Shown: one piece after another, positions 1 to 64,000 of the stretch
How positions within the stretch are numbered: position 1 is the first letter of the stretch
How the letters are laid out: every line of letters begins with the position of its first letter
Source: Takakia lepidozioides
Taxonomy: Eukaryota > Plantae > Bryophyta
Direction: 5' to 3'
Assembly: GCA_030704615.1 (NCBI GenBank)
Contig: CM060734.1
Span: forward strand, 47,740,001 to 47,804,000
Length of the DNA: 64,000 bases
Translations under genes and position numbers: made by a program
Notes under the pieces: model-generated
What the model was told of the DNA's origin: nothing
The model's input: only the letters and a program-made list of their open reading frames with translations
The model's database searches: none

Positions 1-196
1 CCAACCCCCCGTCTGATCAAGGAGCGGAGACAGTGAAAGTCACGATCTGGTTTGTGGGTTCTCCGGAAGTCCCAGCCCCCCCGGGCTTTGCTTGGATACC
101 TTCGAAGCTCTTCCCAAATCCAGGTTTACAGTTTGAGGTCACCCATCTTCAGCCATCAAATCGTGACAGGCTCACGGGCTTCAAAGTGCTTCCTAC

Positions 197-3100
197 ATGA
201 GCTGGGACCTGCATTCTTGGAATATTAGGGGTATTGGGTCAAAGGCGTCTGTCCCCAAGAGATCTAGGATTAGGCAATGGGCCTCGTATTATCTCTCTTC
301 TAATTCTATCATTTTCCTTCAGGAGCATAAGTTGGATGCAAGGAAGATTGCATCGCTTGGGCCATCATTTTGGCTGGCTGCCTCGTCTTGGTGGAATCCC
401 ACCGTGATAGACTCCAGGGGGGGCACGGCCATATTGATTGCCCCTTCCTTAGTGTCTAAGTTTATCAAGGTGGAGTCTTGGATATTAGGCAGAGTGCAAT
501 GTGCCTTCACCTCTCAAGATTCTATATTTCCTTCTACAGCCTTTATAAATATTTACGCTCCTAATTCTACCTCTGACCGCTCCCAGTTATGGTTAGACAT
601 CCATGCTAGGATATTAAGCAACTTCCAGGTGACCAACTGGATTTTGGTTGGTGATTTCAACATGGTGGAACAAATGATGGACAGGCTGGGCTCCTCTGCG
701 CAATCGCTTTCTCCGGAAGAGCGGTAAGCCTGGGACAGGCTTACCTTTTCAGTAGGTCTCTCAGACAGCTTCATCCCCACCAGATCCTCTCTCAGATTCA
801 CATGGAGTAACAATAGAGCCCCCCCGCACTTGCCTATGGCCAGATTGGATAGGTCTTACTGCTCTCCGCTGGCTGCCTCTTGGATTAAACAGGGTCCACT
901 CCCCCCCATATTGCCAGATTTTGACCATGCTCTCTTGTCCCTCAAGCTTACTCCCCCAGGGATCCATCAAAGGGGAAGAGGTTTCTTTAAACTGAATCCG
1001 AGTCTCCTTCGATCCCCAAAAGTGATTCAGCAGCTTGCTACAGTATGGAAAGATGCGGGTAACTAATTCACTTCTCCATCCGTTAGATTTTTTCATAAGT
1101 TGGCTGACACAAAGAAGGCAACTCAATCTTTGGCAAGGCAAGCTGCCATGGATAGGGATCGTAAGGAAAAGGCCCTTATCAAAACCATCTCTCACTGTCA
1201 ATGGTTGGTTGAGTCTAGGTTGGTGGGGCCCTTGACCCATCAATCTCTCACTACGGCGAAACGAAACTTGGCAGAGCTGCGAGCAATCAAAGAAGACAAT
1301 ATCCGTAGGAAAGCTGGTATAAACTGGTCTCTTAAAGGTGAAAAAATGTCGGCCTATTTTTTCCAAAAATCTAGGCAGCGTCAAGCTTCTACATCTATTT
1401 CCTCATTACAAGTCCAATCCAACGAGCTTCATGTTAATCCAAAGGCAATGGCTGGGGTGGCAGCACAGTATTTCTCAAATCTCTTTGCTCGTCCTCCAGC
1501 CTCTGAGAACTCCCTCTTCAGCACAAGTGCAGTTCTGGCCTCTGTCCCCTCTATCCTCACTCACCAGGACAATGCCAAGCTTAATGGTCCCTTCTCAGAA
1601 ATGGAGCTCATGCTGGCCTTAGAAAATCTGGCTTCTCTCAAATCCCCAGGATTTGACAGCCTTCCGGTTGAATTCTTCAAACACCTCTGGTCTATAGTCT
1701 CGGAAGATTTCCTTCTTATGGCCAATGACGTGCTGGCCAAGGGCATTATGCCTTCCCAGCTATCTCAAGGGGTAATAGCTTTGATTTTCAAAAAAAGGGA
1801 TCGTGATTTGATTACCAACTACAGGCCCATTACGTTGCTTAATTCTTCTTACAAGATCATAGCCAAGGCTCTCGCCATGAGGCTTCAGCCCTTTTTGCCC
1901 AGGCTGGTGCGTCCAGAGCAGACTGGGTTTATGCAAAATAGAATGATCCTAGACAATGTTCTTCTGGCGATTGAAGCTCTTCATTTGGCCCATCTTTCGG
2001 ACCAGCCTCTAGCGGTGCTAATGTTGGATTTTGAAAAGGCCTTCGACAATATTGATTGGGCTCTTCTCCTAGGGGTCATTTATAAGCTAGGATTCGAAGG
2101 GAATTTCGTGGCCTGGATAAAAATCCTTCTCTTCTCGGCCTCTAGTAAAGTTCAAGTCAATGGAGTTCTATCCAAATCCTTTCAATTACACAGGTCAGTA
2201 AGGCAGGGGTGCCCTCTATCCCCCTTCCTCTTTCTCATCGCAGCGGATGCCCTTGGTCACTTGCTTGCTGCCAATCCCTCCTTGCAAGGGTTAAAAATCC
2301 CACGATCTTTACCCTCTCCTGCCTCTGTCAAGAATTCCTTATACGCTGATGACACTATCCTATTTATTGACAACTCTACGCAAGCGAACATCTCAGCCAT
2401 CCTTCTGGCTCTAAAGACATTCTGCCTTGCATCAGGGTTACGGATAAATTGGTCCAAGACAGTAGCTATTCTCTCCAAGCTTTCTATCCAAGCGGGGGCA
2501 TCGCATATCGCGCCTTGGGGGGAGGATCTGGGTCTTCGTTGGCTTCAAAATGGAGAAGCCCATAATCTCTTGGGGCACCTAGTGGGTCACGATCTCACAG
2601 ATCTGCAGAGATGCGAGGCGGTTTGGGCCAAAATCAAGAAGAAAATGGGCCATTGGTGCTCCATTCATTTGTCTATAGCTGGGCGGGCTTTGGTGGCTAA
2701 CCAGGTAATCCAATCCTCCTCATGGTTTTCCTCGACTGTCTGGTCCCCTGGCTCAAAGATTATCTCGCAGATTAAATCCATGACTCGCAACTTCATATGG
2801 GGGGCTACCCCGGCTATGCCAAATAGAAGAAGCTTAGTGAGCTTGGCCTAGATCTCTCAAAGAAAAAAAAAACGGGGGCTTGGGGGTTCTGGACCCTCAA
2901 TCTCAAATCCTTGCTTTATTGGCTAAATGGGTGCCTAGGGTTTTAACTCATCTTTCATCTCTGTGGAGCCTTGTTGTAAGATGTCATATTCTGGACTCGG
3001 GGCCTCAAGTGGCTTACTGGCCAGAGTCTTTGAGATGGATAACCTAGGGTAATCGTTCCTCCCGTGCGTTCAAAGGCGTGGCAGTCAATCTTGGGCTACC

Positions 3101-4404
3101 TGGATTAAAATGAGGCCCAATCTTTTCTAGTCCACCCCTAAGACAAGGGAAGAAGCCATGAGGCAGCCTCTTTTTGGAAATCTCAATGCTAACTCTGACT
3201 TCTTAATTACCTACTCTAAAAAATGGGCTTCTTGCGCCATTAGAGTTTACTGCAAAGACTCTGGGAAATGTGATCCAATTCCTCCTTTGAATATGCAACA
3301 TTATTTCGGATCTTTCAACTCGTTTCTTACTGCCCCTTTGCAATTGCTGCAATTCGACCCGGCAGAATGGAACTGGATGTCTAATAAGCATGATCTTTTC
3401 CTGGGATACAGGGTCAAGTTGGGCTACTCTCTATTAAGACCTCCGGTTACTTTTGTGGCCAAATGGAATGCCAAGTGGGGACATCTACCCACTCTCCCCC
3501 TTAATTGGCAACACATCTGGAAGGATGTTTGGAGAAAGGACAGACAGGCCAAAATCTCGGGATTTCTATGGAAGCTAGTAAACAGAATTTTGCCGGTCCT
3601 TCAAGTCATTCCAGATGCTCTTGACCAATGTCAAGTGTGCAACCTGGGTCTCTTGGAATCACTGGATCGCTGTTTGGTTGATATGCCCTTCGCTAGTTCA
3701 TCTGGAAGCCGTATCAGATTGTTTTACTTGGCCTGGGTCCCGTCCATTCCCTTGCAGTCTTCCATAATCTTGCTCAACCTTCACGAAGGATATATCTGGT
3801 CTAATTGCCCGGTATGGGCCTGTCTTCGAGCGCACTCGCTCTGGAATGTATGGAAAAGCAGATGTTCTTTGGTGTTGGGGGGGTCTCAGCCCTGTGCTCA
3901 GAAGGTTTTCTTCATGATCCACTCAGATTTAATGACTGAAGCGAGAAAGGCCTGGAATGTTCTCTGTGCAGCTACTTCTCGATGTGCGCAACGAAGGAGA
4001 CAACAACTTTTCACTGGCTTTGATAACGCCTGGGGGAAAGGGAACATCATCTGCACAAGGACATCAGACTCATCGATTGTCTGGAACGACAACATCCCGC
4101 CATGTTGGCAACTCCACTAGCGCCCAACTATCTATGGAGCAGGAAGAATCAAATAGGAATTGGAGGCATAAGAGAAAGAAAGGGCAAATCCAAAGCCCAC
4201 CTCTCGTTTGAATCCTCTAGACGCAGAATCAATGAGCCTCTGTAGTCTTGTCTCGCTGCTATGGACCTACTCATCCTTAGTCTCATGCAGCCTCTCTCAG
4301 ATTTGGCCACGAGGCAGTGTCTCCTTTATCATCCTTATGGTTGTTTTCCTGAGGTTATTTTTTCCTCAGTTTTATTAATAAAATTTATCAGGGCTCCCCT
4401 GTTC
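197..4404 (+). mobile_element. L1-clade non-LTR retrotransposon (LINE), ORF2 (APE endonuclease-RT-zinc-binding region) broken by stops and a frameshift
   Basis: Endonuclease motifs WNIRG, FLQE, NIYAP, GDFN, RLDR, FDH (197-1066). RT motifs KSPGFDSLP, NYRPITLLN, PEQTGF, LDFEKAFD, VRQGCPLSP, YADD (1100-2851). WKDVW...FLWKL...CQVC region (3158-4120). Stops at 727, 1066 and 2851; 3' UTR ends next to an (AT)n run. Confidence 0.93.
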
Positions 4405-4423
4405 ATATATATATATATATATA
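4405..4423. repeat. (AT)n microsatellite at the LINE 3' end
   Basis: atatatatatatatatata directly after gggctcccctgttc. Confidence 0.7.
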
Positions 4424-7419
4424 CTAATATTCAGCCAAGCATAGTTTATTCTACCATTAATGTTGAGCCTATTTTTTTATCCTCTTCTTTGTAAATCTAC
4501 TCCTAAAAATCCTTGCAAATATCTGGTCATCAACAATCCGGTAATTGTAGAAGGTTTAATTCTCGAGGATTATCTTAATAATGTTGATTTTGATAAATTT
4601 ATGAACGAATGTCTAGAAGGCGACATGTACATGTGATGTACTTTCCACAATGCCACCATTACCAAGAATATTGCATTGTTGAGCAGTTTGGGACATTCAC
4701 CAATTGCACAATCCAAATATCTGCTGATTTTGCTCTACTTGAAGAATATGATGGCCTAGATTCACTCCAACAAGTCTCAGAGAAGAGTTGCGGTAGAAGG
4801 AAGCCCAAGTTTACAAGCATGTCAATGGACATTGCAACACGGGATCGGCATGAAATTCAAAGTTATTTGTACTTTGCTTGAGGAGAATAGACATTGTACC
4901 TATAGATATAGCTTTGTAAGAATTGTTCTCTACAGCCAGATTATCCAATTGATAGATGGATCAGATAATTTGATGCTTTGATTAATTCATTGATGATTGT
5001 TCCAACTTCAGTGGAATTGACACCGATGGTAACAGTTGCAAAACTTCAAAGACATTCATTTCAATAAATTGCCTTGGAGCATCTCAAAAATTATTGAATA
5101 CCAAATTTTTTTTTGTATTTTGGAACATCCATCTGTATATGTTTCAATGATATAAAAATGTAGGCTTGTTCATCAACAATTTGTCCTCAAAATTACTACA
5201 ATTTGAGTTGATCAATGTTGGGGTCAATACCCAAAAATGCAAAATAAAAGGTCCAATGAAAGTGCAGAGCCACAATTTGTGAATAAATTGATCAGATCAG
5301 TAGTTACTAGATTGGAATCATCACCTTGAGAGTTCAACAAGTAGATGATTGTCAAGGTTAATATGAAGAGGGTAGAGTATTGACTAGAAACGCGGAATTA
5401 CAAATTGATGTACATCTTGTAAAACCTTTTCATTTAGTGTCTCTTTGTTTTACATTTTGTTCATATTCCACAATTCGGTTGTAGAAATGAAATTTTCATA
5501 CCCTTCAAAGCATCATGAACCGTATAAACTATAAACCTCCATTACAAATTCATTCATCATTTCACCAATTAAAACTTTGAGGGCATGATAATATGCTTAG
5601 ATGTTTGGCATTTGAAGGAGCACTGGGTGTTTTTCTATTAAAACTGATAAATGAAGTATGTGTAAAGGAAAGTATTTGGGCCATCCCATTATGTTCTCAC
5701 AGTCGGACAGTGGAAAGAAAACATAAACGTCCATGCAAGGTACCACAGACAAGAACTACTCCAATTATTTGAGCAAGAGCTCCTCCGGTATGAACCATTC
5801 ATTACAAGCACACCCTACACTGCCATGCACTAATATGTCTAATGCCAAGTCTTTTGTTTCAAGGAATTCCACTATTGATACAAATTTCTCAAGACTTCTC
5901 AGAGTTTTTCAGGTTATCAACAAGCTTATTACAAATGATCTCTGAACTCTGCAGACATACTTAAGGTGCATCAACCATAGGCTTGTGGTCTGATATTGAC
6001 CAACTAAGATGTCATCATACCACACACTTGTTCCAGAAGTTCCAACATTCAGAACTATACTGTGTAGAGCTGGCAAGCTATGCGGGAGACTTTCAACCTC
6101 AGTCTACTGAAAATGTAGGGCCACTGATATAGTCCAGAACATGATACTCAGTCTTTCTAAAGAGGCCCTTATTGAGCTTACTACTTCTATTAATTAATAC
6201 ATCTATGGTTCTTGTTTGCTTTTCTTTTGGGCCCTGTGTGCAGAGCCCCCTAGGTACTAATTTAATAAATAGTTAGTTACAAGTAGGAAGAGCCCCGCTC
6301 TTCTTTACATACCCTCTCGGGACCCTTCTAGAAGGGTGGGACACATGTCAGACCCGAATCAGGCCTACTCCCACCACTTGACACCTGTACCCTAACACCC
6401 AAATTGGCCTGAACCATCCCCTATTTAATAGGTATCACCTTCTTGCCTTCTTTTTTTGGACCCCTTCATTTCTTGAAATCACTCTACATATGCCTTATTA
6501 TATAACCCCCCCACTCTAATTCCTGGACCACTCTAGAATGAACAGGGCCACCCAAACTTGGGGGGCTTATTGTGAAAGTGCGAATCCTTTGGCCAGTACG
6601 TTGTACTGGGCACATTTGCACCTTTCATACACCATGGGAAGAATCAGATGATAAACAACACAGGCTCAGTTCATATATTCATAGCAATGGTGGCCATCAA
6701 TTCGCCAATTGGTTCCTGCCGTGAAACTCTCTGCCTGAAGCTCTATGGTGTGCAGGGACACGAGAACCATGATGAGATTGTGCTCGACCTTGTATCGTGG
6801 GAGATGCCTCTGCTTTCAGCCGGGGAGGCTTTGACCAACCGCCCATCTCAAAAGGACTCCTCGTTTGTGCGCTGATGTCTGAAGTATGGTGACCTTGGAC
6901 TTTTCTGCAAAAGCCACTGGTGGGCATCTGAGCAGCCATAGCGTCAAGCACAACCTCTCCAGACAAGGCTACAACCACCAGAGCTTCAAGCCTCTTTACA
7001 ATAACATGGAACAACCTTGAACGCCCTCCTTCTACTACTGATAGTAGCAGTAAGAACAGCTTTTACTGGTTTTCAGGAAGCAGAGCAAGTTGTCAACAAT
7101 CTATACAACTGTAGATGCAACCCAGTCTACAAAACATCATCATGCCAGCTGCAGTCACAAGCTCTGCTGCAGTGTTAAATGAAGGTAGCCTCAACCTTAT
7201 GAAGCCTGTTGTCCCACCACCGTGAAGCAATTGAGACAAACTTCCAGAGCCATTCTTTGCTCATTGCTTGAACTGTAAGGAAGAACTGCAAGAATTGTGT
7301 TTCCCTACCATCCTTCGGATTTGTTGCAGGCCGGGAAGGCGTCACAGCTATTATTTGCAAGGGCCTGTGCCCAGCAGTCCCAAGCACCCATTTCCACTCC
7401 ACACACGGGCGTGTGAATC

Positions 7420-8185
7420 TGCTGTAAGACATAAGCCCAGTCAGTACAAGAGCAAGACAGGGCTGGTCCACGACACCACATTTTGTTCTGCCATTTTGTC
7501 AGACACACCCTTTGCATCTTTGATGCTCCCACATTTGGCACACATCTCCACGAACGAGGGCAGTATCTGAGATTGTATTTGGCACAATTCCAGCTTTCAC
7601 GATGTCAGCATGGACCTCTTTGGCCTTTTCCAGGGCTCCCAGGCTGGCACATGCATTGCAAGCATAAATGAACGTGACCTGGTCAAGTTTCACAGAAGTG
7701 TCTAAGATACTCCTGCCATACCCATGCTTCATGAATCCTTCCATCATTATAGTCCATAAAACCATGTTTCATTCTGGCATTTTGTCAAACACTCGGTGTG
7801 CATCTACGATGCTCCCGCATTTGACATACATGTCGACAAGGGTGTTGTGTAGAAAAATAGTTGGCTTAAATCCACTTTGAATGATGTGCTTTCCAGCTGC
7901 GAAGCCCTTCATCTTGATGCACTTATGAAGGAGAGAGACATAAGTATTCAAGTGTGCCGAAATGCCTCCTTGATTCAAAACGTGCAGAGCCTCTTTTAGC
8001 TGTCCTCCCTCACATAGTTTCCGAACATGCCGATAAGTATCAGAGATCTTGTAGACTCCCTCTATTGGTCTTTGTTTGGAAGTGGTACGGTCCATGGGGG
8101 AGGTGCCTGATTTTATCAGCTGTGCTGCTGCTGCTTCCAGTTGACCATCTACCATTGCTGGTTTCTTGTACCTCTTAATCCACAA
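7420..8185 (-). pseudogene. Truncated, frameshifted PLS-class PPR gene
   Basis: Consecutive ORF pieces LCEGGQLKEALHVL, NTLVDMYVKCGSIVDAHRVFDKMPE, DQVTFIYACNACASLGALEKAKEVHADI resemble the neighbouring PPR gene; frames shift and no E/DYW domain follows. Confidence 0.85.
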
Positions 8186-9809
8186 TGCCTCACTCTTGTG
8201 CTTGAAATCTGGTTGCCTTGGACTGGATCTGCACGCGCACTCTATCCCTGCCTCAACAACAATAATGCATAGATCCTGCCTCTTGACACTAGTAGCTGAG
8301 AACGAAAATCCAGAAATTCACTAAGCAACCACCCCATCCCTACTTACCAAACACTAGTTTCTATGCTGAATTGCTGACAAGATTTCAGTAACATAATAGG
8401 CGTTCACCGTTTTGCCTGCATTGTCAGACGATTGAGTCAGGTTCGAAAAACATTCCTTCCAAAGCTTCTTCTCGTCTCTATTTTCGGGTTTTGGACATTT
8501 GCCTGCAACCCCACTGGCAATAACATGTCAAAAAAATTCAGAACCACATAGTGGCACTCCATGAGCTAACTTACTGATGAAAAAGCAGGGGAAAATCTAG
8601 AAAGAGGACAAGAGAGCCCAAATATGTTCTCACCACGTTGTCCTTGACCTTCTGTCAAGGCAGCAGCTAGCTTTTCTTTCACCCAAGGAGGATTCAACCA
8701 ACCCTCAATCGGAAGGATCTCGTGTTCACTGCTTATGTCTGTAGTCAGTTAGTTTGGATTGGTCTGTGAGAACCACCACATGTAGCTGAGCAGTCAGAGT
8801 TTTAATCACAGCTTCCTACTACCAAGCACAACCGTCAACCCTCCAAAATACCTTGCAAACTCGAGGGAAAAAACCTTGAGCAACCTACTCTCATGCCCTG
8901 GTGTACAATACCGACAGTAAGAGCTCTGTTGCAGAGCAAACAGGGATTCTAATCAAACCCCACAACTAGAGGTACAATCCAGTCCACAAACTGTCAGAGT
9001 CAGTCCCTCCTCTCCTTCCTTGACAGACTTGTCCTCGACCCACATGACAATAGTGGACCTTGTCAATGCTGTAGTCCCACCATTGTGAAGGATCTATAAA
9101 GAAGTCCTGCCAGCGCTGTTCCATGCTCCACCGTTGACCTACCTGCCAGATGTACGCAAAGCTTCAAGAGGGCAGAGATTATAGCCCTTGTCTGACCATC
9201 CTGTGTGCTTCTTGGGCCAAATTAGGTTAGTTTCTGGATAGGTCAACTCCACTTCCAAGTTTAAAAGATAGAAGCGCCAATGTTTCCAGTTACTAACTTC
9301 AATTACCATCCCTGACAGCTTGGGAGGCGCCATAGCTACTACATGCACTCGGTCCTTGGCGAATTGCCAAGGTGGATCCCGCTTCCAGCTCCAGAGCCCA
9401 GAGTCTTAATCTGTTACATGATGTGAGGCCTCTCGCATGACCGAGACGAGAAGACAGGGCCTTGGGTATGGAGTCCACATCCATACTCAGGAGAACATTG
9501 GAGCAAGCTGCCATCCCCTCTCGTGAGTGAGAGAGATGCAGAAAATATTCTCCTGTACAACCCACCCCGTCCCCTTCGACCCAATGCGAGAAACAATGGC
9601 ACCACCTTGTCAAGATGGGAAATGATCACCCAGCTTCATGGACCATGCATGGTGTAAACCATCATTTGCTTCTCCATTTTGCTCTTACTTGCTCTTCTTC
9701 TCCGCTCCACACATCACAAAGTATGCGTTGATGGTGTAGTGTGCCAAGTGCCAACCCACTTTCGAATTTCGATAAACTCTGACAAACACACTTCTTTCGT
9801 ATTGCTTGT

Positions 9810-12050
9810 TCACCAGTAATCCCCACAAGAACAAAACCCATTTTGGAAGTGGTGAAAGCGATTGGCATCCCGTACAACAATTGTTCGCCCAACAATCTTT
9901 GAGATGAGTTTGGTGGCCACGTGACAGTCACCACACACCCGCAGGTTCTTGATGATGCGAATAGGCACCCCAGAATCTGTACTGATGAGCCCAAAAGCAA
10001 TAGCCAGCTTCTCACTGTGATAGCAAAGAGAAACCTCCTTCCGCTCCTCCTCCACATCATGCAACACAAAGCGCGTGTCAGGCACATATCCAGCCTCCTT
10101 CATCTGCTGATACAACCTCTTCAGCTCAACATGGATTTCCTCAATTTGTGGATGGAATTTGTCTTCTGCAACGAATGTGTGGACCTGGTTGTCCACCTCA
10201 ATGCTGCTGCACCCTGGCACCTTTCTCACCCCTCTATCCTCCATCATTTTTCTCACCTTTGCTACTTCCTCCCACTTGCCAGCTGCAGCATAAATGTTTG
10301 ATAGCAGCACATAAGTTCCAGCCTCTTGTGGATACAATGTGAGAAATCTTTTCGCCACACGTTCTGCAACCTCCACTTTGTCATGAATTCTGCACGCACC
10401 AAGCAAGGCCCCCCAAACCCCAATATCTGGTTCAACTGGCATTTTGTTAATGAAGTCATCTGCCTCATCTAATTGCCCCGCACGCCCAAGAAGGTCCACC
10501 ATGCAGCCAAAATGTTCTAGGGTAGGAGTGAGGCCATGATCTAGAGTCATGGAGTCAAAATAGTGATGGCCTTCTTCCACCAGGCCCACATAGCTACATG
10601 CAGATAGAACACATATGAAGGTGATACTGTTCGGATTCAAGCCTTCCTTTTGCATTTGTTCGAATAGTTGCAGAGCTTCCGTACCACAGCCCTGCTGAGC
10701 ATATCCTGCAATCATCGCGTTCCATGAGACCACATCTCGTTCAGCCATATTGTTGAGCACTTGACGTGCATCCTTAATGCTCCCACATTTTGCATACATA
10801 TCAACCAGGGTATTCTCCAGAATTATATCTAAGGGGATTTTGGCTTTCATGATGTCAGCATGGACCTCCATGCCCTTCTCCAGGGCTGCCTGACTTGCAC
10901 ATGCATTTAGAACAGAAATGAATGTGACCTTGTCAGGCATCACCCCGTCTTGTATCATTTGCTCGTAGATCTCTAACGCATCCCTCCCATTCCCATGCTG
11001 AGCATATCCAGTGATCATTGCATTCCATGAGACCACGTTTCGCTGGGCCATGTTGTCAAACACCTGACGTGCCTCCCTTATGCTCCCACATTTGGCATAC
11101 ATGTCAGCAAGGGCAGTCTCCAGAATGATATCCTGCCCAATACCAGCTTTGATGATGTCAGCATGGACATCTTTGCCCTTTTCCAGGGCTGCCAGGCCGG
11201 CACATGCATTGAGAATGCAAATGAATGTTACCTTGTCAGGTGTCACTCCCTCTTGTATCATTTGCTCATAAATCTCAAAAGCCTCCCTACCACACCCATG
11301 TTGAGCATATCCCGAAATCATTGTGCTCCATGAGACCACATCTCGTTTAGTCATGTTGACAAACACTTGGTGTGCATCCTTCATACTCTTGCATTTGGCA
11401 TACATGTCCACAAGGGTGTTCTCCAACTTCATGTAGGATGCAATTCCAGATGTCATTATGTCAGCATGGACCTCTTTGCCCTTTTGCAGGGCTCCAAGGC
11501 TGGCACATGCCTTGAGAATGCAAATGAATGTGACTTTGTCGGGCATCACAGATTTTTGTATCATTTCATCATATATCTCAAAGGCCTCACTACCACACCC
11601 ATGCTTGGCATATCCTGCTATCATTATGTTCCATGTACATATATCTCGTTCAGGAATTTTGTCAAACAATCTGCGTGCATTCATCACGCTCCCGCACTTG
11701 GCATACATGTTGAGAAGGGTGTTCAGCAGAAAGATGTTTGGCTTAAATTCAGTTCGGATGATGTGGGCGTGCACCTGCTTTCCCTCTGCTAGGCGTTTCC
11801 TGTTGATGCACTCCTGCAAGACACATACATAAGTATTGGAGTCTGCTCTGAAGCCTTGTTGATCCAAAACATGCAGTGCCTCCTTCAGTCGTCCTGCCTT
11901 GCATAGCGCCCTAACATCCCCATAAGTGCTAGAAGAAATTCTGCTGAGTGCCTCTCTTGGTCTTTGAAAAGGAATGGTGATGGTGGAGGTGGTACCCTTG
12001 CCACCAGTCTGATGTCCAACAAACAATTGTGCCTGATTCGACTCTGCCAT
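9810..12050 (-). CDS. PLS-class pentatricopeptide repeat protein with E and DYW deaminase domains (organellar C-to-U RNA editing factor)
   Basis: Intronless 746-aa ORF; repeated P-L-S motifs (DMYAKCGS..AR.VFD.M..RDVVSWNAMI), PG box VPGCSSIE, HSEKLAIAFGL, KNLRVCGDCH, C-terminal CSCGDYW. Confidence 0.96.
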   Translation of the reverse strand: MAESNQAQLFVGHQTGGKGTTSTITIPFQRPREALSRISSSTYGDVRALCKAGRLKEALHVLDQQGFRADSNTYVCVLQECINRKRLAEGKQVHAHIIRTEFKPNIFLLNTLLNMYAKCGSVMNARRLFDKIPERDICTWNIMIAGYAKHGCGSEAFEIYDEMIQKSVMPDKVTFICILKACASLGALQKGKEVHADIMTSGIASYMKLENTLVDMYAKCKSMKDAHQVFVNMTKRDVVSWSTMISGYAQHGCGREAFEIYEQMIQEGVTPDKVTFICILNACAGLAALEKGKDVHADIIKAGIGQDIILETALADMYAKCGSIREARQVFDNMAQRNVVSWNAMITGYAQHGNGRDALEIYEQMIQDGVMPDKVTFISVLNACASQAALEKGMEVHADIMKAKIPLDIILENTLVDMYAKCGSIKDARQVLNNMAERDVVSWNAMIAGYAQQGCGTEALQLFEQMQKEGLNPNSITFICVLSACSYVGLVEEGHHYFDSMTLDHGLTPTLEHFGCMVDLLGRAGQLDEADDFINKMPVEPDIGVWGALLGACRIHDKVEVAERVAKRFLTLYPQEAGTYVLLSNIYAAAGKWEEVAKVRKMMEDRGVRKVPGCSSIEVDNQVHTFVAEDKFHPQIEEIHVELKRLYQQMKEAGYVPDTRFVLHDVEEERKEVSLCYHSEKLAIAFGLISTDSGVPIRIIKNLRVCGDCHVATKLISKIVGRTIVVRDANRFHHFQNGFCSCGDYW

Positions 12051-12867
12051 CCTGCAGGACTCATAACTCTCAGTTACAAGCCCTCAAAATTCATGAATGC
12101 TTCAAAGAAAGATCCCTTTATAAGGATTGGATTCTAGCTACATATGTACAGCATAACAAAACTATCCGAGTCAACCACTTCGAGGATAAAAAATACCACT
12201 CTATCCGTTTGGATATGGGACCCTTGGCATGTACCCTCTGTAAATCCAGGTGACCACGCAGATATCAGCACAGCAAAACCATTAATATGTGCACATCTAG
12301 TTTAGCTGGACGCCACTTTCGGAGACGATCAACTTCAGGAATGTGCAGGACATTGTATAGGATAACAAGCACCAATGGGGGGGGAAAAGTTGTTTGCAAA
12401 CCCTTTTGGTTGGGCCAAAGGATGAGGTGGGACAGACAGGCCTGAAGGTCCATTGCTGTGTAGATTGAAGGTAGAACTGTCACCAAATTGTGCTTCGCCT
12501 TCGATCGTGGCAGCTAGCTCTGCTTTCATCCAGGGAGGGTTCAACCAACCCTCCATCAAGCGGTCCTCTTTGTGCTCGTGTCTGAAGTCTGGTGATCTTT
12601 GACTCTTCTGCAGAAAGCAAGTAACACACAAACATTTGCTGGATGAAAGATATGGTCCTCGAGAACAGTATTTGGATGGCGTGCTTACGTGTTGGATGCA
12701 AACGTGACTGCATCCAACTGACTTGCAGGATTCCCAAAGCGTGTTGTGTGCAATTGGCCCGAGAATGGTTTTTGGTTGATGGGTCCTTTGTTCCGTAGGG
12801 AACCTGGAATCGCAGAGCCTGCGGTGTATAAATGGAGCTGATGCTCGAGAATTCTGCACGCAACACC

Positions 12868-15649
12868 ATGGCAGAGCCCGGAAAGCTTCGCCTTTATGTG
12901 GATTTTATATCCCAGCCTTCTCGTGCTGTTCTCATATTTTGTCGGTGGGTTCTGACGTTCTTATGCCTTCCTTTCATTGTCGGGTTCTTGTTTCTTCTCT
13001 TTGTCCTTCTCTCATCCCTTTGATTGTCATCTCTGGGATACTCTTAGAATCTGTTTGGTGTCTAATTCTGGGTGAAAAGAACGTGGGTATGGCTTTCGGT
13101 AATTAGCTGCGAATGATTGCTATGCGGAAGACGGCGCATGATGGTAAGAGCACGAATTGCAGTGCAGTGCATGGAGGAGCTGGGGCAGCCAAACACGCAG
13201 GATTATTGTTGAATTGCAGAGAAAGGAGGGTCCATGATCATATATTCGAAGGCTTGACAATTTTCGTAGCCATGACTGCCAATTTGGAAGCATTTGTGCC
13301 AATGGATGCATAGATTGTGGAAAATTATTTACTTTCCTGCTGTCAGGCTGAAGGTGATGATCGATCTAGACTGTGTTCGAGGAATGCAACATGAAGATTA
13401 AGGCCAATGCACACAAATGAACCAGTCGGGTGGTTTGGATAAACTGATGCCTAGGAAAGCTTGACTCTGTGGCCAGAGCATACTATTAACGAGTCTTGGT
13501 CAGTGCACAGCGATTGGATGTGCGCATTGCAATCAGGTGAAACTGCAAGTTATGCTCTGAGTTTGCCATAGTAGGTGAAACATGCGTGACGAAATGGGTG
13601 ATGGCAGGGTTAACAACATTCCAGTCGAGATCCATATAATCAAGGTACACAAAGGGGAGCACAAAACCCCTGAGTTTATAGGTACAGTATTTGGTGTTCT
13701 TTTACTCAAGTTGATCCTTTCAGCTGTAACAGTGGTAGGAGGGTCATCATCAGACTCATCATCAGAGAGTTTGCAGGTCCAAGAGGGATGTGTGATTTCT
13801 AGTGTCACTGCAGGGGCTGTGTGACAGGAATTTGTGGGGCACTTGGGGTTTAGCAGAGATGCTTAGAGCACAGAGCATATGCAGAGTATAACAGCCTATT
13901 GTGTATGGCAGCCATCAACCCTATGGGACAAGTCCCTGCTATCGATGATGGTGCTTTAAGCTCTTTGAGAGGTTGGTATCTGGGCCCAACTTTCCATGCT
14001 TGTGATGCTATGTCCAAGTTCTTCCCTCTTGTGTGCATTTCTAGCTGTTGGTAACATGTAATGTCGGTGTGAGTGAACTAGGAACCATTTCCCTTTTTGC
14101 AGATCTCCTCCAGTGTCATTAAGGACTAGTTAGAGTATGTGTGACCTTACTTGCTTAATTTCGATTCCTGAGTACTTAAACATGCGTATCCTGTTTGTGT
14201 TATGTGGAAGGCAGCCATGCCATCTTGCGCTATCTGGCATGTTCACGTCCAGGAGTAGCTGATCACTGGTAAGTGAAAGGGCTTATCTTCTAGGGAGTAT
14301 TTCCTTAGGATCCCTTGCAGATTCAATTCAGGTTAACTATGCAATCATAGAAAATGACAGAAGCTCTTAGTGACAGACTCCAGTCATGGAGATGGGTGTG
14401 CAAAATGTCCCTTGTTGACTTTCTTTTACTACACATTGTTGCAAAAGAGATGATAAAATTCTATGCTACCTGGACAGTGCTGTTCTTGACATAGTCTGTG
14501 ACCTGGTTGCAGGTATCCTAAAGATGTAAAAAGAAGGGCAGAGATTGATTGCGTATTGGATTGGCATCATTCCAATCTACGTCGTGGTTCTGGTATGGGT
14601 ATTGTCAAATAAAGGGGGGGGCTTTATGGCTCTCTGTTTCATGCTTGGAATAAGATCCTTTGCTCATCTTTGGCCTATACTTTCTTGCTGGAAGCTGAGT
14701 CATCCTCTTGCCCTGGGCATGCTGTAATGTACAAGAGGTGTTTATGGCTGCCTCCTAGTGTCCCACTGCCTATGGCTTTGTCCGTGACATATTTGCCAAG
14801 CGGGGGACAAGGGAAAGTTGTGGATATTTTGTAATACGACTTGCTTGCTCTGAGCCCTTGCAGTCACCACCATCTCTCCTGGAGGCAATCCACAGTTAAG
14901 AAATGTCTTGATGTGACAGTGCAATTGGTGCTGAATCGAGTGTTTGCCCCAAGGTTGGGTATAAAGCCGGATTTGTGGGAAGCATCAGAAGGTGAAAAGC
15001 TACTGAAGAAGGCCCTCGACATGCTAGAGACTGTGTGGTTGCAAGAAGGCCACCAATTTTTGGCTGGTGGTTCGCAACCGTCCATTGCAGACCTCAGCCT
15101 TTCTTGCGAGGTGCAGCAGCTTCAGGTACTGACATGTCTAACATTCATATGCAGAGTTTCCAAGTCTATGGTAGCTTTATGACCTTCATAATGGGTCATA
15201 GTATTCTATGGCATGAGTAAGAGAGCAGTCATGCAATGCCGTGATAGTGGAGATAAGGGGAGGTTTAGTACAGCAACATGTCGGCCATGTGCAGAAATTT
15301 TGACTGTCATAGTCCCTGTCATCCTTTTGTCGGTGCAAGTGGGGCAATTACCTGCTGTCTGAAGGACAGGTTACACGACAATTGTCAATGTTTTCCATAT
15401 TGTGAGTCCTGATCGCTGCTGGCTCCTGGGCAGATGCTGGACAAGGAGGAGGTTACAGCACTGCTCGGGCCCAAGAAGAGAATCGCAGCATGGGTAGCTG
15501 CTGTGGAGAATGCAACAGAACCAGACTTTGCAGAGGTGCATAAGCTCCTCTATAAGATGAGAGAACAAGTGAGAAGGGATAAAAGTGACACATCAGGAAA
15601 GAATGCAAGGCCAGGAAGCACAAAAGTAAACCTAGTTTCGGAGTACTGA
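12868..15649 (+). CDS. GSTT: Theta-class glutathione S-transferase, 7 exons (about 12868-12944, 13608-13681, 13912-13971, 14215-14268, 14513-14592, 14919-15126, 15434-15649); apparent 1-nt frameshift in exon 3
   Basis: LRLYVDFISQPSRAVLIFC, INPMGQVPAIDD, HAILRYLA, WYPKD..RAEIDCVLDWHHSNLRRG, FLAGGSQPSIADLSLSCEVQQL; GT-AG boundaries at each exon. Confidence 0.88.
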
Positions 15650-17912
15650 AATTGAGTACTACTGGTGATGGCTTGCGCCTTGCAACCAAGTCAGTAGCAC
15701 TGCAGACAACCTGATGAGCAACCTCTCATTGCTCCTTCGTCCTACCACCTAGCAAATTTCATGTACACAGTCAATCACCGAAGGCCACTCAAATTGCTCT
15801 TCCAAGTTCAATAGTTGTGCACCAATGTACATCATTGGAAATGGTACAATGTTTGTGAGAGACGAGCTCTTCTGGGTGCTAGACTGAATGACATCTGATG
15901 GAAAGCTCAGTAGTCCTTTGCTGGCAGGGTGTATCCTGCAGTTATTGATATATAAACTTAAAATCGTTGTCCACAGCTTGACTTGAGAAGTTCATGTTTG
16001 TTTTCCATATCTTCAAGCTTCAGTCATTACATGAGTGCTTGTGTATTGCTTGTGCAATGCTTCACAGCCCCAAGTTCTATTACGCTTTCGGGTTTGAGAA
16101 TGTAGTTAAATAGGACATGATCCACATGTGATTGCTAAATCACTGTGCTTTGTGTAATCACTTTTAGAAGTACCCAATGCCCCCTCACCCCTCACTCTCA
16201 GTCCCAGTCAGCCTGTTCACTCAACTATCATTCACCTCAAAGCTTCATTCGTGTCATGTTGACCCAAGTTTATAGTTAGGGTTCCCTTTGCTCTGAAATG
16301 TCAACCTTGAAAATATGAGTACATTGACTGTTACATCAGCACTTGCACTTGCCAGTATACATAAAGTCATGCTTGCTTGTTGCCAACTCTTCAGCTTCGC
16401 CGTCTGTGTCTTCACCTGCCAATTACCCTTCCCTCAATTTCTGGAAGGCTCTTGGGAAGTACGTAAGCAATACTTCCCTGGCATTCAAGAACCAACAAGA
16501 ACCCAAGTCCAAATGGGGCCCTATCAACAACAAGATAATCACCCCAGATGTCCTTTGCGACCCACGTCTTCTCATCTATATAGACAGTCAAACCTGCGCA
16601 ATTACCAGAGCACACACGTCTGCCATAGAACCTAATAAGACAGTTTCACTTTTGGTGTGACCAACCCAGTGCCATGCACTCCTGCAAACAATATACCCGG
16701 CTTGGTAGATCAAGATCATAAACAAATTAACAGTAATGTCATGTTGTATTACCATGTAAACATTTCGATGGGTGGCAACATGGCATTGTTGGTCTGGGCC
16801 ACCATAACCTGTGTAAAGCCAACGGACACTTCCCATATCCCTCATTTGAAATTGCTGGGGGACAACATCACCTTCACAAAAAGGAACTCTTCATGAAATC
16901 GTTCAAAGCCACAGGGTTGACCACTAACCAGCCCTGTCCAAATGGAGGAATTGGTATTCTTTGCCCGGCCTTTGCCCAGCTTCAAGTGGGCTCAGAGTTT
17001 GAAGCATTCTTGTGTGATTATGGAGGCCCATTTTTCAAAGAACTCCACAATTTCGGTTATGGGAGCCGCACATTGTGAGCACACGTTTATGATTAAACAC
17101 AAAGCATGCGTGAGTAAGAACCCGACTTGGCCATCACTGAATGGTTCATGCTACTCCCTAGAAAGTAAGAGGAATAAACACGTGAATGTCCTCTCGAATT
17201 TACTTACTCTTGTATCCATGGATACACCAACGAAAATGAAGTAAAAGTGCGGCTATATAGATTAATGCATGTCTACAATACGCACTTCCGTCTTCGATAC
17301 TAACGCCTACGAACTATGATTCAATTCAACTGTAATAAGCAACACACATCTGACATCGCTGAAGATACAGTTCCACCGCTCTCTAACCCGCAAAAGATCT
17401 TCAGCGTGAGTGCCAAAAAGATGAGCTTTCTCAATTATGAACGATTGTGCTCCTTCTCGGTGGTCCACAACATACACCATGTAGCACTCGAAGAATCGTC
17501 CGTCGTAACACAATCAGCTCCGATAGAAGCCAACGCGTCAATGGCTTTGATGATGCTCACCTTCTTAAATTGCGGATCCTTGTGCGTGCTACGCAAGGCC
17601 CGCTGCTCGTCCTGAATCAGGTCCAGTAGATCTACAAGCTGCTGCTGCTGCGGCCATCCTCCATCATTTCCTAGATGCAATTTGATGACTACTAGGGCTG
17701 CAGTCGATGCATCGCCACGACGCCATTCAGAGTTTGATTGACAGTAAGTTACATGTCGAGCAGCCTCGTGAGCGTCACGCAAGTTCCTAAAGTTAAAGGG
17801 TGTAGCGAATTTAGTAAACGACCAAGTGCTATGTTTATGCAAAACCCAAACTTGGGCCTTGTTGTATCCTTGCGTATGTACATACAAGCACGCAGGTCTC
17901 CAAACTCCCACT

Positions 17913-19051
17913 TGTTGGGACAAGCCATGCTCGAGGAGTTGGGCCTCAGTGAATGTAATACAAGTCCTACTCCTTGAAGTTAACTGCAGACATGGGAGAA
18001 GAACCGGTGGATGAAACCTTGTGTAAGAAGATGGTCGGAAAACTAATCTACTTGACGAACACAAGGCCAGATATCAGCTTCGCAGTCGGGATGGTTAGCA
18101 GGTTCATGACTGCACCCCAGAAGCCTCACATGGAGGCAATCAAGAGGAGCTTCCGATACATGAGGAACGATGGATTACGGATTAATGTTCCATGCAGATG
18201 GAGGAGTGGAACAAGATGGCTTTGTTGACGCTGATTGGGCAGGAGACCAAGATACCAGATCTACGGAGGATTTGTGTTTCGACTTGGAGGATCGCCGGTG
18301 ACATGGTCGAGTAAACGTCAACCGTCTGTATCCCTATCATCTACAGAAGCAGAATACAGAGCTATAACTGGAGGATCAAAGGAATCGATCTGGTTGCAGG
18401 CACTGACTCAAGAACATGGTTTTCTCATAGGTAAAGCTGCTCAATTATGGTGTGACAACTCCAGTGCCATTAAGATGGCAAACAATCCAGTTTTTCACGC
18501 AAGGAGAAGCTTGAAAGCATATAGAAGTGCACTATCATTTCATTAGAGAAAAGATCTTGAGTGGAGAAATAGATTTGAACCATGTCTCATCAGAGGATCA
18601 ACTTGCTGATATTCTTACAAAACCACTAGGAAAACGTAAGTTCTCTCACTTTAGAGATGCTCTAGGAGTGATCAGTCTACAGCAGGTGATAAGTCAACAG
18701 AAGCTAAATTCATAGTCACTCTACCTAGGGGACCAGAGCGAGGAGTACTTCGATGCACGCTATGGCAGTGATCTGGGTGTGAGAGAGGGTGTTGGGATAT
18801 TTCAGATCTGGGGCCTATAGTTCATAAAGTGTGCACATGAGATATAGAGACATAGTGTCGGCTGTAATTTAATGGTAGACAGCCATTTATTTAGCTTGGG
18901 ATTCTTTCCATGGCATGTATCCTTCGCGATAATCCCACGCATTAATGCCCTCAGTCCCTATATATTCCTATCTTCCTCTGTGTCTTCCTCTGTGTAATAC
19001 ATTGAGTTGAATACATTGCTGAGTGTTTCTTCACCACTTCCATCCTTCACA
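17913..19051 (+). mobile_element. Ty1/copia remnant: RT C-terminus and RNase H, PPT and 3' LTR (about 18790-19051)
   Basis: VGKLIYLTNTRPDISFAVGMVSRF, WSSKRQPSVSLSSTEAEY, CDNSSAI, HYHFIRE, DQLADILTKPL; PPT gagagaggg at 18781 then TGTTGGGA...CA; TGTTGGGA also at 17913. Confidence 0.88.
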
Positions 19052-19063
19052 GGGCCGTGAGGA

Positions 19064-21636
19064 ATGCCTATACCCAAGGATTGTGGCTACTTGGCTCTCT
19101 CTTCTGATCCACCAACGGGTATGGACAGTGAGGTGTGGAGTAGGCTGTCGTGCGACTTACTGGACAGGGTATTGGCATGCTTATCTTGCGCACATTTTTG
19201 CCGCTTACAGATGGTGTGCAAGCGCTGGCGATCTCTACCAGCAACTCGGGGTTTTATGCATCTCCGCCACCAAGTCGGTGTGGATCAGATAGAGCCATTC
19301 TTCATCTTTCCCTCGGACGCGGGGTGCATTTTCCCGCGACATGGTGAGAACATGGGATTTTTGGAGTTTCTGTATCCATCATCATCTGCAAGGGGAGTGT
19401 TCAAGTTGCAAAAGATGGACCTCGCATTCTTTAGACCTTACTTGCCTAATTGCGTCAGCCTTCTATTCTTTATCTACAGACGGAGGGTTGTTTTCCATGG
19501 TACTGAATTCATGTTGCTCATTCATTCGCACATCATCGTGTGCCTGAAGTGCCTGCAGATTACGCACTAGAGAACCGGCCGTGTTTGGCCGATTCTGCCT
19601 TGCCCTATGGCCGCGCACAGGGCAGAGTCGGCCAAACACGGCCCGTTCACTGGCGTTAAAAGCATGTGTGGGGGATTCTCGTCGCTACGTGGCGCAATAT
19701 GATTGCGGTTCGATTATCCCATATCGATTGCCCAGATTCAGAGCCCTGGAGAGGATATAAACGGGGGAGCCTAAGGTGAAGACGAATTGGTTGATGGCTG
19801 ACGACATGGGCCTCAGCGGTAGGTTTGTCGTCCATCGTGCATAATCGGCCATCACTGCTGATCCTGCCCTGGGTAGCCTGAGAATGAGGCTGAAAATGTG
19901 GGAGAATCTGCCACACGTGCTTCTAACATACTAGAGGACGCCCCCTAGGGTGCATTATGGCTCCTAGTGAGTCACTAGGGCGAGCCTGGGAGGGCGCGCC
20001 CTAGGGGGCGCGTTCCCTGGCGTAAAGGAATTTTGGGGATAGATTATGCGAGGCCTTGATTGGCTGCAGGCCATAATGAGCCATTAAAAGTCAAATTGCC
20101 GATTAAGGCAGTCAAACAACCAATTAGGAATGCAGAATGCGCCACCGCCGTGGAGCGTCGATCTTCTGAATTTTAATTTGCCTCAAAAAAGGCAGAATTT
20201 GCCCCCAAAATCCTTTAGGGAGAACATAATCGCGACCGGAGTTTTCTTAGTAAACTGGTGATGGATAGCAGAACTGGAGGGTACACGCTTTTTAGGGTTA
20301 CAACATGGCCTCTAGGGCGTACCGAAGGGCTTCAAATGCATAGAACTTTGGTCTACAACTCCATCTCCAACTCGTGAGAGGTAGGAAACATGCCGCTAAC
20401 TAAGCCTTCCTATATAGCAGGCACTGCTAATTGTGGCAACGTTTTGTATGTCATGATCCACAATTTGACTTACCGTGGAGGTGGATCAACCCGCTACCAG
20501 TTGTTTGCTTATGATATTAGAGTTATCCGTAAAGTGAGCGTGAGTTTGGTACCCTGTTTGGACACACTTATGAGAATTTTTTCAAAGTGTCCACTTCCAT
20601 GTATTGGATAATAGACAACATCTCTGATTTTACTCTGAATTTACCTGCAAGGATCCATGATGTGTTTGTCGCGGACATCACTCAATGTTACGAAACATAC
20701 CCTTGACAGGTGAAGATAATTTGGGTGCCGCCATCGAATTTCCCGAACTTGTTGTTCCTCGCTGGGATCCATAGTGAGTGATTGGATCGAGGGTGAGCAA
20801 TGTGGTATTGCTGCAATCTAGCTTCGGAGAGCTCAATCCATGTACCAGTCTTAGGAGAAGAGGGTCCCCAGGTTTCATCCTCAGTTTGAGTAAATCCGTA
20901 AAGTGCAGAAAACTGGGCATGAAGTCAGAAAAGAGGGCACCAAATCAAAAACTGGGGATGAGGGCAACGGCTGCTCACGCGAGCTCGTGAGCTCTGACTA
21001 CCTCCTCCTCGACGACGAACAAAACTCGGGTCCAAACTCCTGCCACCCCCATTTTCCTAGTCCTGGCAGTTTGGTCCTGTGTTTTTTTCTAGTCGTACTG
21101 CTTGATCCTGAGTTTTGAGTCTCATGCCCAGTTTTGGCCAAACTCGGGGTTCTCATGCCGAGTTTAGGACCCTTTATGGATAACTCTATTGGCACCGGAG
21201 TTTGGACGGAGTTTGGACGGAGTTTAAGACACATATGTCGGAGCAAAGATCTATGTGCTTGTTCATGGATAGCCGGGGCGGCAAGTTGGTAGTTGGGACT
21301 ACTCTGGGCCGCGTTAGGCTGAGCACGCCATGTTTATGGGAATTGAATGTCTCCACTCGAGAATGGAAGCAATTGCCCGAAATTCCTGATAAACTATTGC
21401 ACGACTTCTTTGCAATTTACAAGCACAAAGTTTGGTATTTAAAATTTTGTGGTGATTTATACGTAGTCTTCATGGCCCTCGAAGCCCTTAGATCAGAAAT
21501 ACTGGCATTTGACATTGTAGAAGAATCGTGGATGCTAACAAAACATCCATTGGACTCTCCCACTCGTGCAATTCTATGGCCTTATGGACTTAGAGGAGGG
21601 TTTTCTGGACAGTTTTGTATGGGGAGGAATGTGTAG
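19064..21636 (+). pseudogene. F-box (kelch-associated type) gene copy 1, disrupted by insertions at about 19565-20245 and 20520-21185
   Basis: MDSEVWSRLSCDLLDRVLACLSCAHFCRLQMVCKRW F-box; downstream segments match the minus-strand copy at 23240-24090. Confidence 0.8.
19565..20245. mobile_element. GC-rich insertion, possibly a non-autonomous CACTA-like element
   Basis: Absent from the paralogous F-box copy; begins CACTAGAGAACCGG; internal 23-bp inverted repeat 19577-19599/19621-19643; right terminal repeat only imperfect. Confidence 0.4.
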
Positions 21637-21650
21637 TTTTGAGTAATCAA

Positions 21651-21861
21651 CCAACAGTCGGTAGCTCACTTGGATATTGGTTCTAGGTTCAAATCCTGCT
21701 AACTTGACGGGTGCGGTATAGTGTTCTGCCCCTCCCCTTGCTTGCTACCTCATGGCAAGGTTAGGTTACTTTCTCCTCTCACTATTGTTAAGGGGCCTGA
21801 TTTGTGAGTGCCCGCTCCCGGTGAATTTCCCTTTTCAAATAAAATTCAAATTAAAAAATAA
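21651..21861 (+). mobile_element. tRNA-derived SINE
   Basis: A box gtagctcacttgg, B box ggttcaaatcc, A-rich tail; homologous to 63654-63906 and 23006-23201. Confidence 0.8.
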
Positions 21862-23005
21862 TGATCTGCATGGGTTATTGGCAAGGAGTTGTATCACTTT
21901 TGTATAAATCCAACAACCAAGTTGTAGCCATGCACCTCATACATACCTACCACCTCCAAAGTGGTTCTCGGGTCGTAGCTTTTGTTTTTTTATTTTTATT
22001 TTTGCATCATATTCTAGACAAGTCCCTTTTTCAAAAACCTTCCCATCATAATGGATCTGCTAAAATTAGGTGGAAGTGAAAATTCACAGTGACCCAATTT
22101 GGATTATAAAGTATTGATGCATCTGGGATTACCTTCTCAGTTATTAACATCACTCCCGCTTGATGCACCCACAATGTAGCATTTGCATATGTGGCTCTCC
22201 GTCTTTTCAGAACATCTTCAGTCAACCTCGCCCTTATATTTCTGATTGGGTATTGTTGAAGTGGAATCAATGCCACAATGCTTCAAGGAAGAAAAAAAAA
22301 TCAAATGATGTCCAAGCAACAGCAGAGAACAAAAAAGAGGGAATTTTCACAAGGTTAAAAGATAACTTGTTGTTTCATGGATACGAAAGGTTGTTGCAAC
22401 TTGAGGTAAGTTACTTGTTGAGCCCAAACTGGCTGCACCCGGGCATCATTCATGTGTAGTGGAGGGCCTTCCCCTGCATAACCCAAGTTAAATTGGAGGA
22501 CCCTTCCGCCGTTGAATGGGTGTAGGTTCCGCATCTGAAGGTAGGTCAGATAACAATGGAACAAATTCTAAAGTATTCTAAAGTGCTTTATGTTTTATGC
22601 ATCAAGACTTATTTATAATATGATCATTTTTCTTTTCTATTTTTTTAAATACAAGGAAATACCCTCAAACAACCATCCAAACATGCAACGATCTGATCGC
22701 TTATTAGGCACTTAAGGTTAACATCCTCCGTCTTTTTCTTTTAAAAACAAATATGCAAAATATACGGAAAACATTATTTATATATATATATATATATACG
22801 CCTCTCGAACGAAGTGTAAATCATGGTGTCTCTTGACCTAAAGGGCTACTGCCAGTAGGAAAAATGGACACCTTTTGTGACACCAATTGGTGGATTGACC
22901 CGACAACCACTTTGGAGGTGGTAGGTGTGTATGAGGTGTATGGGTACAACTTGGTTGTTGGATTTATACAAGAGCGATACAACTCCGTGTAACCCATGGA
23001 GATCA

Positions 23006-23201
23006 TTATTTTTAATTTGAATTTTATTTGAAAAGGGAGCGACCACTGAAAAATCAGGCCCCTTAACACGTGAGAGAGGAAAATAATGTAACCTTGCCAT
23101 GAGGTAGCAAGCAAGGGAAGGGGGATAACACTATACTGCACCCGTCAAGTTAGCAGGATTTGAACCTAGAACCAATATCCAAGTGAGCTACCGACTGTTG
23201 G
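23006..23201 (-). mobile_element. tRNA-derived SINE (copy carried in the inverted F-box duplication)
   Basis: Reverse complement of 21651-21861 with the same flanks. Confidence 0.8.
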
Positions 23202-23239
23202 TTGATTACTCAAAAACTACACATTTCTCCCCATACAAA

Positions 23240-24090
23240 ACTGAAAACCCTTCTACAAGTCCATAATACCCTCGAATTGGACGAGTGGGAGCGTCGAATG
23301 GATGTTTTGTTAGCATCCACGATTCTCATACAATGTCAAATGCCAGTACTTCTGATTTGGGGTCCATGAAGACTACGTATAGATCACCCCAAAATTTTGC
23401 ATACCAACGTTTATAAGTTGCAAAGAAGTTGTGCAATAGTTTATCCGGAATTTTTGGGTATTGTTTCCATTCTCGAGTGGAGACATTCAATTCCCATAAA
23501 CATGGTGTGCTCAGCTCCCCAGTGCGGCTCAGAGTAGTCCCAGCTACCAACTTGCTGCCCCGACTATCCATGAACAAGCGCATAAATTTTTGCTTGAAGT
23601 CATCCGGCATATGTGTCTTAAACTCCGTCCAAACTCCGGTGCCAATATCATAAACAAACAACTGGTAGCGGGTTGATCCAACTCCAAAATAAGTCCCATT
23701 ATTGGTCATGACACACATAACGTTGCCACATTTAGCAGTACCCACTATCGTATTAGATGGCTCAGTTAGCGGCATGTTTCATGCCTGCCACGAGTTGGAG
23801 ATGGAAGTTATGTGCATTTGAACCCCTTCGGTATACCATATTGTAACCCTAATAAGCGTGTACCTCCAGTTCTGCTATCCATCACCAGTTTACTAAGACA
23901 TTTGTGCTCGCGATGTTCTCCGTAAAGTGGAGGCAATTTCGGTAAGCATCTGCAACACTTCGAGATTGGATTGAACACGATGATGTGCGAACGCTCACAT
24001 AAGCCACATAAATCCAGTGCGATGGAAAGCAACCCTCCGTCTGTAGATATAGAATGATAAGCCGGTGAAGGGTAGTAACCTGCTGTTGAC
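23240..24090 (-). pseudogene. F-box gene copy 2 (C-terminal part, 5'-truncated)
   Basis: STDGGLL...IIVFNPISKCCRCLPKLP, LFVYDIGTGVWTEF, LWELNVSTREWKQ, SEVLAFDIV; homologous to copy 1. Confidence 0.75.
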
Positions 24091-24334
24091 ATGTCTATTG
24101 AGACGCAATAGTGCTATTCAAGAATACTTCAGGACACCTTAAACTTGTCAAATCAAAAAGAATTTTATATGGGCATAACAAGCACTTGAAGGGCTTTCCA
24201 ATTATATAAAATTTGTGTGGTTTCATGCTGAACTCGATGTCATAGATTTGGATCAAATGCGCCATCTGCGCTGAAAAATAAATTGTGATATCATTTTTGG
24301 GGTCCTATTAGTTACCTCAAACCTCACCGGGATA

Positions 24335-25765
24335 CGACACTATAGTGAGCTTTGTAGACAAATTGAGCAAGATGATACACATCCGTCCAACTAGAAAATC
24401 TGTCACTGCACCCGAACTAGCTTAACTATATCTGGAAGCGGTCTATTCCCATCATGGGCTATCTAAAGTTCCCACTACTGACAGGGGTACCCAATTTATT
24501 AGCTTGTTTTAAAAAAGCTTATTTGGTCTTTTTAACCAAATTAGCTATGTCAACAGCCTATCATCCGGAGTCAGATGGACAGACAAAACAAGCGAATCGT
24601 ACAATTGAAGACATGTTGCGGGCCTTTACGTTAGAAGAACAAGAAAAGTGAGATTGGTTATTACCATAGGTAGAATTTTCATACAATAACTCGGTCAACG
24701 CGTCAACGAAAGAAATTTAAAAAATAAAAATGTATGACGAGCACCCAAATGTGCCAACAACTCTTACAAAGTTCAAGTTACCAAATTAGGAGTTATCCAA
24801 GGTAGCCGCGACTAACGTATTTGTGCAACAAATTCGACGGGGAGTATGTCAAGCTAAAGAGAAGCTGATGGTTGCCCAAAATTGCCAAAAGCAGTATGCA
24901 AATACACGTCGACGGGATGAGAAGTTTGCAGTTGGGGATCAAATGTGGTTGTCTACAGCCAATTTACACATCATTGGATCGCGAGAACTAGGGGTACGGT
25001 TCATTGGTTTTTTTTTTATCATTAAACGTATTGGAGCAGTAGCATACAAGCTGGAGTTACCACCACATATGAAGATCCACCCGGTGTTTCACGTTTCTCT
25101 ACTACGTCGTTACGAACCTCGACCATCAATATTCAAAGATAATCAAGAACCACAACCTTTACCAAAATTGATAGACGGAAATGAAGAGTAGGATGTCGAC
25201 GGTGTTCTAAAAAAACGCACATACAAACGAGGGCGACATGAGGTGTTGGAGTATTTGGTTTTATGGAAATGATTTTCATTATATGAAGCTACCTGGGAAC
25301 CGGTGCAAAATCTCGTAAATGCTCAATTGACAATTCAAGCTTTTGAAAATTCGAACAACGAGGACGTTGCTTCTTGAAAGAGGAGAGGATTATAACAAGG
25401 TAGAATCTAGAAGGTTCTAGATGGAGAAAGAAAGCTCCCTAGAAGTTTTCAAAATAACTAGGAAGGTTCCTAGGAAGTTTGACTTAAGGGAGTTTGACTT
25501 GAGGCTCTCAAATCAAACCTATAAGATATTTATATTATGGAGAGTAGGTCAAATATTTGATAAAGTCATATTATGGAGAATATGTCAAACCTAGGAAGGT
25601 TGATTTTAGGAAGTTTTGACTTGAGGCTCTCAAGTCAAACCTTTAAAATAATCATATTGTGAAGAGTATATAAACATGCAATGAAAGCCTAGAAGACATC
25701 GAGTTGTTTTGGGAAAAAGTTGAGAAATACTTCTATTCTAGTTTGTGTAGATCCTGGGTGTTACA
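24335..25765 (+). mobile_element. Degenerate Ty3/gypsy chromovirus 3' remnant: integrase, chromodomain, PPT and LTR (about 25391-25765)
   Basis: [33 protein letters not shown], decayed chromodomain (YLVLWK...ATWEP), PPT gaaagaggagagg, LTR T(A)TAAC...GTTACA; many stops. Confidence 0.82.
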
Positions 25766-25987
25766 TTAGGTCGACTCGTCCACTAGGTGTAGCGAATTTA
25801 GTAAACGACCAATGCTATGTTTATGCAAAACCCTAACTTGGACCTTCTTGTCTCCTTGCGTATGTACATACAAGTACGCATATCTCCAGACTCCCACTTC
25901 CTTCTTTCACATATTACGAGTTCGTGGTGGCACATGACAAAACAAAGTCTAAAGTAGAACAAAGCTTCGTGACAGCAGGCCGGGAGG

Positions 25988-26365
25988 GTGCCTCTACCCA
26001 AGGATTGTGGCTACTTGGCTCTCTCTTATGATCCACCAACGGGTATGGACAGTGAGGTGTGGAGTAGGCTGTCATGCGACTTACTAGACAGGGTATTGGC
26101 ATGCTTATCTTGCGAATTTTTTTGCCGCTTACGGATGGTGTGCAAGCGCTGGGAATCTCTGCCAGCAACTCGGGGTTTTATGCATCTCCGCCACCAAGTC
26201 AGTCTCGATCAAATAGAGCCATTCTTCATCTTTCCCTCGGACTAGGGGTGCATTTCCCCGCAACATGGTGAGAACATGCGATTTTTGGAATTTCTGTATC
26301 CATCATCATCTGCAAGGGGGAGTGTTCAAGTTTGCAAAAGATGGACCTCACATTCCTTAGACCAG
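25988..26365 (+). pseudogene. F-box gene copy 3 (5' part only, in-frame stop)
   Basis: Near-duplicate of 19064-19435; its upstream region 25787-25900 matches 17804-17912. Confidence 0.8.
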
Positions 26366-27961
26366 ATGTCTCAAATTGTTGTACTCCTTTAGGACTCAAT
26401 TTGCACACCATAGCATGTGAGGGTCCTCTCGGGATTTTTCATGTGCTTATGTAAGGTATGGAAGTATGAAAAAGGGATAGTAGACCTGGAAAACCACAAA
26501 AGCCCATTCTCGTAGGAATTTGCTCCTTTGCGGTATGCATAAGTTAGGGGCACCAAACTTTACTACTAATAAACCTAAAAAATTGGGCATAGTTCTTCAC
26601 CAAAAGTGTTTAGCTATTGAAAAGGGAGGAGGACATGTTCTTGAAATGGCTACAAGATCCTTTAATTTTGAATTAGAGGCCCAAAGGAGTTCTCACAAAT
26701 GAGATATCATTCATTGGAAATTCTTTTAAAATAGTCAATATATGAGATAATTTCAAAAAAATTACATGAGCATCTGCAGCATTGAAGTAGGCATTGAACA
26801 AACTAAACCCGGCCTAGAAGCGATCAAGGGAAAGAAAATGGCGACAAACAGAAGTCGAGGTAGTCCTGTAAGCTCAAAAATGGAGAGATGCGAGACAGTG
26901 TGAAACCGGATGAAAAATGTTTCACATACATAAAAGGATTGGATGTGGATAGTTTAGGGTCCTGTAATACGAAAACGGCGTTGGTGGCGTGATAGTTTCT
27001 TCTGACATTACGGGGAGTGCTTACGAGGAGGAGGAGAGACGAAGTGATCGATGGTGGCATTCTTGATTATGGCTGTCTGTGCAGTTTAAGGTCTCAGGAA
27101 GAAGCACAGACATGGCTCATGGTTTTTGAGCGCCGTGGTGATCGTTCTTCATTCGAAGGCGTCTTAAGGGTGGTTCCTCATTATCTTGACATGCATGAGC
27201 AGTAGAAATTGAGGTGAGCTTGATGCTGGCCTTTGTGCGACCGTCAGATGCGAATGGATTAGTGGGTCCAATTTGAGGAGCTCTTTTTGCTTGCTGCACT
27301 GTGTGGGTAGACGGGCAACTGGAAACAGCAAAGGCAATAATGCAATTGATAGAATATGGCATTGTTGATGAAGGATCATTCTTCAACACATTTCAGCCTG
27401 TTTTTCCCTGTTATTCCATATTATCAGAGTCGTCCCTAAGTTTTCATGTTGAATTATGTAAGTTAGGTCATTGCTGGATTTATGGTGGTTTCTTCCTGAT
27501 GTTTACAAGGTTGTTGGGAGAGTCAGCTTGGTCTTAGCAGGCAGGGTTTCAATCTCTGCCTGCTCAGTTGCACCGTGGTGGTTCTCATAGACCAATCCGA
27601 CATTACACCACTACACAAACAACTTCACACACAACTTCACACAGAAGAGGTCCTTTAGGGTTGATGGTCAGTCAAATCGTCCATGGATCATGACACAAGG
27701 TCGAGGACAATGTGGTGAAGCCACCTTCTTGAATCTATTTCAGCCTGTTTTGCCCTCTCATCAGACTAGGTACATAGATAAGCCCCTTGAAATAAAGTAA
27801 GTCATCTTTGAACTCGAAGTCGTTTGTAACATGTGGGTTGTCTCGAGGTCGATTTAGTTGACTTCGTAGTGTCATAGCGAATTGGTCGTTCTTCAGTGCT
27901 TCCTGAATCTCCTTTATGATCTCGGCATCGTCAGAGGTGGACATGGATAACATATTCAATT

Positions 27962-28454
27962 TGTCGTGCGCATACATATCGCTACACAACTACATCGCTG
28001 TCCAAACCACACCACACATATATGCACAATAAAGTAGTCTAGCACAATAAAGCATGAAAACCAAACCATCACTCTTAGAAATAGAAGTCGAGCCAGGGGC
28101 ACCCCAAGCTATGGGGACTCCACCCCACAACAACCTACACTCCCATCATAAGCACACTCAGATCTAAACGCATGAAGGAGCTCGGTCGCGCAGGCTCAAC
28201 TCGAGAGAGATGAGCTGCGCGACTGCCGCTCTCGTGAAGATAAGACAGACCAGGTGTCAAACTAAACTTGACACCTGATTTAACACTTGACCTAAATCCA
28301 AGTGTTAAATACAAATAACTAGTTTTATTCTAGCTGTTTTCACACTGTGCTTATTTAACTTGACAGCTGTCGTGCGCATACATATCGCTACACAACTACA
28401 TCGCTGTCCAAACCACACCACACATATATGCACAATAAAGTAGTCTAGCACAAT
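27962..28454. repeat. E1 A-B-GC-A repeat block (sense 3' end)
   Basis: 87-bp A copies read as identical; 317-bp B matches the other terminus; junction cttgaca-gc-tgtcgtg at 28359-28374. Confidence 0.93.
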
Positions 28455-28464
28455 CGCCCCCCTA
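28455..28464 (-). other. Polypurine-tract-like site of E1 (sense TAGGGGGGCG) abutting the inner A repeat
   Basis: cgccccccta directly follows the inner A copy in both E1 and E2 (49340-49349). Confidence 0.65.
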
Positions 28465-28712
28465 GCTGGTGGATAGGTCCCTCTACCTCCAGATAGCTAC
28501 AAGATGTAATAGCCACAGCCGTACTAAGTCCTCTATCACTGTCTTTATCGTGCTCAAACTCTATCAACCAAGAGGCCGGGTACAAGAGTAGCCCCATCGT
28601 TAGTCGCCGTCTTGCAATCTATGAACTTGAGCCAAGATCTCGTGTGTTCAAGGTCTCCTAGTAGCTGGGCCTTGCGTTTCTTGTTAGCCTCCCATGGTTG
28701 TATCCACTCCCA

Positions 28713-31700
28713 CTATCCAATGCAATGTGGACAGAACCAATCCCCATCCGGAACCATCTCAAGAGGTGGAGTCAAGCATCCCATATGCCAACCTCTAGAG
28801 CACCGATCACATACCAGCATGGTGGCTGCCCCTTTAGCAGACCCACACAACATGCACCTCAAACCTGCAGATACCACTGCCAGGTTTGGGTCAATCCTGC
28901 CATCGACATTCGGAAGGTGACATGGCGCACAATTACGCACATGGTCCTTCCAAGTGATGCCATCCCGACCCTCCAAGACCAAGACGCCTGAGGGCAAGAC
29001 CTCTCGAACCCTCAAAATAACACGTCCTGCAGTCACATCCAGGGTCGTAGGAGCAGTCTGCTGCAGATAGACATAGTCACCAGGGTTGAATCTCCGAACC
29101 CCAGGACGATAGCCCCCACCACGTATGGTAGCATACCTCAACGTATCACGGTGTTGTGCAATGGCAAGGTTCTCGAAAGCCATAGGCATGACTCTCTTGA
29201 ACAACTCTGCACGCTGCTCACATGCACGTGCCCACACGTCCGGATCGTCAAGGTTAAGAACTGTAGCAGCTTCTCTGCGAATGGATGTAGGCAAATCCGG
29301 CTCTCGGCCAAAGAGAAGAAAGTATGGTGAGAAGGAGGCAAGTGATGCTTGCTTGCTGAACCTGTAGCCCATGGCTAACCAGGGTAACTGAAGGTCCCAA
29401 TCTCCTAGGTGTCCCTTCTGCAAGCCATACTTGCGCAAACCCCTCTTTACTGTCTGAACAACTCTCTCTGCCAAGCCATCGGCTTCAGGATGATCCCGAG
29501 AAGTGGTGCGGTGGTCTATCAAGGCCTTGTCACACAAAGCCTGAAACTCCCCCAAGAACTCTCTCCCTTGGTCCGTGAGTACCTCAGCTGGAGCACCGAA
29601 TCGGCTAAGCACACAATCCAGGAATGCATACGCAGCTCCCTCACTAGCCTTATCAGGCAATGGAACCAATTCAATCCACTTGGAGAAGTGCTCCACCATC
29701 ACCAACACGTACTTGTTGTGGCGCATGGTCAGTGGCAACGGCCCTGCGAAGTCAAGACTCCACCTGTAGCCCAATCCCATGATCGGAAGAGGGTGCAATT
29801 GTGGAGTAGGGGCGTTGAATGAAGCACGCACCCTGTCACACACCATGCACCTAGCCACAAAGTGTTGTACCTCTGTGTGCATACCACGCCACCAATACTG
29901 CCCCTGCAGTAGACTATGAGTGCGTCGCACCCCAAAATGCCCCAACTCCTCATGGGCATGCCGCACTAACCGTGCCCGCTGTGTTGGGTGAGGCACAATC
30001 CTCACTCGACCATCCTCCCACACTCGGAGCAGGTGTGTCCCCTCCCACCTGAACCTCTTGGCTCGTTGTAGGATCCGATCCCTCTCCTTGGCAGTCATAG
30101 TGGCTGCCGTGTCTCCACTGCGGAGGTAGTCCAACACAACTGAATCCTCATGTATATCTTTGGCGCCACCCTGCTCATTGCTGGCCTCAGGGTCCTCAGA
30201 CACTTGATCTACAGTCATCCCTGTTGTAGGTCCAACCTGGCCTTCCGCTGCCAAGATACACAGAAATGCAGATGCATGCCATCCGGGCACCATCTCCTCG
30301 TCCGTCTCACCATGCCACCGAGCTCCAGTGTCATCCTGTTGGCTCGTGCATGGATTGCGACTCAACCCATCTGCATTTCGATTGACCAAACCCGGTCGAT
30401 GCACCACCTGAAAGTCATACTCTTGAAGGATGAGTGCCCACCGTGCAAGCTTCCCCGTAAGCTTGTCTGACTCCATCAACCACTTGAGTGGTTGGTGATC
30501 CGTGACAAGGGTGAAGAGATTGCCGTATAAATAGCACCTGAAGTGTGCCACGGCCCACACTGCAGCTAAGCATTCTCCCTCATATGAGCTATACTTAGAC
30601 TCTGCAGCATTGTTCGAGCGGCTAGCATAAGCCACTACGAACTCTCTTCCCTCATCATCCACCTGTGTGAGCACCGCTCCAAGCCCCAGCATGCTCCAAT
30701 CTGTATGCAGCTGAAAAGGACGCCCCCTGATAGGTCGTCTCAAGATGGGCGCCGAGGTCAACCTCGCCTTGAGCTCTTGAAAAGCTTGTTCTTGCTCATC
30801 TTCCCACTGCCACTCCTGGTCCACCTTGGTCAGCTTGGTTAGAGCCTTTGCAATGGCACTAAATCCCTTAACAAACCGTCTGTAATAGTTTGCTAACCCC
30901 ATGAAAGCTCGAACTCGGCTCACATCCGTGGGGCGTGGAACCTGTGCAATGGACTCTACCTTAGTCTGCTGTACCCCCAATCCTCCAGGATATATCATGT
31001 GACCCAGATACTCAATCTGGTTGTGGAAAAACTTGCACTTGCCCGGATGTAACTTCAATCCGTGCGTCCTCAAGCGCTCAAATACCCCCTGAAGGTGTCT
31101 CTCATGCTCCTCCACCGTAGCACTAAAGATGATGATGTCATCTATGTAGCACCGAGCAAACTCCACCCCTGCTAGAATCCTGTCCATGACTCTTTGAAAC
31201 TCAGCTCAAGCCCAAATGGTAAGAACCGCCACTGGTATAGGCAATCCTTCCCGTGCTCATTGATCCCCCAGAATGCCGTCTTTTGCTTATCCGCCTCCTT
31301 GATCGGCAACTGGTGATATCCGGATCGTAAATCCAACGTGCTAAAGACCTTGGAATGCCCAATGGCATCAAAGATCTCCTCTGGTGTTGGCATGGCATAC
31401 CTATCGGACTTGGTCTGACGATTTACAGGCCGGTAATCACCGCACATACGTCTCTCCGTCCAATTGCCATAGACATCCTTCTTAGCTGGCATCACTGTGG
31501 CTGAAGCATACTCTCCACCAGAGAGCTCCACCAAACCTGCCTCCCAGAGATCTTGAGTCCTCATCTGAATCAAAGACCTCTCCATGTCACTGTATCTATA
31601 GGGTCTCCGAAAGATTGGCGTGTCAGTGGCCAACTCAATACGGATCTCTTGACCCTTCAGTGCTCCCAAGTCCTTCAAACTGAAGGCAAAGCAATTCCTG

Positions 31701-31837
31701 TAAGCCCTCAGGAACCGCCGTATACGTCGTCTCTCTCCTCCGGTGACAATGGGTCCAATATCAGGCTCCCAATTGTCCTCCGTAACTGCAACCTTAAGTC
31801 CAGTGGGCTTAGAGGTAGAGGACGCGTCCCGTGGTTG
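28713..31837 (-). CDS. E1 pol: RT, RNase H, DDE integrase and C-terminal PHD finger (about 10-nt deletion frameshift near 31205)
   Basis: RMCGDYRPVN, LDLRSGYHQL, YIDDIIIF, LHTDWS...YEGECLA...TDHQPL, H-H-C-C zinc finger, LDFAGP/TDQGREF/AER catalytic D-D-E, PHD C4HC3 at 28722-28856. Confidence 0.93.
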
Positions 31838-34800
31838 CTATGCTGCAACCTCTTGAGCAGTACCCCCTTCCTGCTCAGTCAATGACAAGGCCTCATCCTG
31901 CCCCATCATCTCATCATTGAGAACCTCCTCATCCATCGCAGCTGCCTTCGCTGCCAACTCCCTCTGAACCTCGAGCACCTCCCACATGTGCCATGGATGT
32001 CTACACCTCGTGGTCCTCACCGGCTCGCCCCCACTCGCTGCCTGTACCGTCTCGGTAGGCAGAGAGACCATCAAGGGAAGTGCACTCCGCACTCTACGTT
32101 GCTCAGCCATAGCCAAGCTGACAATCCAGGTCAAGCAATTGAGATCCATTGCTTGCCCCAACACCTGACGACGTGATGCCTCAGAAAGGGAAGGCACCGC
32201 CGTGGTCCCAGTGGAAAACCCCATAGCCCGCTCTCGCTCGTCGGCATTAGGCTCCACTAACTGCTGCAACTGAGCATCCCACAGGAGGCCAGGTCCACCA
32301 TCCCGAAAAGCATGGGATCCTGGGAAGCTGAGCAGTGTAGGTAATGCTGCTCGTGGTTGACCCACCCTGTTGACCACTGCCAAAGGCGAACGGTCATCGT
32401 GTCTCACACGTTGAGACTGCCTTCCTGTGTCCAAAATGCCATCCACGGTGAGGTGTGCTGGCCGCTGCACCCCATCAAATGCACGCTTGAGCAGTGCGGG
32501 TGGCATCAAGTTAGTCCACCATAGTCGTGGACGATGAGCCCGTGACCCCACTGCAGCTGCATCCAGCAATACTGCTGACCCAAGCCACGACCGGACTTGA
32601 TGCACACTGGCCATCACCCTGGCCCGAGAATCACCCATCAGTGGCACATTCTCCAAGATGTATGCCGGAGATACAGCCTGATGAAGCTGCAAGTGGCGCA
32701 AAATCCGCACCATCTCCCAAAACAGACCCGTCCTCGAGTCTCGCAATCCATTGCCATGCCCGGCTGATGAATGCCCTTGGCAGGGCCAACCTGCCACTAC
32801 CAGATCAATGGAGCCAACCCGCTCCAAATCCTGCGCCCCCAGCAACGCAATGTCTGCTGGCAAGGCCTGCTGATATCCACGAACTGCAGACACCGGCAAC
32901 AACTCAGGGTGCTGCTGCACCATCTGAGCAACATGGCGCAGTGAGACGCGTCGTGCAGTCTCATCCCTCTCCACATACAGGTAACGTCGAACTCGTACAC
33001 CTGCCTGCAGCACTGCAGCCAATCCAGTGCTGATCCCGCCAAATAAGTCCAGAAGGCATATGCCTTCATCCGGTCGCTGCCACACAAGAGGTGTGGTGTC
33101 CAATGGCGACAACTGAGGTGGCCCTGGTACAATCACCGCACTCTCCTCCTCTCCTGACGGTACAAAAGCTTCTACCCAAGCTTGTTGCACCCGTCCATCA
33201 GCAGCGTGCTGCAAATCCTTGCTCGTACCCCACAACGGAGTGTGAGCAACCATGGCAGGCAACTCCGCCGTACCATGCATGTCATCCTGCTCTGCTGGAG
33301 GTGGCACATCCTCTGCATGGGCATTGCCTTCCAGCAACTCTCCAGGCCAGCTGACTGCAGCTGTGAAGGCGGCTAGTGTTGGCATCTTGCCCCGCTGAGC
33401 AGCTGCAATACCCCCAATGAATGTCACAGGGAGCTGTGCACGGCGACCATCCCCTGACTGCCATCCAGGCCTGTAGGATGCTGACTCCTCCCAGAAATCC
33501 AGGGTGAAGCCCATGGGGTATAACACTGCCCCACCAACGAGGACATCGTAAGAGACCGCGTCTGTCACAATGGCCTTGGCTCGCATCACTGAGCCATCTA
33601 CAGGATGATCCGGCTGCAGTCTAATAGCCAACTGATGTCGTGTCATGCCGCGAGCCTGCTCTGATCCTCCCAGAGATGTCTGTATCTGGAAAGGACAAGG
33701 CTCCATATCCGCCTCCATGAGGCCCAAACCTGCAATAGCAGCTCTGCCCAACATCAGTGGCTGAGCTCCTGAGTCCAACAAGACCCGCAGTGGCCGGTAC
33801 TTCTTGCCTGCCGGTCCACTCAAAGTGAAAATGCCTCCCTGGTTGTCTAACAAGACAACTCCAGGTGTCACCATGGCGCGCTCAAAGGCTGGCCTAGCTG
33901 GCAGCTCCGTCAATCTGGCAGCTGCAGCTTGCCAGGGCGCTGCCGTGGCAGTCTTGACCCTCAAATCCGAGGATCCCTCTGCCACTACACCTTCCACTAA
34001 CTCCGCAGAAGATGAAGTGACCTCTCCACTCTCGCAGAGTGTTGCTGCTAGTCTGAACACTGCAGCTGGTCTCACTCCCGGCGTCGCAATCATGGTCGCC
34101 GAGAACAGTGGGGCTTGACACACAGAGGTGGCTGCTCCCAATAACACACCGGCTGCACTAGCCTTGGTAGTAGGTGTCAGTGCTGCACGGGTAGCTCTCC
34201 CCAATGGCAAAGTAACCTCCGCCTCGGTAACAGTCGGGCGAGAACTAGGTGCCATGGATGGCGTTGACACTGTCTCCGCCAAGGTGAATGACTGAGGCAG
34301 CCTTGCCTGACGGCTTGCCTCCCCACGTTGTGGATCCAACTCCACCTCTGCACCTCGTGGCTCAGGAACTCGTGTTGCTCCTCGAGTCACGGCTGCAGCA
34401 GACTCCACCTGCTCTAATGGTAGTGCTGCTCCGCACATGAATCCCATTCCGCCCATATCTCCTCCCTCAGGAGCAGGAGGTGGGCCATCCCGCCTGGGAG
34501 CCGGTACCGCCTGAGCTATAGCCATGGCAGCGATCCTCTGCTCTAGCTGCTGAAGCCGATTGGCCATGCCTTGGTCAACACCCTGACCTCCGCGTCCTTG
34601 GCCATGTGGAGGTTGCCCTTGGCCTGCACCTCGTGCCCGACCACCTCGTCCTCTTTGGGCTGGTCCACCTCGCCCCCGGCCACCATTGTTCCCTTGGAAC
34701 TGGCCTGGGCGCAACTCAGGATGCAAGTCATAACACTGGGCATCTCCATGCCCATACTTGCCACAATGTCCACACTGCAACTGTGCAGGCTGTGCTTGTG

Positions 34801-36010
34801 CCGGCCTTCTGCCACTCTCTGGGCAATCTCTCTTGACATGGGGTCCTCCACATGTCCAACATATCACCCCTGGTTGCTGTTGGCCTGCAAAAGATGCCAC
34901 GGGCCTCTGCACCTGAGGTCCCCTGTAAGCTCCATGGAACTTGGGCTGGGCAACCTTGCCCCCCTGACCACGCTGTTGGGCAGTCCCTTGTGCTTGTGGG
35001 CTGACAGCTGTGCCCCGTACAGGCATGTCCTTACCAAATCCAATTGTAACAACTCGCTCCTCCACCATGTTGAGCTCAATCCGCTCAGCCAGCAGAAACA
35101 CATCTGCTAATGTGGGTTGGGCTGCTTGTAACAGGGTTGCATCTCGCACCCTTCTCTTGAGCTCCTTGTCCAGAATTCCATACCAAAATTGGATTGCCTG
35201 AGCTTCAGTAACCCCTTGGGTCACACTTATCAAGCGCCTCATACGAGTGTACGCCTCTCGCAGGCTCTCACTGGGTTTGCGCTGGAAGTCTTGCAAACTT
35301 CGCAGCTTCTCTGTCCGTACACCTTGGTAGTTCCTCCGCAACTCCTGGAAGAACTCCACCACCGGGTTGAATCTTGGCAAATGTGTTGTAGTCGTGGCAG
35401 GAGAAGCACCTTTTGAACTGGTACCACCTTCAGAAGTACCAGCACTACTTGCTCCACTACTAGTGCTGGCAGTGGGAGCTATTGGTACTGATGCAGCTAC
35501 TGGTCGCGTCGTGCCTCGAGTAATGGAGACGTAGTCAGGTGACCAATACATCCTCCACTCCTCAATCTCTGCTTCATGTCCTCGCCTGAACTCGTGGTAA
35601 TCGTCCATAGGCGGGCCTTCCAAATGCTGGAACAGTCCCTTCCACGCCATGAATGGGGTGAATAGCTGTGGATTGCACATCTGCTGCAAATCACACCAGC
35701 TGTCGAACTCCTGGATAAAGTCATCCAACTCGATTGTGCCCACAGCTCCAGAGTACCTACGAGGCCCCTTGGTAGCTCCATACATCTCCTCCATGTCGTC
35801 CCACAACAATGGCGAATGAAAGTGCACACCTGTTGATGAAGCCTCCGAGTCTGTGTCTGACGCTACAGTAGTTGAGGGTGGCGGTGAAGGTGGTCTGAAC
35901 CGAATACCTCGTCTTGTGAACCCACTCTCACTGTCACTGCTTGTAGCCGTACTCCCCTCAAAACCCTTGGGTAACTCCGTAATGACACTCACAATGTGCA
36001 CCTCCTCCAC
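31838..36010 (-). CDS. E1 ORF1: Gag (two zinc knuckles, RGG-rich), aspartic protease and DNMT3-like C5 cytosine methyltransferase (about 32120-33065)
   Basis: Open 1390-aa frame; CWTCGGPHVKRDC, CGHCGKYGHGDAQC, VLLDSGA; MTase motifs LDLFGGIS, YVERD, AGWPCQG, YILENV, AHRPRLWW, ERERAMGF, RRQVLGQA. Confidence 0.92.
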   Translation of the reverse strand: MEEVHIVSVITELPKGFEGSTATSSDSESGFTRRGIRFRPPSPPPSTTVASDTDSEASSTGVHFHSPLLWDDMEEMYGATKGPRRYSGAVGTIELDDFIQEFDSWCDLQQMCNPQLFTPFMAWKGLFQHLEGPPMDDYHEFRRGHEAEIEEWRMYWSPDYVSITRGTTRPVAASVPIAPTASTSSGASSAGTSEGGTSSKGASPATTTTHLPRFNPVVEFFQELRRNYQGVRTEKLRSLQDFQRKPSESLREAYTRMRRLISVTQGVTEAQAIQFWYGILDKELKRRVRDATLLQAAQPTLADVFLLAERIELNMVEERVVTIGFGKDMPVRGTAVSPQAQGTAQQRGQGGKVAQPKFHGAYRGPQVQRPVASFAGQQQPGVICWTCGGPHVKRDCPESGRRPAQAQPAQLQCGHCGKYGHGDAQCYDLHPELRPGQFQGNNGGRGRGGPAQRGRGGRARGAGQGQPPHGQGRGGQGVDQGMANRLQQLEQRIAAMAIAQAVPAPRRDGPPPAPEGGDMGGMGFMCGAALPLEQVESAAAVTRGATRVPEPRGAEVELDPQRGEASRQARLPQSFTLAETVSTPSMAPSSRPTVTEAEVTLPLGRATRAALTPTTKASAAGVLLGAATSVCQAPLFSATMIATPGVRPAAVFRLAATLCESGEVTSSSAELVEGVVAEGSSDLRVKTATAAPWQAAAARLTELPARPAFERAMVTPGVVLLDNQGGIFTLSGPAGKKYRPLRVLLDSGAQPLMLGRAAIAGLGLMEADMEPCPFQIQTSLGGSEQARGMTRHQLAIRLQPDHPVDGSVMRAKAIVTDAVSYDVLVGGAVLYPMGFTLDFWEESASYRPGWQSGDGRRAQLPVTFIGGIAAAQRGKMPTLAAFTAAVSWPGELLEGNAHAEDVPPPAEQDDMHGTAELPAMVAHTPLWGTSKDLQHAADGRVQQAWVEAFVPSGEEESAVIVPGPPQLSPLDTTPLVWQRPDEGICLLDLFGGISTGLAAVLQAGVRVRRYLYVERDETARRVSLRHVAQMVQQHPELLPVSAVRGYQQALPADIALLGAQDLERVGSIDLVVAGWPCQGHSSAGHGNGLRDSRTGLFWEMVRILRHLQLHQAVSPAYILENVPLMGDSRARVMASVHQVRSWLGSAVLLDAAAVGSRAHRPRLWWTNLMPPALLKRAFDGVQRPAHLTVDGILDTGRQSQRVRHDDRSPLAVVNRVGQPRAALPTLLSFPGSHAFRDGGPGLLWDAQLQQLVEPNADERERAMGFSTGTTAVPSLSEASRRQVLGQAMDLNCLTWIVSLAMAEQRRVRSALPLMVSLPTETVQAASGGEPVRTTRCRHPWHMWEVLEVQRELAAKAAAMDEEVLNDEMMGQDEALSLTEQEGGTAQEVAA

Positions 36011-36529
36011 GTGACACTATAAGGCTCTAGTACTAATCTAATAGTGACACGGGTGGGCACCTGTTGCAGTCTAAGGATCATATCCCAATGGCTCAGGGCA
36101 CCTGCACCTGCATCCACCGCAAGAACTCCTATGGTTGGCTGGTCATCAACCCAGCCTCACCATAGAAGAAACACTGGTGGTCTTGCTGGTCATCACTCCA
36201 GCCTCACCACCGACAGCATACTCTAGGATTGACCGGTGATCAAATCCGGCCTAATCCCTATGAAAGCAAGCGCCCACACAAAACCAACATGGCGCACAGT
36301 CAAGCATGCAGGTGTTGGGGGGGATCCAAACACAAGAAATCAAAACATCAACACCCCCACACCAAAATCCAGCTGCAATGTTGATCCTGCAGAATATCCC
36401 AGCCCAAAACCCCGGACTGACTGGCCTCCACCAAGAGAGGCTTTGGCAACTACAAGTACAAGGTAATGAAAATAGTACAGAGATGGAGGGGAAGAATAGA
36501 AGCCCGCCCAAGCAAGATCTAATCCTGAT

Positions 36530-37366
36530 CTATGCTATCAACTTCCAGACTTCTCTCAAAGTGCCTCGCTCTGCTTGATGGTAAGGTGTAGGAGGTATAT
36601 CTATGTCCAGAAACCTGCCACTAACCTTGTCCCAAGCTACAGTAGCTCGCTCTAACCAACCCTCCTCCTCTTTCTGCCAGGTAGAGACAAAGCAGTACTC
36701 CCCTATCTCCCGCTCACTGAACACTAAAGAAAACAAAGGTAGGGTCTGATAGTCTCTCAACTCGAAAGCTTTGAGACGGTTGCGGGTGTCTTCATTGCGG
36801 ATGACTGCATCGCCTTCAAACAGAACAAACTTGTCCTCGCTAATGAACCCCCGTTCGTGGTTGCCTTGTGCAGAGCGTGTCCGTCTGCAACACTGTCTAA
36901 TTGCACAAACTTGTGCAGCTCCTGCTCCTCTGCTCCAGTACACCACGGCCTTGTGGCTGAACACCTTGGTCCCCGGAGCTGTCTTTGGCTGTGTTCCAAG
37001 CCTAGCTTTCACCCACTTTGGTATTTCACCTACAGCTGCAGAACTGCTGGCTCCAACAGAGTTCTGACTGTCCAAGGCGATATTGAGGCCCTCAATGCCA
37101 ACTACAGCAGTCTGTTGTCTACTGCTAATGCCTGACCCCCAGTATGCAATCAACTCGTCCAACTGTTCTCCACTCAAATCAGTCTGAGTTCCTTGGGAAA
37201 CATAGATCCTGTCCCCTTGTGTGCACAGGCTAAGAGAAGAGACCTGCCCTTCAATTACGTCCTCATTTCCCCCAGCCATACAGGGAGTACATCCACAGGT
37301 TTGTCTCTCATATAGGCCAGCACAGGTTCTAGAAACAGGATTGTGGATATTTCGTGGCACACTCAC
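36530..37366 (-). CDS. Unknown 278-aa ORF inside the E1 leader
   Basis: Long open frame, sense to the element, absent from E2; no recognised motif and no ATG start. Confidence 0.3.
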   Translation of the reverse strand: MSVPRNIHNPVSRTCAGLYERQTCGCTPCMAGGNEDVIEGQVSSLSLCTQGDRIYVSQGTQTDLSGEQLDELIAYWGSGISSRQQTAVVGIEGLNIALDSQNSVGASSSAAVGEIPKWVKARLGTQPKTAPGTKVFSHKAVVYWSRGAGAAQVCAIRQCCRRTRSAQGNHERGFISEDKFVLFEGDAVIRNEDTRNRLKAFELRDYQTLPLFSLVFSEREIGEYCFVSTWQKEEEGWLERATVAWDKVSGRFLDIDIPPTPYHQAERGTLREVWKLIA

Positions 37367-37817
37367 ACTCTAAAAATTCCATAGATTTTTAGCAGAGTCC
37401 CCAAAACATAAACCAGGTTTAGATAGGTAGATTTCCCCTTTCTGTAGGTCCCTGTGCAAGTTTTGGGTCAATCGGCCTTGGTAGGCCAAAGTTATGGCCA
37501 AACAGGCTCTATCTAATTTAAATTAGATCAAAGAACGAATTTCTTTTAATTTTTCACACCCAAAACGTTCTCGCCATCAAAAACTGTTCCCACGTTTTTT
37601 GCGATTCACTGCAGGTTCCCTAAGAATTCCTTAGACTCATGCCAAAATAGTTGTCAGGATCAGTGAATACCAGTTATACGAAGGCACCTCATTTACTTTG
37701 TGTGCTGATTTTGGGGTTACCTTTCTGGACGAATTTAAATACTTTCACTTCAGTATTTAAATACTTTCTCGCCATCGCTCAGGGAGAGAGGCAAAGCGGA
37801 CGCAGACGAGGGCAGCG

Positions 37818-37938
37818 ATGGCCAAGCCTACGCGAGCAAGCAGGAACAAGGAGGTGGTGTGGGGTGTTGGCCAATTCGGCCGATCAAAGACCTACCACAA
37901 GCGGAGTTTGTGGGCCATCAAAGCCAAGCATGGCGGCG
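37818..37938 (+). pseudogene. RPL6: Captured fragment of 60S ribosomal protein L6 N-terminus
   Basis: MAKPTRASRNKEVVWGVGQFGRSKTYHKRSLWAIKAKHGG resembles the plant eL6 N-terminus (RN..L..GVG..SRS.MYHKRGLWAIKAK.GG). Confidence 0.8.
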
Positions 37939-38355
37939 AGCATGGTCACGAGCTTCTTCTTGCAGATCAGTGTACATACTTCCAACAGTGTCCCCGATCT
38001 CGAGCCAACTTGGTGGAGGTTGATACACATCATGACCATGAAGGTGGTATGGTTCCAACCTTACTCCATGAGCAACCCTTGCATCTCGGGGAAAGCCACC
38101 AACTCCAGGCACTTGTGAAAGGCCTCGAACTCCTCCTAGGGACAGTTCAACCCCGCCATTCCTCTCATATTGCAACTGCGCAGCCTGTTGTGCTGCTTGC
38201 TTTCTTACAACTGCTGCAAAATCCGGGACAGATCTAGACTCCCCACCAAGCGTGCTTGTCCTGCTGGAAAGGGCTGACCCATTCACTGCTTCAAGCCCAG
38301 ACAGAGAAGGAAAATCCAATGGTGACGAAGGACTTGGTGCTTGAGGTGCCTGAAA
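37925..38355 (-). pseudogene. Captured fragment of a CID7-like (PAM2/Smr-domain) gene
   Basis: LDFPSL, PDFAAVVRK...YERNG, WLEIGDTVGSMYTDLQEEARDHAR recalled from plant polyA-binding-protein-interacting protein 7. Confidence 0.65.
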
Positions 38356-38379
38356 CTGCTTCGATGGGCCTCCCTCAAC

Positions 38380-39137
38380 ATTGGTTTGAGCCTTTTCCTT
38401 CTTAGCTACTACCTGAGTCTGCAAATGCTGCACCCAGCATGCTCCTAACTCCCACCGAATGCTCCTGTCATCCTTGTTCTCATCCTCTTGGTCCAGCCTG
38501 ACCAGGCTCTTTGCCAACAGTGTATAAACCAAGCCCCCAACATTTTTTTACCTCTTCAGCATCGGAGGAAGGCCGTGCTCGTCCATTAGCACTCATGTGA
38601 AGAAGAGTGCGGAGGCTGTTCACATTGAGGGCATTTCCACCCCCTTCACGCTGGTCTTCCCACAACCACAACAGTAGGAATCTCTTCCCCATTCTGAAGC
38701 TTGGGCCCACTGCTTCAATAAGAACAGTAGATCCTTTGTGTCATATACAGTGGTGCTCTCATCAGCTGTGATTGCCTTCAGGAGATGGGTTGAGGTTTTT
38801 GTGACCAAGAGTTTTGGCTGGAGGCTTGTTGCAGAGGTCACTCATTCTGAGCTCCGCAAATATGCTATACTTCGAGGTCTTTGTCACAAGGTAGGGATTG
38901 AAGTTTCTCCTCGAGACTATGAATTGGATACGCCCACCCCATTCAAGAGAGTTGACATTATCAGCATGGTTCCTATCTACAAGCAAGTTGCTTGCTCATC
39001 TGTAGTCGGGCGGACATTATTGGAATCGTCTAAAACAGCTTTGGACAAGGGCAAGCTTGACGATGCCGTCAGCTTTGGGACGAAGGCCTTGGCAAAGTTA
39101 GTGGCCGTTTGTGGGCCCTATCATCGGATGACTGCTG
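38380..39137. pseudogene. Captured fragments of a CLU-family TPR gene (REC/TSS-like) in both orientations
   Basis: Minus: [38 protein letters not shown]. Plus (38780-39137): [21 protein letters not shown]...[46 protein letters not shown]. Confidence 0.8.
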
Positions 39138-39273
39138 CATCAGTATTGATCCCCTGCACATCTAGCTTCCAGCGAGCCTTGGCTACTACTTCAAACGTGA
39201 CGGCGTTGCTCCTTCCGCTGGACAGACTCATAGGTGACCAAGCTGCTCCCATGCTATAAGTCATCCCCTCCCT

Positions 39274-39490
39274 TTATCGCTGCTGGTGCTGGATTCCAAT
39301 GAGCACCTTTAGCACGTCTTGCATGGAGGGGCGTCTATCAGGCACCTCGTGTGTGCAAAGCATGGCCACATCCATCAGCTGCAGCAGCTGTTTGTCAATA
39401 CCTGTGGTCTTCAGCAGTTTCACATCAAGAACTTGCCTGGCCAGCTCTGGCTTCGCCAATGCTTGCCGCACCCACTGTGAGTTGTTCACG
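39274..39490 (-). pseudogene. Captured C-terminal fragment of a receptor-like kinase
   Basis: QWVR...VLD..L...QLMDVAMLCTHEVPDRRPSMQDVLKVL (kinase subdomain XI). Confidence 0.75.
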
Positions 39491-39833
39491 CCCTCACTGA
39501 CCAGAATAAAGGCTGCTTCCCCGCAGTATAGCTCCGTCCTGCCCCTGCGGCCTCATGCCAGAACCAACGCTATCCTTACCAGTGGAAAGACACCAGTTCT
39601 TTGCCCCTGCTTGACATGCAGCCTGCCTCCATGGACCATCTATATACCCAGAAACCAGAGATGATCGAAACCTGCATGTTTTTTTTTTTTGTTTTTTTTT
39701 TAAAGCTTCTCAAACTAAGCACTACTTACACACAGGTAATCATACAAGTGCTAACCCTTAACTCCTACCTTGCACTCACAGATAAGAGGTCATCTCTCTC
39801 GAGTGATAAGCAAGCTAAAGTCACACACGATGC

Positions 39834-40648
39834 AAAGCATGAAAACCAAACCATCACTCTTAGAAATAGAAGTCGAGCCAGGGGCACCCCAAGCTATGGG
39901 GACTCCACCCCACAACAACCTACACTCCCATCATAAGCACACTCAGATCTAAACGCATGAAGGAGCTCGGTCGCGCAGGCTCAACTCGAGAGAGATGAGC
40001 TGCGCGACTGCCGCTCTCGTGAAGATAAGACAGACCAGGTGTCAAACTAAACTTGACACCTGATTTAACACTTGACCTAAATCCAAGTGTTAAATACAAA
40101 TAACTAGTTTTATTCTAGCTGTTTTCACACTGTGCTTATTTAACTTGGGGACTCCACCCCACAACAACCTACACTCCCATCATAAGCACACTCAGATCTA
40201 AACGCATGAAGGAGCTCGGTCGCGCAGGCTCAACTCGAGAGAGATGAGCTGCGCGACTGCCGCTCTCGTGAAGATAAGACAGACCAGGTGTCAAACTAAA
40301 CTTGACACCTGATTTAACACTTGACCTAAATCCAAGTGTTAAATACAAATAACTAGTTTTATTCTAGCTGTTTTCACACTGTGCTTATTTAACTTGGGGA
40401 CTCCACCCCACAACAACCTACACTCCCATCATAAGCACACTCAGATCTAAACGCATGAAGGAGCTCGGTCGCGCAGGCTCAACTCGAGAGAGATGAGCTG
40501 CGCGACTGCCGCTCTCGTGAAGATAAGACAGACCAGGTGTCAAACTAAACTTGACACCTGATTTAACACTTGACCTAAATCCAAGTGTTAAATACAAATA
40601 ACTAGTTTTATTCTAGCTGTTTTCACACTGTGCTTATTTAACTTGACA
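39834..40648. repeat. E1 terminal B repeat (sense 5' end) containing 3 tandem 249-bp units
   Basis: Units start at 39897, 40146 and 40395; 317 + 2 x 249 = 815 bp. Confidence 0.92.
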
Positions 40649-43600
40649 AATTGGAGATTTGCTGGTTTCAAGATGATGGATTTCTGTTGGTCAAAAACTG
40701 CATCCCCTTCCTTTGGCGCAAGATACGATCGTCGAGAAAGAGCATCTGGTTTTCCTTGAAGATGTCCGGGACGGTAGGTAATAACAAAATCAAACCTTGC
40801 TAGTGACATACTCCATCTCGCTTGACGTCGATTCAAAACACGAGCACTCATAAAATATTCGAGGTTTTTGTGATCGGTATAGACAGTGACCTGATGTTTA
40901 GCTCCGTCCAATAGATGACGTCACTCCTCAAAAGCATCGATAATCGCTAGAAGTTCTTTGTCATGGATTTCATAATTGATCTCCGCAGCGGAAAATTTGC
41001 GAGAACGAAAACCAACAGGGTGGAGTCGGCCATCTGTACCGTATTGTGAGAGTACCGCGCCAAGTGCAAAGTCCGATGCATCTGCTTCTAAGAAGAATGG
41101 TTTAGATGGGTCTGCATGTACCAGTATTGGAGCCGTTGTAAATTCCTGCTTCAGCCTTTCAAATGCCTGGTCAGCCTTCTCATCCCATACAAATTTGTCC
41201 TTCCATGTGAATCATGTCAATGGTGCACCAATTTTGGAGTAGTCATTGATGAAGATTCTATAGAAATTTGCAAAACCCAGAAAACATTGTACATCTCGGA
41301 CCGAAGTTGGTTTAATCCACTCGATGATGGTTTGTATTTTCTTCTGATCCATAAAGACGCATTTGTCGGAAATAATGTAGCCCAGAAATTCGACCTCAGA
41401 TTGATGGAAAAGACATTTTTCCAACTTGGCATATAGTCATATTTCTCTTAATTTATCAAGGACAAGGCGTACATGGCGGCCATGTTCTTCTTCGTTCTGT
41501 GAAAATATCAAAATGTCGTCCAAATAGATGACTACAAAGTCATCTAAAAATTCTCGAAAGATGTCATTCATCATATGTTGGAAAATTATTGGAGCATTTG
41601 TAAGACCGAAAGGCATAACACTGTATTCAAAAATGTCCATACCTTGTTCGAAAAGTTGTTTTCCATTCGTCTCCTTCTTTTATCCGTACAAGGTTATAAG
41701 CTCCTCTCAAGTCGATTTTGGTGAAATCCTCGCTCGTCCCACCTGGTCGAGAAGCCCAAAAATCAGCGGCAACGGATAACGATTCTTGATTGTGACTTTG
41801 TTGAGACCGCAATAGTCGACACACATGCGTAATGATTCGTCCTTCTTTTACACAAACAAGAGAGGCGTCCCCGCGGGTGATTTTGAATGTCGGATGAAGT
41901 GCTTTGACAAATTTTCATCAATGTATTCGCGTAATGCTGACAACTCCGTCTGGGATAAGTTATAGATTGGGCCGAATGGTGGTTGGGCTCCTTCTTGTAA
42001 CTCAATTGCACAGTCATAAGGTCGATGTTCTGGCAATATGTCTGCATTTTTCTTCTCGAAGACATATTTGAAATCTTGATATTGAGCGGGTAATGTTGAA
42101 GTACCTTTGTCTGTTGTGGTCTTGATCGGAGTCGCATAAAGTGCAAATGTCACCTCCTTTTTGGTAGCTCTCATGAAGGCTCTTGCTCCAAGAAACAGGG
42201 GTTGAATACCTTTGGTACTTTTGCATTTTTGTCTTGCCGAAATTTTTCGTGATTGCCAGTCGATGTCAGGATTATGAAGTACAAACCAGGGAAGTCCAAG
42301 GATCACAGGATTCGTTGGAGACTGGATGACATTGAAAACAATATGTGATACTTGATTTTTAAGTTTCACTTCAAGGGGTCAAGTTTCATGGTCAACATTT
42401 CCTGATGCTAACGGTCGTCCATCGATAACTTCAACAGGGGCCGAGAATTTCTTTCTTACGAGCGTTAAATTGTGTTGCTTCACAAAAACTTTGTCAATAA
42501 AACACGCTAAAGCGCCCGAGTCCAAAAGTGCTTCTATGGAGATATCTCGATTTTGCATCCTGATCTTTACTGGAACTGTGAAACAAGATACAGGATCTGG
42601 AGGTAGAAAGAGACTTTTTTTGGGTGAGAAGTTTGGGGTGTCCAGCCGCATGCTCCCTACTGTGACTGGACATCTTCGTTTTCCGACCTCCTCGTATCGA
42701 ACACTTGAGTGGTGCCCCGAGCTTTGAATCTTATCTTGTTGGGGCAGTTTAATGCCATGTGATCATTTTCTCCGCAATAAAGGCATAATCCATTCGAGCG
42801 TCGTCTTTGTTTTTCATGTGGCGTCAATGGCTTGAATCGGACAACATCAATCTGCATAGGATCATTACCGGATGTCTGATGGATCGTTGAATTTGGTGCC
42901 GTAGTAGCAGCGGCACGGTGCGTCGTCGACCATCCAGATCGCTTCTCTTGACGTCTTTCGAACAAATGATTATTGCATGCAATGACTTGGGTGATGAATT
43001 CGCTCAGTGTACTCATGTTTGGCATTGTCAGTAACAAATCTTTAACATCATCTTTTAGGCCACATCGAAACTGATTAATGAGGCTCTTCTCATTCCAGTC
43101 AAGGTCGCACGCAAGTTGTTGAAATTCGGCAACATAAACGGAAGCTGGACGTGCTCCTTGTCGAAGATTTCGCATCTTTGTTTCTGCAACTCTCTCTCTA
43201 TCATTCTCTCCAAACGTTGCAGTGAACTCGGACATAAACGCTTCAAAATTATATAGTAAATGCGAATTTTTCTCTAATAGCGGTGCAAACCAAGATAGGG
43301 CAGTGCCTGATAGAAGGGTGCCCACGAATCCCACTTGAATACCTTCATCAGAGTAGCGTTGTGTATGTAGTCGTAGGAACAATCGTACTTGTTGAACAAA
43401 TCCGCGAAATTTTGATCTCGTCCCATCAAATTTCTCGGGCATGCTGACCTTTGGTTCCCTTGTAATCTGCTGAAGATTTGGAGGAACCGTTGTAGTAGGA
43501 TTTGTTGTAGTAGGGACTCGTAAGGTTGAAGATCCATTGTTCGACTCCTTCAACTCTGAAATTTGTTGTTGCAAATTGTTGAGAGCATTGCCAAGGTCTT

Positions 43601-44660
43601 GAGACTGATCAGCTTGTAGTTGGGCAATAGAGGCACAAAATTCTTGCATCTGGAGCTGAAGACTCTGCTATGTGGCGACCATTTCCGCAAATGTGCCTTC
43701 CATCTTAACTAACTAAGGAACAAACTTCAGTTTCGCCAAACTGTCAAGGACGAGAACATGGCTGAACACAAACAAGAGATAAGACTAGAGGTACAAGGCT
43801 TAAAAGAAATCAAGGTCGGCGTGGCCGAATGTACTATGAGTAAATAGGAATCAAGACGATCTTTTATAACAATGAACAAGAGTACAAGATATTGGAACAC
43901 GACTTGAATACTGGAATGCTGGAAACTGGACTGGAGTACCAGATACTGGAAACTGGGCTAGGGTACTGGGAACTGGACTGGAGTACTGGGAACTGGAAAC
44001 AAGAGTAGCTTGAACTGGTGTTGGCGAGACTGAAGAGTGTCCAGTCTCGCCTCTTATATATACTGGATACTAAGAAGCTTCATGAGTAGTTTCCTAAGTT
44101 ACTCTTGGTAATTTGATAAACTCCCGGTAACTTGGTAAGTAATGGTAAATCATGGTAGATCATGGTAAATCACAGTAAGTCATTGTAACTTCCGGTAACA
44201 TGGTAACTTGGTAACTTCTGGTATTTACTCCTAGTAAGTTCTTCTGGGCTATGTCCGTGACAGAAACCACAATAAATCCAGCAACAACCTAACTTACAGA
44301 ATTCAACATGAAAACTTAGGGACGACTCTGATCAAAGGGAAAAACATGCTGAAATGTGTTGAAGAAGGAACCTTCATCAGCAGTGCCTTATTCTATCAAT
44401 TGTGCTGCTGTCGTTGCTGTTTCCAGTTGACCATGTACCCACGCACTGTAACAAGCAGAAAGAGCTCCTCAAATTGGGCCCACTAATCCATTGGCATCTG
44501 ACTGCCGCACAAAGTTCCAATTCTGAAAATTGCATCTGCTTCTCTTTGTAGTCCAACGGGCATTCACCTTTTTGTCTCTATTGTCCCACCCTTTACTGGG
44601 GTTGGAAAGTGTTCATTCCAACGCTTCTCCTAATCTCTGTTACCTGTTTTTGTTTCGGCA

Positions 44661-47078
44661 GAAACTTGTCAAATTCGAATTCTTCAAACATGTCATGATC
44701 TTCCGGCTGCAGGACATTTCGGCTTCAACAAAACAATGAAATTGATATCCAGGGACTATTGGTGGTCACAGATGTGGAAACTCGTGAAAGAATTTATAAA
44801 ATCTTGCGACACGTGTGCTAGAGCGAAGGGACCACGACATCGACCTTACGGCCTTCTTCAACCATTACCCATTCCCAAGGGTCCATGGTCGTCCGTGTCT
44901 ATGGACTTTATTACGGACCTTCCAATCTCCAAGACCACTGATTCAATCCTTGTTATTGTAGATCGTTTTTACGAAGATGACACATTTCATTCCATGTAAT
45001 AAGACATTTACCAGCGTGGAAACTGCAAGACTCTTCTTCAATAATATCTACCGCATTCATGGACTCCCGAAGGACATCGTATCTGATCGAGGACCACAGT
45101 TCATATCAAATTTCTGGAGGGGATTATTTCACATATTGGATACTAAGATCAACATTTCTACAGCTAATCATCCACAGACTGATGGTCAAACCGGACATGT
45201 AAACCAGATTTTGGAGCAGTATCTTCGTTGTACGATAAATTATCACCAAGATGATTGGACGGACCTTCTGTCATTGGCTGAGTTTGCCTACAACAACACT
45301 ATACATTCTTCGATCCAACAAACTCCATTTTTCTCCAATTATGGTCATCATCCTCAAGCAAACCCTTTCCGCATGAAGACTGTTGGAAGCCCTGCTGTAG
45401 AAAACCTTACTACACATCTTGCTACGATTCACAAGGAAGTTACATTCCACCTCGCAGAATCTCAAAAACAATACAAGGAGTATGCAGATCAATGTCGCCA
45501 ACTCCAACCCCAGTTCAAGATCGGAGATCGTGTGTGGCTTCTTCGACGGGACATACAAACCTCGCGACCATCAAGGAAGTTGGATTATCAACGCCTGGAC
45601 CCATTCAAAATTATTCGACAAATAAATCCGGTCAGTTTTCGGCTTGAACTCCCACGAAGTATGCGCAACCATCCAGTCTTTCATGTTTCATTATTGGAGT
45701 TGTATCATCCATCGAATATTCCAAGGAGAGTCTCCGTACCACCTCCACCAGTCGAAGTCAATCCAGAACTTGAGTATGAAGTCGACGAAGTCCTAGACTC
45801 TCGCATCAAGTATAAATGTCTTGAGTATTTCATACATTGGAAAGGCTACGACATCAGCAAACGAACGTGGGAACCTTCATCCAACCTCGCCAATGCATCT
45901 GACAAAGTCCAAAAGTTTCATCAACGATATCCAGTTAAGCCCCGAGCTACACGTCAATAAGACGTTACAACGATGATGTCAGTCAAGTTAGCTTCAAGGT
46001 GAAGACTCCACATCAATGTACCTGATACACGTTAAGGTGGGAGAAGTACCACACATCAGTATATACAACTACACTTCCAACACTCTTGCATCTTGTACTT
46101 CCTCGTCTGAACCCCGTACGACGGCAAGTGGAGCATACTCGAAGTCTGATAATTATGTTGGAGGTTGAGGCTTCGGACCCAGAGGGCAACAAAATCATGT
46201 TTGAATGCAGCTTCGAAAATCAGAATGTTCAAATCACTGCGTGGTCCCAAGTTGAAGGTGTTGGACACTATCGATGGTTGCAGAAACCTATAAATCATTT
46301 GAGTCAAGAACGAAGAGCCGAATACTTGGCAAGTATCATTTGTCGGATTTTGGATTTTCTCCAACTTTAAAGCAAGTCCAAGATTTTACCGCTCCTAGAG
46401 GAACTCGGCGCTAGAGGAGGGGGTGATGTCACGGACATAGCCCAGAAGAACTTACTAGAAGTAAATACAAGAAATTATCAAGTTACAATGTTACCGGAAG
46501 TTACCATGACTTACTGTGATTTATCATGATCTACCATGATTTATCATTACTTACCAAGTTATCGGGAGTTTACCAAATTACCAAGAGTAACTTGGGAAAC
46601 TACTCAGGAAGCTTCTTTTGAGATGAAACTTCTCCATCAAGATACCTCCTTTGTTTAAGGAAGCTTCTTCATCAAGAAACCTTTGTTTAATCTTGGAAAC
46701 TTCTCCAGCAAGAAACCTCCATAAGGGAAGCTTCTTGGGGAAGCTTCTTAGTATCCAGTATATATAGGAGGCGAGACTGGACACTCTTCAGTCTCGCCAA
46801 CGCCAGTTCAAGCTACTCTTGTTTCCAGTTCCCAGTACTCCAGTCCAGTTCCCAGTACCCTAGCCCAGTTTCCAGTATCTGGTACTCCAGTCCAGTTTCC
46901 AGCATTCCAGTATTCAAGTCGTGTTCCAATATCTTGTACTCTTGTTCATTGTTATAAAGATCGTCTTGATTCATATTTACTCATCGTGCATTCGGCCAAG
47001 CCGACCTTGACTTCTTTTAAGCCTTGTACCTCTAGTCTTATCTCTTGTTTGTGTTCAGTCATGTTCTCGTCATTGACA
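44661..47078 (+). mobile_element. Same chromovirus, 3' half: integrase, chromodomain, PPT and 3' LTR (46427-47078)
   Basis: CHDLPAAGHFG...CDTC, SMDFITDLP, SDRGPQF, HPVFHVSLL, chromodomain EYEVDEVLDSR...YFIHWKGY...TWEP; PPT agaggaggggg at 46413-46423; LTR is the reverse complement of 43742-44262 plus about 131 bp extra; followed by GTTTC. Confidence 0.9.
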
Positions 47079-49595
47079 GTTTCTTCCTGATGTTTACAAG
47101 GTTATTGGGAGAGTCAGCTTGGTCTTAGCAGGCAGGGTTTCAATCTCTGGGAGGCATGGTCAACTGCAAACAGCAGTGGCAGCAGCACAATTGATAGAAC
47201 AAAGCACTGCTAATCAAGGTAACTTCTTCAACGCATTTTCAGTCTGTTTTTCCATGGCTGTCATTGGGATTGCAGCCCTAGCAGCTGATTCTGTGTCTAA
47301 GTAGCATGGACAAGGTAGTCGAATAGACTCTTGCCAATGTGGATAGTGGGAGGGCAGAGGAGGTAGCTGACACTGTTATGGACTTGTGGGCCTGGTGTGA
47401 CATACCTTACTAAGTAGGGGCCCAGGGATATGTGGCGTACTACATGGGCAACAAAAGAAACGCCAGCCACGGAGGCATTGGAGTGGTCAGGCCAGGCGAG
47501 GGAAGTAGGATAGCAGCAGCGAAATGTGATGAAGAGCAAAGTAGAAAGGCTGAACAAGCGAAGCATAGGCGTGATTCAAGGGTTGCCAAAGCTGCAAGGG
47601 ACGTTGAAGTGGTTGTTCATGAACGCGATATGGAGTGTTGTGAAGAGAGGGATGGCTATGGGAACGAACGAGCAGTGGGTAACTGCTTGAATAACATTGT
47701 GCATGTCATTGAAGATGAATTGACAGGTTTGGGTGGCGGATTAGACTCAAAGAAAATTGTGATGGGGAAGGTTCTCTCTCACCCACAGCTTGCACCCTTT
47801 ATGCCTTCTAACTTATTGCTTGATGCAAAAGAAGCTAGAGCAAACCAAATTGCCTTGCATAGTATTAGAGAATGGCAGAGCAAAGTAAAAGGGAGACAGA
47901 GAAAAGATATTGCTAGAGCCAAGAGCATTGTTTGTAGTGTGGCAACTTCCAGCCACACTGAGAATGTAAGATTGACTGCGAAGGTCCTTGGCATAGATCG
48001 CAAGTTGCTTTCAAAAGGTATGAATAGGCGAAGGCTTCTTGATGAGGCTGGGCAACCGTTGTGGCAATTGGAGAGTAAGCGAGCTGATGCATTGACTAAA
48101 GAAGTGCAGACGCTAGTAACAGAGTGGTGGACAACAGAAACCACGGTGTCACCAAACAAAAATGATATTATTCGACGTCGCAGGGGGCCAAAAGATTATG
48201 AGACACGTGCCACACACTATCTTCAAGAGTCTCAGGTTTCTCCTCTCTACACCTGTTGTTTTTCTGTGTTCAATTGCATGTCCATCTTCTCAGCAACCTA
48301 CATAGATCCTGAATAGTTTGCTTTCAGCATGTTAGACTAACCAGAATTCTCCTTCTTTAAGGATCTTACTTTTTTAGGAGGTAGTTTTCAGGATCAAGTA
48401 TATATGTTGTTACAGTATATATATACTATGGCCTGGTTTGTATAAGTGTTAGTTGCACTCACTAGGGCCACTACATCATAAAGCCCTTGTTCTGTAGGAG
48501 TTAGTGCAGTACTGCAGTATCATAATGATAGCTATCAGTACCACTAGTAGAGTAAGTAACTGCGCAGGAATCAGTTTAGGGTGTAGAGTAAGTAACTGCT
48601 AAAGGCAAGAATCAGTACCACTAGTAGAGTAAGTTGTCGTGCGCATACATATCGCTACACAACTACATCGCTGTCCAAAACCACACAACACATGTGCACA
48701 CCACACACTAGTATACCACTAGTCTACCACTAGTCCAACCACTAGTCCAACCACTAGGCTACAACTAGTCAGTCACTAGGCTGCCACTACGCTGCCCACT
48801 ATGGCAGTCACTAGTCCACACAATAATAAAGAAGAAGAATACAAGCACAAGCTCATGCGAGCTCACAAAGCTGAAGCATAAACTCATGCATATATAACCT
48901 CATCACTCAAATACAAGTCAAGCCAAGTGCACCCCACGCCATGGGGAATCCACACTACGGCGCCATAGCTAGGCGCGGTGAGGCTCAACTCGAGAAAGAT
49001 GAGCCTCCCGCGCTTGCCGTGAAGATAACCACTCCAGGGCCTAAATCTGCCTTGACCCCTGGATTGACACTTGGGCCAATCCCAAATGTCAATATGTAAA
49101 AGCTAGCTATTTCCTAGCTAGTTTCACACTAGTGGTAAAATAACTTGACAGCTGTCGTGCATACATATCGCTACACAACTACATCGCTGTCCAAAACCAC
49201 ACAACAATGTGCACACCACACACTAGTATACCACTAGTCTACCACTAGTCCAACCACTAGTCCAACCACTAGGCTACAACTAGTCAGTCACTAGGCTGCC
49301 ACTACGCTGCCCACTATGGCAGTCACTAGTCCACACAATCGCCCCCCTAGCTGGTGCTTAGGTCCCTCTAAGTCCAGGTAGCCACAAGATGTGATAGTGA
49401 CCATAGCCTCACTAAGTCCTCCACCACTATCCCTACTACACTCAAACTCGATAGATCAAGAGGCGGGTGCAAGAGTTGCCCCATCGTTAGTCGCCGTCTT
49501 GCAACCTGTGAACTTGAGCTTGGGATCTCATGTATTGACTCATATGAGCTTGGCCTCCATGTCTTGTTAGCTGCCTCCAGTCATGTCCACTGCCA

Positions 49596-52500
49596 CTATC
49601 CCAAGCAGTGTGGACACAACCAATCTCCGTCAGGAACCTTCTCAAGGGGTGGTGTCAAGCATCCCATATGCCAACCCCTTGAGCACCGATCACACACCAG
49701 CATGGTGGCTGCCCCTTTGGCAGACCCACAGAGCATGCACCTCAAACCTGCAGGTACCACTGCCAAGTTTGGGTCAACTCTGCCATCGACATTGGGAAGG
49801 TGACATGGCGCACAATTACGCACATGGTCTTTCCAAGTCATGCCATCCCGACCCTCTAAGATCAGGACCCCTGAGGGCAACACCTCTCGAACCCTCAGAA
49901 TAACACGCCCTGCAGTAACATCTAGAGTCGTAGGAGCAGTCTGCTGCAAATAAACATAGTCACCAGGGCTAAACCTCCGAACCCCAGGACGATATCCTCC
50001 ACCATGTATAGTGGCATACCTCAACGTATCACGGTGCTGTGCAATGGCAAGGTTCTCAAAAGCCATGGGCATGACTTTCTTGAACAACTCTGCACGCTGA
50101 TCACATGCACGTACCCACATGTCCGGATCGTCAAGGTTAAGGACTTGAGCAGTGTCCCTACGAATGGCTGCAGGCAAATCCGGCTCTCGGCCAAAGAGAA
50201 GGAAATATGGTGAGAAGGAGGCAAGTGATGCTTGTTTGCTGAACCTGTAGCCCATGGCTAACTAAGGAACCTGAAGATCCCAATCTCCTAGGTGTCCCTT
50301 CTGCAAGCCATACTTGCGCAAACCCCTCTTCACCGTCTGAACAACTCTCTCTGCTAAGCCATCGGCCTCAGGATGATCCCGAGAAGTGGTGCGGTGGTCT
50401 ATCAAGGCTTATCACACAAAGCCTGAAACTCCCCCAAGAACTCTCTCCCTTGGTCCGTGAGTACCTCAGCTGGAGCACCAAATCGGCTAAGCACACGATC
50501 CAAGAATGCATACGCAGCCCCCTCACTAGCCTTGTCAGGCAATGGAACCAACTCAATCCACTTGGAGAAGTGCTCCACCATCACCAACACATATCTGTTG
50601 TGGCGCATAGTCAGTGGCAACGGTCCTGTGAAGTCAAGACTCCACCTGTAGCCTAATCCCATGATTGGTAAAGGATGCAACTGTGGTGTAGGGCGTTGAA
50701 TGAAGCACGCACCCTGTCACACACCATGCACCTAGCCACAAACTGTGCACCTCTGTATGCATACCACGCCACCAATACTGCCCCTGCAGTAAACTGTGAG
50801 TGCGTCGCACTCCAAAATGCCCCAACTCCTCATGGGCATGCCGCACTAACCGTGCACGCTGTGTGGGGTGAGGCACAATCCTCACCCGACCATCCTCCCA
50901 CACTCGAAGTAGGTGTATCCCCTCCACTTGAACCTCTTGGCTCGTTGCAGGATCCGATCCCTCTCCCTGGCAGTCACAATGGCTGCCGTGTCTCCCGTGC
51001 GGAGGTAGTCCAACACAGCCGAATCCTCATGTATATCTCTGGCACCACCTAGCTCATCACTAGCCTCAGGGTCCTCAGACACTCCGTCTACAGTCATCCC
51101 TGTTGTAGGTCCAATCTGACCTCCCGATGCCAAGATACACAAAAATGCAGATGCGTGCCATCCCGGCACCATCTCCTCGTCCGTCTCACCATGCCACCGA
51201 GCTCCAGTGTCATCCTGCTGGCTCATGCATGGATTGCGACTCAATCCATCCGCATCCCGATTGACCAAACCCGGTCGATGCACAACCTGAAAGTCATACT
51301 CCTGGAGTATAAGTGCCCACCGTGCAAGCTTCCCCGTAAGCTTGTCTGACTCCATCAACCACTTGAGTGGCTGGTGATCCGTGACAAGGGTGAAAAGATT
51401 GCCGTATAGATAGCACCTGAAGTGTGCCACGGCCCACACTGCAGCTAAGCACTCTCCCTCATATGAGCTGTACTTAGCCTCTGCAGCGTTGTTCGAGCGG
51501 CTAGCGTAAGCCACTACGAACTCTTTCCCTCATCATCCACCTGTGTGAGCACCGCTCCAAGCCCCAGCATGCTCCAATCCGTATGCAGCTGAAAGGGACG
51601 CCCCCTGATAGGTCGTCTCAAGATAGGCGCCGAGGTCAACCTCGCCTTGAGCTCTTGAAAAGCTCGTTCTTGCTCATCTTCCCACTGCCACTCCTGGTCC
51701 ACCTTGGTCAGCTTGGTTAGAGCCTTTGCAATGGTACTAAATCCCTTGACAAACCGTCTATAATAGTTTGCCAACCCCATGAAAGCTCGAACTCGGCTCA
51801 CATCCGTGGGGCGTGGAATTTGTGCAATGGCCTCTACCTTAGTCTGCTGTACCCCCAATCCTCCAGGATATATCATGTGACCCAGATACTCAATCTGGTT
51901 GTGGAAAAACTTGCACTTCCCCGGATGCAACTTCAATCCGTGCGCTCTCAAGCGCTCCAATACCACCTGAAGGTGTCTCTCATGCTCCTCCATCGTAACA
52001 CTAAAGATGATGATGTCATCTATGTAGCACCGAGCAAAGTCCACCCCTGCTAGAATCCTATCCATGACTCTCTGAAACTCTGCAGGAGCATTCTTAAGCC
52101 CAAATGGTAAGAACCGCCACTGATATAGGCAATCCTTGCCGTGCTCATTGATCCCCCAGAATGCCGTCTTCTGCTTGTCCGCCTCCTTGATTGGCAACTG
52201 GTGATATCCGGATCGTAAATCCAAAGTGCTAAAGGCCTTAGCATGCCCGATGGCATCAAAGATCTCCTCTGGTGTTGGCATGGCATACTTATCGGACTTG
52301 GTCTGACGATTTACAGGCCGGTAATCACCGCACATACGTCTCTCCGTCCAATTGCCATAGACATCCTTCTTGGCTGGCATCACTGTGGCTGAAGCATACT
52401 CTCCACCAGAGAGCTCCACCAAACCTGCCTCCCAGAGATCTTGAGTCCTCATCTGAATCAAAGACCTCTCCATGTCACTGTATCTATAGGGTCTCCGAAA

Positions 52501-52725
52501 GATTGGCGTGTCAGTGGCCAACTCAATACGGATCTCTTGACCCTTCAGTGCTCCCAAGTCCTTCAAACTGAAGGCAAAGCAATTCCTGTAAGCCCTCAGG
52601 AACCGCCGTATACGTCGTCTCTCTCCTCCGGTGACAATGGGTCCAATGTCAGGCTCCCAATTGTCCTCCGTAACTACAACCTTAAGTCCAGTGGGCTTAG
52701 AGGTAGAGGACGCGTCCCGTGGTTG
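49596..52725 (-). pseudogene. E2 pol: RT, RNase H, integrase, PHD (49605-49739); several frameshifts and a stop
   Basis: ORF pieces 51514-52566, 50882-51514, 50634-50927, 50402-50680 and 49596-50255 are collinear with E1 pol. Confidence 0.92.
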
Positions 52726-55700
52726 CTATGCTGCAACCTCTTGAGCAGTACTCCCTACCTGCTCAGTCAATGACAAGGCATCATCCTGCCCCATCATCTC
52801 ATCCTTGAGGACCTCCTCAACTCGAGAAGAATCCCCAACCTCATCCATCACAGCCGCCTTGGCTGCCAACTCCCTCTGAACCTCGAGCACCTCCCACGTG
52901 TGCCATGGATGCATGCACCCCGTGGTCCTCATATGCTCGCCCCCACTCACTGCCTGTACCGTCTCGGTAGGCAGAGAGACCATTGAGGGAAGTGTATTCC
53001 GCACTCTGCGTTGCTCAGCTAGAGCCAAGCTGATAATCCAGGTCAAGCAATTGAGATCCATTGCTTGCCCCAACACTTGACGACGTGATGCCTCAGAAAG
53101 AGACGACACCGCCGTGGTACCAGTGGTAAAACCCATTGCCCGCTCATGCTCGTCAGCATTAGGCTCCACTAACTGCTGCAACTGAGCATCCCACAGGAGG
53201 CCAGGTCCACTATCCCGGAAAGCATGCGATCCTGGGAAGCTGAGCAGTGTAGGTAATGCTGCTCGTGGTTGACCCACCTTGTTGACCACTGCCAAAGGCG
53301 AACGGTCATCGTGTCTCACACGTTGAGACTGCCTCCCTGTGTCCAGAATGTTATCCACTGTGAGATGTGCTGGCCGCTGCACCCCATCAAATGCACGCTT
53401 GAGCAGTGCGGGTGGCATCATGTTAGTCCACCATAGCCGTGGACGATGAGCCCGTGACCCCACTGTAGCTGCATCCAGCAACACTGCTGACCCAAGCCAC
53501 GACCGGACTTGATGCACACTGGCCATCACCCTGGCCCGAGAATTGCCCATCAATGGCACATTCTCCAAGATGTATGCTGGAGATACAGCTTGATGAAGCT
53601 GCAAGTGGCGCAAAACCCGCACCATCTCCCAAAACAGACCCGACCTCGAGTCTCGCAATCCATTGCCATGCCCGGCTGATGAATGCCCTTGGCAGGGCCA
53701 ACCTGCCACTACCAGATCAATGGAGCCAACCCGCTCCAAATCCTGCGCCCCCAGCAACGAAATGTCTGCTGGCAAGGCCTGCTGATATCCACGAATTGCA
53801 GACACCGACAACAACTCAGGGTACCGCTGCACCAACTGAGCAACATGGCGAAGTGAAACGCGTCGTGCAGTCTCATCCCTCTCCACATACAGGTAACGCC
53901 GAACTCGTACACCTGCCTGTAACACAGCAGCCAATCCGGTGCTGATCCCGCCAAACAAGTCCAGAAGACAAATGCCTTCATCCGGAGACTGCCACACAAT
54001 AGGTGTGGTGTCCAATGGAGACAATTGAGGTGGTCCTGGTGCAATCTCCACACTCTCCTCCTCTCCTGACGGTACAAAAGCCTCCACCCAGGCTTGTTGC
54101 ACCCGTCGATCAGCATCCCGCTGCAAATCCTTGCTCGTGCCCCACAATGGAGTCTGAGCAACCATGGTAGGCAACTCCGCCATACCATACATGTCATCCT
54201 GCTCTCCCGGAGGTGGTACATCCTCTGAATGAGCATTGCCCTCAAGCAACTCTCTAGGCCAACTCACTGCCGCTGTGAATGCTGCTAGTGTCGGCATCTT
54301 GCCTCGCTGGGCAACCGCAACTCCTCCTATGAACGTCACAGGGAGCTGCGCACGCCGGCCCTCCCCTGACTGCCATGCAGGCCTATAGGAAGCTGACTCC
54401 TCCCAAAAATCCAGGGTGAAGCCCATGGGGTACAACACTGCCCCACCAACCAGGACATCGTATGAGACTGCGTCTGTCACAATGGCCTTGGCTCGCATCA
54501 CTGAGCCATCTGTAGGGTGATCCGGCCGTAGTCTGATAGCCAACTCATGCCGTGTCATGCCCCGAGCCTGCTCCGATCCTCCGAGAGACGTCTGTATCTG
54601 GAAAGGACAAGGCTCCATATCCGCCTCCGTGAGGCCCAAGCCTGCAATAGCAGCTCTGCCCAGCATCAGTGGCTGAGCTCCCGAGTCCAACAAGACTCAC
54701 AGTGGCCGGTACCTCTTGCCTGCCGGTCCACTCAAACAGAAAATGCCATCCTGGTTGTCTAACATGACAACTCCAGGTGTCACCATGGCGCGCTCAATGG
54801 CTAGCCTAGCTGGCAGCTCCATCAACCTGGCAGCTGCAGCTTGCCATGGCGCCGCCGTGGCAGTCTTGACCCTCAAATCCGAGGATCCCTCCGGCACTAC
54901 ACCTCCCACTATCTCCGCAGAAGATGAAGTAACCTCCCCACTCTCACAGAGTGTAGCTGCCAGCCTGAACACCTCAGCTGGTCTTACCCCCGGCGTCGCA
55001 ATCATGGTAGCCAAGAACAATGGAGCCTGGCACACAGATGTGGCCACTCTTAGCAGCACACTAGCTGCCGTAGCCTTGGCAACACTAGGTAGTGGTGCTA
55101 CCCGTGTAGCTCTCCCCAATGGCATAGTGACCTCCGCCTCGGTAACAGTCGGGCGAGAACTAGGTGCCATGGATGGCGTCGACACTGTCTCCGCCAATGT
55201 GAATGACTGAGGAAGCCTAGCCTGACGGCTTGCCTCCCCACGCTGTGGATCCAACTCCACCTCTGCACCTCGTGGCTCAGGAACTCGTGCTGCTCCTCGA
55301 GTCACGGCTGCAGCAGACTCCACCTGCACTAGTGGTAGTGCTGCTCCACACATGAATCCCATGCCTCCCATATCTCCTCCCTCAGGAGCAGGAGGTGGAC
55401 CATCCGGCCTTAGAGCCGGTACCACCTGAGCTGTAGCCATGGCAGCGAGCCTCTGCTCTAGCTGCTGAAGCCGGTTGGCCATGCCTTGGTCAACACCCTG
55501 ACCTCCGCGTCCTTGGCCACGTTGAGCTTGCCCTTGGCCTGCACCTCGTGGCTGGCCACCTCGTCCCCTCTGGGCTGCTCCACCTCGCCCCCGGCCACCA
55601 TTGTTCCCTTGGAACTGGCCTGGGCGCAACTCAGGATGCAAACCATAACACTGAGCCTCTCCATGCCCGTGTTTGCCACAATGCCCACACTGTAACTGTG

Positions 55701-56898
55701 CAGGCTGTGCATGTGCCGGCCCTTTGCCTCCCTCTGGACAATCCTTCTTGACATGGGGTCCTCCACATGTCCAGCACACCACATCCGCCCGTTGTTGGCC
55801 AGCAAATGAAGGGAGAGACCCCTGCATCTGAGGTCCTCTCTGCCCTTCCCTGAGCTTCACCTGAGCCCCCTTGTTGCCTTGAGCACGTTGAGGTGGTGGT
55901 TGGCTAGGAGCACCACTACCCCGTGGTGTCTCCTTAGCAAATCCCACCATGACCACTCGTTCCTCCACCATGTTGAGCTCTATCCGCTCTGCCAGCAAAA
56001 ACACATTTGCTAAGGTGGGTTGGGCCGCTTGTAGGAGAGTTGCATCCCGCACCCTTCTCCTCAGCTCCTTGTCCAATATCCCATACCAGAATTGGACTGC
56101 CTGAGCTTCCGTAACCCCTTGGGTTACATTTATCAAGCGCCTCATGCGAGTGAAAGCCTCCCTCAAGCTCTCGGTCGGCTTCCGTTGGAACTCTTGCAAG
56201 CTCCGCAACTTCTCTGTCCTCACCCCTTGGTAGTTCCCTCTCAACTCTTCAAAGAACTCCACAACAGGGTTGAAGGCAGGCACGGATGCTAGTGCTGGTG
56301 CGGTAGTGGCTTGGGTGGACGTCGTAGCTACTGTACCACCAGTCCCACTGCTGCTTGCTGAAGCTGCCGGTGCAGCGGCAGGTGTAGCCACTGCCCTCGT
56401 GGCTCTAGTGCCCCTAGTGATGGAGACATAGTCGGGTGACCAGTACATCCTCCACTCCTCGATCTCAACCTCATGCCCCCGCCTGAACTCATGGTAATCA
56501 TCCATAGGCGGCCCCTCAAGGTGCTGAAACAGCCCCTTCCATGCCATGAAAGGCGTAAATAGTTGTGGATTGCGCATTTGCTGCAAATCACACCAACTAT
56601 CAAACTCTTGGATAAAATCATCCAACTCGATGGTGCCCACCGCCCCAGAGTATCTTCGTGGCCCCTTGGTAGCTCCATACATCTCCTCCATTGTGTCCCA
56701 CAACAATGGCAAAGAAACAACTTGCACCGCCGGTATGAGTCCTCCCGATTCACAATCCGAATCAGAACCTTCCGTAGAAGACACAGGAGGTGAAGGTGGC
56801 CTAAACCGCACACCTCGTCTCGTGTACCCACTAGTATCGCTAGTGCTCGAACCGGCACTGTCCCCAGCAACTAGTGGCACCTCCGTGTTGACACTCAA
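52726..56898 (-). pseudogene. E2 ORF1: Gag-protease-DNMT3-like methyltransferase (about 53035-53978), one premature TGA at 54697-54699
   Basis: Same motifs as E1 ORF1 (LDLFGGIS, AGWPCQG, YILENV, AHRPRLWW, RRQVLGQA); TGA aligns with an Arg codon in E1. Confidence 0.9.
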
Positions 56899-57639
56899 CC
56901 GGTCACGAACATGTCCCTAACCCCCTCTTCACAAGGTAACCGGGTAGAGAACCTGTTGCGGCTTATGGTTTGGAATACTAAGTTCCTAACATAGCCTACA
57001 CCTGTACCTGCATCCACCGCAAGCACTCCTATGGTTGGCTGGTCATCACCTCCAACCTCACCACAGGAGAAACAATGATGGTCTGGCTGGTCATCACCCC
57101 AGCCTCACCATCGACAGCATGCTCTAGGACTGGCCGGTGATCAAATCCGGACCAATCACCTATAAAAACAAGCGCCCACACAAAACTAGCATGGCGCACA
57201 GTCAAGCATGCAGGTATGGAGGGGATCCAAACACAAGAAATCAGATCGACAACTCCCCCACACCAAAAACAACTCCACGGTGTTGCTCCTGCAAGGACAC
57301 CCCAGCCCAAACCCGGACTGACTCTTGCCTCCACCTACGGAAAGGTCTTGGCCTAATGAGAGGGTGGAAACTACAAGGAAGAGAAGCTAAAGCAATGCCT
57401 AACCCCAGCATGCTCTCATCCCAACACTCTGCCTCTCCTCTCTACCCTCACTTGCATGACCATGGGAATATCATGAAGATACTCCTCAAACCGCCCTCCA
57501 CGAGCTTCAAAATTCGGCCTTCCAGACCATAGGCCAGTCCTTAGGCAGTCCACCAGTGCCTCCACGAGTCAGCACAGGCCATCCACAGGTCAACACGGGC
57601 CACCACAGACCAGCACAGGCCCACACACCTCACTGGTCA

Positions 57640-58463
57640 CAGCCGTCACAGTCCCACAGGCCACTGGGCACGGCCTGTCACAGCCCCTCACAGCTCGTCA
57701 CAGCCTCAAAGGCCTCAGGCACAGCCTGTCACAGCCCCTCACAGCCCGTCACAGCCCCAAAGGCCTCAGGCGCGGCCTGTCACAGCCCCTCACAGCCCGT
57801 CACAGCCGCAAAGGCCTCAGGCACGGCCTGTCACAGCCCCTCACAGCCCATCACAGCCCCAAAGGCCATGGGCACAGCCTGTCACAGCCCGTCACAGCCC
57901 CACAGGCCTCAGGGCACAGCCTGTCCCAGCCCCGCACAGCCCGTCACAGCCCCAAAGGCCACTGGGCACAGCCTGTCACAGCCTAACACAGCCCGTCACA
58001 GCCCCACAGGGCACAGGGCACAGCCTGTCACAGCCCATCACAGCCTGTCACAGCTTGCCACAGCCTGTCACAGCCCGTCACAGCCCGTCACAGCCGCAAA
58101 GGCCTCAGGCACGGCCTGTCACAGCCCCTCACAGCCCATCACAGCCCCAAAGGCCATGGGCACAGCCTGTCACAGCCCGTCACAGCCCCACAGGCCTCAG
58201 GGCACAGCCTGTCACAGCCCCGCACAGCCCGTCACAGCCCCAAGGCCACTGGGCACAGCCTGTCATAGCCTGACACAGCCCGTCACAGCCCCACAGGGCA
58301 CAGGGCACAGCCTATCACAGCCCATCACAGCCTCAAAGGCCTCAGGCACGGCCTGTCACAGCCCCTCACAGCCCATCACAGCCCCAAAGGCCATGGGCAC
58401 AGCCTGTCACAGCCCGTCACAGCCCCACAGGCCTCAGGGCACAGCCTGTCACAGCCCCGCACA
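57640..58463. repeat. Tandem array inside the E2 leader, about 51-bp units built from about 10-bp TCACAGCCC(G/C/A) subunits
   Basis: For example cacagcctgtcacagcccctcacagcccgtcacagccccaaaggcctcagg repeating at 57720, 57771 and onward. Confidence 0.9.
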
Positions 58464-61270
58464 TGGCCGCTCTGGCAGTTTAGCCATTTCTCCAAGGGGT
58501 TTAGCCACGCCAAGCTAGGGTTTGTGTCTCTTGGACTCTAGGCTTCTTTCCACCAAGCTATGGTGGCTGTGAGGAAATCAGCAAGGTATCCTTGCTCTTT
58601 CGGCTCCCACACACCACCATAGTAGCCCTAAGTCATGAGGTGGTTGCCACAAACCAAGCCTTTTTTTCTCACTTAGCCTCCCCAAACACGCCACTAAACT
58701 CAATGGCAAACAACCAAGCCCTGCTGGTTCCCAGCCCTTGTGAGCACTCATTCAAGCACTCTCATTGGCCATAGCATCTGTCTTAGAGCCTATTCCAGCC
58801 CTCTACACCTGTTGCTTCAAGAGTTGCGCTCCCTTCAAGCTTGAAGTTGAAACCCCAACTCACATAGGCCCTACAAGTGCTTTTCTTTCACTCCAAGTGG
58901 AAACCAGCCCTAGACCTTCCGTTCTAGCTCTCTAAGGCTTGAAAACAAGAGCCTCAATGGGCTGAAGGCATGCTCCACACATGCCCCACTCTCACCATAA
59001 AAGAATCAGCTCATTTGCTTCATTTCTTGCACCCACAAACCTGAAAATACAAGCTTCAGCATGCTGAAAGCATGCTCCACATGCCCTACAGGGAAACCAG
59101 CCCCTTCCTTCCTTTCTTGCACTCCCACACCTGAAAGTGCAAGCCTTCACCAGGCTGATAGCATGCTCCACACATGCATTGCCCTCACATAAGGGAAGTC
59201 AGCCCTTCCATCTTCCTTGATTGCCCTCCAAGCTTGAAGATGGAAGCTTCAATGAGCTGAATACATGCTCCACACATGCAACCTCTTCACACAAGAGATA
59301 TCAGCCCCCTATCTTGGCTCCTTGGCTCCTTGATGCTCTCTAAGACAAGACTAAGCACTCCATAGCCTTTGCCAAGCTCCTGAAACCCTAAGGCTTACAT
59401 TTCCAGCCACAAGACACTTCTCTTGTGGTGCAAGAGCTCTTCTTCCAAGCTCTGTAACCCTAGGTGCACATTCCATGGCCTTGCCGCACCTCTTAGCTCC
59501 TGTTCCAGCCCTGCTCTCGCCATGACAAGAGCCCTCTCAATGCTGAAGCTCGAGATTGAAACCCAATCTCACCATACTCCACAAAGTGTACTGATTTGCC
59601 CCAAGCCAAATCAGCCCTTTCGCTTGGTCTTGCAATCCTTCACACAATGACAGCTCGCATTCCCAAGTCCAGTTCTCAGCTTTGCCACCAAAGCCACTAT
59701 AACCTGCTCTTGACTGGTCCTCTTCCCAATCGTGCTTGCTCATGCATGTACACAATCTGAAACCATCAAGGTGCTCTGGAATTACCTACAGTATGGTGCT
59801 TTCATCTCTGAAGCTGAAGATCGAATGCCAAGGTTTACCACCTCGTAACCCACATCGCCTCCGCTTCTAACAACCAAGAGCTCCACGGTGCTCATTGCAT
59901 AACAACTTGGTTTCTCTCATTCTCAAGCAAAAACCACAAGTGCTACAACTAACTCGTATCTAGCACTCATAGATACGAGCTAATCTTTCTCGAGTGATAA
60001 AGAAGAAGAATACAAGCACAAGCTCATGCGAGCTCACAAAGCTGAAGCATAAACTCATGCATATATAACCTCATCACTCAAATACAAGTCAAGCCAAGTG
60101 CACCCCACGCCATGGGGAATCCACACTACGGCGCCATAGCTAGGCGCGGTGAGGCTCAACTCGAGAAAGATGAGCCTCCCGCGCTTGCCGTGAAGATAAC
60201 CACTCCAGGGCCTAAATCTGCCTTGACCCCTGGATTGACACTTGGGCCAATCCCAAATGTCAATATGTAAAAGCTAGCTATTTCCTAGCTAGTTTCACAC
60301 TAGTGGTAAAATAACTTGACAAAGTAATTGCTAAAGGCAGGAATCAGGACCACTAGTAGAGTAAGTAATTACTAAAGGCGGGAATCAATACCACTAGTAT
60401 AGACTAAAGGCAGGATTCAGTACCACTAGTATAGTAAATAATTACTAAAGGCAGGATTCAATAGCAATAATCAATCAGTAACTATATACTACTATTGCTA
60501 CTGATTCCTGCATCCATGATATAACTCCTCCAGTAACTCCTCCAGCCATTTATTCCTACACTCATCGACTGAAGGCAGGACTCATTAACAACAATAAAGT
60601 AATTATGCAAATGTCACAGTAGTTACACCTTAGGGTAGGAGCAGGAGTTAGTATCAAAGTAGTCATGTGACCCATTAAGATAGGAGTCAGTGGTATATGT
60701 ACATAATTATAACCTAGCACAATATGCATCATGGGGTGATTGACATGTTGTGTGATTGATATTGCAGCTTGACTTTTACATGCGCTTCCAAACAGCATAC
60801 CCTACTCTGATGGTTGGGCTAAGATCATTTGAGTATCTAAAGCCTTGGTACGTGCGTCGTCTTACTGAAAGGAACACTTGCTGTTGCAAATATCACACAG
60901 AGATGCAGGAATTGAAGCAAGGGTGGAACAACATGATATCGGCGATAAAAGGCATCCATGGTGACTCGTGTACATGTCATTGTTCTGAGGTATGTGGGCA
61001 TGAAAGCCTTGATGTCCTACCTACTGGGATGTGTGTGGCTCACAGTCTTCTCCTAGCACAACTTCACTTTGGCAGGCAGTGGTCTGTCCCAAAGGGGATA
61101 CTGATGAGTGGCACAAATCTAGTTGCTTACATGCTGATTGCAATGCTTGTGGTGTGAATACTTTAAAAGTATGCCCACGGAAGTGGATCCAGAATCCATC
61201 CAACTTTTTCGATGGCAATGTTACTTGAAACAAACAGCAGGTAAGAACAAGCATGGGGCATACCCATCAT

Positions 61271-61342
61271 GCATTCGGCCACGCCGACCTTGACTTCTTG
61301 TCTAGTCTTGTACCTCTAGTCTGATCTCTTGTTTGTGTTCAG
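61271..61342 (+). repeat. 3' end fragment of the chromovirus LTR family
   Basis: Matches 46988-47078 (gcattcggcc...ttgtacctctagt...gtcatg.tctcgtc.ttgaca). Confidence 0.75.
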
Positions 61343-62319
61343 TCATGCTCTCGTCCTTGACAGATGTAGGGAAATATGATAGATATACCTCCATTCGTAA
61401 ACAGAAAAAACGGGCAATTGCACTTTCTCTTTCCTCTCTACTTCTGTTTGTTGTTCAAAGGTAGGCTTCCCGCCCTGAGTTTATATTTCAATCTCGTGCT
61501 GAGAGTGAGAGACCCTTGAGAGTGGGGGAGACCCTTGAGAGTGAAAGACCCTTGAGGTCATCCATGATGGCCTCCCCCATGTCACAGACTGGAAACAAAT
61601 TGGGAAGTTTTCTGCCTAACTTCATTTTCATCATACAATTTCCTTGCAACAGACATGGCTTTGGACACTATAGCCTCTAATGACCAACTTCCATGTATCG
61701 GTCGTTGGCCAAGTTGGCAATAGATGACAAAAATGACGACTTGCTTCCATGCCTTAATTTTCGCTGGCGCCTACAAATCGGTGACCGACATCGGTGAGCG
61801 CACAGTACCTGGGAAATTGGCGCCAGAGTGCATGGCCGACATAGGTAATCGTTTTTCACCTGTTGTACTGGGTTACCATGTCCCTTCTACCTGCTCTGAA
61901 GGTCACCTTTGTGCACATTCTCATTATTGCTCATCTCTCTTCATTTGGATATCGCTCTTGCGGGACCCACCCTTTGCCAAGTGGGCTCAATTGGTCCGGG
62001 CCTTGGAGAGCGAGGCAGAGCTATTGCCCGATTACTTTCAAACCCTATGCACATAAATGCAACCATCCACGGCCATGCTCCACCAACGTCTGCAAACTTT
62101 GGATAACTTGGCCGATTTGGCCGGGACATGGAAGTTGGCCCTAAGTCGGATTTATCCAGCAGGGTCAAGACTTGCGGGCTAAAATTCAGATCCTTGAGAA
62201 TCTCTTCTACTCTCCTCCACCAGGACTTGCCCTGTTTGACAAGGTGATCATGCTTCCAAGATATGTAGTCAATTAACTTAGGATATTTGCAATCCTCCAT
62301 AGCAGCCACCTTATAAGTG

Positions 62320-62560
62320 GCTCTGTGTTTTTTCCAGATGTCAACCCAAATAGCTTTCCATGTAACAGGGTGACCAGGGAGGTGTTCCCATTTTTTGGTC
62401 CACTTACGATCCAAGCCTCTCTTAGGCAACATCAGCTTATAACCTAGCTTCACGGAGTATTTGAGAAAGGGATCATGCTTCATATTTATCCAAAACCATT
62501 CGCATGGGTCAAACTGCAGATAGGAACCAACAAAATGAACGATTGTACTGAAGCAGCTCA
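62320..62560 (-). mobile_element. Fragment of an L1 LINE related to the element at 197-4404
   Basis: YLQFDPCEWFW...KHDPFLKYSVKLGY...KWEHLP...WKAIWVDIWKKHR aligns with LLQFDPAEWNW...KHDLFLGYRVKLGY...KWGHLP...WQHIWKDVWRKDR. Confidence 0.8.
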
Positions 62561-63273
62561 ATGGGAGGAACAGGAGTAGGTTTGCCAGATAGCAAACAAA
62601 ATACTCTGATTTCAAAACAATTAGAAATGACTGGGATACTCACCAATCAGGGGCTGAAAGAAGCCCCACATGGTTCACTATGAAGCCAGTTCCACATTTT
62701 CTCTTGTCAATTTTGAGATTTTAACCCCTATATAATTACATACAAAACAACCAAAGGTGAAAAATCAGTTGGATCTGCAATTTAGAGGGGTTGTGGCTTC
62801 CATTTCTTCTTTCCCACTTTACTTGACACCTCACAAGTCAAATTACCCTTACCCACACCCCTTTCTGCGCCATCCCATTCGTCCGACCTTCCATCTCTTA
62901 TTTTGGGACCTTCAAAAGAATCCCTTCGTTAATGAAATTGCTTTGCTCTACATATTCAGTGCACTGGTGATTTGGAAATGGTGGGCCTTGGGGCAAGCAA
63001 AATTGGATAGAGCCAGGTATTGATTTGGTCAAATCTATTTTTTTCCGCACTTTTCCTTTGGGACTTGAAATTTGAGATCCCGGCCAATGTTATAATCTCA
63101 CACTTTCCATTCTGGAATTGGCTCATTTTTTTGATATGACCTGCATAAATCAGCTGGGCCCACTTAAGTTCTATACGGCTGGAGCCTGTGGATGAGTTTT
63201 GGTGGGTTGTGGACAATTTACCGCAGCTGGGTACATACCCAAAAAGGGCTTGGGAAATTAAGGGAAATTAAGT

Positions 63274-63333
63274 GGCCTGATTTGTGAGTGGTCCGATCAC
63301 TCTGGGGTCACTCCCCTTTCTAAAATAAAAAAA
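63274..63333 (+). mobile_element. 5'-truncated SINE 3' end
   Basis: ggcctgatttgtgag...cccctttc plus A-rich tail, as in the full SINEs. Confidence 0.55.
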
Positions 63334-63653
63334 CAGGTTGTTATATAAAATGATAATATGGTATAACCTGCGCGGCTTGTCTTCTCACGTGTGCCATCGC
63401 TGCTCGGATGATTAAAGTATGGATGAACAGATACGATGTCGGCAGTAGATGTGCTTTATTGCTGTCTGTCAGCCGCCTTATCCATACCGCATTTATTACT
63501 CTTTATTCAAATATTCGTTTTTCTCTTTCTTCTTTTCCCGCCATCCCTCGAAAAAAGAACTTACTAGAAGTAACTCATATTTAAACAAATTAAAATGAAT
63601 AATAAAAACGGCCCAGATACTACTCAAAATACCTCGTGGCATATGAACTAGGA

Positions 63654-63906
63654 CCAACAGTCAGTAGCTCAGTTGGTAAGGTGCGCTGAATGCCATCCGG
63701 ATGACCCTGAGGTCAAATCCTGCTACTTGACGGGTGTGGTACGCTCTTCTCCCCCTTCCCTGCGCAGTGTCGCATCGGAAAGCCTTACGGCGAGGTTACT
63801 GAGAGGTTATTTTCTCCTCTCTATCAAGGGGCCTGATTTGTGAGCTGTCGCTCCCAGGTGTTTCCCTTTCATAAAAAAATAAAATAAAAAATAAAATAAA
63901 AATAAA
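63654..63906 (+). mobile_element. Full-length tRNA-derived SINE with TSD
   Basis: A box gtagctcagttgg, B box ggtcaaatcc, (TAAAA)n tail, TSD AACTAGGA at 63646-63653 and 63907-63914. Confidence 0.88.
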
Positions 63907-64000
63907 AACTAGGATAGTCACCGAGAAAACTGGTAACTACAAGAAACTTAAAAAAATGGAAGACATACATACGTGCCTCGTTCCATCCACAAACAAATGA

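Follow-up and report, generated by a model that had tools for sequence, protein, structure and literature searches.

The window analysed here, a 64,000-nt stretch of contig CM060734.1 of Takakia lepidozioides, contains two retroelements, E1 and E2 (Table 1). E1 reads, from left to right, A-B-GC-A-internal-B, as given in a preliminary description of this DNA, and the coordinates confirmed the repeats, TG..CA ends, 4-bp TSDs and internal GACA-GC-TGTC palindrome reported there for both elements. On the window strand, the outer ends of both are TGTCG...TTGACA. The plus-strand reading held for the repeats but not for the orientation, since all ORFs of E1 and E2 lie on the minus strand and the coding-sense order is B'-ORFs-A'-GC-B'-A'. 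The palindrome of E1 matches both element ends joined head to tail, and we propose it as a candidate integrase site.

The B repeat of E1 had been described correctly for its 317-nt left copy, but the right copy extends to 815 nt and includes three 249-bp tandem units (about 39897-40643, 100% identical), with a unit boundary 3 nt from the element end. In E2, the terminal and inner A' are three small indels apart, and one additional nucleotide (48825) lies between the terminal A' and the 3' B'. The two elements had been presented as independent copies; they are separate insertions, but of related families, with 88% identity across about 8 kb of internal sequence. Both are young copies.

Table 1. 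Features of E1 and E2 in window coordinates
Feature	Position	Strand	Remarks
E1 TSD AATT	27958-27961; 40649-40652		Left; right
E1 whole element	27962-40648
E1 terminal A'	27962-28048	-	87 nt; coding-sense 3' end of element, finishing ...CGACA
E1 3' B'	28049-28365	-	317 nt; coding-sense start TGTCAAG; equals start of 39834-40648
E1 PBS-complementary segment	28199-28213		Start of R; within 3' B'
E1 internal palindrome	28362-28371		GACAGCTGTC = GACA-GC-TGTC; GC spacer 28366-28367
E1 inner A'	28368-28454	-	87 nt; 100% identical to terminal A'
E1 polypurine tract	28455-28466	-	..AGGGGGGCG in coding sense; immediately upstream of inner A'
E1 ORF, RT end, RNase H, integrase, PHD finger	28713-31187	-	PHD finger C-terminal, about 28722-28856
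E1 RT N-terminal part	31172-31837	-	Cut off from remaining pol by frameshift near 31172-31200
E1 ORF, gag-aspartic protease-C5 cytosine methyltransferase	31838-36010	-	gag and protease weak
E1 self-priming PBS	39790-39804	-	15 nt; perfect complement of 28199-28213 in B'
E1 5' B'	39834-40648	-	815 nt
E2 TSD AAGT	48631-48634; 60322-60325		Left; right
E2 whole element	48635-60321	-	Coding strand
E2 terminal A'	48635-48824	-	190 nt
E2 3' B'	48826-49150	-	325 nt; 100% identical to 59997-60321
E2 internal palindrome	49147-49156		GACA-GC-TGTC; GC 49151-49152
E2 inner A'	49153-49339	-	187 nt; polypurine tract adjoining at 49340-49351
E2 coding region	49596-56898	-	At least 5 ORF pieces: gag; protease(?)-DNMT; RT; RNase H; PHD
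E2 self-priming PBS	59983-59995	-	13 nt; complement of mid-B'
E2 5' B'	59997-60321	-	325 nt

The Pfam order in pol was RVT_1, RT_RNaseH, RT_RNaseH_2, Integrase_H2C2 and rve, with a weak protease match. The E1 integrase keeps the HHCC residues (H412, H417, C447 and C450) and the D,D35E triad (D479, D539 and E574), and the top solved-structure match was Ty3 Gag-Pol (E = 4.5e-67). Matches to PF00145 (C5 methyltransferase) were obtained in both elements, the motifs FGG, PCQ and ENV being readable in E1, and DNMT-like matches occurred at 47 of 86 loci, including one from Klebsormidium nitens (L003). The gag-DNMT ORF of E1 is closed by an in-frame stop (31838-31840) that is common to E2 (52726-52728). 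The E2 integrase is degraded, its core region (50255-50882) having no long ORF. Since pol is broken in E1 and E2, neither copy is informative on the activity of its own integrase. No Pfam match to a tyrosine recombinase (Phage_integrase) was found among all E1 ORFs of at least 150 aa on both strands and 6 of the 10 from E2. Residues and scan thus agree with the earlier view of a DDE-integrase retroelement that combines Ngaro/PAT-style split repeats with TSDs and no visible recombinase.

As in Ty3/gypsy elements (Metaviridae), the domain order is PR-RT-RNase H-integrase with an HHCC, D,D35E integrase, the termini are TG..CA (TGTC..GACA), the TSD of 4 bp falls within the class range of 4 to 6 bp, and a PBS and a polypurine tract (PPT) bound the internal region. 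However, there is no identical terminal LTR pair, the 5' end being B' alone and the 3' end A'-GC-B'-A'. The coding-sense split direct repeats, A1-ORFs-B1-A2-B2, are those of the DIRS order as seen in Ngaro and PAT, where the inner B1A2 likewise consists of both ends joined and for which we know of no other permutation (partly after the descriptions of Goodwin and Poulter). Unlike E1 and E2, with their DDE integrase, TG..CA ends and TSDs, Ngaro and PAT carry a tyrosine recombinase and have neither a DDE integrase nor TSDs.

The layout is not new, contrary to what the preliminary description left room for. KnitGypsy-Dnmt3 elements of K. nitens were reported, in the legend to Fig. 4c of de Mendoza et al. 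(2018; PMC5890265), to combine the repeat structure of DIRS elements with the domain composition of Gypsy; that paper contains no analysis of TSDs, an att site or PPT and PBS and no mechanism by which the layout arises. Like E1 and E2, these elements have a Gypsy gag-pol with a Dnmt3-like methyltransferase within the polyprotein, and the K. nitens copy L003 shared their layout and CA-GC-TG palindrome and had a TSD, the PBS logic, a PHD finger and a DNMT-like stretch. K. nitens proteins were among the best named matches by similarity ranking, although just 43-56% identical to the window pol, and E1 and E2 have a liverwort-like character. On these sequence features, we assign E1 and E2 to the Ty3/gypsy type, as new members of the streptophyte lineage that carries DNMT and PHD domains and was initially recognised as KnitGypsy-Dnmt3. 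Kinship with Troyka, which had been suggested to have a comparable split layout, was rejected. Troyka elements, too, are LTR retrotransposons whose termini are unusual and whose integrase is of the DDE type, but they have ordinary LTRs, 3-bp TSDs and CG..CG ends, occur only in animal phyla and are described without mention of split repeats (Kojima 2025; PMC12440569), whereas the elements studied here have 4-bp TSDs, TG..CA ends and split repeats and occur in streptophytes.

The split-repeat layout was also present in Calypogeia, Riccia, Marchantia, Closterium and Klebsormidium and in 23 unique metagenome copies, in agreement with the earlier argument that it is not a one-off. Of about 50 unique relatives, none had two ordinary LTRs, the form that the preliminary description had set against its own reading. 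In the 24 copies whose 5' side could be read, the mirror permutation B'-A'-GC-B'-int-A' was absent, versus 30 of the observed type. TSDs of 4 bp flanked E1, E2 and no fewer than eight relatives; they were exact in 10 copies, with three of four nucleotides matching in 3 more, and the CA-GC-TG spacer was conserved from Klebsormidium to liverworts despite differing flanks. Unit-length copies (B'-int-A') with good TSDs numbered 21 unique, versus the 23 split-repeat copies of the metagenome set; they may have formed as dead ends in the first place or have arisen afterwards by A'xA' deletion. The four young copies, with repeats 97-100% identical (E1, E2, Calypogeia and Klebsormidium), all have the split-repeat form.

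A PPT adjoined the inner A' in every lineage, with the same motif in E1, E2, Calypogeia, Riccia and Marchantia. A PBS of 12 to 17 nt adjoined the 5' B' and was a perfect complement of a mid-B' segment, whereas shuffled sequences reached at most 10 to 11 nt of complementarity. The PBS sequence differs yet pairs in seven families (E1, E2, Calypogeia, two metagenome families, Klebsormidium and Closterium), and the E1 and E2 versions differ by a compensated change. In several families, a TATA box lies about 30 nt (26 to 33) upstream of the PBS-complementary segment. With a PPT at the inner A' and a self-priming PBS at the 5' B', the LTR of reverse transcription is therefore A'-GC-B', which supports the LTR equivalent suggested earlier.

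The repeat edges coincided with those of the PPT and PBS: the terminal A' begins one nucleotide past the PPT, and the 3' B' finishes at the PBS or a few nucleotides into it. In E1, the 3' B' ends 29 nt before the PBS-defined U5 end, and in E2 the joint is off by 1 nt. Among related copies, the B'|A' joint contains 1, 2, 3 or more PBS-derived nucleotides, or PPT-derived ones, and in this variability it resembles the joined tips of a reverse-transcription product; the sequence there is rich in A/T, and some of the heterogeneity could be due to ordinary slippage. In one copy (L069), A'-GC-B'-PBS forms a snap-back whose end falls precisely on an internal ...GACA. We infer that genomic copies are circular permutations of an LTR-int-LTR product opened at CA^GC^TG.

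The reading that we favor, with a probability of about 0.6, is that reverse transcription of an ordinary type is followed by tip joining and by integrase opening of the LTR-internal palindrome. The transcript would start in mid-B', about 30 nt past the TATA box, and its first 12 to 17 nt would pair with the PBS adjoining the 5' B', so priming the minus strand in a Tf1-like manner; plus-strand synthesis would be primed at the PPT adjoining the inner A', and the product would be LTR-int-LTR, with A'-GC-B' as the LTR. Integrase would bypass the LTR tips, which are without CA, as its end sequences (...GACA and TGTC...) stand back to back inside the LTR with GC between them, in a perfect palindrome. 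The right tip of the product (the B' end) would be joined to its left tip (the A' start), and staggered nicks after each CA would open the palindrome of the PBS-proximal LTR, leaving CA-3'OH ends and losing the GC overhangs. The last step would be ordinary strand transfer, staggered by 4 bp, which would give the genomic B'-int-A'-GC-B'-A'. The anatomy, the PPT and PBS positions, the PBS covariation, the TSDs and the conservation across the lineage are direct observations; cleavage by integrase, joining and their order are inferred from integrated copies. The order that we favor is an early cut of the PBS-proximal LTR, the first to be double stranded, with joining afterwards, which would account for the single permutation.

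A simpler route, which follows the circular-cDNA idea of the preliminary description and in which host end-joining would close a two-LTR circle and integrase would open either of its two identical palindromes, also yields the permutation seen, the loss of GC, the TSDs and the variable B'|A' joint. It has a precedent in palindromic LTR-LTR junctions, which retroviral integrases are reported to cut to 3'-processed ends (PFV, PMC1180852; HIV-1, PMC1905944). However, a closed symmetric circle predicts the mirror permutation equally often, and its absence demands an extra assumption of asymmetric timing or substrate; we consider this route rather unlikely. A single permutation would also result from a DIRS-like restoration, in which an end-lacking subgenomic transcript is copied, the inner A'-GC-B' serves as the template for rebuilding the ends, and integrase inserts a linear B'...A' DNA by its tips. 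The repeat geometry fits that of PAT and Ngaro, and DIRS-1 cannot do without its internal complementary region (PMC7192593), to which the inner A'-GC-B' would correspond. Nevertheless, such restoration leaves unexplained the conserved PPT, the covarying self-priming PBS, the terminal A' at the PPT edge and the variable 3' B' end at or within the PBS, and the L069 snap-back, a plus-strand product running from A' to the PBS, also speaks against it. We find it improbable.

The number of unit-length copies and their good TSDs would fit a scheme in which this form is the normal product, made by cutting both palindromes on linear DNA or from a one-LTR circle, and the split form a rarer by-product. 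Yet the unit-length form is devoid of a 3' R; its first-strand transfer could not be completed, and such copies could not sustain the lineage; moreover, the young copies are all split, and A'xA' deletion is equally able to make the unit-length form. This scheme appears even less probable than restoration. For an artefact or secondary rearrangement (misassembly, nested insertion or unequal recombination), or a tyrosine recombinase acting in trans, nothing speaks except the odd layout itself, and we give these almost no credence. TG..CA ends and TSDs mark an integrase and not a recombinase, and the same layout, exact boundaries and 4-bp TSDs recur in both window copies, five other species and the 23 metagenome copies, with no ordinary-LTR copy. 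Because of this recurrence, chance and assembly error are excluded, and the split layout is a family trait.

The favored route of ordinary-type reverse transcription, tip joining and internal cleavage has partial parallels in known systems. In the Ty3/gypsy elements Tf1/sushi and plant Tcn1, as here, the PBS complements the start of the element's own transcript and not a tRNA, and self-priming has been predicted for the Tcn1 and TAR lineages in plants (PMC6317226). The likeness is one of priming logic; in Tf1/sushi and Tcn1 the LTRs are of the ordinary kind and a chromodomain is present. The retroviral palindrome, for its part, is confined to the circle, separates CA from TG by 4 nt and belongs to a pathway that is at most accessory, whereas in the lineage of E1 and E2 it is part of every LTR, has a 2-nt GC spacer and seems to be used obligatorily.

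The textbook account has LTR retrotransposons and retroviruses inserting a linear DNA through its tips, and it treats joined-tip (two-LTR) forms as dead ends. In the present lineage, from Klebsormidium to liverworts, the boundaries of reverse transcription (PPT and PBS) are offset from those of integrase (TG..CA) by a circular permutation of the LTR, and productive insertion therefore seems to require tip joining and internal cleavage. We would put at even odds the stronger claim that productive integration occurs only after tip joining and an integrase cut of the LTR-built palindrome, which would make this the first retroelement known for obligatory use by a DDE integrase of an internal site resembling a circle junction. 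The old question of whether integrase uses a junction palindrome in vivo is thus made testable. LTR finders that seek two identical LTRs will miss or misannotate such elements in bryophyte and charophyte genomes, and the lineage brings its own DNA methyltransferase and PHD finger. The elements also connect DDE-integrase with tyrosine-recombinase retroelements at the level of mechanism. If use of the internal site is indeed obligatory, they would be the natural equivalent of the circle junctions of the IS3 type, and the geometry of Ngaro and PAT would have been reached convergently by way of a DDE enzyme.

Both elements, E1 (27962-40648) and E2 (48635-60321), begin with TGTCG, end with TTGACA, are flanked by 4-bp target-site duplications (TSDs; AATT for E1 and AAGT for E2) and contain the 10-bp palindrome GACAGCTGTC. 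On re-examination, the repeats, ends, TSDs and palindrome coordinates of the preliminary description were thus all borne out. The repeat order read on the plus strand was right too, but both elements are coded entirely on the minus strand, and in coding sense their parts follow the order B'-ORFs-A'-GC-B'-A' (A' and B' being repeat parts A and B in that sense). The two copies had been called independent; they are indeed separate insertions, but of related families, 88% identical over ~8 kb of internal sequence, against just 70 to 88% for their repeats. The right-hand B of E1 (5' B' in coding sense) was present as described, but it measures 815 nt and contains three 100%-identical 249-bp tandem units, with a unit boundary 3 nt from the element terminus; the 3' B' of E1 has a single unit. 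Slippage while plus-strand strong-stop DNA was made could account for this triplication, as could a later unequal exchange. A C-rich tandem array (57653-58480; period ~51 nt) in the 5' leader of E2 is not found in E1, and the two leaders are otherwise unrelated. E2 is inserted in satellite-like DNA that repeats every ~73 nt (48558-48623 and 60331-60469).

Repeat parts and coding landmarks of E1 and E2 (window coordinates; repeats in plus-strand reading)
Feature	E1	E2	Remarks
Outer A	27962-28048	48635-48824	E2: one extra nucleotide before B
B	28049-28365	48826-49150	E2: followed by GC
GC spacer	28366-28367		
Palindrome	28362-28371	49147-49156	
Inner A	28368-28454	49153-49339	E1: 100% identical to outer A; E2: three small indels relative to outer A
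Right-hand B	39834-40648	59997-60321	After the internal region (E1); E2: 100% identical to the other B
PHD finger	28722-28856	Within ORF 49596-50255	Integrase C-terminus
In-frame stop	31838-31840	52726-52728	Between the gag-protease-methyltransferase ORF and the RT-RNase H-integrase-PHD ORF
Methyltransferase	32525-32854 (Pfam core); domain ~32200-33100	In ORF 52726-54693	E1: after gag and protease, before RT

In coding sense, E1 opens with the 5' B' and a leader of ~3.8 kb, continues with two ORFs separated by a single in-frame stop, and closes with a polypurine tract (PPT), A', GC, B' and A'. The first ORF contains, in this order, gag and aspartic protease (both weak matches) and a C5 cytosine methyltransferase in which the motifs FGG, PCQ and ENV are readable. 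The methyltransferase was matched by tblastn in 47 of 86 related loci, essentially wherever upstream sequence suffices, including copies from Klebsormidium (K. nitens, L003:9147-9800), Closterium and Marchantia, and is thus lineage-wide. The second ORF encodes reverse transcriptase (RT) and RNase H, followed by an integrase with a PHD finger. Across 14 aligned relatives the integrase keeps its HHCC and D,D35E residues, and the best solved-structure match was Ty3 Gag-Pol. The PHD finger, which most relatives also carry, stands where chromoviruses have a chromodomain. Since methyltransferase, PHD finger and split repeats recur across the relatives, they are traits of one lineage. No match to a tyrosine recombinase was found among the ORFs scanned on either strand. 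The in-frame stop, kept in both elements despite 12% divergence, may serve as a read-through signal. Each copy is defective: a frameshift interrupts the RT of E1 near 31172-31200, and the pol of E2 is in at least five pieces, with an integrase core lacking a long ORF. Antisense to the E1 leader, an ORF at 38738-39259 (+) with a 45-aa eIF3_p135/CLU match (E = 2e-5) may be a captured host gene fragment. Elsewhere in the window lie an intronless PPR-E-DYW gene of the organellar RNA-editing type (9810-12050, minus strand; 746 aa) and further mobile-element pieces (1100-4120, plus; 42657-43649, minus; 44977-45960, plus), comprising a LINE-like RT with zf-RVT, a Ty3-type gag and a chromovirus integrase C-terminus with SH3 and chromodomain.

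The best named matches to the E1 RT-integrase ORF came from the liverworts Calypogeia fissa, Riccia sorocarpa and Marchantia (75 to 78% identity), followed by Klebsormidium and Closterium. The host is taken to be a land plant, to which the PPR-E-DYW gene points, and probably a liverwort. An identical layout was observed in the loci fetched from Calypogeia (TSD GTCA), Riccia, Klebsormidium (TSD TCTT), Closterium and Marchantia; the repeats of a locus from the chlorophyte Tetrabaena (L085) were too tangled for scoring. JGI metagenome contigs provided 80 further loci, from which duplicates were removed by their 3' flank. Among the unique copies, 23 had the split-repeat form B'-int-A'-GC-B'-A' (int, internal region) and 21 a unit-length form, B'-int-A'. 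Ordinary LTR-int-LTR copies were looked for and numbered zero; had most copies been of this form, the preliminary reading would have been refuted. The mirror permutation, B'-A'-GC-B'-int-A', was found in none of the 19 metagenome loci with a readable 5' side, nor in any of 24 when E1, E2, Calypogeia, Klebsormidium and Closterium were included. All 21 unit-length copies (L005, L008, L019, L021, L024, L026, L027, L030, L032, L035-L037, L047, L051, L055, L059, L061, L067, L071, L080 and L081) lack repeats and end exactly at ...GACA. Seven of them have both ends readable: TSDs of exactly 4 bp were present in L005, L021, L051 and L067, three of four nucleotides matched in L032, and L019 and L055 showed no match. 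One contig (L049) has ends identical over 127 nt (1-127 and 10419-10545), which most likely reflects a repeated element collapsed during assembly and not a genuine circle.

In E1, E2, Calypogeia, Riccia and Marchantia, a conserved PPT (..AGGGGGGCG) immediately precedes the inner A', and its equivalents in Klebsormidium, Closterium and the metagenome families are G-rich. No second PPT was found ahead of B' or of the terminal A'. A primer binding site (PBS) of the tRNA type was ruled out by the lack of a TGG motif after the 5' B'. A stretch of 12 to 17 nt at the end of the 5' B', or adjoining it, is the perfect complement of a segment in the middle of B' (shuffled controls reached a maximum of 10 to 11 nt). 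The sequence of this pair differs among E1, E2, Calypogeia, two metagenome families, Klebsormidium and Closterium while the pairing is kept, that is, the two segments covary, and in several families a TATA box is located 26 to 33 nt upstream of the PBS-complementary segment. Pairing of this kind is the hallmark of Tf1-type self-priming, where the start of the transcript folds back to pair with the PBS. Self-priming has been predicted for the plant lineages Tcn1 and TAR (Neumann et al., PMC6317226). A PPT adjoining the inner A' and a self-priming PBS at the 5' B' indicate that the LTR is A'-GC-B'. The U3 would thus comprise A', GC and the first half of B', with R-U5 in the second half, and the expected reverse-transcription product would be LTR-int-LTR. 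This assignment is supported by an aberrant copy (L069:3230-3880) in which PPT-A'-GC-B'-PBS runs on into B' in reverse complement, from the start of R back to the first base of B', and stops exactly at ...GACA with flank beyond; it looks like plus-strand strong-stop DNA snapped back on its own PBS and trimmed at an internal CA.

Relative to LTR-int-LTR, the integrated form lacks the left A'-GC and carries an extra A' at the right. The first base of the terminal A' is the nucleotide just after the PPT in the inner copy, and the 3' B' stops where the PBS begins or reaches into it by a few nucleotides, so that the joint between them has the appearance of the product's right tip fused to its left one. 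The genomic copies are a permutation of that expected product. The B'/A' joint varies among related copies: one metagenome family keeps one, two, three or more PBS-derived nucleotides, L007 keeps two from the PPT side, the 3' B' of E1 ends 29 nt before the PBS-defined U5 end, and E2 shows a 1-nt discrepancy. The inner A'/B' joint is invariant in form, CA-GC-TG from Klebsormidium (GGCA-GC-TGCC) via Closterium to the liverworts, the sole exceptions being transition mutations in old copies. The natural tips of the product have no terminal CA, and the sole TG..CA pair that it offers is the LTR-internal palindrome.

The best-supported reading is that ordinary LTR-type reverse transcription is followed by integration via this internal palindrome as att site. 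Nicking of GACA^GC^TGTC behind both CAs would leave each end with a CA-3'OH and a GC overhang, the counterpart of a retroviral end after 3' processing, and strand transfer with a 4-bp stagger would follow; the opened LTR would lose its GC and the other retain it. Cleavage of palindromic LTR-LTR junctions has precedents in the integrases of PFV (PMC1180852) and HIV-1 (PMC1905944). The split-repeat form would additionally require joining of the product's two tips. A simple closed two-LTR circle opened by integrase would supply that joint, but gives no account of why the PBS-proximal LTR alone is opened. In the order that we suggest to account for this, the PBS-proximal LTR would become double stranded long before the other and be the first to be cut, the right tip then being joined to the freed A' piece by end joining or plus-strand template switching. 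Such an early cut would give split-repeat and unit-length products and never the mirror form, and would also permit the triplication confined to the 5' B' of E1 as a plus-strand strong-stop slip. We infer this mechanism of cleavage and joining, and its order, which are unproven.

A template-restoration route as in DIRS elements (PMC7192593) fits the geometry of the repeats, but is at odds with the positions of PPT and PBS and with the variable B'/A' joint. On paper, a direct linear route by ordinary strand transfers to a B'...A' product is impossible with PPT and PBS where they are placed. Unit-length insertion is possible as a side reaction; as the main product it is opposed by the fact that copies without a 3' R cannot propagate, and those observed may be either primary products or A'xA' deletions. 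The recurrence of the layout, the TSDs and the TG..CA ends exclude an artefact, a secondary rearrangement and a trans-acting recombinase.

The order A1-ORFs-B1-A2-B2 of Ngaro and PAT-like elements is exactly that of E1 and E2 in coding sense. An integrase element of this kind had already been described: KnitGypsy-Dnmt3 combines a DIRS-like arrangement of its repeats with domains typical of Gypsy (Fig. 4c legend of de Mendoza et al. 2018, PMC5890265). As it shows the same phenomenon, novelty of the layout is not tenable, and E1 and E2 are new liverwort-type members of its lineage. Troyka, named in the preliminary description as having a comparable split layout, has ordinary LTRs, 3-bp TSDs, CG..CG ends and animal hosts (PMC12440569) and was dropped as a comparator. 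The observation made in that description was confirmed and its interpretation was largely right. Beyond de Mendoza et al. 2018, the searchable literature yielded no other integrase elements with split repeats, and nothing on this lineage's TSDs, palindromic att site, PPT/PBS logic, one-sided permutation, unit-length copies or spread to Zygnematophyceae and liverworts. The point of interest in the lineage of E1 and E2 lies in its mechanistic implication, itself unproven.

Follow-up and report, generated by a model that had tools for sequence, protein, structure and literature searches.

Type-I translational readthrough is exemplified by the 126K/183K junction of tobacco mosaic virus (TMV), where a UAG-CAA-YYA signal, usually with an A at position -1, is followed in frame by the polymerase; in tobamoviruses, conservation is limited to a few codons at the stop, with no extended 3' structure (PMC3159437). 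The underlying CAR-YYA rule was defined in angiosperm cells and yeast (PMC3159437), not in bryophytes, and as of 2009 all experimentally verified plant readthrough was viral (PMC2754532). Among retroelements, murine leukemia virus (MuLV) gag-pol uses a type III signal, in which a UAG-G with a pseudoknot 8 nt downstream precedes the protease and yields a minority fusion carrying reverse transcriptase (RT) and integrase (IN) (PMC3159437). In Ogre and other plant LTR retrotransposons the switch follows the protease (PR), which leaves Gag and PR on the abundant side; in Ogre, some of the transcripts lose an intron of ~274 bp (Neumann et al. 2019, PMC6317226). An in-frame stop between upstream and pol ORFs is also present in the LTR retrotransposons RIRE2 of rice and Tca2 of Candida. 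In the two sources cited here for them, RIRE2 is cited only as a readthrough candidate (PMC2754532), Tca2 is described as having a UGA and a putative pseudoknot with an unclear bypass mechanism (PMC2194720), and a TMV-type hexanucleotide conserved across host classes is reported for neither element.

Close to the element studied here are KnitGypsy-Dnmt3 and the streptophyte Gypsy-DNMT3 elements, which are Ty3/gypsy retrotransposons with a Dnmt3-like cytosine methyltransferase (DNMT) between PR and RT (PMC5890265; 10.64898/2026.05.21.726589). In the KnitGypsy-Dnmt3 type the termini are not plain LTRs but split repeats of the DIRS-like kind (de Mendoza et al. 2018, PMC5890265; 10.64898/2026.05.21.726589), and in relatives the integrase has a C-terminal PHD finger. 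In the element of Klebsormidium nitens the DNMT lies inside one continuous Pol polyprotein ORF, and neither a stop nor readthrough is mentioned for Gypsy-DNMT3 elements in the published description and its supplements (PMC5890265; 10.64898/2026.05.21.726589).

The window analyzed here, a stretch of 64,000 nt from Takakia lepidozioides, contains two copies, E1 and E2, of a Ty3/gypsy-type retrotransposon of the Gypsy-DNMT3 kind, arranged Gag-PR-DNMT-RT-RH-IN-PHD, with Pfam matches following the Ty3/gypsy order PR-RT-RH-IN along both copies. Their DNMT belongs to the same family as that of the described elements and E1 shares the C-terminal PHD finger, whereas the clade in the window differs from the K. 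nitens element in having a conserved UAG after the DNMT. E1 and E2 are 88% identical overall and are therefore not a recent duplicate. The features of the two copies are as follows.

31841..36010, minus strand: E1 ORF1, Gag-PR-DNMT-tail, 1390 codons open (31838..36010 with the stop)
35794, minus strand: probable start of E1 ORF1 at Met73 (MEEMYG), in agreement with the N-termini of Marchantia ORF1 proteins
34733..34861, minus strand: E1 Gag, two CCHC zinc knuckles
33761..33781, minus strand: E1 aspartic protease active-site motif LLDSGAQ; Pfam gag-asp_proteas and Asp_protease_2 matches weak
32138..33043, minus strand: E1 C5 cytosine methyltransferase domain (PF00145, E 2e-12)
31841..32137, minus strand: E1 tail or linker from DNMT to stop, acidic and variable (dN/dS 0.63)
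31832..31840, minus strand: E1 putative leaky-stop cassette TAG-CAA-CCA; the preceding codon is GCA, so position -1 is A
31207..31837, minus strand: E1 post-stop frame, linker and N-terminal RT, in phase with ORF1 (dN/dS 0.11)
31197..31207, minus strand: E1 site of a 10-nt gap relative to E2 and most family contigs, a copy-specific lesion
28716..31187, minus strand: E1 824-aa ORF with C-terminal RT, RNase H, integrase (H2C2 and rve) and PHD finger (dN/dS 0.13)
28722-28856, minus strand: E1 PHD finger, within the 824-aa ORF
52729..56898, minus strand: E2 ORF1 homologue, with one premature in-frame stop at 54697-54699
52720..52728, minus strand: E2 putative leaky-stop cassette TAG-CAA-CCA, stop at 52728..52726
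51517..52725, minus strand: E2 post-stop frame, 403 codons open, complete RT and start of RNase H

The catalytic motifs of the E1 DNMT include motif I (FGGISTG), motif IV (GWPCQGHS) and ENV, and the domain runs to GQAMDLN; the tail between it and the stop contains a 24-nt indel between E2 and E1. Around E1, an 87-nt unit at 27962-28048 and 28368-28454 flanks a 314-nt unit (28049-28362) that recurs at 39834-40147 and is followed there by tandem 249-nt copies to 40648, all copies being 100% identical. The element family is very abundant, with 19,009 matching contigs in one sequencing run (X2). A PPR-DYW gene also lies in the window and marks the host as a land plant.

The forward strand at 31829-31843 reads ccgtggttgctatgc, the reverse complement of which is GCA-TAG-CAA-CCA-CGG with the TAG at 31840..31838, and the identical 15-mer at 52717-52731 ends ORF1 of E2, as the original prediction had stated for both copies; these are exactly the two perfect matches in the window. 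The predicted distance of 159 nt to the RT ORF was also recovered and ends at the first TTG, at 31678. Past the TAG, the frame of both copies reads QPRDASS...WEPDIGP... and leads into RT. The expectation that the RT frame continues in phase held for the frame itself, which is open over 221 codons in E1 and over 403 in E2, but neither copy is intact downstream: the 10-nt gap of E1 (~31206), which is rare among the family contigs aligned over 31000-32600, throws RT out of frame within its FGLKNAP motif, and pol of E2 contains five 1-nt gaps further downstream of its open frame. That both window copies are defective downstream is an observation that speaks against readthrough. CAR-YYA fits only 11 of E1's 2421 in-frame codon pairs (0.45%), so the match of the cassette goes beyond chance.

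The junction was compared across eight independent lineages (organisms A/C, Riccia, Calypogeia, Sphagnum, Marchantia and three metagenomic lineages), the relatives being 44-93% identical in amino-acid sequence to the element in the window. An in-frame stop is present at the homologous DNMT|RT junction in all eight and is always followed by CAA; it is TAG in E1, E2 and every lineage, never TGA or TAA, and CAA occupies +4 to +6 in 11/11 sequences. YYA follows at +7 to +9 in seven of the eight lineages, the window included, and the third codon is distributed as follows.

CCA: window E1/E2, L011 and Riccia (L013)
TCA: Calypogeia (L004) and an ENA contig (L001)
CTA: Marchantia (L006) and a JGI contig (L008)
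TTA: a JGI contig (L007)
CCC: Sphagnum (L012 and L002/L003)

The Sphagnum lineage is the sole exception, with CAA-CCC departing from the consensus at +9 and followed directly by ATG. The proposed check, conservation of TAG-CAR-YYA among family copies, thus passes well beyond the family, Sphagnum CCC excepted. The encoded residue varies among P, S and L while the YYA nucleotides are kept, which points to selection on the RNA rather than the protein. TAGCAA is the only invariant run of columns in the junction alignment; the linker, with a mean column identity of 54%, is not alignable beyond it. Position -1 is A in 9 of the 11 aligned sequences, as in tobamoviruses (PMC3159437).

In all relatives the downstream ORF lies in the same frame as ORF1. 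Open ORF1 proteins from several lineages (P0241/P0242 from Marchantia, P0243 and P0254-P0261) all end at the junction without RT, and in one ENA contig ORF1 (1332 aa, 1120..5118) and pol (1043 aa, 5131..8262) are both open in one frame and 12 nt apart. L001 has an additional TAG upstream, where four sister ORF1s have a sense codon, and private lesions are therefore not conserved, unlike the junction stop. The junction is crossed without a joint by contigs of two further organisms and of one run that is possibly RNA. When the N-terminal part of RT was used as a query against metagenome contigs, no relative was found.

Purifying selection acts on both sides of the TAG common to E1 and E2. Between the two copies, dN/dS is 0.23 for ORF1 and 0.13 for pol, and the stretch after the stop has a dN/dS of 0.11 (10 synonymous and 4 non-synonymous changes; p = 3e-4), with values above 1 in the wrong frames. 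No conserved initiation codon was identified past the stop: the position of the first ATG varies across relatives from +2 to +116 codons, and in E1 the first in-frame ATG is 84 codons past the stop. When 103 nt from six lineages were folded, z ranged from +0.12 to -1.94 with no shared fold; no consistent 3' structure was predicted, pseudoknots being outside the scope of the tool, which need not mean that none is formed. Type-I signals require no more than the hexanucleotide (PMC3159437), in agreement with this result.

Set against the described systems, the junction resembles the tobamovirus signal in its UAG-CAA-YYA, in the usual A at -1, in the in-frame polymerase and in a conservation confined to a few codons, but the host is a chromosomal bryophyte LTR retrotransposon rather than an RNA virus, the signal is known from sequence, and YY varies freely (CC, TC, CT, TT) whereas tobamoviruses fix UUA. 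As in MuLV, a UAG in a retroelement would give a minority RT and IN fusion, which is putative here. The gammaretrovirus-type (type III) signal is not what is found, position +4 being C; the junction has a hexanucleotide and no consistent structure predicted by a tool that does not cover pseudoknots, and its stop follows both PR and DNMT instead of preceding PR. The original prediction had held that such switches usually separate Gag from all enzymes; this needs qualifying, as a split after the protease is already known in plant LTR retrotransposons (PMC6317226). Where Ogre has an intron, however, this element has a single in-frame stop in a readthrough context, with DNMT on the abundant side.

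Sense codons at this position, which the original prediction had regarded as evidence of a shared inactivating mutation, occur only in distant, single-ORF relatives with a DNMT identity of 37-50%, Klebsormidium KnitGypsy-Dnmt3 among them, in contrast to the stop in 8/8 lineages at the junction. For the Klebsormidium comparison we used K. nitens P0274, which, like P0264 and P0268, is a continuous polyprotein containing DNMT; the DNMT of the window groups with the P0274 DNMT family in the tree. Another Klebsormidium contig (L005) contains RT but no DNMT within 1.4 kb upstream and is uninformative for the junction. Since the sense-codon relatives are only distant and have a single ORF, the stop appears to be derived in one bryophyte-borne clade and not to be a lesion. 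A single origin is compatible with the DNMT tree, in which one change suffices, with moderate support (74/79).

Programmed type-I readthrough at UAG-CAA-YYA is, on this comparative sequence evidence, the best explanation and a likely one. An unlikely alternative is that the UAG is a true terminator maintained by selection and that Pol is expressed by another form of bypass, such as splicing, a spliced or subgenomic RNA with the acceptor YAG at the stop, reinitiation or internal entry. Splicing in a subset of transcripts between the GAG-PROT and the RT-RH-INT portions has precedent in Ogre (PMC6317226), the TAG could act as the AG of a 3' splice site, and gene predictors draw introns across the stop in Marchantia and Sphagnum models (P0244, P0266, P0094); these introns, however, vary between gene models and look like annotation workarounds, and the sole junction-spanning contig that may be RNA (X5; its RNA status is a guess) is unspliced. 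No conserved GT donor, pyrimidine tract or AUG was found at the junction, and the invariant bases run 3' of the AG into CAA-YYA, which is the readthrough signal and unlike an exon start. Reinitiation could be accommodated by the Sphagnum copies, which have an ATG two codons past the stop, but in E1, L007 and L008 the first ATG is 84-116 codons in, within conserved RT sequence. Moreover, the two ORFs share a frame in every case and are divided by one stop only, an arrangement that neither splicing nor reinitiation requires.

It is very improbable that the TAG is instead an inactivating nonsense mutation, passed on by a dead master copy or spread through recombination, in copies that are mobilized in trans. 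A C-to-T change at a CHG site easily turns CAG into TAG, E1 and E2 are both defective elsewhere, and dS between them is lowest near the junction (0.025-0.1 compared with 0.23-1.1 elsewhere), which is compatible with a recombined segment; the distant relatives without the stop also suit such an origin. Against this, the same stop recurs in eight lineages from different bryophyte classes, with proteins 44-76% identical to those of the window, always as TAG-CAA and with YYA except for the CCC of Sphagnum; stops elsewhere in these copies are each confined to one copy, and the CAR-YYA context has a prior of ~0.5% at a random site. Pol is under strong purifying selection in the lineages that share the TAG, one contig has both ORFs fully open except for the junction stop, and the divergence of the relatives excludes that they are recent horizontal copies of one dead element.

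Under programmed readthrough, the conserved stop most likely sets the ratio of two protein products. Most ribosomes would stop at the UAG and release Gag-PR-DNMT, ~1318 aa counted from Met73, and a minority, probably a few percent, would read the UAG through a near-cognate tRNA and go on in frame to give Gag-PR-DNMT-RT-RH-IN-PHD. With most ribosomes ending at the UAG and few continuing, structural protein, protease and methyltransferase would be made at a high ratio to the replication enzymes. The original prediction that the stop brings DNMT to Gag-like levels is right in placing DNMT on the abundant side, but DNMT and Gag are already equimolar in the single-ORF relatives; what the stop would do is titrate RT-RH-IN-PHD down rather than raise DNMT.

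We give roughly even chances to a broader reading, in which a liverwort and Sphagnum retrotransposon clade would have evolved a tobamovirus-type switch from single-ORF ancestors and kept it through deep divergence (~50% DNMT identity), with far more DNMT made than RT and IN; it would be the first example of programmed readthrough of this kind outside viruses in the plant lineage. The chromosomal element provides a natural, phylogenetically validated UAG-CAA-YYA cassette for putative readthrough outside RNA viruses, and with all four pyrimidine pairs occurring at YY it amounts to a ready-made set of mutants for a test of the rule in bryophytes. The introns across the stop in Marchantia and Sphagnum gene models are probably spurious. 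Gypsy-DNMT3 elements have at least three expression layouts, namely a single ORF, DNMT between RNase H and IN, and a putative leaky stop after DNMT; with several layouts in the family, the gain of the stop would be a datable switch in how a transposon doses its epigenetic and its replication enzymes. If DNMT is indeed made in such excess over RT and IN, it may act stoichiometrically with the particle, for example to mark new cDNA or chromatin at the target, rather than catalytically in traces.

Strong comparative evidence supports a reading of the TAG between the methyltransferase (DNMT) and the reverse transcriptase (RT) of the Gypsy-DNMT3 copies E1 and E2 as a probable programmed readthrough site. 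In E1 the plus strand at 31829-31843 is ccgtggttgctatgc, or GCA-TAG-CAA-CCA-CGG on the coding strand, and the identical 15 bases lie in E2 at 52717-52731, as the original prediction states; a search allowing three mismatches found no perfect copies in the window besides these two. Translation through the stop continues in the same frame as QPRDASSTSKPTGLK...EDNWEPDIGP...FLRAYRNCFAF... into the RT, with no further stop for 221 codons in E1 or 403 codons in E2, bearing out the claim that RT is in phase with ORF1, the frame ending at the TAG. The hexamer CAR-YYA fits just 0.45% of in-frame codon pairs in E1's own coding sequence.

Features of E1
31840..31838, minus strand: stop TAG, by direct sequence reading
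31838..36010, minus strand: ORF1, 1390 codons
27962-28454: end A, an 87-nt unit flanking a 314-nt unit, by repeat comparison
39834-40648: end B, the 314-nt unit again, then tandem 249-nt copies, by repeat comparison

ORF1 contains a weak Gag match (Pfam), two CCHC knuckles, an aspartic protease motif (LLDSGAQ, with weak Pfam matches to gag-asp_proteas and Asp_protease_2) and a C5 cytosine methyltransferase (PF00145, E 2e-12; motifs FGGISTG, GWPCQGHS and ENV); RT, RNase H, integrase and a PHD finger follow the stop (Pfam). E1 and E2 are separate family members rather than a segmental duplicate, since their terminal repeats are only ~70% alike and their 8 kb of internal sequence is 88% identical. 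Both are damaged. ORF1 of E2 is interrupted by a premature stop at 54697-54699, and the E2 pol (the RT-RH-IN-PHD part) carries five single-base gaps; in E1, 10 nt that E2 has are missing at ~31206, within the RT motif FGLKNAP, beyond which pol is an open 824-codon ORF. Few family contigs of a public DNA run (X2) have this 10-nt gap, and all E1 terminal unit copies are 100% identical, so the lesion is private to E1, a young copy. The layout of these termini differs from plain LTRs and may correspond to the 'DIRS-like repeats' of KnitGypsy-Dnmt3 (de Mendoza 2018). Upstream of E2 ORF1, eight overlapping 181-nt copies, mostly spaced 51 nt apart, occupy 57673-58480; the array includes, on the other strand, a 320-aa ORF with no Pfam match. 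In X2, 19,009 contigs matched 1.6 kb of the element (window 31000-32600), which makes this a highly abundant family in the organism concerned, and contigs from two other organisms cross the junction at ~94% identity.

Other elements in the window
1100-2848, plus strand: LINE-like reverse transcriptase ORF (PF00078)
3158-4117, plus strand: ORF with a weak zf-RVT match, after the LINE-like ORF
9813-12050, minus strand: intronless PPR protein, 746 aa, with E, E+ and DYW deaminase domains
42660-43649, minus strand, and 44977-45957, plus strand: chromovirus-type Ty3/gypsy fragments between E1 and E2

The LINE-like pair is a retroelement distinct from E1 and E2, the PPR-DYW protein is of the organelle RNA-editing factor type and so identifies the host as a land plant with organelle RNA editing, and the chromovirus-type fragments hold a Gag/Ty3 capsid ORF and an integrase C-terminus (SH3 fold, chromodomain) on opposite strands.

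A word search with the N-terminal part of the E2 RT identified thousands of relatives (best 76-87% identity), some of them proteins from Calypogeia fissa, Marchantia polymorpha and Klebsormidium nitens; a DNMT-part query brought in Sphagnum troendelagicum, S. jensenii, S. fallax and Riccia sorocarpa. We examined the DNA around eleven related proteins, placing the DNMT C-terminus and RT N-terminus by tblastn. Copies with both parts keep them in one reading frame, broken at most by copy-specific frameshifts, and every copy has a stop at the corresponding position of the linker.

Codon before the stop, stop and two following codons at the DNMT-RT junction
Window E1 and E2: GCA TAG CAA CCA
L011 (Logan SRR327418, 90-93% aa identity): GCA TAG CAA CCA
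L013, Riccia sorocarpa: GAA TAG CAA CCA
L004, Calypogeia fissa: GCA TAG CAA TCA
L001 (ENA ERZ25070695): AAC TAG CAA TCA
L006, Marchantia polymorpha: GCA TAG CAA CTA
L008/L009/L010 (JGI): CAA TAG CAA CTA
L007 (JGI): CAT TAG CAA TTA
L012, Sphagnum troendelagicum: GCA TAG CAA CCC
L002/L003 (JGI): GTA TAG CAA CCC

Across these eight independent lineages, which share 44-93% identity with the window in their DNMT and RT parts, the stop is TAG and the next codon CAA without exception, so that the predicted TAGCARYYA recurs at each junction apart from a C at +9 in the Sphagnum lineage. In the third codon each of the four pyrimidine pairs occurs before an A, encoding Pro, Ser or Leu; a varied residue with a constant YYA is the pattern expected under selection on an RNA motif and not on an amino acid. 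Apart from TAGCAA, the multiple alignment of the linker (mean column identity 54%) contains no invariant run, and A occupies position -1 in 9 of 11 sequences. Likewise, tobamoviruses keep xxA-UAG-CAA-UUA despite amino-acid variation in the flanking codons, and efficient readthrough in contexts of the tobacco mosaic virus (TMV) type has the consensus UAG-CAR-YYA (PMC3159437). The Sphagnum sequence, TAG-CAA-CCC-ATG (L012:6059-6070, L002:5857-5868), places an ATG two codons past the stop and may reflect a weaker leak or a move to reinitiation.

Additional stops occur in several relatives' copies, none of them common to two lineages. L001 carries a second TAG 78 codons upstream of the junction, but this position is Gln or Glu in the open sister ORF1s P0254, P0257, P0260 and P0261, 1427-1451 aa long, each of which terminates at the junction stop. 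Other open ORF1 proteins that end there without RT are P0241 and P0242 from Marchantia, P0243 (JGI) and P0255-P0259 (ENA/JGI). In one clade, the DNMT-to-stop tail (P0254-P0261) has a conserved motif, (E/D)ELR(G/A)QRV(L/F)AALAQ..G...A.E.F..VF, that could be a protease site or docking helix; the E1 tail (window about 31841-32000), WEVLEVQRELAAKAA, is possibly related. Elements with the junction stop as their sole interruption exist, as the layout of the P0256 contig shows.

Gene table of the P0256 contig
1120..5118: ORF1, 1332 aa
5131..8262: RT-RH-IN-PHD gene, 1043 aa

The two genes are separated by 12 nt and start 4011 nt apart, a multiple of 3, and thus share a frame.

The original prediction had allowed that a sense codon in other intact copies would mark the stop as a shared inactivating mutation. 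The stop is present in all eight lineages, and in a long-protein search DNMT and RT were continuous only in distant relatives (DNMT identity 37-50%): P0264 (2358 aa, continuous Gag-PR-DNMT-RT-RH-IN-PHD), P0268 (2318 aa), P0263, P0286 and K. nitens P0274. This agrees with the Klebsormidium DNMT described within the Pol polyprotein ORF (de Mendoza et al. 2018, PMC5890265), whereas the window clade is split by TAG. In a maximum-likelihood tree of DNMT domains, the stop-bearing sequences form two strong clades (100/99 each) that join with moderate support (74/79), and a single gain of the stop suffices for its distribution. The tree and the stop-less distant relatives argue that the stop is a derived, long-kept character of the bryophyte-borne clade; with other stops private, we rejected it as a lesion. 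A further well-supported clade (99/99) of metagenomic and other elements (P0269, P0270, P0271, P0272, P0275, P0279, P0280, P0281 and P0285) carries DNMT between RNase H and integrase; this RT-RH-DNMT-IN-PHD order would be a second insertion site or domain shuffle.

Codon-wise comparison of E1 with E2 (Nei-Gojobori) gave a dN/dS of 0.23 for ORF1, 0.11 from the TAG to the E1 frameshift (10 synonymous versus 4 non-synonymous changes; p = 3e-4, one-sided binomial) and 0.13 for the 824-codon pol ORF; the two wrong frames gave 1.1 to 4.2. Because both copies carry the TAG, the low pol values show that protein-level selection has kept pol in stop-bearing lineages. Between 28441-36447 and 49327-57352, dS falls from 1.1 at the Gag N-terminus to 0.12 in DNMT and 0.025 just past the stop, with a minimum of 0.025-0.1 around the junction, and reaches 0.38 at the PHD end. 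The gradient is suggestive of subfamilies having recombined, or of constraint on the RNA near the junction; because it points to recombination, the E1-E2 pair alone is insufficient to settle the stop question.

Separate initiation of Pol is unlikely, because the first in-frame ATG lies anywhere from +2 to +116 codons past the stop and, in E1, L007 and L008, inside conserved RT sequence. Removal of the stop by splicing is how several gene models treat the junction (P0094, P0244, P0246 and P0252 from Marchantia, P0266 from Sphagnum fallax), with predicted introns that skip the stop and join DNMT to RT. However, these introns differ from one another, the multiple alignment contains no conserved donor or pyrimidine tract, and splicing does not require in-phase ORFs; the introns look like annotation workarounds or artefacts on degenerate copies. 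As for the type of signal, pseudoknot-free folding of 103 nt from six lineages predicted no shared 3' structure (z-scores +0.12 to -1.94). This would fit type-I (TMV-type) signals, which require nothing beyond the six nucleotides following UAG (Firth et al. 2011, PMC3159437, citing Skuzeski et al. 1991), and not the MuLV type, which needs a pseudoknot.

By analogy with TMV-type suppression in plants, the UAG would be decoded by a near-cognate tRNA (Tyr or Gln) with a readthrough of a few percent, which would place Gag-PR-DNMT roughly tenfold or more above the full fusion. Readthrough is used as a Gag/Pol ratio device in gammaretroviruses. The original prediction emphasized DNMT at Gag-like levels; since DNMT is already equimolar with Gag in single-ORF relatives, the effect of the stop would more aptly be seen as a reduction of RT-RH-IN-PHD than as an increase in DNMT.

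The Gypsy-DNMT3 family is already published (PMC5890265) and is named 'streptophytes (Gypsy-DNMT3)' in 10.64898/2026.05.21.726589; the main text and supplements of PMC5890265, as far as available, and full-text literature searches contain no mention of a stop or readthrough in it. In plants, as of 2009, readthrough had been verified only for viruses, with rice RIRE2 cited as a candidate (PMC2754532). A GAG-PROT | RT-RH-INT split is known in plant elements, and Ogre resolves it by splicing (PMC6317226), so a protease on the abundant side, which the original prediction took as unusual, is not new. What is new is a conserved, probably leaky type-I stop in the bryophyte-borne Gypsy-DNMT3 clade, its placement after DNMT, and its origin from single-ORF ancestors.
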